In this document: in pieces, positions 1 to 64,000 of the stretch
Layout of the letters: every line of letters starts with the position of its first letter
Numbering within the stretch: position 1 is the first letter of the stretch
Origin: Halomonas halophila
GTDB taxonomy: Bacteria > Pseudomonadota > Gammaproteobacteria > Pseudomonadales > Halomonadaceae
Assembly (NCBI RefSeq): GCF_030406665.1
Contig: NZ_CP129121.1
Span: 3,162,256-3,226,255, forward strand
DNA: 64,000 bases
Reading direction: 5' to 3'
Made by a program: the position numbers and the translations under genes
Notes under the pieces: generated by a model
Told to the model about the DNA's origin: nothing
Seen by the model: only the letters and a program-made list of their open reading frames with translations
The model's database searches: none

Positions 1-1
1 G

Positions 2-331
2 GCGCGCGGCCTTCTTGGGCTTGAAGCCCGCCGGCTTGGTGGCCAGCCATTCGACGAAAGCACGAACCTCCGGATGCGCCAGCAGCGCCTCCCGGCTGCG
101 ATAATGCTCGGCCAGCTCGCGCTCGCCGAGCACCGCGTGGATGTGCTTGTGGCAGGCGTGACACAGCCACAGGATCGCCGTCAGCCGCTCGGCACGATCG
201 AATCGACGCCGATAGCGCGCCTTGCCGTGCAGGGCGCGGGGAATCAGATGATGCCGGGTCAGCGGCGCCGCCCGGCCGCACAGCTCGCAGCCCTCGGGGC
301 GGGGCGGCGGCGAGAGATCGTGTCCGACCAT
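2..331 (-). CDS. HNH endonuclease-family protein, partial. N-terminal 110 aa are visible; the C-terminus lies beyond the window start.
   Basis: Minus-strand ATG at 329-331. The frame stays open to the window edge; I checked every triplet and found no stops. Translation MVGHDLSPPPRPEGCELCGRAAPLTRHHLIPRALHGKARYRRRFDRAERLTAILWLCHACHKHIH carries Cys/His HNH-type motifs (C..C, HH, CHxCH). The plus-strand ORF 74-361 is its Arg-rich antisense shadow. Confidence 0.55.
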   Translation of the reverse strand, partial: MVGHDLSPPPRPEGCELCGRAAPLTRHHLIPRALHGKARYRRRFDRAERLTAILWLCHACHKHIHAVLGERELAEHYRSREALLAHPEVRAFVEWLATKPAGFKPKKAAR

Positions 332-376
332 GGCCCTCTCCACGACGATACATGCCTCTAGGATAAGGAAAATCAC

Positions 377-1195
377 ATGGACGTTCCGCTTACCTGGCAG
401 CTGGCCAAGCTCGCGGTCTCGATCGGCGTGGTGCTCGGCCTGTCGATGATCGCCGAGCGCGTCAGCACCCGCGTCGCCGGACTGCTCTCCGGCTATCCGC
501 TGGGCACCGCCATCGCGCTGTTCTTCATCGGCCTCGAGCTCTCGCCCGTCTTCGCCGCCGAGAGCGCGGTGCACACCCTGGCCGGGTTCACGGCGACCCT
601 GGCGCTGGGCGGCGGCTACCTGCTCGGCGGCCGTCGCGACGGCCTGGCGGGCATCGCGCTGGGCACCCTGACGGGGCTCGCCTGCTGGCTCGCCACCAGC
701 CTGGTGCTGACCCGGATCGACTTCGATCGCGTCACCGGCACCCTGACGACGCTGGCCGCCATCGCCGTGTTCACCTGGCTCTATCGCCGGGTGCCGGACA
801 TCAAGGCCAGTCCCAAGGGCGGCTTCTCCTGGCCCGCCCTGGCGCTGCGCGCCGGCCTCGCCGCGGGCATCATCTTCCTGATCACCGGCCTCGCCCACGT
901 GGTGCCCTCGGCCTGGGCCGGGGTGATGGCGGCCTTCCCGGTGACCATGTATCCGTTCCTGGTGATCCTGCACCTGACCCAGGGTGCCGCGCCCACGGCT
1001 ACCGTGATCAAGCACTATCCCGCTGGGCTCGGCTCGCTGCTGTGGTACGCCCTGGTGGTTTCGCTGACCTACGACAGCCTCGGCCTGTGGCCGGGCACGC
1101 TGCTGGGCTTCGCCGCGGCCACGCTGTGGCTGCTCGGCTGGACCCGGCTGCAGCGCTGGTGGCGCGAGCGCCGCACGCCGTCAGCGCGCGGCTGA
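377..1195 (+). CDS. Polytopic inner-membrane protein of unknown function
   Basis: 272-aa ORF, almost entirely hydrophobic (Gly/Ala/Leu-rich helices). Upstream 'taaggaaaatcacATG' has an acceptable SD. Confidence 0.55.
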   Translation: MDVPLTWQLAKLAVSIGVVLGLSMIAERVSTRVAGLLSGYPLGTAIALFFIGLELSPVFAAESAVHTLAGFTATLALGGGYLLGGRRDGLAGIALGTLTGLACWLATSLVLTRIDFDRVTGTLTTLAAIAVFTWLYRRVPDIKASPKGGFSWPALALRAGLAAGIIFLITGLAHVVPSAWAGVMAAFPVTMYPFLVILHLTQGAAPTATVIKHYPAGLGSLLWYALVVSLTYDSLGLWPGTLLGFAAATLWLLGWTRLQRWWRERRTPSARG

Positions 1196-1276
1196 AAGGG
1201 CCGCCGACCCGCCCATTGACCAAGCGCTTGCTCGGCGGCGATGCTGACAGGCCGGCCATGATCGACGAGGACGCCC

Positions 1277-1687
1277 ATGTTCACGCGCACCATCGAACCC
1301 GCTTTCTACGACACCGATGCCCTGGGGCACATCAACAACACCCGCCTGCCGGCCTGGTTCGAGCTGGCGCGCAATGACCTCTTCCGGCTGTTCACGCCGG
1401 ACCTCGACCCGGGCCGCTGGCGGCTGATCATGGCGCGCATGGAGATCGACTACCGGGCCGAGCTCTACTACGGCCAGGACATCGAGATCCGCACCTATCT
1501 CACTCGCCTCGGCACCAGCTCCTTCACCGTGACCCAGGAGGCCTGGCAGTCGGGCCGACTGGCCAACCTGGGGCATACCGTACTGGTCCACTACGATCAT
1601 CAGGCCAAGGGGGCGGTCCCCCTCGAGGGCGCGCTCCGCGAGGCCCTCGCCGCCCACCTGCAAGACACGGAGACCCAGGACGCATGA
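1277..1687 (+). CDS. Hotdog-fold acyl-CoA thioesterase (YbgC / 4-hydroxybenzoyl-CoA thioesterase family)
   Basis: 136 aa. N-terminal 'FYDTDALGHINNTRLPAWFELARNDLF' and 'ARMEIDYRAELYYGQD' are typical of 4HBT/YbgC thioesterases. Confidence 0.75.
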   Translation: MFTRTIEPAFYDTDALGHINNTRLPAWFELARNDLFRLFTPDLDPGRWRLIMARMEIDYRAELYYGQDIEIRTYLTRLGTSSFTVTQEAWQSGRLANLGHTVLVHYDHQAKGAVPLEGALREALAAHLQDTETQDA

Positions 1688-2151
1688 CCCCCGCCATCAA
1701 GGCCCTGGAAAAGGCCGGCGTGGCCTTCGAGACGGCCAGCTACGAGCATGACCCGCGCCGCCCCGCCTACGGCGAGGAGGCTGCCGAGGCCCTGGGCCTG
1801 CCCGCCGAGTCGGTGTTCAAGACCCTGCTCGCACGCCTCGACGACGGCCGGATGGCGATGGCCATCGTGCCGGTCTCCGGCCAGCTCGACCTCAAGGCGC
1901 TGGCCCGGGCGGCCGGTGCCCGCAAGGCGCAGATGGCCGAGTCCGCCGAGGCCGAACGCGCCACCGGCTATGTGGTCGGCGGCATCAGCCCGCTGGGCCA
2001 GAAGAAGCGCCTGCCGGCCTTCATCGACGCCAGCGCCGAGGCGCTGGCGCGCTTCCACGTCAGCGGCGGACGCCGCGGCCTGGAGCTCGCCCTCGCCCCG
2101 GCCGACCTGGCGCGACTGCTGTCGGCGACCTTCGCCCCCCTGGCACGCTGA
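1684..2151 (+). CDS. ybaK: Cys-tRNA(Pro)/Cys-tRNA(Cys) deacylase YbaK
   Basis: 155 aa, start overlaps the previous stop as ATGA. 'TPAIKALEKAGVAFETASYEHDP...GYVVGGISPLGQKKRLPAFIDASA' matches the YbaK/ProX deacylase signature. Confidence 0.8.
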   Translation: MTPAIKALEKAGVAFETASYEHDPRRPAYGEEAAEALGLPAESVFKTLLARLDDGRMAMAIVPVSGQLDLKALARAAGARKAQMAESAEAERATGYVVGGISPLGQKKRLPAFIDASAEALARFHVSGGRRGLELALAPADLARLLSATFAPLAR

Positions 2152-2211
2152 GCCGAACGCCGCCGTCTGCGGTCCCAGTCGTATCCGCCCCATCGATCCC
2201 AAGGAAGCCCC

Positions 2212-2529
2212 ATGGCCATCCGCTACGATCTCTGGCTCGATCCCGATAACGTCGCTCGCCATCGCGCCGTCGAGGCCGACCTGGAGAACTTCTTCCTCGA
2301 GCGCTTCGCCGACTACCCGCATATCCGCTTGTTCGGGGCAGACCCCTACGATTATGATGCGCCCTTCAACCGCCTCTACGATGTCCTGATCGCGCGCGGC
2401 GGCGAGTACTGCGAACGGCACTGGCACTACGTGCCCACCCCCGAGCAGCTCAACCGCACCTTCTTTCGCGCCGTGGGACGCTCGACCAAGTTCATACGAG
2501 ACGACCCCGACGATGGTGATTCAACCTGA
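2212..2529 (+). CDS. Hypothetical protein (105 aa)
   Basis: ORF with balanced composition and no recognisable motifs. Its 3' end overlaps the next ORF by 17 nt in another frame. Confidence 0.4.
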   Translation: MAIRYDLWLDPDNVARHRAVEADLENFFLERFADYPHIRLFGADPYDYDAPFNRLYDVLIARGGEYCERHWHYVPTPEQLNRTFFRAVGRSTKFIRDDPDDGDST

Positions 2530-3034
2530 CACCCTGCCCGACGAGCGCCAGCTCGCCGTCATCGCCGCGCAGCTCGGCCGCGCGCCCCGCGGCATCGAGG
2601 CGCTGGCCGCCACCGACGGCGAGGGCACGCCGCTGGTGCTGCGCATGGCGCCCATCGTCGACGAAACGCCCTTCCCGACGCTCTACTGGCTGAGCGACGA
2701 GCGGCTCAAGATCGAGCTGTCGCGCATCGAGGCCGCCGGCGTGATCAAGACCCTCGAGGCCCGGCTGAAGGAGGACCCCGAGTTCCTGGCCGCCTATCAC
2801 CAGAGCCACGAGGACTACGTGGCCGCCCGCTGGGGCTACATGAGCGAGGCCCAGCGCGCCGAGGTCGAGCGCCGCGGCTACGGCGACGTGCTTCGCCAGC
2901 GCGGCATCGGCGGCATCGCCAACTGGGACCAGGTGCGCTGCCTGCACACCCAGTACGCCCATCATCTGTGCGGTCACAACGTCATCGGTCAGTGGGTGGA
3001 CGCCGAATACGGCGTCATCGACCTGCTGCCCTGA
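2513..3034 (+). CDS. Conserved hypothetical protein (173 aa)
   Basis: ORF with non-antisense-like composition. Contains 'HTQYAHHLCGHNVIGQW', a possible metal-binding His/Cys patch. I recognise no named family. Confidence 0.5.
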   Translation: MVIQPDTLPDERQLAVIAAQLGRAPRGIEALAATDGEGTPLVLRMAPIVDETPFPTLYWLSDERLKIELSRIEAAGVIKTLEARLKEDPEFLAAYHQSHEDYVAARWGYMSEAQRAEVERRGYGDVLRQRGIGGIANWDQVRCLHTQYAHHLCGHNVIGQWVDAEYGVIDLLP

Positions 3035-3128
3035 GCGGTCGGCCGTGGCATGGCGAGATCACACGAGGGCGCCTGACGGCGCCCTTCTTGCGTCGGCACG
3101 CCGACGACCACGCATCAAGGAGGACATC

Positions 3129-3680
3129 ATGTCGAGATTCTGCGTCTATCTGGGCTCGCGGGACGGCCACGACCCGCGCTTTCTCGTCGCCGCCCGGACG
3201 CTGGGCGAGGCGCTGGCCCGCCGAGGCCACTCGCTGGTCTACGGCGGCGCCCGCGTGGGCATGATGGGCGAGCTGGCCGACAGCGTGCTGGCGGCCGGCG
3301 GTGAGGTGATCGGCGTGATGCCGGATCATCTGGTGGAGCGCGAGCAGGCGCACCTGGCGCTGACCCGGCTGATCCGCGTGCGCAACATGCACGAACGCAA
3401 GGCCAGCATGGCCGCCCACTGCGATGCCTTCATCGCCCTACCCGGCGGCATCGGCACCCTGGAGGAGCTGTTCGAGGCCTGGACCTGGCGCTATCTGGGG
3501 CTGCACGACAAGCCGATCGGCCTGCTCGACACCGCCGGTTTCTATTCGCCGCTGCTGACCTTCCTCGACAGCACCGTGGAGCACGGTTTCCTCAACGCCC
3601 GCACCCGCCAGGACCTGCTCGCCGCCGAGGCGCCCGAGGCGCTGCTCGACGCCCTGGAGGCGCGCCTGGCCGTCGCCTGA
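3129..3680 (+). CDS. LOG-family cytokinin riboside 5'-monophosphate phosphoribohydrolase (TIGR00730, the so-called lysine decarboxylase-like family)
   Basis: Start chosen at ATG 3129, preceded by 'aaggagga'. 'VYGGARVGMMGELADSVLAAGGEVIGVMP' and 'FIALPGGIGTLEELFEAWTW' are hallmark LOG motifs (GGGxGxMG, PGGxGTxEE). Confidence 0.85.
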   Translation: MSRFCVYLGSRDGHDPRFLVAARTLGEALARRGHSLVYGGARVGMMGELADSVLAAGGEVIGVMPDHLVEREQAHLALTRLIRVRNMHERKASMAAHCDAFIALPGGIGTLEELFEAWTWRYLGLHDKPIGLLDTAGFYSPLLTFLDSTVEHGFLNARTRQDLLAAEAPEALLDALEARLAVA

Positions 3681-3758
3681 GGCGTTTCACGCCCCACGAC
3701 GCAGACCGCCCGGCACGGGGCCGGGCGGTCGAGAGCATCACGGGGCGTCATCGCCGTC

Positions 3759-4292
3759 TCAGTCGGCGATCTCCAGCGTGCGCTGGTAGGTGAGCTGCAG
3801 CAGCAGGGCGTCTTCCCCGGCGCGGTGGCGATGGATGCCACGCTCCTCGATGATCGCTTCCTTGATGTCGCTCCAGCGCGCCATCTGCGCCTCGCTGAGC
3901 AGGCGGCGCAGGGCCTCGAGGCGGAAGGCGGGCAGCATGCCCGCGTGGTGGAAGAGCAGCGACAGCCAGGTGTTGTCGTAGCCCCAGCTGTCGCTGTAGG
4001 CCACGCCGACCTCGGCCAGCTCGTCGTTGAGCCAGCGCGCCACCTGACGTACCGGGTGGCCCTCGCGCGCCAGGCGATTGCGCGAGATGCCATGCAGGAG
4101 TTCCGCCTTGGGATCCCAGTGCGTCCACTCGTCCAGGGGCTGGATCAGGAAGGCGCAGGTGCTGCCGTCCGCGCGAGCCAGGCCGACCTCGATGGGGTAG
4201 CTGCCGCGTCCGAATCCGGACGCTTCGATATCCAGCAGTGTCGGTAACGTCACGGGCTGCTGAGTCCTTGATGATGTAGGACCGCCGATCAT
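3759..4292 (-). CDS. DEDD-type 3'-5' exonuclease domain protein
   Basis: 'LLDIEASGFGRGSYPIEVG' is a DnaQ-like Exo I motif (DxE). No SD precedes ATG 4292. GTG 4253 with AAGGA 11 nt upstream is an alternative start. Confidence 0.65.
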   Translation of the reverse strand: MIGGPTSSRTQQPVTLPTLLDIEASGFGRGSYPIEVGLARADGSTCAFLIQPLDEWTHWDPKAELLHGISRNRLAREGHPVRQVARWLNDELAEVGVAYSDSWGYDNTWLSLLFHHAGMLPAFRLEALRRLLSEAQMARWSDIKEAIIEERGIHRHRAGEDALLLQLTYQRTLEIAD

Positions 4293-4332
4293 TGGCGGCC
4301 GAAGTCACTGCCCCGGATGAGGCGCCATCATC

Positions 4333-4857
4333 CTAGTGTCGCGTCCCGGCTTCGTCGCTGTCCAGTGGCGCCACCGGCACGGCGTTGCGTTCGGCCAGCG
4401 CCGTCCAGTGCGCGGTACGTTCGGGATCCTGCGGCAGCTCCAGCTCGCCGTCGCGGTAAGCCCGCGCCAGGCGCTCCGCCGCCAGACGATGTCCCGCCTC
4501 GCCGGCCCGGGCGTACCAGGTCACCGCACGGTCGGCGCGATGCGGATACTGGGCACAGCCATGCTCGTAGATCTGCCCGGCCTGATACTGGGCATGCAGG
4601 TCGCCCCCCTGGGCAGCCTCGAGCACATAGCGGGCACCGCGTGCCTTGTCCTGGGGCGTGACGGCGCGATGGAACAGCATATGGCCGTACAGCGACAGGG
4701 CGGCCGGGTGGCCGGCATCCGCGCAGCGCTGGAAGAGATGCATGGTCAGGCGCTGCGTGCGCGGCGAGCGAGGCAGCCAGCGCGTATGAAACAGCTGGCG
4801 CGCCAGATGGTACTCGAGCCGAGTGAACAGTGACGATGCCTGCGGCATGACAAACAA
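4333..4857 (-). CDS. Sel1/TPR-like repeat protein
   Basis: Repeated 'A..G...A...LG.mY..G.GV..d...A..WY..AA' modules (YGHMLFHRAV..., QYQAGQIYEHG..., VTWYARAGEAGH...). The true start may be the internal MPQ at 4848. Confidence 0.55.
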   Translation of the reverse strand: MFVMPQASSLFTRLEYHLARQLFHTRWLPRSPRTQRLTMHLFQRCADAGHPAALSLYGHMLFHRAVTPQDKARGARYVLEAAQGGDLHAQYQAGQIYEHGCAQYPHRADRAVTWYARAGEAGHRLAAERLARAYRDGELELPQDPERTAHWTALAERNAVPVAPLDSDEAGTRH

Positions 4858-5068
4858 CCTTGCGTCCTGGGGGTCGGTTGATGACGTCGAGCATGTTCCC
4901 GTGCTCGGCGTCCTGTACGGAAAAATCGGCCGCCTTGTGGGCTCCTCCCAGGCAGCGGATGCGCAGCATACGCCCGCCCCGGCAGTGACTCAACCCCTCG
5001 GCGTTTACGATATCGCTCCCCCGGCGCTACCATGCCAGGGCACTGCCCCCCTTGATGAGGAGAAACGG

Positions 5069-6100
5069 ATGCAGACCCGCCCCCTGGGCCGAACCGGCCT
5101 CGACGTCAGCCGGCTGTGCCTCGGCACCATGACCTTCGGCGAGCAGAACAGCGAGGCCGAGGCCCACGAGCAGCTCGACCGCGCCGTGGCCTTCGGCGTC
5201 AACTTCATCGACACCGCCGAAATGTACCCGGTGCCGCCCAGGGCCGAGACCCAGGGCCTGACCGAGTCCTACGTCGGCAGCTGGCTCAAGGCCCGCGGCG
5301 CGAGGGACGACGTCATCATCGCCACCAAGGCCGCCGGCCCGGGACTCGACCACATCCGCGGCGGCCCGCGCCTGACCCGCGAACACCTGCACCAGGCCAT
5401 CGACACCAGCCTGGCGCGGCTGCAGACCGACTACGTCGACCTCTACCAGCTGCACTGGCCGGACCGCCGTGCCAACTTCTTCGGCCGTCTCGGCTACGAG
5501 CACGACGCCGAAGAGGACGCCAACTCCCTCGAGGAGAGCCTGTCGGCACTGCATGAGCTGGTGCAAGCCGGCAAGATCCGGGCCGTGGGCCTCTCCAACG
5601 AGACGCCCTGGGGCGTGATGCATGCCCTCCAGCTGGCCGAGCGCCAGGGCCTGCCACGGGTCGCCTCGGTTCAGAACCCCTACAGCCTGCTCAACCGCAG
5701 TTTCGAGGTGGGACTGGCCGAGATCGCCCATCGCGAGGACGTCGGCCTGCTGGCCTATTCGCCGCTGGCCTTCGGCAAGCTGTCCGGCAAATACCTCGAC
5801 GGCGCTCGGCCGGAAGGCGCGCGCCTGACGCTCTTCGAGCGCTTCCAGCGCTACAACTCGCCGCAGGCCGAGGAGGCGACCCGCGCCTACGTCGAGATCG
5901 CTCGCCAGCATGGCCTCGACCCGGCCCAGATGGCCCTGGCCTACGTCAATTCGCGCTCCTTCCTGACCAGCAATATCATCGGCGCCACCACCATGGCGCA
6001 GCTGGAGAGCAACCTGGAGAGCGAGTCGCTGCGCCTCGACGACGAGGTGCTCGCGGCCATCGAAGCCGTGCACCAGCGTCACCCCAACCCCAGCCCCTGA
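5069..6100 (+). CDS. tas: NADP(H)-dependent aldo/keto reductase, Tas-like
   Basis: Start at ATG 5069 with 'gaggagaaacgg' SD. 'LGRTGLDVSRLCLGTMTFG...FIDTAEMYP...LYQLHWPD' are classic AKR motifs, and the ~343-aa length fits Tas. Confidence 0.85.
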   Translation: MQTRPLGRTGLDVSRLCLGTMTFGEQNSEAEAHEQLDRAVAFGVNFIDTAEMYPVPPRAETQGLTESYVGSWLKARGARDDVIIATKAAGPGLDHIRGGPRLTREHLHQAIDTSLARLQTDYVDLYQLHWPDRRANFFGRLGYEHDAEEDANSLEESLSALHELVQAGKIRAVGLSNETPWGVMHALQLAERQGLPRVASVQNPYSLLNRSFEVGLAEIAHREDVGLLAYSPLAFGKLSGKYLDGARPEGARLTLFERFQRYNSPQAEEATRAYVEIARQHGLDPAQMALAYVNSRSFLTSNIIGATTMAQLESNLESESLRLDDEVLAAIEAVHQRHPNPSP

Positions 6101-6204
6101 GGCCGATGCTCCCTCCCGGGCCAAGGCTATGAGCGCGATAGCCCCGGCCCGGGACACTGCCTGATATACTCGCAGCCGACTCAATTCAGGCACAGGAGCG
6201 CCCC

Positions 6205-6987
6205 ATGCTGAGCGTGATCTCGCCCGCCAAGACACTGGACTTCGAGACCCCGGCGACCACGGCCCAGGCCACCCAGCCCGACTTTCTCGACCGCAGCCGT
6301 GAGCTGATCGGCATCCTGCGCGACCTCTCGCCCCAGCAAATCGGTGAGCTGATGGGCGTCAGCGACAAGATCGCCGGGCTCAACGCGGCCCGCTTCGCCG
6401 AGTGGCAGACGCCTTTCACGCCGGACAACGCCAAGCCCGCCGCCCAGGCCTTCCAGGGTGACGTCTACGTGGGGCTGGAAGCCGCCACCTTCGACGAAGG
6501 CGACAACGCCTTCGCCCAGGAGCACCTGCGCATCCTCTCCGGCCTCTACGGCCTGCTGCGACCGCTGGATCTGATCCAGCCCTACCGGCTGGAAATGGGC
6601 ACCAAGCTCGCCAACCCGGCCGGCAAGGATCTCTATGCCTACTGGAAGCCGACCCTGACCGATGCCCTCGATCGGGCCATCGCCGAGAGCGGCAGCAAGG
6701 TACTGGTCAACCTGGCCTCCAACGAGTACTTCAAGGCCGTCGATGCGAAGAAGCTCGACGCCCGTGTGATCACCCCGGTGTTCAAGGACGAGAAGAACGG
6801 CCAGTACAAGATCATCAGCTTCTACGCCAAGAAGGCCCGCGGCCTGATGGCGGCCTGGATGATCCAGCAGCGCCTCGACGATCCGGAAGGCCTCAAGGAC
6901 TTCGACGTGGCCGGCTATCGCTACAGCGCCGCGCAGTCCCAGGGCAATACCCTGGTGTTCTGCCGCGCCGAACAGGATCGCCCGTAA
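6205..6987 (+). CDS. yaaA: Peroxide stress protein YaaA (UPF0246/DUF328)
   Basis: '[16 protein letters not shown]' N-terminus and 260-aa length are characteristic of YaaA. Confidence 0.85.
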
Positions 6988-6993
6988 CGTACC

Positions 6994-7572
6994 TCAGTCG
7001 AAGAAGCGCAGCGGCCGCGGAGAGCGCGGTTTGAGGAAGCGGCGATGCACGTCCCCGAAGCGGGCATCGTCGCAGCGCTCGAGCCACTCATAGGCCGCCA
7101 TGTCGGCGCTCACCGCCCAGGCGCCGGCCCGCTCGATCCGCCGCCGGGCCAGGGACGCTTCCTCGCGCCGCCGGCTGACGGTGGCCTCGGCCAGCCAGAA
7201 GACCTCGTAGCCCGCCTCACGAAGCCCGAGCCCCGTCTGCAGCACGCAGACGTGGGCCTCGGCCCCGCACAGCACCACCTGGTGCCGCCCGCTCTGGGCC
7301 AGCGCCTTGGCGAAGTCAGGCTCCGCATGGGCATCGAAGCGGCTCTTTTCCCAATAAAGGGCGCCTTCGAGTGCCTCGCGCAGCCGGGGCTCGCTGCCCC
7401 CGAGGCCCGCCGGATACTGCTCGGTCAGCCATACCGGCACCTCCAGTGCAGAGGCGACCCCACCCAGCCAGCTCGCTTCCCCGACGGCCTGCTCGCCGCC
7501 GTCCAGCACCGGCAGCAGCCCGGCCTGAAGGTCGACGATCAGCAGCAGGCTCTTCTCTCGAACAAGACGCAT
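6994..7572 (-). CDS. Isochorismatase-family cysteine hydrolase
   Basis: 192 aa. 'LLLIVDLQAG' (Asp in the catalytic triad region) and 'VVLCGAEAHVCVLQTG' (nucleophile Cys) are typical of isochorismatase-like hydrolases. Confidence 0.75.
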   Translation of the reverse strand: MRLVREKSLLLIVDLQAGLLPVLDGGEQAVGEASWLGGVASALEVPVWLTEQYPAGLGGSEPRLREALEGALYWEKSRFDAHAEPDFAKALAQSGRHQVVLCGAEAHVCVLQTGLGLREAGYEVFWLAEATVSRRREEASLARRRIERAGAWAVSADMAAYEWLERCDDARFGDVHRRFLKPRSPRPLRFFD

Positions 7573-7679
7573 CGATGATCCTCCACGGCAAACGGTGCCG
7601 GTGTCGCCCCAAGCCGCTAGAATGGTGGCTTCGACTTCTTCCCGGCGGGCTCTCCCGTCACATTCCCTGGAGACACACG

Positions 7680-8510
7680 ATGCGTCAACTCTTCGTCATG
7701 CTCGTCGTCGGCCTGCTGGGCTTCGGCCTCGCCGTCGACCATGCCGACGCGCGCCGCCTGGGTGGCGGCAAGAGCTTCGGCAGCTATTCGCGCTCGGCGG
7801 ACTCGCCGAGCGCGACCAGCACGCGCACCAACGGCACCGCCGGTGCGGCCGCGACCCAGCGCAAGCCGTCCAGCGGCCTGTCGCGCTTCGCCGGGCCCTT
7901 CGCCGGCCTGCTGGCCGGCGGCCTGCTGGCCTCGCTGTTCTTCGGCGGCGCCTTCGACGACCTGCGCTTCTTCGACATCCTGTTGATCGGCGGTGCGCTG
8001 TTCCTGCTGTTCAGGCTGTTCGCCCGCAAGCGGCGCCCGGCAACGGCAGGCGGCCCCGGCATGGAGACACGCGAGTCTCACGAGCAGGCTCAGGCTCAGC
8101 CCCAGGCCTTCACCGGTTCACTCGGCGGCGGTCTCGCCAAGGAGCCGGCGTGGTTCGACCGTGAGCGCTTCCTCGGCGGTGCCAAGGAGCACTTCATGAC
8201 CCTGCAGCGCGCCTGGGACAACAACGACTTCTCGCAGATCCAGGACTACGTGACACCGGAGCTCTACAACCTGTTGCGCGAGGAACGCGACCAGCAGCCG
8301 GCGAACAACCGCACCGAGGTCGTGCGTCTGTTCGCCGAGCTCGGCAGCATCCAGGAAATCGGCTCCCAGGCCGAGGCTACGGTGCTTTTCCACGGCATTC
8401 TCGACGAGAACGGCGAGCAGAACGCCTTCAACGAGACCTGGCACCTGGTGCGCGAGCTTCGAGAAGGCGCCCCCTGGCACGTTCAGGGCATCGAGCAAAA
8501 TCCCGCCTGA
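7680..8510 (+). CDS. Secreted/membrane protein with a Tim44-like C-terminal domain
   Basis: Start at ATG 7680 with 'ggag' SD. N-terminal signal/TM segment, low-complexity Ser/Gly linker, second hydrophobic segment. The C-terminal ~150 aa ('FDRERFLGGAKEHFMTLQRAWDNNDFSQIQDYVTPELY...') match the Tim44-like fold found in bacterial proteins. Confidence 0.7.
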   Translation: MRQLFVMLVVGLLGFGLAVDHADARRLGGGKSFGSYSRSADSPSATSTRTNGTAGAAATQRKPSSGLSRFAGPFAGLLAGGLLASLFFGGAFDDLRFFDILLIGGALFLLFRLFARKRRPATAGGPGMETRESHEQAQAQPQAFTGSLGGGLAKEPAWFDRERFLGGAKEHFMTLQRAWDNNDFSQIQDYVTPELYNLLREERDQQPANNRTEVVRLFAELGSIQEIGSQAEATVLFHGILDENGEQNAFNETWHLVRELREGAPWHVQGIEQNPA

Positions 8511-8546
8511 TACGCGTCTTTCGCAGACCACGACAGGCACAAGAAA

Positions 8547-8570
8547 GGCCGGGCAATAGCCCGGCCTTTT
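8547..8570 (+). terminator. Rho-independent terminator after the Tim44-like gene
   Basis: ggccgggc-aata-gcccggcc followed by tttt. Confidence 0.5.
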
Positions 8571-8867
8571 GCCATTCAGAGACCCCACCATCGGCGCAGC
8601 CCTCGGTCTTCATCAGCCTCTCGAGCCTCCACCGCAACACGCCTCTCCTGGCTCGTCATTCCCCTCAGAGCAAGCCGCGCTCTCGCCCCTGGTCCTACCC
8701 CCTTCGATACTGACGGACCGTGACACCTGCCATGTGACGGCATTCAGGGCATCATCTTCCTCGGGCCAGATACACGAACGCCCCCTCCAATCGCAGAGGG
8801 CGGGGCGTTTTTTCGGGTATCGATTCAGGCTCGGCATCGGCGCCCTGTTCGACCGTCCAGACATGAA

Positions 8868-8925
8868 GAACCCCAAACCTTTCAGGCTCGGGGTTATCTC
8901 GGTAATAAGTGCCTGACGGGGATCC
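8868..8925 (-). repeat. Degenerate duplicate of the rrn 3' terminator hairpin plus the first ~12 nt of 5S
   Basis: 'ggggttatctcggtaataagtgcctgacg' (8891-8919) versus 'ggggttttctcgatataagtgcctgacg' (9011-9039): 28 nt with 4 mismatches. The 11-bp stem retains 2 G-U pairs but has no U-tract. Confidence 0.6.
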
Positions 8926-8986
8926 GGCCGGCGCTCCGGTGCTCTCCAGGAACGCCCTTGCCTTCTCTTTTTCATCGACCCGAATG

Positions 8987-9017
8987 AAAAAACCCCGACT
9001 CGATGAGCCGGGGTTTT
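8987..9017 (-). terminator. Rho-independent terminator of the rrn operon
   Basis: On minus-strand RNA: ccccggcuc-auc-gagucgggg (9 bp including one G-U), followed by UUUUUU, 13 nt after the 5S 3' end. Confidence 0.7.
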
Positions 9018-9029
9018 CTCGATATAAGT

Positions 9030-9145
9030 GCCTGACGATGACCTACTCTCGCATGGGAACTCCCACACTACCATCGGCGCTGAGCGGTTTCACTGCTGAG
9101 TTCGGCATGGGATCAGGTGGTTCCCGCACGCTATGGTCGTCAGGC
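9030..9145 (-). rRNA. rrf: 5S ribosomal RNA
   Basis: The reverse complement aligns to E. coli 5S throughout: ...CATGCCGAACTCAGCAGTGAAACCGCTCAGCGCCGATGGTAGTGTGGGAGTTCCCATGCGAGAGTAGGTCATCGTCAGGC. Confidence 0.9.
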
Positions 9146-9235
9146 GAAAAAGGCAATGCGAATCATGCTGACGAGATCGTCTCTCGTGTATCCGCTGTCG
9201 TCTGTTGTCAGTCACAGACCACTTGGGTGTTATAT

Positions 9236-12122
<2,887 letters not shown>

Positions 12123-12346
12123 ATAACCCCAAGGGGTCTGATCCGCGATGACAACCACGACAATTGCCGGATACGCTTGAGACGTATCTCATGCCCTCTC
12201 CCGGGTAGGAGAGGGACTTTGTCAGCATGATTCACATTGTTAAAGAGCGACTGTCAATCGACAGTCACAAACGTGTCATTGCCTTTTGCAATGATCGTTT
12301 GTGACTGCGGATTCACATAAAACCGACTGCAGGACCCTGTGGAGCG

Positions 12347-12422
12347 TGGTGGAGCCTAGCGGGATCGAACCGCTGACCTCCTGCGTGCAAGGCAGGCGCT
12401 CTCCCAGCTGAGCTAAGGCCCC
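12347..12422 (-). tRNA. tRNA-Ala (anticodon UGC), 16S-23S spacer
   Basis: The reverse complement GGGGCCTTAGCTCAGCTGGGAGAGCGCCTGCCTTGCACGCAGGAGGTCAGCGGTTCGATCCCGCTAGGCTCCACCA is near-identical to E. coli alaT. Confidence 0.9.
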
Positions 12423-12519
12423 TCTGAATACCCATACGTGACATGGGAATTTTATTCAGGACAAGGCGTTTTGTGGCGACGCATAGCCTGCTATGCGAGT
12501 CACAAAACAACGCGGTACT

Positions 12520-12599
<80 letters not shown>

Positions 12600-12702
12600 C
12601 AGACCCATTGGTCACGCTGGGTCTATACCCAAACAGTCTTTTGCTCTGGCCGATCAGATAATTCATTGTGGACACTTGCCGGGTGGCGGTGACGTCGTCG
12701 AT

Positions 12703-14240
<1,538 letters not shown>

Positions 14241-14374
14241 AAAGCTTGATAGTTCCTAAGGTGGAACCAAACCTGGTTCAAGATTCAAACGTCTCTTTGA
14301 CGAGTCGCTTGTCTTGATATCTAGTGACTGGTCACCGACATCCCGACAAGCGCCCACATGAATTATCTGATCGA

Positions 14375-14387
14375 TTGTTAAAGAGCA
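14375..14387 (-). promoter_or_regulatory. boxA antitermination element in the rrn leader
   Basis: Plus strand 'ttgttaaagagca' is the reverse complement of TGCTCTTTAACAA, the canonical boxA. A second boxA-like 'cgctctttaacaa' lies in the 16S-23S spacer near 12237-12249. Confidence 0.65.
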
Positions 14388-14598
14388 GCTCGACTCAATA
14401 AGGAGAAGAGCACCTTGCGTTCCCGGCCGCTTGACCAGTGCCTCGCAAGGAAGGCGTATTCTACGTGATCGGTGCGTCGTGTCAACCGGGGATCTTCAAG
14501 CTCTCGATAGAGCGAAGCGGATGACCGAGCGGTCGTCTTCAGCGAGTGAAGCGAGGTCCGATCGAGCCCTCAGCGGGCTACCGTAGCGAGTGGCGGGC

Positions 14599-14626
14599 AT
14601 TCTACCGATTCCGCTGACCCTGTCAA
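14599..14626 (-). promoter_or_regulatory. Candidate sigma-70 rrn promoter
   Basis: On the minus strand: TTGACA-16 nt-TAGAAT followed by a GC-rich discriminator 'gcccgcc', with AT-rich upstream flank 'agatttttcgg'. Confidence 0.45.
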
Positions 14627-14938
14627 TCGAGCGATTTCGACAATCGCCGAAAAATCTCAAGAAAAACAAGCGCTTTCGCCACTCATTACCGCCTGCAACG
14701 TTGCCCGTCGCCGGCAGCGGATGCGTACTTTACGGATTTCCCGAGGGCGACGCAAGAACTATTTGCCGAATCGTGACGAGGGGATGAACAAGGCGTGACA
14801 CTCACCTGCACCGGCACCCGCGGAAAGCTATCCACACCCGCCTGCCCGCTCGACCGCCTGTGGATAATTCAGGCCCGGCGCCCAGAGACAACAACGCCCG
14901 CACGAGGCGGGCGTCATGGCCGGCAAGGATAACGCGAT

Positions 14939-15775
14939 TCAGCCCTTGGCGCCGCTCTTCATCTTGCGCAGCAGAGCACATACCGGGCCGGAAGCGACAT
15001 AGGCGCCGAACAGCAGCAGCAGCATCACCGACGGCTCGATGGAGATGACCACGAAACCGAGCACGATCGCCAGCAGCACCACGAAGGGCACCGGCCCCTT
15101 GAGGTCGACGTCCTTGAAGCTGTAGTAGCGAACGTTACTGACCATCAGCACGCCGGCGGCACCGACCAGGAACAGCATCAGCAGCTTGAAGCCGAAGGCA
15201 TCGGCATCGAAGCTGTGGAAGGTCCAGACGCTGGCGGCGACCACTGCCGCGGCGGAGGGGCTCGGCAGGCCGATGAACCAGCGTTTGTCGACGCTGCCGA
15301 TCTGCACGTTGAAGCGTGCCAGGCGCAGGGCGGCACAGGCCACATAGAGGAAGGCCACCACCCAACCGGTCTTGCCCACGTCCTGCAGGATCCAGGTGAA
15401 GGCCACGAGCCCGGGCGCCACGCCGAAGGACAGCATGTCGGACAGCGAGTCGAACTCGGCGCCGAAGGCGCTCTGGGTATTGGTCAGGCGCGCCACCCGC
15501 CCGTCCAGGCCGTCAAGCACCATGGCGATGAAGATGGCGATGGAAGCCGAGGTGAAATCGCCGTTGATGGCGGCCACCACGGCGAAGAAGCCGGAGAACA
15601 GCGCCGAGGTGGTGAACAGGTTGGGCAGCAGGTAGATCCCCTTGCGGCGGACCTTCTTGCCATCCTCCAACGCCTCCTCGACCACTTCCGACTCACGCAG
15701 GAAGGTCTTGGCCAGATCATCGTCGTCGTGTGGCGGCGGGGTCTGAGGCTCGCGATTGCTGGGGTCCTGACTCAT
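14939..15775 (-). CDS. pssA: CDP-diacylglycerol--serine O-phosphatidyltransferase (CDP-alcohol phosphatidyltransferase family)
   Basis: 'DGLDGRVARL...GAEFDSLSDMLSFGVAP' is the CDP-OH phosphotransferase motif D-G-x2-A-R-x8-G-x3-D-x3-D. Multi-TM protein. Start set at MSQDP (ATG 15775). Same position as pssA downstream of ilvC in Pseudomonas. Confidence 0.8.
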   Translation of the reverse strand: MSQDPSNREPQTPPPHDDDDLAKTFLRESEVVEEALEDGKKVRRKGIYLLPNLFTTSALFSGFFAVVAAINGDFTSASIAIFIAMVLDGLDGRVARLTNTQSAFGAEFDSLSDMLSFGVAPGLVAFTWILQDVGKTGWVVAFLYVACAALRLARFNVQIGSVDKRWFIGLPSPSAAAVVAASVWTFHSFDADAFGFKLLMLFLVGAAGVLMVSNVRYYSFKDVDLKGPVPFVVLLAIVLGFVVISIEPSVMLLLLFGAYVASGPVCALLRKMKSGAKG

Positions 15776-15904
15776 GGTGTCATCCGTTGCGACTGGGGTT
15801 GGCTCCATTCTACACATAGAGCCCGGCGGGACTCATTGCCCATGAACGCAAACGAGGGCGCGGTTTCCCGCGCCCTCGCTTCGGCTGCTATCGATGACGC
15901 CCGA

Positions 15905-17083
<1,179 letters not shown>

Positions 17084-17113
17084 TCATATCCCGAAATGTG
17101 AAATACTCAGCCC

Positions 17114-18004
17114 ATGGACATGCGCCCCCTGAAGCACTTCCTCGCCCTGGCCGACACCCTGCACTTCGGCCGTGCCAGCGAGGCCTGCCACGTCAGTCCC
17201 TCCACCCTCTCGCGGTCGATCCGCCAGCTGGAGGAAAGCCTCGGCGTGCGCCTCTTCGAGCGCGACAACCGCCACGTGACGCTGACCCGCCAGGGCCATC
17301 AGTTCCACGACTATGCCCGGGACGCCCTGGAGGAATGGGAACGGCTGCGCCAGTCGATGATGAGCGAGGCCCAGGCGCTGACGGGGGAAATCAGCATCTA
17401 CTGCTCGGTGACCGCCAGCTACAGCTTCCTCTACGACCTGCTCAGCGAGTTCCGCACCCGCCACCCGGGCATCGAGCTCAAGTTGCACACCGGCGACCCC
17501 GCCCAGTCGATGCCAAGAGTACTGGCCGGCAACGAGGACATGGCGATCACCCTGAGGCCGCGTCGACTGCCCGAGGCCCTGGCCTTCAAGTCGCTGACCC
17601 GCTCGCCGCTGGTGTTCATCGCCCCGAGGGAGCCTCAGTCATGGATCCCGGCCTCACCGGAGGCGTCCCGCCCCGAGCAGTGGCGGGACGTGCCGATGAT
17701 CCTCTCGGAATCGGGGCTGTCGCGGGAGGTCAGCGACACCTGGTTCCGGGCGCTGGGCCTCAAGCCGCGCATCTACGCCCAGGTCTCGGGCCACGAGGCC
17801 ATCGTCAGCATGGTCAGCCTGGGCTTCGGCGTCGGCGTGGTGCCGGGCATCGTGCTGGAGGCGAGCCCGCTGGCCGAGCGAGTCCGGGTGCTGCCGGTGA
17901 AGCCGGAGCTGCCCCACTACGACGTCGGACTGTGCGTACTCAACCGCCGGCTGAAGAGCCCGCTGATCCACGCCCTGTGGGCCGAGGTCGAGGAGCACGG
18001 CTGA
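17114..18004 (+). CDS. ilvY: LysR-family transcriptional regulator, IlvY-like by position (divergent from ilvC)
   Basis: N-terminal HTH 'LKHFLALADTLHFGRASEACHVSPSTLSRSIRQLEESLGVRLF' and a LysR substrate-binding domain. Divergently adjacent to ilvC, as E. coli ilvY is. Confidence 0.75.
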   Translation: MDMRPLKHFLALADTLHFGRASEACHVSPSTLSRSIRQLEESLGVRLFERDNRHVTLTRQGHQFHDYARDALEEWERLRQSMMSEAQALTGEISIYCSVTASYSFLYDLLSEFRTRHPGIELKLHTGDPAQSMPRVLAGNEDMAITLRPRRLPEALAFKSLTRSPLVFIAPREPQSWIPASPEASRPEQWRDVPMILSESGLSREVSDTWFRALGLKPRIYAQVSGHEAIVSMVSLGFGVGVVPGIVLEASPLAERVRVLPVKPELPHYDVGLCVLNRRLKSPLIHALWAEVEEHG

Positions 18005-18023
18005 CGCTCCTTCCAGACACGAG

Positions 18024-18050
18024 AAAGCCGCCCCGTAGGGCGGCTTCTTC
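18024..18050. terminator. Bidirectional rho-independent terminator between convergent ilvY and ilvH
   Basis: gccgccc-cgta-gggcggc flanked by an A-run upstream and ttcttc downstream. Confidence 0.5.
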
Positions 18051-18072
18051 GATCGGGCGGATCAGCTCGAAA

Positions 18073-18564
18073 TTACAGCGACAGGACCTTGTCGCCACGG
18101 GCGATCCCCGACACCCCCGTGCGCGCCACCTCGAGCAGCCCCACCGGGGACATCGCCTCGAGGAAGGCGTCCAGCTTGCTGGCGTCGCCGGTGATCTGGA
18201 CGGTGTACTGGCTCGGCGTCACGTCGACGATCTGCGCGCGGAAGATGTCCACGGTGCGCTTCACCTCGTCCCGCGCCGCGCCCAGCGCCTTCACCTTGAC
18301 CAGCATCAGCTCGCGCTCGATGTGGCTGCCCTCGGTCAGGTCCACCAGCTTGACCACGTCCACCAGCTTGTTGAGATGCTTGGTGATCTGCTCGATCACT
18401 CGATCGTCGCCGATGGTGGTCACGGTCAGACGCGACAGCGTCTCGTCGTCGGTGGGGGCCACGTTGAGAGTTTCGATGTTGAAGTTGCGCTGGGAAAACA
18501 GCCCCACCACGCGAGACAGGGCGCCCGGTTCGTTTTCCATCAGAATCGAGATGATATGGCGCAT
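18073..18564 (-). CDS. ilvH: Acetolactate synthase small (regulatory) subunit
   Basis: 'MRHIISILMENEPGALSRVVGLFSQRNFNIETLNVAPTDD' is the ACT-domain N-terminus of IlvH/IlvN. The start overlaps the ilvI stop (ATGA at 18564). Confidence 0.95.
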   Translation of the reverse strand: MRHIISILMENEPGALSRVVGLFSQRNFNIETLNVAPTDDETLSRLTVTTIGDDRVIEQITKHLNKLVDVVKLVDLTEGSHIERELMLVKVKALGAARDEVKRTVDIFRAQIVDVTPSQYTVQITGDASKLDAFLEAMSPVGLLEVARTGVSGIARGDKVLSL

Positions 18565-20288
18565 CAGGTCCGCTCCGTCTTGGAAAGCAGCATGTCACGC
18601 ATGGAGCCCAGAGGCACCTGCATCGGATAGACGTGCTCGTGGGGGTCCACGGCGACGTCGAGGAACACCAGCTCGTCGTTGTCGGCGAAGGTCTTCTCCA
18701 ACGCCGACTCGAGTTCCTCTTTCGTCTGCACCTTCAGGGCGGTGAAGCCATAGGACTCGATCAGTTTCTGGAAATCGGGCAGCGACTCCATGTAGGAATG
18801 CGCATGGCGGGACTTGTAGTTCAGGTCCTGCCACTGGCGCACCATGCCGAGCGAGGCATTGTTGAGGTTGATGATCTTCACCCCGCCACCGAACTGCTTA
18901 CAGGTAGAGAGCTCCTGCATCATCATCTGGAAGCTGCCCTCACCGGTGAAGCAGACCACCTGCTCGTCGGGGAAGTTCTGCTTGATGCCCATGGCCGCCG
19001 GGAAGCCGAAGCCCATGGTGCCGAGCCCGCCGGAGGTGACGAAGCGGTTGGGCTTGTCGAACTTGTAGTACTGGGCGGCGAACATCTGGTGCTGCCCCAC
19101 GTCGGTGGTCACGTAGGCCTGGCCGCGGGTCGCGCGGCATACCGCCTCGATGACTTCCTGGGGCTTGAGCACCTCGCCCTCGGCGGACGGCTCGTAGAGC
19201 TTGCCGCGGCGCTCCTCGCGCCAGCCGTCGATGGTCTGCCACCACTCGGTGAGCGCCTCGGTGCTGGCGATCTCGCGGCCCTGCAGCAGGCTGATCATCT
19301 CGTTGATCACGCTGCCGGCCGGTCCCACGATCGGCACGTCGGCACGCACCGTCTTGGAGATCGAGCTCGGATCGATGTCGACGTGGACGATCTTGGCCGT
19401 GGGGCAGAACTTGGAGGTGTTGTTGGTCACCCGGTCGTCGAAGCGCGCCCCGATGGCGATGATCAGGTCGGCGTGGTGCATGGCCATGTTGGACTCGTAG
19501 GAGCCGTGCATGCCCAGCCAGCCGAGGCACTGGTCGTCGCTCTGCGGGAAGGCGCCGATGCCCATCAGGGTGGTGGTGATCGGGAAGCCCAGCCGCTTGA
19601 CCAGATCGGTCAGCCCCTCGCTGGCCTCGCCGGTCACCACCCCGCCGCCGGTGTAGAAGACCGGCCGGCGCGCCTTGAGCATCAGCTCCACGGCCTTCTT
19701 GATCTGGCCGGTATGGCCGCGCGTCACCGGGTTGTAGGAGCGCAGCTTGACCTTCTTCGGATAGACGTACTCGTAGCGCTCGGTGGGGGCGGTCATGTCC
19801 TTGGGAATGTCCACCACCACCGGGCCGGGCCGCCCGGTGGACGCCAGATAGAAGGCCTTCTTGAGGACTTCCGGAATCTCGCTCGGATGCTTGACCGAGA
19901 AGCTGTGCTTCACGATCGGCCGGGTCACGCCGACGATGTCGGTTTCCTGGAAGGCATCGTCGCCGATCAGGTGGCTCATCACCTGGCCGCACAGCACCAC
20001 CATGGGAATCGAGTCCATGTAGGCGGTGGCGATGCCGGTCACCGCGTTGGTGGCGCCGGGACCGGAGGTGACCAGCACCACGCCCGGCTTGCCGGAGGCC
20101 CGGGCGTAGCCGTCGGCGGCGTGGGTGGCGGCCTGTTCGTGGCGCACCAGGATGTGCTTGACCTTGTCCTGGCGGAACAGGGCGTCATAGATGTGTAGCG
20201 CAGCGCCGCCGGGATAGCCGTAGATGTATTCGACGCCCTCGTCTTGCAGGAAGCGGGCGATCATGTCCGCGCCGGAAAGCAGTTCCAC
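18564..20288 (-). CDS. ilvI: Acetolactate synthase large subunit (AHAS III)
   Basis: 'ELLSGADMIARFLQDEGVEYIYGYPGGAALHIYDAL' aligns with E. coli IlvI '[36 protein letters not shown]'. TPP motif 'GLGTMGFGFPAAMG'. Start set at GTG 20288 with 'ggggagaaa' SD 8 nt upstream; ATG 20264 is an alternative. Confidence 0.93.
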   Translation of the reverse strand: MELLSGADMIARFLQDEGVEYIYGYPGGAALHIYDALFRQDKVKHILVRHEQAATHAADGYARASGKPGVVLVTSGPGATNAVTGIATAYMDSIPMVVLCGQVMSHLIGDDAFQETDIVGVTRPIVKHSFSVKHPSEIPEVLKKAFYLASTGRPGPVVVDIPKDMTAPTERYEYVYPKKVKLRSYNPVTRGHTGQIKKAVELMLKARRPVFYTGGGVVTGEASEGLTDLVKRLGFPITTTLMGIGAFPQSDDQCLGWLGMHGSYESNMAMHHADLIIAIGARFDDRVTNNTSKFCPTAKIVHVDIDPSSISKTVRADVPIVGPAGSVINEMISLLQGREIASTEALTEWWQTIDGWREERRGKLYEPSAEGEVLKPQEVIEAVCRATRGQAYVTTDVGQHQMFAAQYYKFDKPNRFVTSGGLGTMGFGFPAAMGIKQNFPDEQVVCFTGEGSFQMMMQELSTCKQFGGGVKIINLNNASLGMVRQWQDLNYKSRHAHSYMESLPDFQKLIESYGFTALKVQTKEELESALEKTFADNDELVFLDVAVDPHEHVYPMQVPLGSMRDMLLSKTERT

Positions 20289-20866
20289 TGATGTTTCTCC
20301 CCTGGAGGTCTCGAGTGCGATCCGCGCCCTCGTCGGGCACGGGGTCGAGTGCGGCGGTATGCCGCTGCCGGTCTCGCCGGCACCTGATGCCAAACCCTGG
20401 CGTATTGAGGCCCGGTTAGGGCCAGCACTCTAATCACGGCGGATCACCGCGTCGGGGCGTTGGCCAGGTCGGGCGGTTAGCCCGGACCCGGAAGTCCTTC
20501 GGCGGGTAGAGGCCAGGCGGCCTACCCTTCGCACGGAAATCGGGGGTCGCCCGCTGGAGTCCGCGCCCGATAATCAGGAAGGGTCAAGATTCCAATAGCG
20601 TCCGAAAAGTGTCAACCGCCGCCCGCACCGGCAGGCGCCGATCGGCGGATTTCGGCGTTTCCGCGCCCCGCTCTCGCCATCGTTTAATACGAAAGTCTAG
20701 AATGACCGACTCGCGACCGCCTGGCGTTGCTGCTTTAATGATGCCAGCTGACACGATTCACCTTTCTCGAGCGCCCTTCCGCTTCCTCGTCACGCCGACG
20801 AGGCGACGCCTGCAAGATGAATCGATTCACCCGCATTCAGAACACCGCCTCACCGAGGAGACGCCC

Positions 20867-22240
20867 ATGTCACGCATCGTGCAGTGGTCCATCACCGTGG
20901 CCCTGGCCGGCTTCCTGTTCGGCTTCGACACCGCGGTCATCTCGGGCGCCGACCAGCCCATCCAGACGCTCTGGGGGCTCAGCGACCTCCAGCACGGCCT
21001 GCTGATCATGTCCATGGCCCTGTGGGGCACCGTGATCGGCGCCATCGGCGGCAACTGGCCGACCGACCGCCTGGGCCGCCGCGCCACCCTGCTGCTGATC
21101 GGCATGCTCTACCTGGTGTCCGCGATCGGCTCGGCGCTGGCCACCGATCCCTACTGGTTCTCGCTGTTCCGCCTGCTGGGCGGCATCGGCGTCGGCATCT
21201 CCTCGGTGGCCGCCCCGACCTACATCTCCGAGATCGCCCCGGCCAAGCACCGCGGCACCCTGGTCGCGCTGTACCAGTTCAACGTGGTGTTCGGCATCCT
21301 GATGGCCTTCATCTCCAACTACGTGGTGGGCGGGCTGTTCGAGACCAACGCCTGGCGCTGGATGCTCGGCATCGAGATCGTGCCGGCGCTGCTCTACACC
21401 CTGCTGATCAGCCGGGTGCCGCGCAGCCCGCGCTGGCTGATCCTGCATCGCGGCGATACCCAGGGCGCCCGCGAGGTGCTGCTGCGCCTCGATCCCGCCG
21501 CCGACGTCGACGCCCAGATCGCCGAGATCCAGGCCGCCGAAGACAGCGAGGAGCGCGCCCACGCCGGCTTCTTCTCCGGCCGCTACCGGCTGCCGATCCT
21601 GCTGGCCTTCCTGATCGCCTTCTTCAACCAGCTCTCGGGCATCAACTTCATCATCTACTATGCCCCGCGGGTGCTCGAGGCCGCCGAGCTCGGCGCCAAC
21701 ACCGCCCTGCTCTCCACCGCCGGCATCGGCCTGGTCAACCTGGTGTTCACCATGCTCGGCATGGCGCTGATCGATCGCCTGGGGCGCCGCACCCTGCTCT
21801 ACATCGGCTCGGCCGGCTATCTGGTCTCGCTGGTGCTGATCTCGCGCGCCTTCTTCAGCGGCGAGCTCGGCGGGCTGGACGTGCCGCTGCTGCTGGGCCT
21901 GTTCATCGCCGCCCATGCCATGAGCCAGGGCGCGATCATCTGGGTGTTCATCTCCGAGGTGTTCCCCAACCACGTGCGGGCCCGCGGCCAATCCTTCGGC
22001 AGCTCGGTGCACTGGGTGTGCGCGGCGCTGATCGCGCTGCTGATGCCGTGGGTGCTCGGCACCTTCAGCGGCGGCCCGGTGTTCGCCTTCTTCGCCGTGA
22101 TGATGGCGCTGCAGCTGGTGTTCGTGATGTTCCTGATGCCGGAGACCAAGGGCGTCTCCCTCGAGGAGCTGCAGAAGCGCCTGGTGCGCGAACCGCAGGG
22201 CAAGCGCGAGGCCTCGAGCGCCGCCGCCCAGCGCGCTTGA
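20867..22240 (+). CDS. MFS sugar-porter family transporter (H+ symporter, AraE/GalP/XylE-like)
   Basis: Start at ATG 20867 with 'gaggag' SD. Sugar-transporter signatures 'GFLFGFDTAVISGA', 'DRLGRR', 'PESPRWL'-like 'PRSPRWLIL', 'PETKG'. 12-TM topology, 457 aa. Confidence 0.85.
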   Translation: MSRIVQWSITVALAGFLFGFDTAVISGADQPIQTLWGLSDLQHGLLIMSMALWGTVIGAIGGNWPTDRLGRRATLLLIGMLYLVSAIGSALATDPYWFSLFRLLGGIGVGISSVAAPTYISEIAPAKHRGTLVALYQFNVVFGILMAFISNYVVGGLFETNAWRWMLGIEIVPALLYTLLISRVPRSPRWLILHRGDTQGAREVLLRLDPAADVDAQIAEIQAAEDSEERAHAGFFSGRYRLPILLAFLIAFFNQLSGINFIIYYAPRVLEAAELGANTALLSTAGIGLVNLVFTMLGMALIDRLGRRTLLYIGSAGYLVSLVLISRAFFSGELGGLDVPLLLGLFIAAHAMSQGAIIWVFISEVFPNHVRARGQSFGSSVHWVCAALIALLMPWVLGTFSGGPVFAFFAVMMALQLVFVMFLMPETKGVSLEELQKRLVREPQGKREASSAAAQRA

Positions 22241-22287
22241 TACGACGCAGCCTCCCCGCCGTCGAGCAGGCGGCCCGGCAAAAGAAA

Positions 22288-22315
22288 ACCGCCCGCGCCT
22301 TTCGGCGCGGGCGGT
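22288..22315 (-). terminator. Rho-independent terminator of clpB (may also stop the convergent MFS gene)
   Basis: accgcccgcgcc-tttc-ggcgcgggcggt (12 bp) with uuucuuuug after it on the minus strand. Confidence 0.6.
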
Positions 22316-22338
22316 CTCGTTTCAGGGCGAGGAGCGCC

Positions 22339-24921
<2,583 letters not shown>

Positions 24922-24993
24922 AGCGTTTCCTCCGTCGGGGTAGCGGCGCGATTCGGACGCGCCGCCTGTCCCAATGTCATGAGTCTTGACATC

Positions 24994-25024
24994 TTAAGTG
25001 GCGTCAGGATGGCCGGCTTTCAAG
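24994..25024 (-). promoter_or_regulatory. Candidate sigma-32 (heat-shock) promoter of clpB
   Basis: Minus strand: CTTGAAA-16 nt-CCACTTAA, against the consensus CTTGAAA-N13-15-CCCCATNT. The spacing is 1-2 nt long, hence moderate confidence. Confidence 0.35.
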
Positions 25025-25109
25025 TCAGCCGCCGGAGGAAACGCCGGAGGGTTGATATGGGTCAAGCCCGCGCCCGCGAGGCGTCGGTGCCGGCCAGCAT
25101 CGCGTCGAT

Positions 25110-25994
25110 TCAGGACAACGCCCAGGCGATCAATCCGATGCCCAGCAGGATCACGCCCCATCGCGCCAGCGATACGAGGACCCGCGTATCGTGGTCCACA
25201 TCGCTCGATGCGGAGGCAGAGGACGTCGCCGCCGCCTCGGGAACCGACGCGTCCTGCGCCAAGGCGACGTAGTCCGGTATGGCCTCATCCCACTGATCGA
25301 ACAGAGCGGCATCGCAAGGCGCCAGCTGGTCGCGAAGCACCTCTTCGCCGCCCTCGGGCTTGTGCAGCACGGCAGCACCGGCTTCGTGGACGACCCACAG
25401 ACCGGCGAGGTCACTGTTGATGCCATCGGGCCCCACGGAAAACCGCTCCCAGACTTGTGCCAGTCGCTTGGCATGCTTCTCCAGCGGCGTCCGGACCGGC
25501 TTGTCCGTGACCAGCGAGCAGCGCACCCGCATGGTCCCCTCGTCCGGCGTCTCGACCAGCGCGGAATGCGCAAAGAACGACAGCGCCGTTTGATCGAGCA
25601 TGAACTCCGAGCCGATCAGGCCGATATGGGTCACGCCGTTGTAGAGACAGTCCCGACACAGCTTGAACAGCGAGAAGGCATGGATCTCGAACTCGTGCGT
25701 CGCGCCTCCCGATTCGAGCATTCGCTCGACGCTGGCCCTATCGCATGCGGCTATCGCAAACGGCGTGTCCGGCTCATCGTGCTGAATGTACGGCAAGCGG
25801 CATCCGGTATCGGGGTGCACCATCACCGGCAAGAAGACCTCCCTGTCCCGCCAATGTCGCAACAAGCCGAGCAGGTCGCCGTCTTCAAGCATCCCCGTCA
25901 GCTCATCGAAGGGGTTATCCAGTTGCTGAGATTCCAAGATATGCGTCCTTTCCCTTGAACGTTTCCTACGCCTCGCACCGCCCGCATCACGCAC
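25110..25994 (-). CDS. Hypothetical protein with a single C-terminal transmembrane anchor; last gene of the SPFH/AAA+ cluster
   Basis: 294 aa with protein-like composition; the overlapping plus-strand ORF is Arg-rich antisense. The C-terminus 'VLVSLARWGVILLGIGLIAWALS' is one hydrophobic helix. Acidic linker 'AATSSASASSDVDHD'. A GTG start lies 21 nt after the giant ATPase stop. Confidence 0.55.
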   Translation of the reverse strand: MRDAGGARRRKRSRERTHILESQQLDNPFDELTGMLEDGDLLGLLRHWRDREVFLPVMVHPDTGCRLPYIQHDEPDTPFAIAACDRASVERMLESGGATHEFEIHAFSLFKLCRDCLYNGVTHIGLIGSEFMLDQTALSFFAHSALVETPDEGTMRVRCSLVTDKPVRTPLEKHAKRLAQVWERFSVGPDGINSDLAGLWVVHEAGAAVLHKPEGGEEVLRDQLAPCDAALFDQWDEAIPDYVALAQDASVPEAAATSSASASSDVDHDTRVLVSLARWGVILLGIGLIAWALS

Positions 25995-26015
25995 GACCCG
26001 ACATCGGGCACGGCG

Positions 26016-29000
26016 TTACAAGGAGGCGGGGCGCTCCAGTGCTTCGACGATCATCGACAGCTGCCGCACCACCTTGGTGCCGGTATCCTCATCCCCGCCG
26101 GCTCGCAGGCGTCGCCGAAACTCGGCGCAGATGCCTTCCCAGCGCTCTCGCTCCTCGTCGCTCAGCCTGCCGCGCAACGCCTTGAGCTTGAGCAGGTTCT
26201 CCTCGGCTCCCTGGGTCAGCAGCTGGGCCTCGCCGAGGTAGTGATCGTCGATCAACGCCTCGACTTCGGCCTCGCTCATCGCCGGCGAGAGGCCTTCGAC
26301 CAGCTTGTTCATGTTCCGGTAGCTGCCCTGGAGCCGGAAGACCGGCTCCTCGCGATAGGCATCGTCCTGGGCACAGGCCTCGATGTAGGCCTGATTGACC
26401 CGCATCACGACATCGCGCACGTGATACATGCGCGTGATGAGTTCGACGATGTCCTGTCGCTCGGCGGCACTGTAGTCATGCTCGAAGTCGCTGCTCGCCA
26501 CCTCCTTGCCCTGGGCGAGATCCATGAAGCGATAGACATCGCCCATGCCGTGGTTGACCAGCGGTGCGAGCAGAGGATGCGCCGCGAGACTGTTCTCGAT
26601 GTAGGACATGGCGAACAGCTCCTGGGTGCCGCTCAGCACATCGCCGAGATTGTAGATATCGGCGCGGTTGGCCAGCATGTCGGGCACCCTGAAGGTCTCT
26701 CCCTGCTCGGTATAGGGATTGCCCGCCATCACCACGCCGAAACGCTTGCCCCGCAGGTCGTAGGTCCGCGACTGGCCCCGCCAGACGCCATCGATGCGGC
26801 GACTGCCGTCACACAGCGAGATGAACTTCTGCAGGAACTCGGGATGGGTGTGCTGGATATCATCGAGGTAGAGCATGACGTTGTTGCCCATTTCCAGCGC
26901 CAGGTTGAGCTTCTCCAGCTCGGCCCGGGCAGTGGAATGGGGCGCCTGCTCGGGATCCAGCGCGATCACGTCATGCCCAAGGCTCGGGCAGTTGATCTTC
27001 ATGAACACCAGCCCGAGACGATGCGCCACATACTCCATCAGCGTGGTCTTGCCGTAGCCGGGCGGCGAGATGAGCATCAGCATGCCCATCAGATCGCTGC
27101 GCCGGGCATCCCCCACCGTCCCCATCTGCTTGGCCAGGTTGTCGCCGATGAGCGGCAGATAGCTCTCGGTGATCAGCTGGTTGCGCACGAAGGAGGTGAG
27201 CGGCTTGGGCTGGTACTCCTCGAGTCTCAAGTGGCCACGCTGGCGCTCGAGCAGCTCGTGACGCAAGGCCTGAAGGCGCTCCCAGCCCGGCACCACCTCA
27301 TGATGCCGATGAAGACGATGCTCGAAATCGTCGAGCTGTAGCTTCAGGTAGCGCTGTTCGATGCGGGGATGATCGCCCAGCAGGCCCTCGACCTCGACCG
27401 ACAGTCGAACGTCCCGCTCTTCCCAGCGGATACGCTCATCGGCCTCCACGATGGCCATGGCCTCGGGCAGATAATGGCGTTCGTGGCTGGCGGCGGCCTT
27501 GTCATGCCAGGCCTCGAGCCAGCGCTGGATGGTCAGCCAGCGCTCCACCGGGCGCCCCGCCAGGGCGGTTCGCAGGCGCTCGAATTCGGGGCGATGCGAC
27601 TCCCGGCCGAGCGCCTCCTGGAAGGCCCTGGCCATGCGCATGCCATAGCCACTGGCCTCGAAGGCCTCGCCCTCGGCGGCCAGCTGCTCGACCAGGTAAC
27701 CGGCGGCCGCCTCGATGTCGGCCTCCTCCAGCGACCAGGCCTCGACCAGAGGAAACTGCGCCAGCGAGGTCCGGACTCCGGCGACTAGGTCATCCTTCAG
27801 TCGATCGGAGCCCATCGAGCGCGCGAGGATGCCCGCACTGATGCACTGGGCCTGCAGCACGTCGGGCGTGAGCCCACCCTCCGATGCAGACCAACTTTCC
27901 CGCTCCAGCCACCAGGCCACGGCCAGGGCACGCGCCCAGGGACCATGACGCAATCCGCCGGCGGCCTTCCTGACGGGCTGCAGGGCGCCCAGGATCCGTG
28001 CCGCATCATGATCGTGCACGCCCTTCTCGTAGCCCTCCCGATAGCGGGACGACGCGAAGTCCGCCATCCGCTGCTGCAGGGTCTCGGTATCGGCCACGTT
28101 GAGTCCGGCGTCGCCGTGCTCGATGAGGAAGCGATAGGCCAGGTATTCCCCGCGATAGACGCTCGGCGATTCCGAGGGCAGCGTCTGCCCCCACCATGCG
28201 CGCAGCGCCTCGAGTTCGTCGGACTCGACGGGCTCCTGGAACTGGGTGCCGGTCAGATGCCACCACAGGCGCTCGTCGCGCGGCAGCATGGTCAGTTCCA
28301 GCGCCTGGCGATTGACCGTGAAGCGATGGCGTGGCCCCAGCCGGACCACCTGACCGCCGTCCTCGAACATCTCGGCCTTGTCGCGTACCCCGCGCAGCGC
28401 CGCATCCCGGATGGCGGCCAGCCGGGAATCACGGTCGTCCGCCTCCAGCCCGGCCTGCATCTCGCGCAGCCGATCGATCAGCTCGCGCGCCTTGAGCACC
28501 ATGGCATCCCCGGCGAAGAAGGCCTGCAGCTCCGACTCGTCGTCGAAGCCCTCGCCCCGTCGCTCGAGCCCGCCGAGGATGCGGTCCAGCGCCTGGGTCA
28601 GGGAATCCACACGCTGCTGGCGCGCCTCCATAAGCTGGGCCCGTCGCGCGGCCACGCCCTCCTGGGCGGCCTCACGCTGCTCCAGGATCGCCTCGAGGAA
28701 TCCTTCCTGCTCGCCGAACTGCCCCTCGAGCTCCTGAAGCTGGTCGAGCAGGCGCGTCATGAGATCATCGCACTGCTCGGGCTCGGACAGCCCCGCCAGC
28801 CCGTTCGAGAGCCCCTGTTCGAACAGCCGAAGCCGTGACACGAAGCGCGCCTGGTCCTCTTGCTCCAACATCTCCTTGAGGCGCAGCTCCGCCTCGGTGC
28901 GCTGCTGGTTGGTGGTCGAGTAGACCGACGACAGGGTGTCGTTGATCTGGATCTCGCGCTCGGCATCCTCGCCGCCCAGAGACGCCAGCATCGACTGGAT

Positions 29001-30947
29001 CAGATCCAGCCCCTCGCTGAGCTCGCGATAGCCGTCGACGGCCTTGGCGAGCGCGGGACGCGAATCCGCCTCCTGCACCGATCGGGACAGCGCTTCCAGA
29101 CTCTGCCGATAGCCCTGCAGGGCCTCGGGGGTGGAGAGGAAGGCCAGAGTGCGATCGATCAGGCGGCGCTCGGCCGCTTCGGCCTCGGCGTCCATCTCCG
29201 CCAGGGCGTCACGATCCACGTAGCGGCGTTCTTCCAGGGTCCTGATATCGCCGCGCTGACGGCGAAGATCCCGCAGGCCCGCCATGAAGGGCTCGGGATG
29301 ATGCCAACTATCGGGGGTGAAGCCCCGCAACAGCGCCGACTGGCGCTGCCGGCACTCTTCCACCGCCTCGGCGCTGTCGCGCTGGATCTGATGGACCTTC
29401 TCGAACTCGTCGAGCACCCTTTCACTGCCTTCGCGCAGCTCCTTGAGCAAGGCGGGAAAGGCCGCTTCCTCCAGACCGACCTCGTCGCTCACCTCGGCGA
29501 GCCAGTAGAACTGGTCCAGCAGCCGGTCACAGTGACGGATCAGGCGCTTGAAGTGATCGTCGCTGGCATGCAGCCGATCGATCAGGCTCTGCAGGGCGTT
29601 GAGCTCGGCCACGGCACGCACCAGCTCGGGATTGCCGATACGGCTCAGCATGCTGTCGTTGGCGAAGGCCTGCTGGGCATGAAACGTTTCCGACATGAAC
29701 GGCGTCCGCCAGATCTGCAGCGGATGCACCAGCGACGGCTCCTGATCGGCGCTGAACAGGGCCAGATAGCCATTATCGAACAGCGCGGCCCCGTGACCGA
29801 TCAACGGGGCATCGGCCTGGCGCTTCACCAGGCTGTAACGGTAGAGCACCACCCGTCCGCTGGCCTGACCATAGAAGGCGAACAGCATGTCCTCCCCGTT
29901 GGGCGCCCGTCGGGCCGGCAACGGCCGCAGCGACTCGTCGGGCACGTCGAACAGCTTGTGCTCGCCGTTCATCAGGCAGTAGCCGGCGGGGAAGATCAGG
30001 CCATGATGGTCAGGCAGCAGGACGAAGCCGTCATCCAGCGCATCGAGACGCTGCAGCCGGAGCGTCTCGCGATGGAAGACATAGTAGCGATGCCTGGCCT
30101 CGCCATAGGGCAGTATCCTGACGATCAGCAGCTCATTGAGGTCGGCGTACTCGAAGCTGGCGTCGTCCAGCGACTGGGAGTCCGACTCCACCGGATCATC
30201 GAAGATGCCTTCGCCGCTGTCGGTGTTGTTCTCGATCTTGAAGGTGATGCTGCCGCCGAGGTTATCGACGAACAGGGTGTCGGCGATATTCAGGTGAGGC
30301 GCCCGCCCCTGAACATGATCATCGCGTCCCGCCCGTATCCAGCTCACCGCATGGCGATCCGGATAGACGAGTTGGCGCTCCCCCCGGTTATCGACGTAGG
30401 GTCCGACATTGCCCTCCGCCGTCAGCTCCCAGCGAAAGACGCGACGATCATCGAGCTTCTCGCCGATCTGGAAGACCATCAGCAGCATGCCTTCCAGCAC
30501 CGTCAACCGCGACAGCAGCGCATGGCTGTAATACTGCTGCAGTTCGGCGAAGTCGGTGCGGAAGCGCGGGTCATCGAGGAAACTGTCGGCAATGGCGGAC
30601 TCGCCCACCGCGAAGGTCGATTCGCCATCGCCCTGATCGACCCGATAGAGGCGGAAGACGTCCTCGACCTTCAGGGCATTGCGCAGCCCGAGCTGGACAT
30701 GGAAGCCGAACAGCAGATGCGAACCGATCCGCACCACGTCACGGGCCACCGACTTCAGCTCGGTGCGGACCCTGCCCCGGCCCAGCACGCTCATCGTGGT
30801 ACTGCCGAACTCGCGTTCACGCTGGTCGTTGAGGGCCTGGGTGGCCTGATGAAGCCTCTGGCCCTGCTGTTGCAGACGTTTCGTCAACACCGAGAAGGCA
30901 GAGCCCTCCTCGACCAGACGTTCGAGGGTAGATTCATGTTGCGACAT
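26016..30947 (-). CDS. Giant (~1643 aa) protein with a C-terminal AAA+ ATPase module and a long helical N-terminal region; function unknown
   Basis: Start set at ATG 30947 (MSQHESTLERL) with AGGAA SD 9 nt upstream. The maximal ORF begins with TTG 30977. Near the C-terminus: Walker A 'LISPPGYGKTTL', Walker B 'VMLYLDDIQH' (DD, not DE), sensor-1 'VVMAGNPYTE', Arg 'MLANRADIY'. This resembles the MoxR/dynein/midasin clade. Residues 400-1150 are helical, Glu/Arg/Leu-rich and coiled-coil-like. There is no signal peptide or TM segment. Confidence 0.85.
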   Translation of the reverse strand: MSQHESTLERLVEEGSAFSVLTKRLQQQGQRLHQATQALNDQREREFGSTTMSVLGRGRVRTELKSVARDVVRIGSHLLFGFHVQLGLRNALKVEDVFRLYRVDQGDGESTFAVGESAIADSFLDDPRFRTDFAELQQYYSHALLSRLTVLEGMLLMVFQIGEKLDDRRVFRWELTAEGNVGPYVDNRGERQLVYPDRHAVSWIRAGRDDHVQGRAPHLNIADTLFVDNLGGSITFKIENNTDSGEGIFDDPVESDSQSLDDASFEYADLNELLIVRILPYGEARHRYYVFHRETLRLQRLDALDDGFVLLPDHHGLIFPAGYCLMNGEHKLFDVPDESLRPLPARRAPNGEDMLFAFYGQASGRVVLYRYSLVKRQADAPLIGHGAALFDNGYLALFSADQEPSLVHPLQIWRTPFMSETFHAQQAFANDSMLSRIGNPELVRAVAELNALQSLIDRLHASDDHFKRLIRHCDRLLDQFYWLAEVSDEVGLEEAAFPALLKELREGSERVLDEFEKVHQIQRDSAEAVEECRQRQSALLRGFTPDSWHHPEPFMAGLRDLRRQRGDIRTLEERRYVDRDALAEMDAEAEAAERRLIDRTLAFLSTPEALQGYRQSLEALSRSVQEADSRPALAKAVDGYRELSEGLDLIQSMLASLGGEDAEREIQINDTLSSVYSTTNQQRTEAELRLKEMLEQEDQARFVSRLRLFEQGLSNGLAGLSEPEQCDDLMTRLLDQLQELEGQFGEQEGFLEAILEQREAAQEGVAARRAQLMEARQQRVDSLTQALDRILGGLERRGEGFDDESELQAFFAGDAMVLKARELIDRLREMQAGLEADDRDSRLAAIRDAALRGVRDKAEMFEDGGQVVRLGPRHRFTVNRQALELTMLPRDERLWWHLTGTQFQEPVESDELEALRAWWGQTLPSESPSVYRGEYLAYRFLIEHGDAGLNVADTETLQQRMADFASSRYREGYEKGVHDHDAARILGALQPVRKAAGGLRHGPWARALAVAWWLERESWSASEGGLTPDVLQAQCISAGILARSMGSDRLKDDLVAGVRTSLAQFPLVEAWSLEEADIEAAAGYLVEQLAAEGEAFEASGYGMRMARAFQEALGRESHRPEFERLRTALAGRPVERWLTIQRWLEAWHDKAAASHERHYLPEAMAIVEADERIRWEERDVRLSVEVEGLLGDHPRIEQRYLKLQLDDFEHRLHRHHEVVPGWERLQALRHELLERQRGHLRLEEYQPKPLTSFVRNQLITESYLPLIGDNLAKQMGTVGDARRSDLMGMLMLISPPGYGKTTLMEYVAHRLGLVFMKINCPSLGHDVIALDPEQAPHSTARAELEKLNLALEMGNNVMLYLDDIQHTHPEFLQKFISLCDGSRRIDGVWRGQSRTYDLRGKRFGVVMAGNPYTEQGETFRVPDMLANRADIYNLGDVLSGTQELFAMSYIENSLAAHPLLAPLVNHGMGDVYRFMDLAQGKEVASSDFEHDYSAAERQDIVELITRMYHVRDVVMRVNQAYIEACAQDDAYREEPVFRLQGSYRNMNKLVEGLSPAMSEAEVEALIDDHYLGEAQLLTQGAEENLLKLKALRGRLSDEERERWEGICAEFRRRLRAGGDEDTGTKVVRQLSMIVEALERPASL

Positions 30948-31025
30948 GGACGACGGATTCCTGACTCGGGAGGGCAATAACGGTCTGCCTCCCCCGCCCG
31001 ACAGGCCGGGGGAGGCAGAGAGGGG

Positions 31026-32975
31026 TCACGAGGCCTGGTCGACCACCGACGGGGCGGCGGTGTCCGTCGCCATCATGCGGGTGGCGAGCTGGGAGAGTAC
31101 GCCTTGCAGGGCCGGAGACTTGTCCATCACCCCCTGGACGCTCTTGCCGATGCCCAGTCCCTTGGCGAAGGTGTCGAAGATCTGGCCATCGCCGCCGACC
31201 ATTTCGAACTTGGCTCCTTTCAGCGCCTCGGCCATCACCTTGCCGTTCTCGAGGATGCCTTCGCGCTGCATCTCGATGCGGCCCAGCGTGTCCTTCTCGG
31301 CCAGTTCCATCTGCATGCGGAACTGCTCGAAGTCGCGGGCCTCCTGCGACATTCCCTCGTAGGCACGCAGCTTCTCGACCAGGCCATTGGCCTCGGCACG
31401 TGCCATGGCTTCGCGCGCCTGGGCCTTGGCCACGCCCATCTTCTGCTCGCCCTCGGCCTCGGCATCGAGCCGCTGCTCCAGCACCCGCACCTCGGCCAGG
31501 CCAGCCTTTTCCTCGGACTCTGCGCTAGCGCTCCTGACCTCGGCTTCCGCCAGGCCTTCGGAACGATGGGCGCGCGCCTTGGCCTCCAGCACCTGCGCCT
31601 CGGCCAGCCCTTCGGCCGCGGCCCGCGCCCGGTGGCCACGCGCTTCCTTCTCGTCGGCTTCGGCCTTGCGCTCGGCGGCATCCGAGTCGGCCTGCGCACG
31701 TACCAGAACCTCGTCGGATTCCAGCTTGGCACGCTCATATGCCGCCTCGGCGGCCCGCAGTTCCTTGATCTTGACTTCCTCGGCCTCCGCCTCGGCCGCG
31801 GTCACGCTGGCCACCTTGAGACGCTCGGCCTCGGCACGATTCCTCACATCGTTGATGTGCTCTTCTTCCTCGGCCACCTGGCGCTCGACGGAAATGCGCT
31901 CGCTGGTGATGACCGCGATATCCTTGCGCTCGGCCTCCAGCGATTTTTCCATGCCGATGCGCTCGACCTCGACGCTGCGCTGCCGGTTGACGTCTTCCAT
32001 CTCGCGGGCCTGCGCGATGCGCACGTCCTCGATCTGTACCGCCCGCTCCCGGGCCTTGATCGCCATCTCGACCTGGCGCTGCTTGGTTTCCTCGGCGATG
32101 GCCACAGCCTCGTCGGTCTTGATGCGTGCCGCCTCGGCCTTGGAACGCTCCTCCTCGCGAACCTGCTCGGTCTCGGCAGATTCCCTGGCACGGAGGGTGT
32201 CGATCTCACGCTGCTGACGCGCCTCGGCATCGGCCTGGGTGCGCTCCAGCTCCAGTGCCGCTTCACGGGCAGACACGTTCTTGCGCTGGATTTCCAGCTC
32301 CTCATCACGCTCCAGACGATTGGTCTCGACGTTGTGCTGAGCCGTGATTTCGGTGATGCGACGGATACCCTCGGAATCGAGGATATTGTGCTGATCCAGC
32401 GAGGTCTTCGGCGTCTGCTCGAGATAGTCGATGGCCACATCTTCGAGCACGTAACCATTGAGATCCTCACCGATGGTCTCGACGATCATGTCCCGGAAAT
32501 GCTGGCGCTCCTCGAACAGCTGCATGAATTCGAGGCGCTTGCCCACCGTTTTCAGGGCTTCGCTGAACTTGGCATTGAACAGCTCGTTGACGGCCACGCG
32601 ATCGGACGCCCGCGTTACCCCGACCGATTTCGCCACGCGCAGCACGTCCTCTGCCGTCTCGTTGACGCGCAGATAGAAGGCCACGGTAATATCGGCTCGG
32701 AGGTTATCCTTGCAGATCAGTCCTTCGTTGCCGGTACGGTTCATCTCCAGGGTAATGACCGAGACCTTCATGGTTTCGGCACGGTGAATGACCGGCAGCA
32801 CCATGGCGCCGGTGAAATACACCTTGGGCACCGAGGAAAGATCATTGACGATCAGCGCCTGCCCCTGATCGATCTTGCGATAAAACGCCTTAATCAGGCA
32901 CAGGACGCCGACCAGGGCAAGCAGCAACACGCCGATAGCAATGGCGACCGGCATAATCCAACTCATGTTCATCAT
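31026..32975 (-). CDS. yqiK: Flotillin-like SPFH (band-7) protein, YqiK-type, with an extended coiled coil
   Basis: N-terminal TM segment 'IMPVAIAIGVLLLALVGVLCLI', an SPFH domain, then ~350 aa of EA/ER-rich coiled coil ('EAEARQQREIDTLRARESAETEQVREEERSKAEAARIK...'). AGGAG SD 5 nt before ATG 32975. Follows an NfeD-like gene, as in E. coli yqiJK. Confidence 0.9.
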   Translation of the reverse strand: MMNMSWIMPVAIAIGVLLLALVGVLCLIKAFYRKIDQGQALIVNDLSSVPKVYFTGAMVLPVIHRAETMKVSVITLEMNRTGNEGLICKDNLRADITVAFYLRVNETAEDVLRVAKSVGVTRASDRVAVNELFNAKFSEALKTVGKRLEFMQLFEERQHFRDMIVETIGEDLNGYVLEDVAIDYLEQTPKTSLDQHNILDSEGIRRITEITAQHNVETNRLERDEELEIQRKNVSAREAALELERTQADAEARQQREIDTLRARESAETEQVREEERSKAEAARIKTDEAVAIAEETKQRQVEMAIKARERAVQIEDVRIAQAREMEDVNRQRSVEVERIGMEKSLEAERKDIAVITSERISVERQVAEEEEHINDVRNRAEAERLKVASVTAAEAEAEEVKIKELRAAEAAYERAKLESDEVLVRAQADSDAAERKAEADEKEARGHRARAAAEGLAEAQVLEAKARAHRSEGLAEAEVRSASAESEEKAGLAEVRVLEQRLDAEAEGEQKMGVAKAQAREAMARAEANGLVEKLRAYEGMSQEARDFEQFRMQMELAEKDTLGRIEMQREGILENGKVMAEALKGAKFEMVGGDGQIFDTFAKGLGIGKSVQGVMDKSPALQGVLSQLATRMMATDTAAPSVVDQAS

Positions 32976-33003
32976 CGGGACTCCTCTGTCCTCATCTTCT
33001 GAC

Positions 33004-33612
33004 TCATTCCATGTCCCCGGAAAGGAACTGATGTTCGGTCACGACCCAGTAGGCACGCTGTTCCGGGAGATGCCGTATCAGCACCACCTGATCGCGACGC
33101 TCCAGCGCCGAGTCGGACTGGATGTTGATGACCAGCTCCGCACCATCACGCCGCACCCTGGCACGACCGCGACCACGATCGGCACTGAAGGACACCACCA
33201 CGGCGGTTTCGCCCTGAAGGTTTCTCTTCCGCGGTGCACTGTAGAGATGCCGAAAGGCGGGCCCGAGCAGCCGCGCCATGCCGATTGCGGCCACGAGCCC
33301 CACCACGATGCTCACCGCGGCCACGATGCTCCCTACCAGCAGGCCATGCCCCAGGAGCAGCCCCAGGAAATAGCTGCTCAGCCAGGCTCCCAGCGTCATC
33401 ACCGTCATCGTCAACGGCAGCGGGACGCCACTCAGTCCCAGGGTCGCCATCAGGCCGCCCAGCCCGCTCATACCCTCCAGATCGACGTCGAGATCCATAT
33501 CGAGGTCGAAAGCACCCAGCAAGGAAATCAGCCAGTACAGGACCGATACGACGAGCAGGATCCCGAAGAATGCGGTAGGCAAAGACAGCATTTCCGTCCA
33601 GAAGGTCTCCAC
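33004..33612 (-). CDS. yqiJ: NfeD-like / YqiJ-family (DUF1449) inner-membrane protein
   Basis: 202 aa. N-terminal TM helices and the 'DLDMDLDVDLEGMSGLGG' acidic loop typical of YqiJ, with a C-terminal OB-fold-like soluble domain. GTG 33612 has 'gggagaagagg' SD; ATG 33591 is an alternative. Stop is 28 nt before the flotillin start. Confidence 0.75.
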   Translation of the reverse strand: METFWTEMLSLPTAFFGILLVVSVLYWLISLLGAFDLDMDLDVDLEGMSGLGGLMATLGLSGVPLPLTMTVMTLGAWLSSYFLGLLLGHGLLVGSIVAAVSIVVGLVAAIGMARLLGPAFRHLYSAPRKRNLQGETAVVVSFSADRGRGRARVRRDGAELVINIQSDSALERRDQVVLIRHLPEQRAYWVVTEHQFLSGDME

Positions 33613-34192
33613 GCCTCTTCTCCCTATCGGCGGCCATCACATCGACACTTGCCATCGGCAAGAAATAAAAAAAAGGCCGCAAAGATACCAGCATCGTTTC
33701 TCACTGCGGAGTGCTTTCATGGCGTTATCACTCGGACACCGTCAGGCAACGAGCCGAGAGGTGATTCCAGAGAAAAACCCACACATCAAAAATAACTTAT
33801 TGAAATAAAACCCTTTCTCCGAGGGAAAACGCCCCATCAAGAAGAATGATAACGAGTGTCATCCGACAATAGGTAAGCGATCTCCTACAAGAAAATGCAG
33901 AAAATACTTACGCGAAAAAAAGTCACCGGAATTCGTCACCAGCATCGACCTGGCGGTTAGGCGAGACGCTCGTTTCTCGTCCGCGCTCTCCCAATGCGAG
34001 AACACGGCGCACCGTAAGTGCTGATAGGCATGTACAAGGAAGGTGCCGGAAAGCGCGGGGAGATCGCCTCGCTATGTCGGCAGGCGATACGTCGTACTAA
34101 CAGGCGAGGAGCGGGCGGCCAGACGATCCCCCCACTTTCCCGGGTCTACCGAGCCAGGGGAGTCCTGCCGACCGACAGCAACGGAGGTGTGG

Positions 34193-34948
34193 CTAGCGCA
34201 GCCAGATCATGCTGGCCATGCGGCCGGTGACGCCGTCGTCACGGCGGTAGGAATAGAAGCGGGATTCGCAGGCGGTGCAGAAGTGGCCGCCGCTGATATG
34301 GGACAGTCCCAGCCGTTCCAGGCGCAGGCGCGCCAGCTTGTACAGGTCGGCCATGTAGTGGCCCAGCCGATAGGGGCTCGGCACGAAGGCCTCGGCGGCA
34401 TCGGGCTGCACGGCGACGAAGGCCTCGCGCACCTCGCGCCCGACCTCGAACTGGGCATTGGAGATCGCCGGCCCCAGCCAGGCCATCAGCGACTCGGGCG
34501 GCGCGCCCATGGCGGCCACCGTGGCCTCGAGCACGCCGCCGGCCAGGCCGCGCCAGCCGGCGTGGGCCACGCCGACCCGCTGGCCGTCGCGGTCGCAGAA
34601 GAACACCGGCAGGCAGTCGGCGGTCAGCACCACGCAGGCATGACCACGGTCGAGGGCCACCGAGGCATCGGCCTCGGGCGGGGTCTCGAGGTATTCCGAC
34701 TGCACCCGGGCGCCGTGGGCCTGATCGAACCACAGCAACGGCCGGTCGTCGCCGACCTCCTTCTGCAGCTGGCGGCGGCACAGTGCCACGTGGGCAGCGT
34801 TGTCGCCGACGTGCTGCGCCGGATTGAAGGCGGCGAAGCGCCCTTGACTGGGCCCGGTCTCGCGGGTGGTAACGCAGGCCGCCACCGAGGGCGGCGCCGG
34901 CCAGTCGGGGCGAATCAGGGTCGGGCGCAGGTCGAGGGCATCGCTCAT
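34193..34948 (-). CDS. pgeF: Purine nucleoside phosphorylase / peptidoglycan editing factor PgeF (YfiH family)
   Basis: 'VLTADCLPVFFCDRDGQRVGVAHAGWRGLAGGVLE' is the YfiH/DUF152 Cys-His motif. Downstream of rluD, as in E. coli. Confidence 0.9.
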   Translation of the reverse strand: MSDALDLRPTLIRPDWPAPPSVAACVTTRETGPSQGRFAAFNPAQHVGDNAAHVALCRRQLQKEVGDDRPLLWFDQAHGARVQSEYLETPPEADASVALDRGHACVVLTADCLPVFFCDRDGQRVGVAHAGWRGLAGGVLEATVAAMGAPPESLMAWLGPAISNAQFEVGREVREAFVAVQPDAAEAFVPSPYRLGHYMADLYKLARLRLERLGLSHISGGHFCTACESRFYSYRRDDGVTGRMASMIWLR

Positions 34949-34958
34949 CGCGGTTTCC

Positions 34959-35933
34959 TTAGCGGCGAGTCTCGCGGTCTTCGCGCAGGAAGTCCAGCAG
35001 CATCAGCATGTCATCCGGCAGGGCGGCGCGAAAGGTCAGCGTCTCGCCGCTGGTCGGGTGCACGAAGGCCAGCTTGCGGGCGTGCAGCGCCTGGCGGGGG
35101 AACTCGCGCAGTACCTCCTTGAGCGTCTCGCCGGCGCCGGCCGGCAGCTTGAGGCGCCCGCCGTAGACCGGGTCGCCGATCAGCGGATAGTGCAGGTGCG
35201 CCAGGTGCACGCGGATCTGGTGGGTGCGGCCGGTCTCCAGCTTGCAGCGCACGTGGGTGTGGGCGCGGAAACGCTCGACCACCCGATAGTGCGTCACCGC
35301 CGGCTTGCCGGAGGCGGTCACCGCCTGGCGCTTGCGGTCCTTGGGGTGACGGCCGATGGCCGCGTCCACCTTGCCGCCGGAGGTCATTACCCCGACCGAG
35401 ACGGCGTCGTACTCGCGGGACACGGTACGCGCCTGGAGCTGCTCCACCAGCGCGGTCTGGGCGCCCAGGGTCTTGGCCACCACCATCAGCCCGCTGGTGT
35501 CCTTGTCCAGGCGATGCACGATGCCGGCCCGCGGCACCGCCGCCAGCGCGGGACAGTGATGCAGCAGGCCGTTGAGCAGGGTGCCATCGGGATTGCCGGC
35601 GGCCGGGTGCACCACCAGGCCGGGCGGCTTGTTGATCACCAGCACCTCGTCGTCCTCGTACACCACATCCAGCGGGATGTCCTCGGGCTCGAAGCGGGCA
35701 TCGTCCTCGACCGTCGCGGTCAGCGCCACGGCCTCGCCGCCGTAGACCTTGTCACGGGGCTTGGCGGGACGGCCGTCCAGGGTCAGCGCGCCCTCCTTGA
35801 TCCAGGCCTTGAGGCGTTCCCGGGAGAAGTCGGAGAAGAGGTCGGCGGCGGCCTGGTCGAGGCGCAGGCCGGCCATGTGCTCGGGGACGCGGTGCTGGGC
35901 TTCGAAGGTCTGGGACATGGACTCGATGATCAT
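34959..35933 (-). CDS. rluD: 23S rRNA pseudouridine(1911/1915/1917) synthase RluD
   Basis: S4 domain N-terminus and RluA-family catalytic '[16 protein letters not shown]'. Divergent from bamD, as in E. coli. Confidence 0.9.
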
Positions 35934-36068
35934 CCGTCTGGGCGGTGGAGCGCTCCGCGGCAGCGCGCTCGGCGCGGTGACTGCGTTTTGCCACGAGGTG
36001 CTTTATAGTGGGCGAATTCGGGCCGATTCTAGCACGGCCACCCAGGGTTGTTTGACACGAGGATCACG

Positions 36069-36878
36069 ATGCGCGTTATCACGACCGGACCCCGCCTGGC
36101 CGTCATGCTGCTGGCGAGTGCCCTGCTGGCCGGCTGTGCCAGTTCTCAGGAGCAGGAGGCGCCTGACCTGCAGGAACGCCAGCTGTACGACGAGGGACGC
36201 TCGGCGCTGGAGGGCGGACGCTTTACCACCGCCATCAACCGGCTCGAAGCCATCGACACCCGCTTCCCGTTCGGCGATACCGCCGAGCAGGCCCAGCTGG
36301 AACTGATATACGCCTACTACCAGACCGACGACTGGGAGAAGGCGCGGGCCGCGGCCAGCCGTTTCATCCGCCTGCACCCGGACCATCCCCAGGTCGACTA
36401 CGCCTACTACCTGCGCGGTCTCTCCGCCTGGCAGGCCGGGCGCTTCAGCCTCGAAGGGCTGCGGCTGATCGACATCTCCAAGCGCGACCTGGGCGCCACC
36501 CGCGACGCCTATTCCGACTTCCGCGAGCTGGTCCAGCGCTTCCCCGACAGCCAGTACGCGCCGGATGCCCAGCAGCGCATCGTCTACCTGCGCAACGTGC
36601 TGGCCCGCCACGAGCTGCAGGTGGCCGACTTCTACCTGCGCAAGGGCGCCTACCTGGCGGCCGTCGAGCGTGGCCGCTGGGTCATCGAGCACTACCCCGA
36701 GGCACAGGCCACCCGTGACGCCCTGGCGACCATGGTCGAGGGCTACCTGGGGCTCGACATGACCGAGCGGGCGCGCGAGACCCTGCGGGTGCTGATCGAC
36801 AACGCCCCGGACCACGAGCGCCTCGACGGCCGCACCTTCGACCCGCAGTACGTCGACGCGGCCCCGATCACCGCCTGA
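36069..36878 (+). CDS. bamD: Outer-membrane protein assembly factor BamD (lipoprotein, TPR-like)
   Basis: Lipobox 'LLAGC'. 'AIDTRFPFGDTAEQAQLELIYAYY...HPDHPQVDYAYYLRGL' are BamD/ComL TPR motifs. ATG 36069 with 'gagga' SD. Confidence 0.9.
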   Translation: MRVITTGPRLAVMLLASALLAGCASSQEQEAPDLQERQLYDEGRSALEGGRFTTAINRLEAIDTRFPFGDTAEQAQLELIYAYYQTDDWEKARAAASRFIRLHPDHPQVDYAYYLRGLSAWQAGRFSLEGLRLIDISKRDLGATRDAYSDFRELVQRFPDSQYAPDAQQRIVYLRNVLARHELQVADFYLRKGAYLAAVERGRWVIEHYPEAQATRDALATMVEGYLGLDMTERARETLRVLIDNAPDHERLDGRTFDPQYVDAAPITA

Positions 36879-37087
36879 CAAGCTGCAAGCTGCAAGCTGC
36901 AAGCTGCAAGCTGCAAGCTGCAAGCTGCAAGCTGCAAGCTGCAAGCTGCAAGCTGCAAGCTGCAAGCTGCAAGCTGCAAGCTGCAAGCTGCAAGCTGCAA
37001 GCTGCAAGCTGCAAGCTGCAAGCTGCAAGCTGCAAGCTGCAAGCTGCAAGCTGCAAGCTGCAAGCTGCAAGCTGCAAGCTGCAAGTC
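36879..37087. repeat. Perfect tandem heptamer array (CAAGCTG)x29 plus one partial unit
   Basis: Begins immediately after the bamD TGA (36876-36878). 203 nt of uninterrupted CAAGCTG, then 'caagtc'. It produces artefactual (QLAACSL)n ORFs on the minus strand. Confidence 0.95.
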
Positions 37088-37116
37088 AGCAGCGTGAAAC
37101 CGCCCGCAGCAAAAGA

Positions 37117-37144
37117 AAACCCGAAGGCCTTGGCCTTCGGGTTT
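37117..37144. terminator. Bidirectional rho-independent terminator between convergent bamD and nadE
   Basis: aaacccgaaggcc-tt-ggccttcgggttt (13-bp perfect stem), with 'aaaag' upstream and 'tcttg' downstream. Confidence 0.7.
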
Positions 37145-37148
37145 TCTT

Positions 37149-37218
37149 GTAGCTCGGCGCTTGTAGCTCGGCGCTTGTAGCTCGGCGCTTGTAGCTCGGC
37201 GCTTGTAGCTCGGCGCTC
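37149..37218. repeat. Tandem 14-mer array (GTAGCTCGGCGCTT)x5, last unit ending ...GCTC
   Basis: Five head-to-tail copies between the terminator hairpin and the nadE stop (TAA at 37224-37226 on the minus strand). Confidence 0.9.
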
Positions 37219-37223
37219 GAGGC

Positions 37224-38855
37224 TTACTCGCCGGGCTGCCAGCCGTTGACGATGGGATAGCGGCGGTCGCGGCCGAAGCCGCGACGGGTGACGCGCACGC
37301 CCACCGGCGCCTGGCGACGCTTGTACTCGCAGCGGTCGACCAGTTTCACCACCTGATAGACATCGTCGCGCTCGAAGCCGGCGTCGATGATCGCCTCGGC
37401 ACTCATGTCGCCCTCGATGTAGCGCACCAGGATGGCATCCAGGACGTCATAGTCCGGCAGCGAATCGCTGTCCTGCTGGTCCGGCGCCAGCTCGGCGGAC
37501 GGCGGACGCTCGATGACCCGCTCGGGAATCGCCGGCGCCTGGGTGTTGCGCCAGCGCGCCAGGCGGTAGACCCAGGTCTTGTAGACGTCCTTGATGGCGT
37601 TGTAGCCGCCCACCATGTCGCCGTAGAGGGTGGCGTAGCCGACCGCCATCTCGCTCTTGTTGCCGGTGGTCAGCACCATCAGGCCCTTCTTGTTGGAGAT
37701 TGCCATCAGCAGCACGCCGCGGCAGCGCGACTGCAGGTTCTCCTCGGTGGTGTCGCGCTCGGTGCCGGCGAAACTCTCAGCCAGGGTCGACATGAAGGAC
37801 TCGACCATCGGCTCGATCGGCATCACCTCGTAGTCGACGCCCAGCAGCTCGGCCTGCTCGGCGGCGTCCTGCTTGGAAATGTCGGCGGTATAGTGGTACG
37901 GCATCATCACCGCGTGCACCCGCTGCGGCCCCAGCGCGTCCACCGCGATGGCCAGCGACAGCGCCGAGTCGATGCCGCCGGACAGGCCCAGCACCACACC
38001 CTTGAAGCCGCTCTTGTTGACGTAGTCGCGCAGTCCGGTGACCAGCGCGCAGTAGAGGTCCTCCTCGGGCTCGACCGACTCGTCGACCTCCCCGGCCTGG
38101 GGCACCCAGCGCTCCTGCTCGCGCACGAACTGTACCGGCATCAGCCCCACCGCCCAGTGCGGCGCCTGAACGCGCAGCTGGCCGTCGGCGTCGACACAGG
38201 CCGAGCCGCCGTCGAACACCAGCTCGTCCTGGCCACCGATCTGGTTGACATAGACGATCGGCAGCGACGCCTCGCGGGCGCGCTGCTCGAGCAGCGCCAG
38301 ACGCTCGGCGGGCTTGTCCTGATGGAAGGGCGAAGCGTTGAGGGTGACCAGGATCTCGGCCCCGGCGTCCCGTGCCTGCTGCACCGGCGCCTCGGCCCAG
38401 ACATCCTCGCAGATCAGGATGCCGAGCCTGGCGCCCTTGTGCTCGATCACCAGCGGCCGGGTGCCGACCGCGAAGTAACGCTGCTCGTCGAACACCTGGT
38501 AGTTGGGCAGCGCCTGCTTGGCGTATTCGTCGAGCCACTCGCCGTTGTAGAGCACGCCGGCCAGGTTCCAGGTCTGCCCCTCGCGGCGCCCGGGATAGCC
38601 GACGATCACCATCACGTCACGGGACATCTTCTCGGCCATCCGTGCCCGGGCCTCGCGCAGCCGCGTTTCCATGGAAGGGCGCAGCAGCAGGTCCTCCGGC
38701 GGATAGCCAGTCAGGAACAGCTCGGGCAGCACCACGATATCGGCACCATGCTCGATGCGCGCCTCGCGAACCGTCTCGATGGCCCGGTCGGTGTTGCCGG
38801 GAATGTCCCCCACCAGGGGGTCCAGCTGAGCCATCACCAGCGTCAGGTCTTGCAT
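37224..38855 (-). CDS. nadE: Glutamine-dependent NAD+ synthetase (N-terminal nitrilase/CN-hydrolase domain plus C-terminal NAD synthetase domain)
   Basis: 'MQDLTLVMAQLDPLVGDI...' CN-hydrolase domain with catalytic 'LGILICEDVW'. PP-loop 'GLSGGIDSAL' in the synthetase domain. Start at ATG 38855; the maximal ORF starts with TTG 38921. Confidence 0.85.
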   Translation of the reverse strand: MQDLTLVMAQLDPLVGDIPGNTDRAIETVREARIEHGADIVVLPELFLTGYPPEDLLLRPSMETRLREARARMAEKMSRDVMVIVGYPGRREGQTWNLAGVLYNGEWLDEYAKQALPNYQVFDEQRYFAVGTRPLVIEHKGARLGILICEDVWAEAPVQQARDAGAEILVTLNASPFHQDKPAERLALLEQRAREASLPIVYVNQIGGQDELVFDGGSACVDADGQLRVQAPHWAVGLMPVQFVREQERWVPQAGEVDESVEPEEDLYCALVTGLRDYVNKSGFKGVVLGLSGGIDSALSLAIAVDALGPQRVHAVMMPYHYTADISKQDAAEQAELLGVDYEVMPIEPMVESFMSTLAESFAGTERDTTEENLQSRCRGVLLMAISNKKGLMVLTTGNKSEMAVGYATLYGDMVGGYNAIKDVYKTWVYRLARWRNTQAPAIPERVIERPPSAELAPDQQDSDSLPDYDVLDAILVRYIEGDMSAEAIIDAGFERDDVYQVVKLVDRCEYKRRQAPVGVRVTRRGFGRDRRYPIVNGWQPGE

Positions 38856-38954
38856 GGGCGTAGAAATCTCTCGAGAATCCTTGGATACCCGCATTGTCCC
38901 GCAAGGGCGGTCGAGTGGCAAAGGCGGCCGACACGCTACAGGGAGCGCTTAAGG

Positions 38955-39212
38955 ATGAACCTCTTGCTGATCCGCCTGATCATCTTCGCCGTGCTGTTCT
39001 TCGCCGGCCTCAAGCTCTATCGCATGTACCGCGAATGGAAACTCGACCGGGAAGACGCCGACCAGGCAAGCCATCAGGGCGGACAGATGGTCCGCTGCGC
39101 CTGGTGTCAGGTGCACCTGCCGGAAAACGACGCCCTGCGCGAGAAGGGCGAGTGGTTCTGCTCCACCGACCACCGCGACAAGTATCTGGAGGAGCGCCGG
39201 CGCGAGGACTGA
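38955..39212 (+). CDS. Small membrane-anchored protein with a C-terminal Cys/His zinc-ribbon-like motif
   Basis: 85 aa. N-terminal TM 'LLLIRLIIFAVLFFAGLKL' and C-terminal 'CAWCQVHLPENDALREKGEWFCSTDH' (CxxC...C..H). ATG preceded by 'aagg'. Confidence 0.55.
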   Translation: MNLLLIRLIIFAVLFFAGLKLYRMYREWKLDREDADQASHQGGQMVRCAWCQVHLPENDALREKGEWFCSTDHRDKYLEERRRED

Positions 39213-39252
39213 CGGCGCCGCCCTCCTCTCTTCGACCGCACCGCGCTCTTCG

Positions 39253-40356
39253 TTACCGCCTCGATGTCACCCGGCCTTCGAGACGGTACGGCACCGGATC
39301 GAGTATCGGCTCGCGCCCCAGCAGCGCGTCGACCAGCAGGTGCGTCGAGGCCGGCGCCAGCACCAGCCCGTTACGGTAGTGGCCGGCATTGACGTGGAGA
39401 CCCTCCAGCCCCGGCACCGCGCCGATGAACGGCACGCCGTCCGGCGATCCCGGGCGCAGCCCCGCCCAGTGATGCTCCACCTCGCACTCGGCCAGCGCCG
39501 GCACGATGCCGATCGCCGACGCGCGCAACGAGGCCTTCGCCTCGGCGTCCGTGGTCTTGTCGAAACCGGTCTCCTCGAGGGTCGAGCCGGCCAGCACCCG
39601 GCCATCGGCCCGCGGAATCACATAGCGTCCGTCCATCAGTACCACGCGATTCACCAGCCCCGGCGGCGCCTCGAACAGGATCATCTGCCCCTTCACCGGG
39701 CGCACCGGCAGCGCCATCCAGACCCGCTCGAGCAGTTCCGCCGCCCAGGCGCCGCCGCAGACGATCGTGTGATCGCCCTCGACGATGCCGTCCGCGGTCT
39801 CGACGCCCGTGACCCGCGCCGCCGACTGCCGGAAGCCCGTGACCTCGCTGCCCTCTCGCAGCGTGACGCGAGGCATGGCCTCGAGCCGGCAGCGCAGCGC
39901 CTGGCCCAGGCGAGGATTGCGGATGCTGCCGAGGGTCGGCATCCACAGCGCATCATCGAAGCCCGGCGCGGCCTGTGGCTCCTTGGCATAGAGGAAATCG
40001 GCCGAGACCCGCTCCAGCGGTTTGCCCACCTCACGCGCCCAGCGCTCGGCCTGGGCCTCGTCATCGACCCGCAGGTAGAGCAGGCCCTTCTGACGATATT
40101 CCGGATCGACGCCGGTTTCCTCGAAGAGCCGCAGGGCCAGCTCGGGATAGAAGCCCTCCGACCAGGTGGCAAGGCGGGAGACGGGCGCCGAGTGGCGCCA
40201 GGGATAGAGCGGCGAGACGATGCCGCCACCGGCCCAGGAGGCCTCGCGGCCGCAGCGGCCGCGCTCGAGAAGGGTCACCGAATGGCCGGCATCGGCCAGT
40301 TGCAGGGTCGTCATCATGCCGATGACGCCACCGCCCACGACGAGGAAATCGCTCAC
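39253..40356 (-). CDS. thiO: FAD-dependent glycine/D-amino-acid oxidase (ThiO-like)
   Basis: N-terminal dinucleotide-binding 'DFLVVGGGVIGMMTTLQLADAGHSVTLLER' and a C-terminal DAO-family domain. Start at GTG 40356 so the GxGxxG motif is N-terminal. No clear SD. Confidence 0.7.
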   Translation of the reverse strand: MSDFLVVGGGVIGMMTTLQLADAGHSVTLLERGRCGREASWAGGGIVSPLYPWRHSAPVSRLATWSEGFYPELALRLFEETGVDPEYRQKGLLYLRVDDEAQAERWAREVGKPLERVSADFLYAKEPQAAPGFDDALWMPTLGSIRNPRLGQALRCRLEAMPRVTLREGSEVTGFRQSAARVTGVETADGIVEGDHTIVCGGAWAAELLERVWMALPVRPVKGQMILFEAPPGLVNRVVLMDGRYVIPRADGRVLAGSTLEETGFDKTTDAEAKASLRASAIGIVPALAECEVEHHWAGLRPGSPDGVPFIGAVPGLEGLHVNAGHYRNGLVLAPASTHLLVDALLGREPILDPVPYRLEGRVTSRR

Positions 40357-40454
40357 GAGGCGTGTCCGAATTGACTGACAGTAGGAGTACGACGTCCGGC
40401 CAATAGTTAAGACGAGACCGCCAAGAAAGCCGAGACTTTGCCAAGGGGGACCAC

Positions 40455-41018
40455 ATGGCACCCGACGCCGCCGAAGAACGCTACCTTACCGACAAGCCGC
40501 GTAACTTGGCAAAGCCCGCCGCCAGGGGCTTCACGCTGATCGAGCTGCTGGTGGCGCTGGCGGTGCTGGTGATCATGGCCACCGTGGCCGTGCCCGGCTT
40601 TCAGCGGATGATGGCGCGAAATGAAGTGGCCGCCGAGGTGATGCGGCTAAAGTCAGCACTCGCCATGACGCGCAGCGCCGCCATTACCCGGCGCAGTACC
40701 GTGACCCTCTGCCCCACCGTCGACATGACCCAATGTCGGATCGACAACAACGCCGACGGAAAAGCCTGGCTGGCCACACTGGCCATCTTCGAAGGGCGCG
40801 GCGAACCCGGTGATGCTCTGCTGCGCAGCTTCGACGAGAGCCGCCTGCCGTCGCTGACCTACCGCAACGATAACCGTCCGGTGCGCTATGCGGCACTGGG
40901 CCGATCATCGGGGTATAACGGTACCTTTCGTCTCTGCGGGCGGCACGAAGAGGGCGCCAGGGTCATCGTCAATAACGTTGGTCGGGTTCGCGTCGATTCC
41001 CGGCGGCCTCCTTGTTGA
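40455..41018 (+). CDS. fimT: Type IV pilus minor pilin FimT (GspH-family pseudopilin)
   Basis: Prepilin peptidase site and N-terminal helix '[26 protein letters not shown]'. GspH/FimT-like size. The 24-aa leader is long, so the true start may be later. Confidence 0.75.
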   Translation: MAPDAAEERYLTDKPRNLAKPAARGFTLIELLVALAVLVIMATVAVPGFQRMMARNEVAAEVMRLKSALAMTRSAAITRRSTVTLCPTVDMTQCRIDNNADGKAWLATLAIFEGRGEPGDALLRSFDESRLPSLTYRNDNRPVRYAALGRSSGYNGTFRLCGRHEEGARVIVNNVGRVRVDSRRPPC

Positions 41019-41124
41019 TAGAGTACAGCCTCGCCAAGCACTTGACCTTTTTCCGGCCCACCGATGAGTCATTGGGGAGACAAGGTGTACGACATCACCT
41101 TTACAACGCTTCCCGGGAAAGGCA

Positions 41125-42825
41125 TCAGTGCCAACTATCCAACATAAGCGGCATGTCATCCTGCACCAAAGAAACCTCTTTCAAGGCCTCATCGAAGTGT
41201 ATATCCCCTGATCCCCTCATGTCGATCCAACCGGCTCTTAAAGCACCGAAGATCGAACCACTCCCAGTAATCACCACATCGGTATCTGGAGCAACAATGT
41301 CGATGAAAGCGTTGTTGGCCCCACTGACCGTCACCCCTGCATTATTAGGAGAGCCTCCATACTCACCATAAGAACTATACAGGGCAATCGCCGGCCGTTT
41401 CTCTTGGCCATTCACATCTCGAACAAACGCGCCAGAGCTTAAAAGCTGAGACCCGCCTCCCAGCCTTGTCTTGCCGGCAACCAGGACGGTCAGCGTTGAA
41501 TTCTCATCCACGACCAGCCGTGTGTTATTACCGAGATCAAAATCTCCATCGACCACCAGCGTCACATCGCCCTTGACCAATAACTGTTTCAACCTGCCGC
41601 CGGCAGTCACGTCTTGATCGACACGAAGATACGTTGTCTCTTCTTGAAGACCCAACTCCGTGGAGGCCGCATCGTTATTTCCAGATCCACCCGTGAAGGA
41701 GAATCTCCCTCCTTTGACAGCATAGCAATGCCCACAGCCTTGCTGTTCAAACCAGGCAGAGATGCTTACAACATCTTCATTATCCCAGACATTATCGAAC
41801 AAGACTCCGGGGCCGCCCGTTTCGCTTGTTACACCGACAGGATCGCAGCGCTCAGAATTGTTGTAAACTGGGGGGATAAACGGAGACTGGTATTCATGGT
41901 AGTTCGCTGCCAGCTCCATTTTGGCGTCGTCCCACTTCCACCACTCAGGATATGAGACACTTCCTGATGCAGTGATCGAAGCAGGTGGATTATTCGTCGA
42001 GCCGATGACAGCATTTCCTCCAGTCGTCACCTCCCCCTCCATCGTTGACGCCGTACCAAATGCCACATTTCCTCCGGCCACCAGGTTACCGTAGATAGTC
42101 CCGTTCATATCGACATCACCATCGACCATCACATTGCCATAGATGGGTGTTCCACCATCCAAGGAAAGGTCTCCGGGAACCTCCACACGACCATACACAG
42201 GCGAGTGACCACTCAACGAGAGACTGGCCCCTTCGGAGAGGGCCTTTACTACGGCTTCCCGTCTCAGACCATTAAAAATCTCCTGCCCATCGACGACGAC
42301 ACTCTCCCCATAAGCCCCGTAACTGGAATTATAGCTATCAACTTGAGGACCACCTCCAAGTCTTATCCCTTCACAGCCGACAACACCTTTATCATATTCC
42401 TCGGCCCCAGCGGACACGACCTCGGCAACGACCGGCAGGCTTCTAACGCCCCCCCCGCCCGAGACACCTCCCATCGCGATGATATATTTATCTCCATCGT
42501 CTTCAACATACTGGTAGTAGCAAAGCAAAGGCGCGTCACACTCGTTGTCAGCGCCGCCTTTTATATCAGAAAAGGCCATATCCGAAATATCATCAACAGA
42601 AAAATCATCTATTGAAATCCAGTCAGGCTCACCACCATCGCGAAGAAGCTTCCAGGCTTCCGAAAGTGCCTGCTCTGCCCCCATCTGCGCCTGAGCCGCC
42701 GCCTTGTAATTACCTGCCAGCCGCTCGTCGATCAACGATGACTGCATGCTGGAAAGCCCCATCATCAGCGACACCGTCAGCAGCGAGAGAACGACAAGTA
42801 GAGCGGCGCCTTTTTCTCTTTTCAT
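41125..42825 (-). CDS. pilX: PilX-like minor pilin with a ~400-aa C-terminal beta-helix-like (bactofilin/DUF342-like repeat) extension
   Basis: Start at ATG 42825 ('aggtg' SD). N-terminus 'MKREKGAALLVVLSLLTVSLMMGLSSMQSSLIDERLAGNYKAAAQAQMGAEQAL' is the PilX N-terminal domain. The C-terminal region has repeats such as 'VYGRVEVPGDLSLDGGTPIYGNVMVDGDVDMNGTIYGNLVAGGNVAFG'. Visibly lower GC than its neighbours. Confidence 0.7.
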   Translation of the reverse strand: MKREKGAALLVVLSLLTVSLMMGLSSMQSSLIDERLAGNYKAAAQAQMGAEQALSEAWKLLRDGGEPDWISIDDFSVDDISDMAFSDIKGGADNECDAPLLCYYQYVEDDGDKYIIAMGGVSGGGGVRSLPVVAEVVSAGAEEYDKGVVGCEGIRLGGGPQVDSYNSSYGAYGESVVVDGQEIFNGLRREAVVKALSEGASLSLSGHSPVYGRVEVPGDLSLDGGTPIYGNVMVDGDVDMNGTIYGNLVAGGNVAFGTASTMEGEVTTGGNAVIGSTNNPPASITASGSVSYPEWWKWDDAKMELAANYHEYQSPFIPPVYNNSERCDPVGVTSETGGPGVLFDNVWDNEDVVSISAWFEQQGCGHCYAVKGGRFSFTGGSGNNDAASTELGLQEETTYLRVDQDVTAGGRLKQLLVKGDVTLVVDGDFDLGNNTRLVVDENSTLTVLVAGKTRLGGGSQLLSSGAFVRDVNGQEKRPAIALYSSYGEYGGSPNNAGVTVSGANNAFIDIVAPDTDVVITGSGSIFGALRAGWIDMRGSGDIHFDEALKEVSLVQDDMPLMLDSWH

Positions 42826-42896
42826 TTCCACACCTGGACGGATGTTGAGCGGCGTTCTGATATTCCGATGACGTGACTCATATTGCCTCACTCTAT

Positions 42897-43448
42897 TCAG
42901 TCAGAACCAGAAGCATGCCTGACGGCCTCTGTTCTATTGACGGCAAGGAAACGTAACGTATCCGGTGCCCCATCCTGCCCTGCCGGAACAAGCTCCAGCA
43001 TGACCGTCACGCCATAATCCCCTGCAGAGGCGACGCGGAACCCATTATTCGTCAGGCCGCTCACCACTTCCTGGGCACCAGCCCCGTCGTTTTTATCGAT
43101 CGTCAGGGCGTAACCATGGCCCGCCTCTCCCGCCATGTCCCCCAGTCGATAAGTGACATCGCGCACGCTTCCCGATTCGCAATCGCCACCATCGGGCAGG
43201 GTCAGAGTCAGACTGTCCCCGTTCATCGTTTCACTGGCAGCCGCCTTGTTCCAGCAGGCGCGCCTGATGTCTCTCAACAGCGAATCGACGGCGAAGTTCA
43301 CCGCCGCCTGCTTTTCACCGAGCGCCTCCACCTGGCGCTGGGTCTGAAACACCGTCAGGAACAGTTGGCCGGCCCCCAGGATGATGACCAGGCCAATCAC
43401 CATAGCCACCATCAGTTCGACAAGAGAAAAGCCGCGGCTATGCTTCAT
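42897..43448 (-). CDS. pilW: Type IV pilus assembly protein PilW (minor pilin)
   Basis: Start at ATG 43448 (MKHSRGFSLVELMVAMVIGLVIILG), overlapping the pilV stop as ATGA. Prepilin N-terminal motif GFSLVE. Confidence 0.75.
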   Translation of the reverse strand: MKHSRGFSLVELMVAMVIGLVIILGAGQLFLTVFQTQRQVEALGEKQAAVNFAVDSLLRDIRRACWNKAAASETMNGDSLTLTLPDGGDCESGSVRDVTYRLGDMAGEAGHGYALTIDKNDGAGAQEVVSGLTNNGFRVASAGDYGVTVMLELVPAGQDGAPDTLRFLAVNRTEAVRHASGSD

Positions 43449-43873
43449 GGCACCACCCGACCAGGAAGCCTGACACGATACTCGAATGCAGGAGGCCCCT
43501 CGGAAGAGAATCTTTCCTCCGCCCAGGCAATATCGATGTCGAATTCGCATTCGCCATGGCCATTGACAGGGGTGTTGCTCAACCCTGGAAGAAAAGTGGA
43601 CCACTGATCATGCCAACCCGCTTCGAGCCCATTGACCACACTCTCGGAAGGGCATGACAACTCTTTCTCTTCGGCCATCTCGGCCCACAGTCTCTCCTGT
43701 GCATCCTGCGCCGCCAGGCTGGCGATGGAACGCTGGTAGGCAGCATGAGCGCCTTGCAAGGCCTTGAGCTGCATGCCTGCCACACCCAGCAGGCCGATGG
43801 AAAGCACCAGCAGGGCGATCAGCGCCTCAAGCAGGGAGAAGCCACGCTGTATGGACGTTGCCACTGGCATCAT
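43445..43873 (-). CDS. pilV: Type IV pilus modification protein PilV (minor pilin)
   Basis: 'RGFSLLEALIALLVLSIGLLGVAGMQ' is the PilV signature. Start at ATG 43873, overlapping the upstream gene's stop (ATGATGA). Confidence 0.8.
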   Translation of the reverse strand: MMPVATSIQRGFSLLEALIALLVLSIGLLGVAGMQLKALQGAHAAYQRSIASLAAQDAQERLWAEMAEEKELSCPSESVVNGLEAGWHDQWSTFLPGLSNTPVNGHGECEFDIDIAWAEERFSSEGPPAFEYRVRLPGRVVP

Positions 43874-44307
43874 GCCTCCCCGACCCGTCCCATTGGGCTG
43901 ATACTGATCGCGCGGTTCCTGACATCCGAGTAAGTGTTGCTCAAGAATAGCGTGCACCCCGATGCGCAGCCCCCCGTCGGCTTCCCTAGCGGCCCGAAGG
44001 TCACGGAAAAGCCCTCGGATAACGCCGTGCGTGTGTCTTCACCGCTGCGTTGGCGCAGGACGCTGCCATCCACCACGCCATACCGCCAAGGAGTGGCCTG
44101 CGTCACCGTGAACGTCACGTCTTCACGACGTTTTATCGCTTCACTCCTGGCGTAGTTGAGGCCGACAAGTACTTCATTGTATTCCGAAGACACCCGGCTC
44201 GCGGCCATCATGCGCTGGAAATCCGGGATCGCGACGGTCGCCAGTATCATGGCCACTGCGATGGTGACCAGAAGCTCGATCAGGGTGAATCCAGAGGCAC
44301 GCTTCAT
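43870..44307 (-). CDS. fimU: FimU/GspH-family minor pilin
   Basis: '[30 protein letters not shown]' prepilin N-terminus. 145 aa. Lies upstream of pilV-pilW-pilX, as fimU does in Pseudomonas. Confidence 0.75.
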   Translation of the reverse strand: MKRASGFTLIELLVTIAVAMILATVAIPDFQRMMAASRVSSEYNEVLVGLNYARSEAIKRREDVTFTVTQATPWRYGVVDGSVLRQRSGEDTRTALSEGFSVTFGPLGKPTGGCASGCTLFLSNTYSDVRNRAISISPMGRVGEA

Positions 44308-44310
44308 AGG

Positions 44311-44721
44311 TTATTCCCAGCAGCCATCCGGGCCCCTCGTTCCATCGCTCTCCAGCCAGATCGTTCCACAGCCGGATGGCACTCGCGTTCCCTCCGTCGC
44401 CTTTAGCTTGAACGCGCTCCCCGGGTCACCGTCGAAGCTGATCCTTGGGTACACCCCCTCCGGTGACGTTCTCGTCTGCAAACAAGATGCCTTGTAGGAG
44501 TAATGCCGCGTATAGCAACGCTCCATCTCTCCCGCCGCCTGCATCAGGCCCGCCTGACCGTCCGACAGTCGCGCGCGTTCCACGTAGCTCGTGTAACTGG
44601 GATAGGCGATCGCCGCCAGGATCCCGATAATCGCCACCACGATCAGCAGCTCGATCAGTGTAAAGCCGGCCTGGTGCCAGGCGCGGTCCCTGCGGCGTGT
44701 CCGATTCATGCTCCGGCGCAT
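44311..44721 (-). CDS. pilE: PilE-like type IV minor pilin
   Basis: '[25 protein letters not shown]' and a C-terminal Cys pair ending '...DGCWE', as in Pseudomonas PilE. The 19-aa Arg-rich leader suggests the true start is a few codons in. Confidence 0.7.
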
Positions 44722-44876
44722 CTCCCTTCTGGCCTCACGACGAGTTTCAGTATGTATCAGCAGAGAGGCTCCCGACAGCCGATCATCGTAAAAAAACCGG
44801 GCATATGCCCGGTTTCTTCACTCCTGCGAAAGCCTGACACACCCGCTGAGCCAGAACAGTACCAGGTGGCAGATGA

Positions 44877-45845
44877 CTAATCGCTGGCAATCACCCGTTC
44901 GCGCAGTTCACGCGGCATGGAGAAGGTAATGGTCTCCTCGCGGCCCGGGAGTTCCTCGGGCGCCGCGGCGCCGAGTGCCTGCAGACGCTCGATCACGCCC
45001 TTCACCAGCACCTCGGGGGCGCTGGCGCCGGCGGTGACGCCCACCGCGCTCACCCCTTCGAGCCAGGTCGGATCGAGCTGCTCGGCGTTGTCGATCAGAT
45101 AAGCCGTGGTCCCTTCCCGCTCGGAGAGCTCGCGCAGGCGATTGGAGTTGGAGCTGTTGGTGCTGCCGACGACCAGCAGCAGGTCGCAGCCGGCGGCCAG
45201 CTCGCGCACGGCGTCCTGGCGGTTCTGGGTCGCGTAGCAGATGTCGTCCTTGCGCGGCCCTTCAATCTCGGGAAACCTGGCGCGCAGGGCGTCGATCACC
45301 CGAGCGGTGTCGTCCATGGACAGCGTGGTCTGGGTGACGAACGCCAACCGGCTCGGGTCGTTCACCTCGAGATTGGCGACGTCCTGCTCGTCCTCGACCA
45401 GATAGATGTGTCCGCCATGGGAGGTGTCGTAGCGCCCCATGGTGCCTTCCACCTCGGGATGCCCCTCGTGGCCGATCAGGATGCATTCCTGGCCGCGCCG
45501 CGCGTAGCGCAGCACCTCCATGTGCACCTTGGTCACCAGCGGGCAGGTGGCGTCGAAGACCTTCAGCCCGCGGCGCTCGGCCTCCTCCTGAACGGCGCGG
45601 GACACGCCGTGGGCGGAGAAGATCACGATCACGTCGTCGGGTACCTCGTCGAGTTCCTCGACGAACACCGCGCCCCGCTCGCGCAGGCTGTCGACCACGA
45701 AGCGGTTGTGCACCACCTCGTGGCGCACGTAGATGGGCGGATCGAAGACGTCCAGGGCCCCGTTGACGATCTCGATGGCCCGATCGACGCCGGCGCAGAA
45801 GCCGCGCGGATTGGCCAGCTTGATCTGCACAGAGTTAGCTTGCAT
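44877..45845 (-). CDS. ispH: 4-hydroxy-3-methylbut-2-enyl diphosphate reductase
   Basis: '[18 protein letters not shown]', '[10 protein letters not shown]' and 'SSNSNRL' carry the three conserved Cys of IspH/LytB. Confidence 0.95.
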
Positions 45846-45967
45846 GGGTTGCCTTGCCTTGATGCGTTGGCATCGTTTAACGCCTGCTACATGAGGATGA
45901 CGACGGTCCGACGCTTCGGCACCGCCGGCGGCCAGGATATCGAGCGCAGCAGGAAGTCAGTGTTTTC

Positions 45968-46423
45968 CTAGTGCGTGGTGGCCGGCTTGATCTCCAATAC
46001 CTCGACCTCGAAGGTCAGGGTACGCCCCGCCAGGGGATGATTGAAGTCCACTTCCACCCGCTCGTCGTCGACGCTCTTGATCACGCCGGGCAGCTCGCCG
46101 CCGGCCGGATCGGCGAACGACATCACCATGCCCTCCTCCGGCTCGTCGGTGGAGAAGTCCTCGCGCTTGAGCACCTGGATGTTCTGAGGGTTGTGCTGGC
46201 CGAAGGCGTGCTCCGGGGAGATCTCGAAGCTGCCGGACTCGCCGGCGCTCATCCCCTTGAGCGGCTGCTCGAAGCCCGGCGGCAGGTTGCCGTCGCCCAC
46301 CTGGAAGGTGGCCGGCGCCTTGTCGCGGGTGGAGTCCACCTGGGTGCCGTCTTCCAGCTTGAGGGTGAAGTGGAGGGTGACTTCCATGCCCTCGTCGATG
46401 CGCAGGCCTTGTGAATCGCTCAT
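45968..46423 (-). CDS. fkpB: FKBP-type peptidyl-prolyl isomerase FkpB/SlpA
   Basis: 151 aa. 'VTLHFTLKLEDGTQVDST' and 'FEVEVLEI' are FKBP/SlpA-type. Located between ispH and lspA, as in E. coli and Pseudomonas. Confidence 0.9.
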   Translation of the reverse strand: MSDSQGLRIDEGMEVTLHFTLKLEDGTQVDSTRDKAPATFQVGDGNLPPGFEQPLKGMSAGESGSFEISPEHAFGQHNPQNIQVLKREDFSTDEPEEGMVMSFADPAGGELPGVIKSVDDERVEVDFNHPLAGRTLTFEVEVLEIKPATTH

Positions 46424-46454
46424 AGGTTCTCTCGAAACGGTCGTGAAGGTCGCG

Positions 46455-46994
46455 TCAAGCGCGCCGCGCCCGGCGCCGCTCGCCGATGGTCGACTCCCAG
46501 ATCAGCCCGATGGCGCCCAGGGTGATGCCGATGTCCGCGACGTTGAAGGCCGGGTAGTACCAGCCGGCGGCGTGTAAGGAGAGGAAATCCACCACATAGC
46601 CGTGCACCAGGCGATCGTAGAGATTGCCCAGCGCCCCGCCGATGACCAGCGCCAGCGAGGCCGCCAGCAGGGTCTCGCCTACCCTGAGACGCTTCATCCA
46701 CAGCGTCAGGCCGATGCTCGCAGCCACCGCAATGGCGGCGAACAGCCAGCGCTGCCAGCCCGGATGGTCGGCCAGGAAGCTGAAGGCCGCGCCGGTGTTG
46801 TGCAGCAGCGTCAGGTTGAAGAACGGCAGCACCTCGAGCGGCCGGGCGTAGTCGAGCATCCCGGAGGCCAGGGCCTTGGTGCCGAGGTCCAGGATGACCC
46901 AGGCCACGGCCAGCCACAGCCAGCGCAGCGGCTTGTGCATGGGCGCCGCCTGGGCGCCCTTTTCGGTCTCGGGCATGCTGCCCACCTCACGCAT
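46455..46994 (-). CDS. lspA: Lipoprotein signal peptidase II
   Basis: 'NTGAAFSF' and '[12 protein letters not shown]' are LspA motifs. The start (46994 or ATG 46976) overlaps or abuts the ileS stop. Confidence 0.9.
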
Positions 46995-49836
46995 AGTGAC
47001 GGGTCTCGCCGGGGCCGTCCGGCAGGTTGCTCACGCAGCGGCCGCAGAGGTCGTCGTGCCCCTCGTGGGTGCCCACGTCCTCGCGATGGTGCCAGCAGCG
47101 CTCGCACTTGGCATGGCCGCTGGCGGCCACCGCGACCTTGAGGCCCTCGAGCTCGGTGCCCTCGGCGCCCTCACCCTGAGGCTTTTCGCTATCAGACAAG
47201 GGCGCCAGGTGGACCTCGCTGGTCAGCATCACGAAGCGCAGCTCGTCGCCCAGCTTGTCGAGGGTATCGCGCAGGGCATCGTCGACGTAGAGGGTGACCT
47301 CGGCGGCCAGGCTACCCTTGATGGTCTTGGCGTTGCGCGCGTCTTCCAGGCACTTGTTGACGGCCTGCTTGATCTCCAGCACCCGCTCCCAGAACTCGCG
47401 GCCCATCTCGGCGTCGTCGCCCAGGGTCTCGAGCCCGGTGTAGTACTCCTGCAGCAGCACGCTCTTGCCGCGCTTGCCCGGGATGTGCTCGTAGATCTCC
47501 TCGGCGGTGAAGGAGAGGATCGGCGCCACCCAGCGCACCAGCGCCTGGACGACGTGGTAGAGCGCGGTCTGGGCGCTGCGGCGCGCCACCGAGTCGGCCT
47601 GGGTGGTGTACTGGCGGTCCTTGATCACGTCCAGGTAGAAGCCGCCGAGCTCGCGGGCACAGAAGCCGTGCACCTGCTGGTAGACGTCGAGGAAGCGGTA
47701 TTCCTCGTAGGCGGTCTCGATGCGCGCCTGCAGCTGGGCGGCGCGGTCGACGACCCACTGGTCCAGGGCCAGCATGTCGCCGAAGGCCAGGGCATCCTTG
47801 GCCGGGTCGAAGCCGTTGAGGTTCGCCAGCAGGAAGCGCGAGGTGTTGCGGATGCGCCGGTAGACGTCGGCGGTGCGCTTGAGGATCTCGTCGGAGACCG
47901 CCATCTCGCCGCCGTAGTCGGTGGAGGCGACCCACAGGCGCAGGATGTCGGCGCCCAGCTTGTCCATCACCTCCTGCGGCGCGACCACGTTGCCCATCGA
48001 CTTGGACATCTTGCGGCCGTGGGCGTCCACGGTGAAGCCGTGGGTCAAGAGGCCGCGGTACGGCGGGTGGCCGTCGATGGCGCAGCCGGTCAGCAGCGAG
48101 GAGTGGAACCAGCCGCGGTGCTGGTCGGAGCCCTCCAGGTACAGGTCGGCACGCGGGCCGTACTCGTGGCCGTGCGGGTGCGAGCCGCGCAGCACGTGGC
48201 GGTGCGTGGTGCCGGAGTCGAACCACACGTCCAGGGTGTCGGTGACCTTCTCGTAGTCGCCGGCCTCGTCGCCCAAGAGCTCGGCGGGGGCCAGGCGGAA
48301 CCAGGCGTCGATGCCCTCGGCCTCGACGCGCTGGGCGACGAGCTCCATCAGCACCACGGTGCGCGGGTGCAGCTCGCCGGTCTGCTTGTGCAGGAAGAAC
48401 GGGATCGGCACGCCCCAGTTGCGCTGGCGCGAGATGCACCAGTCGGGGCGGTTGGCGATCATCGAGTGCAGGCGCGCCTTGCCCCAGGCCGGGGTGAAGG
48501 CGGTGGCCTCGATGCCCTCCAGCGCCTTCTCGCGCAGGGTGCGGCCGTCGCGGCCGATCAGGTCCATGCCGACGAACCACTGGGCGGTGGCGCGGTAGAT
48601 CACCGGCGTCTTGTGGCGCCAGCAGTGCATGTAGCTGTGGCTGATGGTCTTGTGGGCCATCAGCGCACCGAGCTCGCGCAGCTTGTCGACGATGTGCGGG
48701 TTGGCCTTCCAGATCAGCTGGCCGCCGAAGTACGGCAGGTCGTCGACGTAGACGCCGTCGCCCTTGACCACGATGATGAAGTCGCTGAAGTCCATGCCGT
48801 AGCGACGGCAGGAGTCGAAGTCGTCGACGCCGTGGACCGGCGCCGAGTGCACGATGCCGGTGCTGCCTTCGTCGATGGTGACGTAGTCGGCCAGGTAGAT
48901 CGGCGCGCGGCGCTCATAGATCGGGTGGGCGAACGCGATCAGCTCCAGGCGCTCGCCGGTGGCGGTGGCGATGATCTCGCCGTCCAGGCCGAAGCGCTCG
49001 AGGCAGGACTCCACCAGCTCCTCAGCCAGCAGCAGCAGGCGCTCGCCGGTGTCGACCAGCGCATAGGTGAACTCCGGATGGACGTTCAGCGCCTGGTTGG
49101 CCGGGATGGTCCAGGGCGTGGTGGTCCAGATCACCACGGCGGCCGGCTTGGGCAGGGCCTCGAGGCCGAAGGCCGCGGCCAGCTTGTCGTCTTCCGCGCA
49201 GGCGAAGGCCACGTCGATGGCGTCGGACTTCTTGTCGGCGTACTCCACCTCGGCCTCGGCCAGCGCCGAGCCGCAGTCGAAGCACCAGTTGACCGGCTTC
49301 AGGCCCTTGAACACGAAGCCGCCCTCGACCATGTCGGCCAGGGCGCGAATCTCGCCGGCCTCGTTGGCGTAGTCCATGGAGCGATAGGGGTTGTCCCAGT
49401 CGCCGATCACGCCCAGGCGCACGAAGTCGGACAGCTGGCCCTGGATCTGCTCGGCGGCGTACTCGCGGCACAGCCCGCGGGCCTGCTCGGCCTCCAAGTG
49501 CTTGCCATGGGTGGTCTCCACCTTGTGCTCGATCGGCAGGCCATGGCAGTCCCAGCCCGGCACGTAGGGGGCGTCGAAGCCGGCCAGGTTCTTCGACTTG
49601 ACGATGATGTCCTTGAGGATCTTGTTGACGGCGTGACCGATGTGGATGCTGCCGTTGGCGTAGGGAGGGCCATCGTGGAGCACGAAGATCTCGCGGCCTC
49701 GACGCGCCTCGCGCAGGCGCCGGTAGAGGTCCATCTCCTTCCACTGCTCCACCCGCGCGGGCTCGCGCTTGGGCAGCATGCCGCGCATCGGGAAGTCGGT
49801 TTCTGGCAGGTTCAGAGTGTGCTTGTAGTCGCTCAT
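46987..49836 (-). CDS. ileS: Isoleucyl-tRNA synthetase
   Basis: 949 aa. HIGH '[11 protein letters not shown]' and KMSKS 'KMSKSMGN' motifs. C-terminal zinc-binding 'CERCWHH...CGRC'. Confidence 0.97.
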
Positions 49837-49846
49837 ATCCTGGGGG

Positions 49847-50869
49847 TCAGCCGTCGTCGTGGTCGGCGGGCTGGCCCGCCGAGGAATCGGAAGTCACGGC
49901 CTCGCGCGCCAACGGCGCCGATGCCAGAGGAAGAGAATCGTCCGCCGTGGCGAAGAAGCGCCGGGCACGCGCCTGGTCGAGGCCGATCTGGGTCTTGAGG
50001 GCGTCCAGGCCATCGAATTTCACCTCGCCGCGCAGCTTGGCGCAGGGCACCACGCTCAGGGTCTGGTCATAGAGGTCGCCGTCGAAGTCGAACAGGTGGA
50101 CCTCGAGCACCGGCCGCTGACTGCCCACCGTGGGCCGCCAGCCGACGTTGGCCACGCCCTCGGCGCGGCGGCCGTCGGGCAGCTCGGCGACCACCGCATA
50201 GACGCCCTGCAGCGCCAGGGCGCGGGCCGACTGCGGCAGGTTGGCGGTGGGCACGCCGATGGTACGACCCAGCTGACGGTCGCGCACCACCCGACCGGCG
50301 AGCCGATAGGGCCGGCCCAGCAGGCGCGCGGCCTGGGCGAAGTTGCCGCTGGTCAGCAGGGTGCGCACCCGGGTGCTCGAGACCCGCTCGCCGTCGAGCA
50401 GGAAGCTGCGGGTGTGCTCCACGCCGAAGCCGCGCTCCGCGCCCGCCGCCTCGAGCAGTGCGAAGTCGCCGAGGCGGTCGCAGCCGAAGCGGAAGTCGTC
50501 GCCCACCACCAGATGGTGCACGCCGAGGCCCTCGACCAGCACCCGCTCGATGAAGGCCCGAGCGGTCAGCGAGCGCAGCGTGTCGTTGAACGGCAGGCAC
50601 AGCACCCGGTCGGCGCCGTGCTCGGCCAGCAGCTCGACCTTGTCGCGCAGCCGGGTCAGGCGCGTCGGCGCCTGGTCGCCGGCGAAGAACTCGCGGGGCT
50701 GGGGCTCGAAGACCACCACCGTGACCGGTAGCCCCAGCGCCCGCGCCCGTTCGCGCAGCTGATCGAGGATCGCCTGGTGGCCGCGGTGCACGCCATCGAA
50801 GTTGCCGATGGTCGCCACGCAGCCCCGGTGTTCGTCGCGCAGATTGTGCAGTCCTCGAATCACTTGCAT
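49847..50869 (-). CDS. ribF: Bifunctional riboflavin kinase / FMN adenylyltransferase
   Basis: '[32 protein letters not shown]' aligns with E. coli RibF 'MKLIRGIHNL...'. Start at ATG 50869. Confidence 0.9.
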
Positions 50870-50948
50870 GGGCGTCATCGCGCTGGAGGTGAAAGGGGAT
50901 CGATTATAACGGACCAAGGGCCCCTTGACAGCCGGGCCGGCTTGGCCA

Positions 50949-52460
50949 TCAGCCGTTGATCCGGAAATGCCGCGGTCGCACGCCGAACGCCGCCAGCCAG
51001 GCGAAGTAGGCCGTCGCCCCCAGGATCACCAGTGCGGCCAGCCAGCCGACCCGATGCCACAGCGACCAATCCAGCCAGGCGTGCCATTCCGGCATCAGCC
51101 AGGCCAGCCCCAGCCCCATCACCGCGCAGCCGCCGAGCAGCTGCACCGCGTAGCGGCCCCAGCCCGGCTGGAAGCGCAGCACGCCCTCGCGGCGCAACAG
51201 GAAGCCCAGCAGGCCGGCATTGAGGAAGGCCGACAGCGCCGTGGCCAGCGCCAGGCCGGCGTGGGCCAGCGGCCAGATCAGGATCAGGTTGAACACCATG
51301 TTGGCGACCATCGCCACGATGCCCACCTTGACCGGCGTCTTGGTGTCCTGGCGGGCGAAGAAGCCCGGGGCCAGCACCTTGATCAGCATGAAGGCCACCA
51401 GGCCCAGCGCATAGGCACGCAGACTCATCGCCGCCATGGCGATGTCGTGGTCGGTCATGGCGCCGTAGTGGAACAGCGTGATCAACAGCGGCTCGGCCAG
51501 CACCGCCAGGGCCAGCGCCGCCGGCATGCCCAGCAGCAGCACGGCGCGGATCGCCCAGTCGAGCATCCGTGCGAAGTGCTCGCCGGACTGCTCGGCGTGG
51601 CGCTTGGACAGCGCCGGCAGGATCACCGTGCCGATGGCGATGCCGAACACCCCCAGCGGCAGCTCCACCAGGCGGTCGGAGTAGTAGAGCCAGGACACGC
51701 TGCCCGCCGCCAGCAGCGAGGCCAGCACGGTGTCCAGCAGCAGGTTGACCTGGGACACCGAGACCCCGAACAGCGCCGGCGCCATCAGCTTGAGGATGCG
51801 CCGCACGCCCTCGTGGGCGAAGCGCGGCCAGGGCCTGGGCATCAGGCCCAGCCGCGCCAGGAAGGGCACCTGGAACAGCAGCTGGGCGGCGCCGGCGATC
51901 AGCACGCCCCAGGCCAGCGCCAGCGACGGCTCGCTCATCAGCGGCGTCAGCGCGAGCGCCGCGCCGATCAGCGACAGGTTGAGCAGCACCGGGGTGAAGG
52001 CCGGCACCGCGAAGCGGTTCCAGGTGTTGAGCACGCTGCCGGCGAAGGCGGTCAGCGAGATCAGCAGCAGGTACGGGAAGGTCAGCCGCAGCATGTTGGC
52101 GGTCAGCGCCAACTTCTCCGGGTCCCGGGCGAAGCCGGGCGCGAACAGCCACACCAGCCAGGGCGCGGCCAGCATGGCCAGCGCCGTGATCAGCAGCAGC
52201 ACCGCGGCGAGGCTGCCGGCCACCGCATCGAGCAGCTCGCGCACCTCCTCGCGGGTGCGCTGGGTCGCGTACTCCGAGAGCACCGGCACGAAGGCCTGGT
52301 TGAAGGCGCCTTCGGCGAACAGCCGGCGCAGGAAATTGGGCACCTTGAAGGCGACGAAGAAGGCATCCGCCCCCTGTCCCGCCCCCAGCAGCGCGGCGAT
52401 CACCACGTCGCGGGCCAGGCCCAGCACCCGCGAGAGCATGGTCATGGCGCTGACCACCAT
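50949..52460 (-). CDS. murJ: Lipid II flippase MurJ (MviN)
   Basis: 'SAMTMLSRVLGLARDVVIAALLGAGQGADAFFVAFKVPNFLRRLFAEGAFNQAFVPVL' aligns with the E. coli MurJ N-terminus. Start at ATG 52460 (MVVSAMTM). The maximal ORF to 52583 would abut the rpsT terminator and leave no promoter space. Confidence 0.88.
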   Translation of the reverse strand: MVVSAMTMLSRVLGLARDVVIAALLGAGQGADAFFVAFKVPNFLRRLFAEGAFNQAFVPVLSEYATQRTREEVRELLDAVAGSLAAVLLLITALAMLAAPWLVWLFAPGFARDPEKLALTANMLRLTFPYLLLISLTAFAGSVLNTWNRFAVPAFTPVLLNLSLIGAALALTPLMSEPSLALAWGVLIAGAAQLLFQVPFLARLGLMPRPWPRFAHEGVRRILKLMAPALFGVSVSQVNLLLDTVLASLLAAGSVSWLYYSDRLVELPLGVFGIAIGTVILPALSKRHAEQSGEHFARMLDWAIRAVLLLGMPAALALAVLAEPLLITLFHYGAMTDHDIAMAAMSLRAYALGLVAFMLIKVLAPGFFARQDTKTPVKVGIVAMVANMVFNLILIWPLAHAGLALATALSAFLNAGLLGFLLRREGVLRFQPGWGRYAVQLLGGCAVMGLGLAWLMPEWHAWLDWSLWHRVGWLAALVILGATAYFAWLAAFGVRPRHFRING

Positions 52461-52581
52461 GCCCGAACGCAGCAGGCCGCCGCCCCTGGGGGCCGGAGCG
52501 GCGTCGGAGGCGGGCTGAGGAGGAGTATCGGTCACGGTGCGCTCCCTTGCCGGTGAAGTCCGGGCGAAAATCGTCAGGCAC

Positions 52582-52607
52582 AAAAAAACCGGCCGAAGCC
52601 GGTTTTT
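52582..52607 (-). terminator. Rho-independent terminator of rpsT (bidirectional A7/T5 flanks)
   Basis: aaccggc-cgaa-gccggtt, flanked by 'aaaaaaa' and 'ttttt'. Confidence 0.6.
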
Positions 52608-52654
52608 CGATGGCGTGCCCGCACGCGGCGGGCACCCAGAGGCGTCCGGCGAGC

Positions 52655-52921
52655 TTACGCGGCCAGGGCCTTGATGCGCTTGTTCAGACGGCTCTTGAGG
52701 CGAGCGGCCTTCTTCTTGGACAGCACGTCCTTGTCGGCGATGCGGTCGATGACCGGCTGGGCCGCCTTGAAGGCGTCCATGGCCTGGGCGTGGTCGCCGC
52801 CGTTGATGGCCTTGATCACGTTCTTGACGTAGGTGCGAACCATGCTGCGCTGGCTCGCCTTCAGAACACGACGGCCTTCTGCCTGACGGGCGCGCTTGCG
52901 GGCTTGCTTGCTGTTAGCCAC
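52655..52921 (-). CDS. rpsT: 30S ribosomal protein S20
   Basis: 'MANSKQARKRARQAEGRR...' is the canonical S20, 88 aa. Confidence 0.97.
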   Translation of the reverse strand: MANSKQARKRARQAEGRRVLKASQRSMVRTYVKNVIKAINGGDHAQAMDAFKAAQPVIDRIADKDVLSKKKAARLKSRLNKRIKALAA

Positions 52922-53143
52922 TGACTGTCTCCTTGGAGAAAGTTGTCACCGCCTGCGAGGGCGGCTTTGATAACGTTTTGATCCAACAGGGAAAAACAAA
53001 AATCCCCGTCGGCCTGGCCATCTGGCCGACCGCGCGACGTGGCGCAGTCGATTACGGGCCGTGTCTGAGAGGATGGCGCATACTATCACGCAGCGACACC
53101 GCTTGCCAGCCTTGTCAAGGCCGGATGCCCCGCCACGCCTGTC

Positions 53144-54283
53144 TCAGAGCACGACCAGATTGTCGCGGTGGATAAGCTCCGGCGCTTCCATGTAGCCGAG
53201 AATCGCCTCGATGCGATGGCTCGGCTGGCCGATCAGACGCTGCGCCTCATCGACGCCATAGTTGACCAGCCCCTTGGCGATGCGACGCCCTTCTTCATCG
53301 ACGCACAGCACCATCTCGCCGCGCACGAAGCGCCCGGCGATCGCCTTGACGCCCACCGGCAGCAGGCTGGAGCCGCTGTCGCGCAGCACCTTGACCGCCC
53401 CGGCGTCCAGGGTCAGGGTGCCGCGCACCTGGAGCTGGCCGGCCAGCCAGCGCTTGCGCGCGGCGATCGGCGCCTGGTCGGGGGTCAGCAAGGTGCCGAG
53501 GCGCTCGCCGTCGACCAGCCGGGTCAGCACCTCGGGCTGGCGACCGCTGGCGATCACGGTCAGCGCTCCGGAGCGCGCCGCCAGCCGGGCGGCGCGCACC
53601 TTGGTGGTCATACCGCCGCGGCCGAGGGCGCCGCCGTCGCCGGCCACCGCGGCCAGTCGCGGATCGTCGGCGCGGCCCTCGGTGATCAGGCTGGCGTTCG
53701 GATCGTGACGCGGGTCGGCGTCGAACAGCCCTTCCTGGTCGGTGAGGATGACCAGGGCATCGGCCTCGATCAGATTGGCCACCAGGGCGCCGAGGGTGTC
53801 GTTGTCGCCGAAGCGGATCTCGTCGGTGACCACGGTGTCGTTCTCGTTGACCACCGGCACCACGCCGAGCTCGACCAGGGTGCGCAGGGCCGAGCGGGCG
53901 TTGAGGTAGCGCTTGCGGTTGGAGAGGTCGTCGTGGGTCAACAGCACCTGGGCGGTGGTCAGCTGGTGACGGCCGAAATGGCCCTCGTAGCACTCGGTGA
54001 GGCCGTTCTGGCCCACGGCGGCGGCGGCCTGGAGGGCATGCACTTCCGACGGACGCGTCTGCCAGCCCAGCCGCACCATGCCGGCGGCCACGGCGCCGGA
54101 AGACACCAGCACCACCTCGATGCCGCGCCGATGCAGGGCGGCGATCTGGTCGACCCAGCCACCGATGGCGGCCTCGTCGAGGGCGCGGCCATCGTTGGTC
54201 AGCAGGGCGCTGCCGATCTTCACCACCACCCGCCGCATGCCCTTCAGGGCGTCACGACCGGGAACCTCTTCACCTTTCGCCAT
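53144..54283 (-). CDS. proB: Glutamate 5-kinase
   Basis: '[11 protein letters not shown]', '[11 protein letters not shown]' and a C-terminal PUA domain. Upstream of obgE, as in many gammaproteobacteria. Confidence 0.93.
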
Positions 54284-54386
54284 CTTCGCCGTCCTTGATA
54301 CGACTCGCGTTCATCGGGCTCGCGCCCGCCACAGCGGCCGGCGCGATGGCGCCGCCCGCTGCACCTCCAGCCTACTACGCCCGCCC

Positions 54387-55577
54387 TCAGGGGGCGTATT
54401 CGATCTCGACGTCGTAGTCGTCGTCATCGAAGTCGTCGTCATCGTCCTCGTCGTCGCGAGGACGCTTGCGACCCAGTCGGGCCTCGGTGCGGGCCACGGC
54501 CTCCTCTTCCATGCGACGACGCATCTCGCGCTCGTGCTCGGCGACCTCCTCGTCCTCGTTCTCGAGGCGGCGCCGCTCGGTGAGCCAGCGATGGGCGGCC
54601 TGCACCAGGGCCTCGGTGCCTTCGCCGCTGATCGCCGAGACACGGAACACCGGACCGTCCCAGTCGAGGCGCCTGACGATCTCGTCGGCCACCGCCTCGC
54701 GCTCGTCCTCGGGCAGCAGGTCGAGCTTGTTGAGCACCAGCCAGCGCGGCAGCTCGGCCAGCGTCGGCGAGAACTCGCCCAGCTCGCGGACGATGGCCTC
54801 GGCGGCTTCCACCGGATCGGACTCGTCGAAGGGCGCCACGTCGACCACGTGGAACAGCAGCCGCGAGCGGGTCAGGTGCTTGAGGAAGCGCAGTCCCAGG
54901 CCCGCGCCGTCGGAGGCGCCCTCGATCAGCCCGGGAATGTCGGCCATCACGAAGTGCTCGTGCTGACCGAGCTTCACCACGCCGAGATTCGGCACCAGGG
55001 TGGTGAAGGGATAGTTGGCGACCTTGGGCTTGGCCGCCGAGACCGAGCGGATCAGCGTCGACTTGCCGGCGTTGGGCAAGCCCAGCAGGCCGACGTCGGC
55101 CATCACCTTCATTTCCAGGCGCAGGTTGCGCCGCTCGCCTTCGGTACCCGGCGTGGTGCGCCGCGGCGCCCGGTTGGTGGACGACTTGAAGTGGATATTG
55201 CCGAGCCCGCGGCGACCGCCCTGCCCCACCAGCACCACCTGACCGATCTCGGTGACGTCGGCGATCACCTCGAGGGTGTCCTCGTCGATCACCGTGGTGC
55301 CCACCGGCACCTTGATGTGCAGGTCCTCGCCGGCGCGGCCGCTCATCTGCCGACCCTGGCCGGGCTGGCCGTTCTGGGCCTTGTAGAAGCGCTGATACTT
55401 GAAGTCGATGAGGGTGTTGAGGGCGTCGTCACCGATCAGGTAGACACTGCCGCCATGGCCGCCGTCGCCCCCATCGGGACCACCCTTGGGCACGTACTTC
55501 TCGCGGCGGAAGCTCAGGCAGCCATTACCGCCCTTGCCGGCTTCCACGATGATCGAGGCTTCGTCGACGAACTGCAT
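54387..55577 (-). CDS. obgE: GTPase ObgE/CgtA
   Basis: '[47 protein letters not shown]' Obg fold. G-domain motifs 'GLPNAGKST' and 'DIPGLIEGA'. Acidic C-terminal tail. Confidence 0.97.
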
Positions 55578-55662
55578 CTGTCATTCTCCCGGCGGTGCAT
55601 ACCGCCATGATACAAGAAGGCCCCGCCATGGCGGGGCCTTCTCGCTACAGGTCCGGGCGGTC

Positions 55663-55920
55663 TCAGGCGGAGACGATGCTCACGAACTTGCGATTCTTCG
55701 GACCCTTGGTCTCGAACTTGACCACGCCTTCGTCCAGGGCGAACAGGGTGTGGTCCTTGCCGATGCCCACGCCGGCGCCGGCGTGGAACTTGGTGCCGCG
55801 CTGACGGACGATGATGTTGCCCGGAGCCACGGACTGGCCACCGAACAGCTTCACGCCAAGGCGCTTGGATTCGGAATCGCGACCGTTACGGGTAGAGCCC
55901 GCTGCCTTCTTATGAGCCAT
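55663..55920 (-). CDS. rpmA: 50S ribosomal protein L27
   Basis: '[24 protein letters not shown]' is the canonical L27. Confidence 0.97.
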
Positions 55921-55954
55921 TGCAAATACCTCGCTCGTTCAGGGGAGTGACCGC

Positions 55955-56266
55955 TTACGCGGAGATCCCGGTGATCTTGACTTCGGTGAACCACTGACGG
56001 TGGCCCTGACGCTTCATGCTGTGCTTGCGGCGACGGAACTTGATGATGTTCACCTTGTCGCCACGGCCATGAGCGACGACCTCAGCAGACACCTTGGCAC
56101 CGTCGACGGTCGGCGCGCCGACCTGGACGTCGTCATCGCCACCCACCAGCAGAACTTCATCGAACTCGATGGTGTCGCCGGTCGGCACTTCCAGCTTCTC
56201 GAGCTTGAGAGTCTGGCCTTCCTGAACGCGGTACTGCTTGCCACCGCTCTTGATAACTGCGTACAT
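55955..56266 (-). CDS. rplU: 50S ribosomal protein L21
   Basis: '[25 protein letters not shown]' is the canonical L21. ATG 56266 with 'ggagag' SD. Confidence 0.97.
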
Positions 56267-56572
56267 GCTTGTCTCTCCGGTACTCATCGGGGGTTGGCTC
56301 TTCATCGACCTGCTTCGAGTGGCGCCCCTTCCGGCAACCATCTGACAGGGAGCGAGATGAGTGGGTCGCGGATTATAACCGCACGCGCGCAGGACGACAA
56401 CCCGGCCGACACCCTGAACGCCGCGTCCGGCGCGGCCCGAGCACCAGCGCGGGCGCGCGCCTTGACGCCCCAAGGGGGGCCCCATAGCATGACCCTCACT
56501 CCCAGGCCGGCGCCAGGGGCATCGCGCACGGATGCCGCCCGCCGCCCCCACCACTTCGTCGATGCCGCCTTC

Positions 56573-57580
56573 ATGTCAGCCAACCCTTCGTCGCCACAGC
56601 TCGAGAACGCCGTCCCCGCCTCGCCCATCCATGCCGTCGTCGCCGAGGACTTCGCCGCCGTCAACCGCACCATCCTCGAACAGCTCGCCTCCAAGGTGCC
56701 GCTGGTGGAGACCATCGGGCAGTACATCATCGACAGCGGCGGCAAGCGCCTGCGCCCGCTGCTGGTGCTGCTGGCCGCCCGCTCGCTGGGCGTCGAGGGC
56801 GACCGCCACATCACCCTGGCCACGCTGATCGAGTTCATGCACACCTCGACCCTGCTGCACGACGACGTGGTAGACGAATCCCACATGCGCCGCGGCAAGG
56901 CCACCGCCAACGATGCCTGGGGCAACGCGCCTTCGGTGCTGGTCGGCGACTTCCTCTATTCACGCTCGTTCCAGATGATGGTCGACGTGGGCTCGATGCG
57001 GATCATGGAAGTGCTCTCCGCCGCCACCTGCACCATCGCCGAGGGCGAGGTCCAGCAGCTGACCAACGTCGGCAACCCCGACGTGGACGAGGCCGCCTAC
57101 TTCGAGACCATTCAGGGCAAGACCGCCATGCTGTTCGAGGCGGCCTCCCACAGCGGCGCCCTGCTCGCCGGTGCCACGCCCGAGCAGGAAGACGCGCTGC
57201 GCCTGTACGGCCGCTACCTGGGCCTGGCCTTCCAGCTGGTCGACGACCTGCTCGACTACCAGGGCGACGCCGAGGCGATGGGCAAGAACGTCGGCGACGA
57301 CCTGGCCGAGGGCAAGCCGACCCTGCCACTGATCCAGGCCATGGCCGCCGGCACCGCCGAGCAGGCCAAGGTGGTCCGTCAGGCCATCCGCCAGGGCGGC
57401 CTCGAGCGCCTCGACGAGGTGCTGGCCATCGTCGGCGAGACCGGCGCGCTGGAGTACACCCGCGCCAAGGCCGAGGAGATGTCCGCCAAGGCCCTGGCCC
57501 AGCTGGATGCCCTGCCCGACTCCCCCTACCGCAACAGCATGGCCGAACTGGCCCGCCTGGCGGTGGAACGCCGCAACTGA
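56573..57580 (+). CDS. ispB: Octaprenyl-diphosphate synthase
   Basis: '[28 protein letters not shown]' (first DDxxD) and '[13 protein letters not shown]' (second DDxxD). Aligns with E. coli IspB along its length. Divergent from rplU, as in E. coli. Confidence 0.9.
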
Positions 57581-57685
57581 GCCCGAGGCCGGAGATCGGC
57601 GAAGACGGAGAAGTAAAAGAAGGGCTTGCATTCCGTCTTCGCCTACGTATAATACTCATCCGTCGCCGAGAGACACGGCAGGCAT

Positions 57686-57762
57686 CGGAGTATAGCTCAG
57701 CTTGGTAGAGCGCTGCCTTCGGGAGGCAGAGGTCGTAGGTTCGAATCCTGCTACTCCGACCA
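57686..57762 (+). tRNA. tRNA-Pro (anticodon CGG)
   Basis: CGGAGTATAGCTCAGCTTGGTAGAGCGCTGCCTTCGGGAGGCAGAGGTCGTAGGTTCGAATCCTGCTACTCCGACCA. 7-bp acceptor, anticodon loop uuCGGga, TPsiC loop GGTTCGAAT, encoded CCA. Confidence 0.9.
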
Positions 57763-57778
57763 AGGACATCAGTAAAAA

Positions 57779-57813
57779 CGCCCACTTAGCTCAATCGAGC
57801 GGTGGGCGTTTTT
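57779..57813. terminator. Rho-independent terminator after tRNA-Pro (A-run upstream, so likely bidirectional and also serving the convergent regulator gene)
   Basis: cgcccac-(16-nt loop)-gtgggcg followed by ttttt. Confidence 0.55.
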
Positions 57814-57834
57814 CGTTTCCCTCGGCTTGTTTCA

Positions 57835-59256
<1,422 letters not shown>

Positions 59257-59378
59257 GGAAGGCCCCGTGATGCATAAATGAATCGCGCGATTCACCAATG
59301 TATCACGGCCACGGTGCCAGCGATCCAGAAATGAATCAACACACTCTAAACCTCCAACAATATCAGCTAGTTAAAAAG

Positions 59379-59395
59379 TGGCACGTTTCATGCTT
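59379..59395 (+). promoter_or_regulatory. Sigma-54 (-24/-12) promoter upstream of the ureohydrolase gene
   Basis: TGGCAC-gtttc-aTGCTT against consensus TGGCAC-N5-TTGCW. GG and GC are correctly spaced, 39 nt before the ATG, in an AT-rich intergenic divergent from the sigma-54 activator. Confidence 0.6.
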
Positions 59396-59433
59396 AAGGT
59401 AACGATGAACAACCCCAATGATATGGAGCCCCA

Positions 59434-60384
59434 ATGAGCGACTTTAACCAGCCCCTCGGCGGCAACGAGATGCCACGCTTCGGCGGCCCCGCCACCATGA
59501 TGCGCCTGCCCACCCAGGACAGCGCCGCCGGGCTCGATGCCGCCTTCATCGGCGTGCCCATGGACATCGGCGCCTCCAACCGCCCCGGCACACGCCTGGG
59601 GCCGCGCCAGATCCGCGACGAGTCGCGCATGCTTCGCCCCTACAACATGGCCACCCGCGCCGCGCCCTTCGACAGCCTGCAGGTCGCCGACATCGGCGAC
59701 GTGGCGATCAACACCTTCAACCTGCCCAAGAACCTCGACATCATCACCGGCTTCTACGACGAGGTGCTGTCTCACGACTGCGTGCCCTTGACGATGGGCG
59801 GCGACCACACCCTGACCTGGCCGCTGCTGCGCGCCATCGCCAGGAAGCACGGCCCGGTCGGCCTGATTCACATCGATGCCCACGCCGACGTCAACGAGCA
59901 CATGTTCGGCGAGGAAATCGCCCACGGCTGCCCCTTCCGCCGCGCCCAGGAAGAGGGCCTGCTGGACAGCAACCGCGTGGTGCAGATCGGCCTGCGCGGC
60001 ACCGGCTACGCCGCCGACGACTTCGACTGGTGCCGCGACCAGGGTTTCCGCGTCGTGACCGCCGAGCAGTGCTGGTACAAGTCGCTGGCGCCGCTGATGG
60101 CCGAAGTGCGCGAGCAGATGGGCGACGGCCCGGTGTACATCTCCTTCGACATCGACGGCCTGGACCCCTCGGTCGCCCCCGGCACCGGCACCGTCGAGAT
60201 GGGCGGCCTCACCGCCCAGCAGGGGCTGGAGATCGTGCGCGGCGCGGCGGGCCTCAACGTCGTCGGCGGCGACCTGGTCGAGGTCTCGCCCCCCTATGAC
60301 ACCAGCGGCAACACCGCGCTGATGGGCGCCACCCTGCTCTACGAGATGCTCTGCGTGCTGCCCGGCGTGATACACCGCGACTGA
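59434..60384 (+). CDS. Agmatinase-family ureohydrolase (guanidinobutyrase/guanidinopropionase/agmatinase type)
   Basis: Arginase-fold metal ligands 'GGDHTLTWP', 'IHIDAHADV', 'SFDIDGLDP'. 316 aa. 'ggag' SD. Confidence 0.85.
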   Translation: MSDFNQPLGGNEMPRFGGPATMMRLPTQDSAAGLDAAFIGVPMDIGASNRPGTRLGPRQIRDESRMLRPYNMATRAAPFDSLQVADIGDVAINTFNLPKNLDIITGFYDEVLSHDCVPLTMGGDHTLTWPLLRAIARKHGPVGLIHIDAHADVNEHMFGEEIAHGCPFRRAQEEGLLDSNRVVQIGLRGTGYAADDFDWCRDQGFRVVTAEQCWYKSLAPLMAEVREQMGDGPVYISFDIDGLDPSVAPGTGTVEMGGLTAQQGLEIVRGAAGLNVVGGDLVEVSPPYDTSGNTALMGATLLYEMLCVLPGVIHRD

Positions 60385-60393
60385 GCCGACCCG

Positions 60394-60424
60394 ACCCGGC
60401 CCCCCCCCCCCCCCGGGGCCGGGT
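60394..60424 (+). repeat. GC hairpin whose loop is a C15 homopolymer
   Basis: acccggcccc-(c)11-ggggccgggt: a 10-bp stem enclosing a run of 15 consecutive C (60400-60414). 10 nt after the ureohydrolase stop, with no U-tract. Confidence 0.8.
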
Positions 60425-60456
60425 TCTACCCATTACAAGATCAATAGGGAAACCCC

Positions 60457-61836
60457 ATGGCCAACTCCTTCGACACCCAACTGGCCAGTCGCGCGGCACC
60501 GCTGAGCCGCGCCGGACTGCTGAAGTTCCTGATCCCCTCTCTGCTGGGCATCGGCCTGTTCCTGGTGCCCTTCTCCACCGGCGACACCATCAACATCGGC
60601 ATGGGCCTGATGGCCGACGGCCTCAAGGCGCTGCTCGGCGATGCCCTGCCGACCATCGCCACGGTCGTGCTGTGCCTGTCCGTAGCGCTGACGCTGACGG
60701 TCAAGCTGACTCGGCCCGCCTGGGCCCGCGAGGGCGCCCTGCACGAGCTGTTCGACGTGGCGCCTCTGTGGGTGATCATGCGCGTGCTGGGCGCGGCGTT
60801 CGCGCTGATGACCTACTTCCAGGTCGGCCCGGAGGCGGTCACCGCCTCCTTCACCGGGGGCGTGATGCTCAACGACCTGGCCCCGGTACTGCTGACCTTC
60901 TTCTTCTTCGCCGCCATCCTGCTGCCCTTCCTGGTCGACTTCGGCTTCATGGAGTTCATCGGCAGTCTGGTGCGCACGCCCTTCCGCAAGATCTTCGGCC
61001 TGCCCGGGCGCAGCGCCATCGATGCCACCGCCTCCTGGATGGGATCCGGCACCGTGGGCGTGCTGATCACCACCCAGCAGTACGAGCAGGGCTACTACAA
61101 CGCCCGCGAGGCCTCGGCGATCGCCACCAACTTCTCCATCGTCTCGATCGCCTTCGCCCTGCTGGTCACCAGCTTCATCGGCATCAACCACCTGTTCGTG
61201 CCCTTCTACCTGACCGTGGTGGTCGCCGGCCTGGTCGCCGCCGTCATCGTGCCGCGCCTGCCGCCGCTGTCGCGCAAGTCGAACGCCTACCACGAGCCAG
61301 TAGGCTGCCAGATTCAGGAAGAAAACACCGGCGACCAGAGCCTGCTGCGCTACAGCCTGGGCATGGCCGTGGCACGTGCCGAGACCGCCCCGGGTCCGCT
61401 CAAGCTGGCACGCATCGCGCTGTTCAACGTCGCCGACATCTTCCTCGGCCTGCTGCCGCTGGTGATCGCCATCGGCACCGTGGCGCTGGTGCTGGCCGAA
61501 TTCACGCCGCTGTTCACCTGGCTCTCCGCGCCCATGGTGCCGGTGCTGGAATGGATGCGGATCCCCGAGGCCGAGGCCGCCGCCCCCGCCACCCTGGTGG
61601 GCTTCGCCGACATGTTCCTGCCGGCGGTGCTGGCCAGCGACATCGAGAGCGAGCTGACCCGCTTCGTGATCGCCTGCCTGTCGCTGACCCAGCTGATCTA
61701 CATGTCCGAGATCGGCGCCCTGCTGCTGAAATCGAAGATCCCGCTCAAGCTGTGGGAGCTGGTGGTGATCTTCCTGCTGCGCACCGCCATCACCCTTCCG
61801 ATCATCGTGTTCATGGGCCATTGGCTGGTGGGCTGA
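60457..61836 (+). CDS. Polytopic membrane transporter, YjiH/nucleoside-recognition (Gate)-domain-like family
   Basis: 459 aa with about 10-12 TM helices. Gly-rich conserved segments 'TASWMGSGTVGVLITT' and 'GIGLFLVPF'. Its position between the catabolic enzymes suggests substrate uptake. Confidence 0.55.
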   Translation: MANSFDTQLASRAAPLSRAGLLKFLIPSLLGIGLFLVPFSTGDTINIGMGLMADGLKALLGDALPTIATVVLCLSVALTLTVKLTRPAWAREGALHELFDVAPLWVIMRVLGAAFALMTYFQVGPEAVTASFTGGVMLNDLAPVLLTFFFFAAILLPFLVDFGFMEFIGSLVRTPFRKIFGLPGRSAIDATASWMGSGTVGVLITTQQYEQGYYNAREASAIATNFSIVSIAFALLVTSFIGINHLFVPFYLTVVVAGLVAAVIVPRLPPLSRKSNAYHEPVGCQIQEENTGDQSLLRYSLGMAVARAETAPGPLKLARIALFNVADIFLGLLPLVIAIGTVALVLAEFTPLFTWLSAPMVPVLEWMRIPEAEAAAPATLVGFADMFLPAVLASDIESELTRFVIACLSLTQLIYMSEIGALLLKSKIPLKLWELVVIFLLRTAITLPIIVFMGHWLVG

Positions 61837-61885
61837 GACGATCCCCATGAACCGCGAGAGCCTGAATCCTGAGAGAGAAACGCCC

Positions 61886-63520
61886 ATGACCTGCGCCGAC
61901 CTGCTGATTCGCCTGCTGCGCGACACCTACGGGGTGGACACCGTGTTCGGGATCCCCGGCGTGCATACCGTTGAGCTCTACCGCGGCCTCGCCGGCGGCG
62001 AGGGCAGCGGCATCCGCCATGTCACGCCGCGCCACGAGCAGGGCGCCGGCTTCATGGCCGACGGCTACGCCCGCGCCACCGGCAAGCCCGGGGTGTGCTT
62101 CATCATCACCGGGCCCGGCATGACCAACATCGCCACCGCCATGGGTCAGGCGCTGGCCGACTCGGTGCCGATGCTGGTGATCTCCAGCGTCAATCGCCGC
62201 GACACCCTGGGTCGCGGGCAGGGCCGGCTGCATGAACTGCCGAGCCAGCAGCAGCTGATCGCCGGGGTCGCCCGCTTCAGCCACACCCTGCTCGACCCCG
62301 AGGGCCTGCCCGAAACGCTGGCCCGGGCCTTCGCGGTATTCGAAGGCGCACGGCCGGGGCCTGTGCATCTCGAGATTCCCATCGATCTGTTCGATGCCCC
62401 GGTCCGCACGCCGCGGCACTGGCAGCGAGCGGCACTGGCCAAGGCCGCGCCGGATCCCGTGGCCATCGCCGAAGCAGGCGCCTGGCTGGCAGATGCCGCA
62501 CGCCCGCTGGTGCTGCTCGGCGGCGGCAGCGTGGCCGCCCCCGAGGCCGCTCGCGCGCTGGTCGAGGCGCTCGATGCCCCCGCCGTCACCACCATCAACG
62601 CCAAGGGACTGCTCGGCCGCGACCATCCGCTGGACCTGGGCGCCAACGCCTCGCTGCCGGCGGTGCGCGAGCTGGCACGGGACGCCGACGTGGTGCTGGC
62701 CATCGGCACCGAGCTCGGCGAGACCGACTACGACGTGGTGTTCGACGACGGCTTCACGCTCGACGGCCGACTGATCCGCATCGACGTGGATCCCCAGCAG
62801 CTGGCCCGCAACCAGGCCGCCGACCTGGCCCTGGTGGCCGACGCCGGCCAGGCCCTCGCGGCCCTGGCGTCGCACTTCAAAGGAACCCGGCTGAACCGTG
62901 GCGGCGCCGAGCGTACACGGGCCGCCCATGAGGCGATGGGGCTCGCCGAGGACCCGGCCTTTGCCGCCTATGTGCCGCTGTTCGACACCCTGCGCGAGGC
63001 CCTGCCCGAGGCGATCCTGGTCGGCGATTCCTGCGCCACCACCTACGCGGCCAACCACCTGGTCGCCCAGCCGGCCCCGCGGCGCTTCTTCAACGCTTCC
63101 ACCGGCTACGGCACCCTCGGCTACGGCCTGCCGGCGGCGCTCGGCGCCAGCCTCGCCCGCCCCGACCTGCCGGTGGTGGCCCTGGTCGGCGACGGCGGCG
63201 TGATGTTCACCCTGCCGGAGCTGGCCTGCGCGGTGGAGGAACGCCTGCCGGTAGTGATCCTGCTGTGGCACAACCAGGGCTACGAGGAGATCCGCCGCTT
63301 CATGGACGACGCCGGCGTCACCCGCCTCGGCGTCGACCTCCAGGCCCCGGACTTCCTCACCGTGGCCCGCGGCTTCGGCTGTGCCGCCACCCGCGTCGCC
63401 GCCCCCGCGGAGCTGGCCCAGGCGCTGTCCAGCCGCCCCGCCGACGGTCCGCTGCTGATCGAAGTCGACGCCGCGGCCTGGGCTCGCGCCGCCTCGCCTG
63501 AATTCGGACCTGGAGCCTGA
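61886..63520 (+). CDS. Thiamine-pyrophosphate enzyme of the acetolactate-synthase/decarboxylase family (2-ketoarginine decarboxylase AruI-like by context)
   Basis: Start at ATG 61886 ('gagagagaaa' SD). N-terminal 'FGIPGVHTVELYRGL' Pyr domain. TPP-binding 'GYGTLGYGLPAALGASLA...VVALVGDGGVMFT'. 544 aa. Confidence 0.8.
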   Translation: MTCADLLIRLLRDTYGVDTVFGIPGVHTVELYRGLAGGEGSGIRHVTPRHEQGAGFMADGYARATGKPGVCFIITGPGMTNIATAMGQALADSVPMLVISSVNRRDTLGRGQGRLHELPSQQQLIAGVARFSHTLLDPEGLPETLARAFAVFEGARPGPVHLEIPIDLFDAPVRTPRHWQRAALAKAAPDPVAIAEAGAWLADAARPLVLLGGGSVAAPEAARALVEALDAPAVTTINAKGLLGRDHPLDLGANASLPAVRELARDADVVLAIGTELGETDYDVVFDDGFTLDGRLIRIDVDPQQLARNQAADLALVADAGQALAALASHFKGTRLNRGGAERTRAAHEAMGLAEDPAFAAYVPLFDTLREALPEAILVGDSCATTYAANHLVAQPAPRRFFNASTGYGTLGYGLPAALGASLARPDLPVVALVGDGGVMFTLPELACAVEERLPVVILLWHNQGYEEIRRFMDDAGVTRLGVDLQAPDFLTVARGFGCAATRVAAPAELAQALSSRPADGPLLIEVDAAAWARAASPEFGPGA

Positions 63521-63521
63521 C

Positions 63522-64000
63522 ATGCAACGACTCACCCAGCAGTTCATCGACAACCACTGGATCGCGAGCCGCAGCGAGCGCCGCCTGCCGGTGACCGATC
63601 CCTACCGCCAGGAGACGATCGCCGAGGTCACCGCCGGCGACCCGGCCGACGTCGACGCCGCGGTGGGCGCCGCACGCCGTGCCCTGCCCGCCTGGCAGGC
63701 GCTGGGCGGCGAGCGTCGGGCGGTCTACCTCGAGGCCTTCGCCGACGCCCTCGTCGAGCGCCGCGAGGCGCTGATGCGGCTGTCTTCCACCAACAACGGC
63801 AAGGCCCTGGCCGAGACCGCCATCGATCTCGACGATGCCATCGCCTGCTATCGCTACTACGCCGGCCAGGCCCGGGCCCTGGAGGCCCGCCAGGGGCGCC
63901 TGGTCGAGCATGGCATGGACGGCATCGAGGCCCGCACCTACGAGGACCCGGCCGGCGTGGTCGGCCTGATCACGCCCTGGAACTTCCCGCTGGTCACCAG
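63522..64000 (+). CDS. NAD(P)-dependent aldehyde dehydrogenase, 5' portion (continues beyond the window)
   Basis: ATG 63522, 1 nt after the TPP-enzyme stop. 'FIDNHWIASRSERRLPVTDPYRQETIAEV...VGLITPWNFPL' is the ALDH N-terminal signature. Confidence 0.8.
   Translation, partial: MQRLTQQFIDNHWIASRSERRLPVTDPYRQETIAEVTAGDPADVDAAVGAARRALPAWQALGGERRAVYLEAFADALVERREALMRLSSTNNGKALAETAIDLDDAIACYRYYAGQARALEARQGRLVEHGMDGIEARTYEDPAGVVGLITPWNFPLVT

What the first reader, a model, noticed from the sequence alone, without database searches (positions are those of the whole stretch)
25110..33612. Four-gene cluster coupling an NfeD/YqiJ-flotillin pair to a giant AAA+ ATPase and a tail-anchored protein: a candidate SPFH-scaffolded ATPase machine
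Seen in sequence:
- Four genes sit on the minus strand with short gaps: yqiJ-like, then 28 nt, flotillin, then 48 nt, the ~1643-aa AAA+ protein, then 21 nt, the 294-aa C-terminal-TM protein.
- The next gene, clpB, has its own putative sigma-32 promoter.
- A 0.5-kb AT-rich non-coding region lies upstream, so co-transcription is likely.

Established knowledge:
- SPFH proteins with NfeD partners form membrane microdomains or cages. The best-understood case, HflK/C, cages the AAA+ protease FtsH.

Inference:
- A MoxR/dynein-like AAA+ module fused to ~1250 aa of helical, coiled-coil-like sequence sits directly after a flotillin with a ~350-aa coiled coil. This suggests a different AAA+ engine working on or inside a flotillin assembly.
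- Possible roles are membrane remodelling or repair, stress response, or phage/conflict defence.
- I do not recognise this large protein as a characterised family.
Basis: partly seen in the sequence, partly recalled or inferred. Interest (0 to 1): 0.85.

Follow-up and report, generated by a model that had tools for sequence, protein, structure and literature searches.

The report
Flotillin–YqiJ–giant AAA+ ATPase gene module
This Halomonas locus carries a widespread, tightly linked three-gene module (a small membrane protein, a flotillin-type membrane scaffold and a 1,643-residue ATPase); it is real and experimentally unstudied but already described by comparative genomics, and the fourth gene is a strain-specific orphan.

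Summary
The four minus-strand ORFs exist as described. Three form a conserved module: a YqiJ-like 3TM protein, a YqiK-type flotillin, and an ATPase of 1,643 aa.

- **ATPase architecture:** N-terminal helix, β-propeller (Pfam DUF3686), coiled coil (DUF7902), helical middle domain, C-terminal AAA+.
- **Forward linkage:** in 85 loci from at least six phyla, all 81 with upstream sequence have the flotillin gene upstream on the same strand; 78 also have the YqiJ-like gene.
- **Reverse linkage:** 70 of 70 informative metagenomic loci chosen by the flotillin carry the ATPase downstream.
- **PspA link:** about half the loci add a YjfI(CesT/Tir)–PspA dyad. This 64-kb window has none, so it is the abbreviated form.
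- **Fourth gene:** it has one homologue among 5.8 billion proteins, so it is an ORFan, not a component.

This operon type was already described computationally (Ravi et al., mSystems 2024, PMC11237479). I found no experimental work. The NCBI name "DNA repair ATPase" has no support, and no anti-phage defence model matches.

Most likely function (inferred): an envelope-stress or membrane-remodelling module in which the ATPase remodels flotillin and/or PspA assemblies.

Verdict: observation confirmed, interpretation partly supported, new member of a known kind.

The parts
33004..33612 (-). YqiJ/YuaF-type small inner-membrane protein (202 aa): N-terminal TM, acidic loop, further TM segments, C-terminal beta-rich domain
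   Evidence: ORF. Hydropathy TM segments at 4-39 and 80-120. The family profile A3 matches E. coli YqiJ by hhalign at 94.3% probability, E=1e-7. Pfam YqiJ_N is hit by only 1 of 24 family members. The gene lies upstream of the flotillin in 78 of 85 genome loci and 69 of 76 metagenome loci. A GGGAGAAGAGG Shine-Dalgarno precedes the GTG start.
31026..32975 (-). Flotillin (YqiK-type SPFH protein, 649 aa): N-terminal TM anchor, SPFH/Band-7 domain, long E/A-rich coiled coil, conserved C-terminal region
   Evidence: ORF. TM segment at 1-35. phmmer matches human Flotillin-1 (9l3g) at E=5e-5 over residues 38-390. Profile A2 matches E. coli YqiK by hhalign at 99.9%, E=4e-33. Pfam Band_7 is hit by 4 of 25 members. 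The subfamily is 42-74% identical across phyla.
30985..31018 (-). GC-rich hairpin (12-13 bp stem) in the flotillin-ATPase spacer, with no T-run after it
   Evidence: Sequence. RNAfold gives -36.7 kcal/mol for the 78-nt spacer, z=-3.0. Stable structure at this junction recurs: 45% of 78 loci have z<-2 against 10% of coding controls.
26016..30947 (-). Giant ATPase, 1,643 aa (NCBI name 'DNA repair ATPase'): N-terminal helix, beta-propeller, coiled coil, helical middle domain, C-terminal AAA+
   Evidence: 100% identical to P0001. Pfam DUF3686 at E=5e-155, DUF7902 at E=2e-13, AAA_5 at E=3e-7. AlphaFold2 models have pLDDT 89.4 and 86.6.
29706..30791 (-). Beta-propeller domain of the ATPase (residues ~53-414; core of DUF3686)
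   Evidence: About 28-30 strands group into roughly seven four-stranded units. Foldseek top hits are all beta-propellers (Sec12 at E=3e-6, DCAF1 WD40, clathrin terminal domain, Ski8, prolyl oligopeptidase, TolB), with 105 hits at E<=1e-3.
28368..29690 (-). Long helical / coiled-coil region of the ATPase (residues ~420-860), including DUF7902
   Evidence: Continuous long helices in both models. Pfam DUF7902.
27180..28367 (-). Conserved middle region (residues ~861-1256): small beta unit, helical bundle and a further small beta unit, with the invariant motif R-Y-x-E-G-Y-x-K-G-V-H-D-x-D-A (Y973, G976, H978, D981)
   Evidence: Invariant columns in alignment A1. Secondary structure. Function unknown.
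26019..27179 (-). AAA+ module (residues ~1257-1643): Walker A SPPGYGKTT (27042-27068), Walker B LYLDDIQH (26850-26870), sensor-1 N1410, R1428, lid with QGSYRNM
   Evidence: Motifs are invariant in 18 diverse homologues. Pfam AAA_5, AAA and AAA_22 hits. Foldseek matches RuvB, ClpA/B/C D2, Skd3, MCM, CbbQ and NorQ at E of 5e-5 to 5e-4. A beta-hairpin lies between helix 3 and strand 4 in the model.
25110..25937 (-). Lineage-restricted ORFan (275 aa from TTG; 294 aa from GTG 25994) with a C-terminal TM. Adjacent to the conserved module but not part of it.
   Evidence: One homologue among 5.8e9 proteins (P0271, 96% identical, Halomonas sp. ND22Bw). No Pfam, NCBIfam or PADLOC hit. TM at 271-294. Absent in H. 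denitrificans at the same site.
33613..34192 (.). AT-richer 580-nt non-coding region upstream of the module, presumed to hold the promoter
   Evidence: No sigma-70, sigma-54, sigma-32 or sigma-E consensus match found.

Best explanation
The locus is an 'abbreviated' copy of a widespread three-gene bacterial module, in the order YqiJ/YuaF-type 3TM protein, YqiK-type flotillin, then a large soluble ATPase (beta-propeller, coiled coil, AAA+).

Shown here:
- The three genes are mutually obligate neighbours across phyla.
- About half of all copies sit beside a YjfI(CesT/Tir)-PspA(YjfJ) dyad.
- All AAA+ catalytic motifs are invariant.
- The fourth ORF is not part of the module.

Inferred mechanism:
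- The flotillin, with YqiJ, assembles an SPFH scaffold or cage on the cytoplasmic face of the inner membrane.
- The ATPase docks on it through its propeller and coiled-coil arm.
- ATP hydrolysis is used to remodel, open or disassemble the flotillin assembly, and PspA polymers where a PspA gene is encoded nearby.
- The module would then serve membrane maintenance or envelope-stress repair.
- This is functionally analogous to Vps4 acting on ESCRT-III, but the ATPase is not homologous to Vps4.
- A hairpin after the flotillin gene probably keeps the scaffold in excess over the enzyme.

Confidence that this is that module is about 0.95. Confidence in the mechanism is about 0.4-0.5.
For: - Gene order and linkage: flotillin upstream on the same strand in 81 of 81 informative genome loci, YqiJ-like in 78. 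The median flotillin-to-ATPase gap is 100 nt and the YqiJ-to-flotillin gap 37.5 nt.
- Reverse test: 70 of 70 informative metagenome loci.
- The trio moves as a unit. It is at a different chromosomal site in Vreelandella titanicae and at the same site without the fourth gene in H. denitrificans.
- The PspA + DUF2170 dyad is present in 42-43 of 85 genome loci and PspA in 52 of 80 metagenome loci.
- Homology to E. coli YqiK and YqiJ.
- Propeller and AAA+ folds; invariant catalytic motifs.
- The published description of the same architecture and neighbours, PMC11237479.
- An archaeal parallel of SPFH genes beside Vps4/ESCRT-III, PMC10936438.
- The recurrent junction hairpin.
Against: - No experimental data exist for any member (literature searches).
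- This window has no PspA or YjfI gene in 64 kb, so the PspA link is indirect here.
- No physical interaction or complex model could be computed.
- The loop after strand 2 (consensus P-S-L-G-H) lacks the aromatic pore-loop residue typical of threading unfoldases (read), so the mode of action on substrates is unclear.
- No stress-type promoter was found.
- The AAA+ clade is unresolved.
Confidence: 0.6

Rival explanations
1. Membrane-protein extraction or quality-control machine. The flotillin microdomain corrals client membrane proteins. The AAA+ ATPase acts on those clients rather than on the scaffold, pulling out or unfolding them, in some lineages after intramembrane cleavage by a co-encoded rhomboid protease. 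This would be a functional analogue of HflK/C-FtsH or of erlin/derlin/p97 in ERAD.
For: - A small 6-TM rhomboid gene overlaps the ATPase stop codon (-4 nt) in about 9 loci.
- Zn-ribbon proteins lie adjacent in about 9 loci, and Zn-ribbon-rhomboid fusions lie nearby in 3 Marinobacter loci.
- HSP70 and DUF1266 genes lie downstream in Marinobacter.
- The P-loop stretch resembles p97/Cdc48/Rix7 most closely by sequence, E about 5e-5.
- Fold matches include the Clp D2 unfoldases.
Against: - Rhomboid is present in only about 17% of loci and is absent from this window.
- There is no protease domain or TM segment in the ATPase.
- There is no canonical aromatic pore loop.
- The p97 similarity is confined to about 34 residues around Walker A.
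Confidence: 0.2
2. Anti-phage or conflict system. The flotillin/YqiJ pair senses membrane perturbation by phage and the giant ATPase is the effector or switch.
For: - The module interrupts the conserved rluD-pgeF(yfiH)/clpB block.
- Its GC3 is lower (0.77-0.84 against 0.90-0.95 in the flanks).
- It sits at different chromosomal sites in related genera, has a patchy distribution, and is adjacent to an ORFan.
Against: - No meaningful PADLOC match for any of the four proteins.
- No nuclease, protease, NADase or pore-forming effector domain.
- Sequence conservation across phyla is very high (AAA+ module 47-65% identical to the window protein, mostly above 56%; flotillin 42-74%). From general knowledge, this is unlike fast-evolving defence genes.
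- The recurrent neighbours are PspA, YjfI, rhomboid and Zn-ribbon genes, not defence genes.
Confidence: 0.08
3. The protein is a DNA-repair ATPase, as its NCBI and Pfam names say.
For: Only the inherited name ('ATPase involved in DNA repair', PF12458), plus RuvB among the generic AAA+ fold matches.
Against: - No DNA-binding, nuclease or helicase domain.
- RuvB matches are no better than Clp, MCM or MoxR matches.
- The invariant neighbours are membrane proteins.
- No paper in the searched library mentions DUF3686 or PF12458.
Confidence: 0.02
4. One reading: a four-component machine that includes the 294-aa C-terminal-TM protein.
For: Same strand, a short gap (21-78 nt), GC3 similar to the module (0.78), and a C-terminal TM segment.
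Against: - One homologue among 5.8 billion proteins.
- Only one weak hit, to a 538-aa ORF in one Marinobacter locus, among the 85 related genome loci.
- H. denitrificans has the trio at the same site directly followed by clpB.
- The genes found at this position elsewhere (rhomboid, soluble Zn-ribbon proteins) have a different layout.
Confidence: 0.03

Closest known systems
CesT/Tir(YjfI)-PspA(YjfJ)-YqiJ/YuaF-flotillin-'beta-propeller+coiled-coil+AAA+ ATPase' operon and its abbreviated forms (Ravi, Anantharaman, Aravind et al., mSystems 2024, PMC11237479; exemplar Dokdonia donghaensis)
   Same: Same three proteins, in the same order and with the same domain architectures. The paper explicitly mentions abbreviated operons that lack the PspA dyad, which is what this window has.
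   Different: This copy lacks the CesT/Tir-PspA dyad and the phospholipase D gene seen in some Proteobacteria. It carries a strain-specific ORFan instead. I could not retrieve the Dokdonia ATPase sequence to prove family identity directly. The DUF3686 family does include Bacteroidota (Niabella).
E. coli YqiJ-YqiK and B. subtilis YuaF-FloT (NfeD-type partner plus flotillin)
   Same: A two-gene core of a small multi-TM protein followed by a TM-SPFH-coiled-coil flotillin, homologous at profile level.
   Different: E. coli yqiJK has no downstream ATPase. The flotillins linked to the ATPase form a separate, highly conserved subfamily. It is about 30% identical to YqiK but 42-74% identical within itself, and is always followed by the ATPase.
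HflK/C-FtsH (SPFH cage enclosing an AAA+ protease)
   Different: FtsH is membrane-anchored and carries a zinc-protease domain. This ATPase has no TM segment and no protease domain, and instead has a propeller and coiled coil. HflK/C and ftsH are not operon partners in this obligate way.
Vps4-ESCRT-III, including archaeal loci that add an SPFH-coiled-coil-Zn-ribbon protein (Makarova et al., mBio 2024, PMC10936438)
   Same: An AAA+ ATPase encoded beside an ESCRT-III-superfamily polymer (PspA in about half the loci) and an SPFH protein, with Zn-ribbon proteins recurring nearby.
   Different: There is no MIT domain and no assignment to the classical AAA clade beyond a short P-loop similarity. A 2025 review states that a Vps4-like ATPase appears absent in bacteria (PMC7619361). 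The comparison is an analogy of function, not membership.
MoxR-type AAA+ (Pfam AAA_5; CbbQ, NorQ)
   Same: The best Pfam AAA hit is AAA_5 (31 bits against a cutoff of 22). CbbQ and NorQ give the highest target-normalised TM-scores, 0.51-0.56. From my own reading, the motifs NPYTE...IPDMLANRAD resemble MoxR sensor-1 and Arg-finger motifs.
   Different: No VWA-domain partner recurs in the neighbourhood. No helix-2 beta-hairpin insert is evident in the model. RuvB and Clp D2 have better E-values.

Membership tests
Flotillin-YqiJ-(propeller-coiled-coil-AAA+) operon of Ravi et al. 2024 | 3TM YqiJ/YuaF-type protein encoded first | tested here: met
   hhalign of profile A3 against E. coli YqiJ gives 94.3% probability, E=1e-7. 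TM segments. Position is conserved in 78 of 85 loci.
Flotillin-YqiJ-(propeller-coiled-coil-AAA+) operon of Ravi et al. 2024 | [quoted passage not shown] | tested here: met
   hhalign of profile A2 against E. coli YqiK gives 99.9%, E=4e-33. phmmer matches Flotillin-1 at E=5e-5. TM at 1-35.
Flotillin-YqiJ-(propeller-coiled-coil-AAA+) operon of Ravi et al. 2024 | AAA+ ATPase fused to an N-terminal beta-propeller and coiled coil, encoded third | tested here: met
   AlphaFold2 models. Foldseek finds propeller hits and AAA+ hits. Pfam AAA_5 and AAA.
Flotillin-YqiJ-(propeller-coiled-coil-AAA+) operon of Ravi et al. 2024 | CesT/Tir (YjfI/DUF2170)-PspA (YjfJ) dyad adjacent (full form only) | tested here: not met
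   No PspA or DUF2170 homologue in the 64-kb window. The dyad is present in 42-43 of 85 related loci. This locus therefore matches the 'abbreviated' form described in the paper.
Flotillin-YqiJ-(propeller-coiled-coil-AAA+) operon of Ravi et al. 2024 | ATPase is the same sequence family as the published Dokdonia exemplar | not testable with these tools
   The exemplar sequence could not be fetched. Indirectly, the architecture and neighbours are identical, and the DUF3686 family includes Bacteroidota (Niabella).
SPFH / flotillin family | SPFH (Band-7) domain after an N-terminal membrane anchor, followed by an E/A-rich coiled coil | tested here: met
   The window protein itself misses Pfam Band_7, which 4 of 25 family members hit, the best at E=5e-11.
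SPFH / flotillin family | Forms large oligomeric rings or cages on the membrane | not testable with these tools
   Needs cryo-EM or a multimer prediction. Not available here.
NfeD family | C-terminal OB-fold (NfeD) domain | tested here: inconclusive
   The C-terminal beta-rich segment aligns with that of E. coli YqiJ. There is no Pfam NfeD hit and no PDB hit with the family profile at E<=1.
AAA+ superfamily | Walker A, Walker B, sensor 1, arginine finger and a helical lid | tested here: met
   GYGKTT, LYLDDIQH, N1410, R1428 and QGSYRNM are invariant in 18 diverse homologues. The alpha/beta core plus lid is modelled at high confidence, and Foldseek gives AAA+ hits. Note that Walker B is D-D rather than D-E.
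   No recurrent VWA gene in 85 neighbourhoods. No helix-2 hairpin is evident. Clade assignment is ambiguous. Only the Pfam AAA_5 hit favours MoxR.
HflK/C-FtsH-type system | AAA+ partner is membrane-anchored and carries an M41 protease domain | tested here: not met
   No TM segment and no peptidase domain in the ATPase.
Vps4 / ESCRT-III system | MIT domain, classical-clade AAA and an adjacent ESCRT-III gene | tested here: not met
   No MIT domain. Only a 34-residue P-loop similarity to classical AAA proteins. A PspA neighbour is present in about half of the loci but not here.
Known anti-phage defence systems | Match to a curated defence-protein model | tested here: not met
   PADLOC gives no hit for three of the proteins. 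For the ATPase it gives only P-loop-level hits (IetA and mad8, E about 5e-3).
DNA-repair ATPases (current database name) | DNA-binding or nuclease domains, or DNA-repair gene context | tested here: not met
   No such domains. The context is membrane proteins in all loci. No literature.

The most novel reading that the evidence does not exclude
The DUF3686 ATPase is the missing bacterial energy source for SPFH and ESCRT-III-type membrane scaffolds. In this reading it is a non-homologous functional counterpart of Vps4 (or p97) that opens or recycles closed flotillin cages and PspA/YjfJ polymers. Bacteria are currently thought to lack a Vps4-like remodeller (PMC7619361), and nobody knows how sealed SPFH domes are opened, so this would answer both questions with one tractable three-gene system.
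Probability: 0.25. Interest if true: 0.8.

Novelty: new member of a known kind. Interest (0 to 1): 0.45.

Why it matters
Bacterial flotillins are much studied, but their mechanism is still unclear. Recent structures show SPFH proteins forming closed cages, and nobody knows how these are loaded or opened.

A dedicated flotillin subfamily that is always encoded with a large, highly conserved AAA+ ATPase gives a direct experimental handle on that question. The module is present in at least 573 species genomes, and the ATPase's DUF3686 domain in 601 clusters at 50% identity.

It also bears on whether bacteria have an ATP-driven remodeller for PspA/ESCRT-III-like polymers.

Practically, the analysis corrects a propagated misannotation ('DNA repair ATPase'). 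It also shows that the core is three genes rather than four, which defines the minimal construct to clone.

The association itself is not new (Ravi et al. 2024), so the value lies in quantifying it and making it testable.

Tried and rejected
- **Pfam, NCBIfam and PADLOC on the window proteins:** nothing for YqiJ-like, flotillin-like or the fourth ORF, even at E=10. Homology had to be shown with family profiles against E. coli YqiJ and YqiK.
- **Family profiles against PDB sequences:** no hit for the flotillin or YqiJ families.
- **AAA+ clade assignment:** sequence hits cover only the P-loop and fold hits spread over RuvB, Clp, MCM and MoxR, so it is left unresolved.
- **Promoter search:** no sigma-70 consensus. 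There is no convincing sigma-54, sigma-32 or sigma-E enrichment upstream of the module in 77 + 33 loci, and none in the window.
- **Greedy ORF clustering of neighbourhoods:** it under-counted the flotillin because long antisense ORFs overlap it in high-GC genomes. The HMM-based counts are the reliable ones.
- **Iterated 'Zn-ribbon' profile:** it became contaminated by alternative-frame ORFs inside the flotillin gene. Only hits adjacent to the ATPase or with E<1e-44 were accepted.
- **Second homologue search with a profile:** it returned mostly the same gamma-proteobacterial set and added little diversity.
- **Literature:** searches for DUF3686, PF12458, 'DNA repair ATPase' + flotillin, and YqiK + YqiJ + ATPase found nothing.
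- **First script run and first metagenome scan:** the first script timed out on a MAFFT alignment of the giant protein and the first metagenome scan attempt errored. Both were repeated successfully.
- **Fourth ORF as an analogue of the recurrent accessory genes:** considered and rejected, because those are soluble Zn-ribbon proteins or 6-TM rhomboids.

Full report
**1. Observation**

The window comes from a Halomonas. The ATPase is 100% identical to an NCBI 'MULTISPECIES: DNA repair ATPase [Halomonas]' protein.

Four ORFs lie head to tail on the minus strand at the stated coordinates:
- 33004-33612, 202 aa.
- 31026-32975, 649 aa.
- 26016-30977, of which the real gene is most likely 26016-30947 (1,643 aa, ATG with an AGGA Shine-Dalgarno).
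- 25110-25994, for which the only homologue starts at the TTG at 25937, giving 275 aa.

Upstream lies a 580-nt AT-richer non-coding stretch. Downstream is clpB, with an exact sigma-32 -35 box, CTTGAAA, at 25018-25024. No minus-strand terminator-like site lies inside the cluster.

**2. What the proteins are**

*ATPase.* It hits Pfam DUF3686 ('ATPase involved in DNA repair', E=5e-155) at the N-terminus. It also hits DUF7902 in the middle and AAA_5/AAA/AAA_22 near the C-terminus.

AlphaFold2 models of residues 1-620 (pLDDT 89.4) and 780-1643 (pLDDT 86.6) give this layout:
- a long N-terminal helix;
- a beta-rich domain at ~53-414 whose strands group into about seven four-stranded units;
- about 440 residues of long helices;
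- a conserved middle region with small beta units and a helical bundle;
- a C-terminal AAA+ core with lid.

The AAA+ part matches RuvB, ClpA/B/C D2, Skd3, MCM and the MoxR proteins CbbQ and NorQ about equally, at E of 5e-5 to 5e-4. Sequence-profile hits to p97, Rix7 and NVL cover only about 34 residues around the P-loop. The model shows a beta-hairpin before sensor 1 but no obvious helix-2 insert. I therefore leave the clade open and do not endorse 'MoxR/dynein-like'.

Walker A (SPPGYGKTT), Walker B (LYLDDIQH, D-D rather than D-E), N1410, R1428 and a QGSYRNM lid motif are invariant in 18 homologues down to 31% identity. The enzyme is therefore almost certainly an active ATPase.

An invariant motif in the middle region, RYxEGYxKGVHDxDA, has no assigned function.

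*Flotillin-like and YqiJ-like proteins.* Both miss every Pfam model, even at E=10. However:
- The flotillin-like protein hits human Flotillin-1 by phmmer at E=5e-5.
- Its family profile matches E. coli YqiK at 99.9% probability, E=4e-33, over the TM, SPFH and coiled-coil parts.
- The small protein's family profile matches E. coli YqiJ at 94% probability, E=1e-7.
- Hydropathy gives the expected N-terminal TM in the flotillin and multiple TM segments in the YqiJ-like protein.

*Fourth ORF.* It has one homologue among 5.8 billion proteins, a 96%-identical hypothetical protein in Halomonas sp. ND22Bw. It has no domain hits and a C-terminal TM segment.

**3. Neighbourhood statistics**

The DUF3686 domain has 601 clusters at 50% identity with E<=1e-3 among 1.84 billion representatives. 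Full-length members are consistently about 1,600-1,900 aa.

I fetched 80 loci spanning gamma-, beta- and zeta-proteobacteria, Myxococcota, Actinomycetota (Nocardiopsis), Planctomycetota, Acidobacteriota and a Clostridia MAG. Bacteroidota (Niabella) and Vibrio also carry it.

Iterated HMMs seeded with the window's own proteins gave these counts over the 85 loci:

| Feature | Count |
|---|---|
| Flotillin-like gene upstream, same strand | 81 of 85 |
| Loci without it | 4, all starting within 400 nt of a contig end, so 81 of 81 informative |
| YqiJ-like gene before the flotillin | 78 |

The median gaps are 100 nt (flotillin to ATPase) and 37.5 nt (YqiJ to flotillin).

For the reverse test, I took 80 metagenomic loci chosen by similarity to the flotillin (47-74% identity). 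All 70 with at least 1.5 kb of downstream sequence carry the ATPase downstream on the same strand (the one apparent exception was a filter artefact). E. coli yqiJK, whose flotillin is only about 30% identical, has no such ATPase.

The partnership is therefore mutual and specific to a flotillin subfamily.

The fourth ORF's family gives only one weak hit, to a 538-aa ORF in one Marinobacter locus. H. denitrificans has the trio at the same chromosomal site, followed directly by clpB. V. titanicae has the trio at another site. The conserved unit is three genes.

**4. Wider context**

A DUF2170 (YjfI) + PspA_IM30 (YjfJ-like) dyad flanks the trio in 42-43 of 85 genome loci, and PspA is present in 52 of 80 metagenome loci. 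The window has none in 64 kb.

Less frequent accessories are as follows:
- a small 6-TM rhomboid whose start overlaps the ATPase stop, in about 9 loci;
- soluble double-CxxC Zn-ribbon proteins adjacent to the ATPase, in about 9 loci;
- Zn-ribbon-rhomboid fusions nearby in Marinobacter.

No VWA protein, nuclease or other family recurs.

In this genome the module sits between pgeF(yfiH)-rluD/bamD and clpB. From my own knowledge of E. coli gene order, that block is contiguous in E. coli. The module's GC3 is 0.77-0.84 against 0.90-0.95 in the flanking genes. This suggests an old insertion shared with H. denitrificans.

**5. Comparison with the literature**

Ravi, Anantharaman, Aravind and colleagues (mSystems 2024, with a 2020 preprint; PMC11237479) describe this operon. 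Their description is CesT/Tir-PspA combined with three proteins:
[quoted passage not shown] They note that abbreviated operons without the dyad are more widely distributed.

They propose a chaperone-like, membrane-dynamics role by analogy with Vps4/ESCRT-III. I found no experimental study.

A 2025 review states that a Vps4-like ATPase appears absent in bacteria and that the Band-7 partners of PspA have undetermined roles (PMC7619361). Makarova et al. 2024 report archaeal ESCRT loci with an SPFH-coiled-coil-Zn-ribbon protein beside Vps4 and ESCRT-III (PMC10936438). That is a notable parallel.

**6. Mechanism**

Shown:
- obligate three-gene linkage;
- frequent PspA linkage;
- membrane anchoring of two components and a soluble third;
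- intact ATPase motifs;
- a propeller and long helical arm suited to protein-protein docking.

Inferred:
- The flotillin and YqiJ build an SPFH assembly at the inner membrane.
- The ATPase binds it and uses ATP to remodel or recycle it, and PspA polymers where a PspA gene is encoded nearby.
- The module serves membrane maintenance or envelope stress.

A GC-rich 12-13-bp hairpin follows the flotillin stop codon (30985-31018; -36.7 kcal/mol; z=-3.0). Stable structure at this junction recurs, with 45% of loci at z<-2 against 10% of coding controls. This fits a design in which the scaffold is made in excess over the enzyme. The controls used mononucleotide shuffles, so this is suggestive only.

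Rivals:
- Client extraction or quality control, possibly rhomboid-coupled, about 0.2.
- Anti-phage or conflict system, about 0.08. There are no PADLOC hits and no effector domain, and conservation is unusually high.
- DNA repair, about 0.02, resting on the name only.
- A four-component machine that includes the ORFan, about 0.03.

**7. Verdict**

However, the module has three genes rather than four. The ATPase architecture was partly misread. The family is catalogued in Pfam as DUF3686 + DUF7902, and the operon type has been published.

It is a new member of a known but experimentally untouched kind. Interest is 0.45: it would not surprise specialists who know the 2024 paper, but it offers a clean and tractable route into how bacterial flotillin and PspA scaffolds are energised.

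Noticed in passing
window 30985-31018 (minus strand); also the flotillin-ATPase junction in L001-L085: A perfect 12-13-bp GC hairpin with no T-run sits between the flotillin stop codon and the ATPase start. Stable structure at this junction recurs in related loci: 45% have z<-2 against 10% of coding controls. It may be a partial terminator or a 3' stabiliser that sets scaffold-to-enzyme stoichiometry.
   Followed up: partly
window 24922-34192, with flanks 34193-36878 and 22339-24921: The module interrupts the rluD-pgeF(yfiH)/clpB block next to bamD. Its GC3 is 0.77-0.84 against 0.90-0.95 for the flanking genes. H. denitrificans (L004) has the same insertion site, whereas Vreelandella titanicae (L003) carries the trio elsewhere. 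This suggests old horizontal acquisition of the trio as a unit.
   Followed up: partly
window 25110-25994: The ORFan with a C-terminal TM segment has a single homologue (96% identical) in all public data. Its GC3 of 0.78 resembles the module rather than the flanks. Its origin and function are unknown.
   Followed up: yes
L001 15361-16494; L010, L011, L013, L015, L022, L056, L082; L002, L009 and L014 upstream; L043, L047, L053 and L084: In other lineages a small 6-TM rhomboid overlaps the ATPase stop codon by 4 nt. Soluble double-CxxC Zn-ribbon proteins lie next to the ATPase, and Marinobacter has Zn-ribbon-rhomboid fusions nearby. This hints at intramembrane proteolysis as an optional part of the system.
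   Followed up: partly
L004 (H. denitrificans), 169 nt upstream of the YqiJ-like ORF: A near-consensus sigma-54 promoter, TGGCACGGGCGTTGCC, is present there but not in the window. Sigma-54-like matches upstream of the module are only weakly enriched overall (9 against 4.8 +/- 1.8 in shuffles).
   Followed up: partly
window 26016-30947, and database names of homologues (P0001-P0120): The name 'DNA repair ATPase' is propagated from the legacy title of Pfam DUF3686 and has no supporting evidence. One homologue is even named 'ElaB/YqjD/DUF883 family membrane-anchored ribosome-binding protein'.
   Followed up: yes
window 28018-28067 (residues ~961-976 of the ATPase... motif spans Y973-D981, approx. 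28005-28031): An invariant motif, R-Y-x-E-G-Y-x-K-G-V-H-D-x-D-A, lies in the helical middle domain of the ATPase and is conserved down to 31% overall identity. Nothing explains it. It could be a partner-binding or catalytic site.
   Followed up: no
window 31104-33002 (+) and 28860-30980 (+): Long antisense ORFs of 632 and 706 aa overlap the flotillin and ATPase genes. Similar antisense ORFs occur in 39 related loci and confused a naive gene picker. They are most likely artefacts of high GC content and E/A-rich codon repeats, not genes.
   Followed up: partly
window 9030-14240 (minus strand): A complete rRNA operon (16S, two tRNAs, 23S, 5S) explains the stretch that lacks protein-coding ORFs.
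   Followed up: yes
window 40455-44721: A cluster of minor-pilin or pseudopilin genes (GspH/FimT-like, PilX_N + DUF7305, N_methyl proteins) has lower GC3 (0.73-0.77) than the surrounding genes.
   Followed up: no
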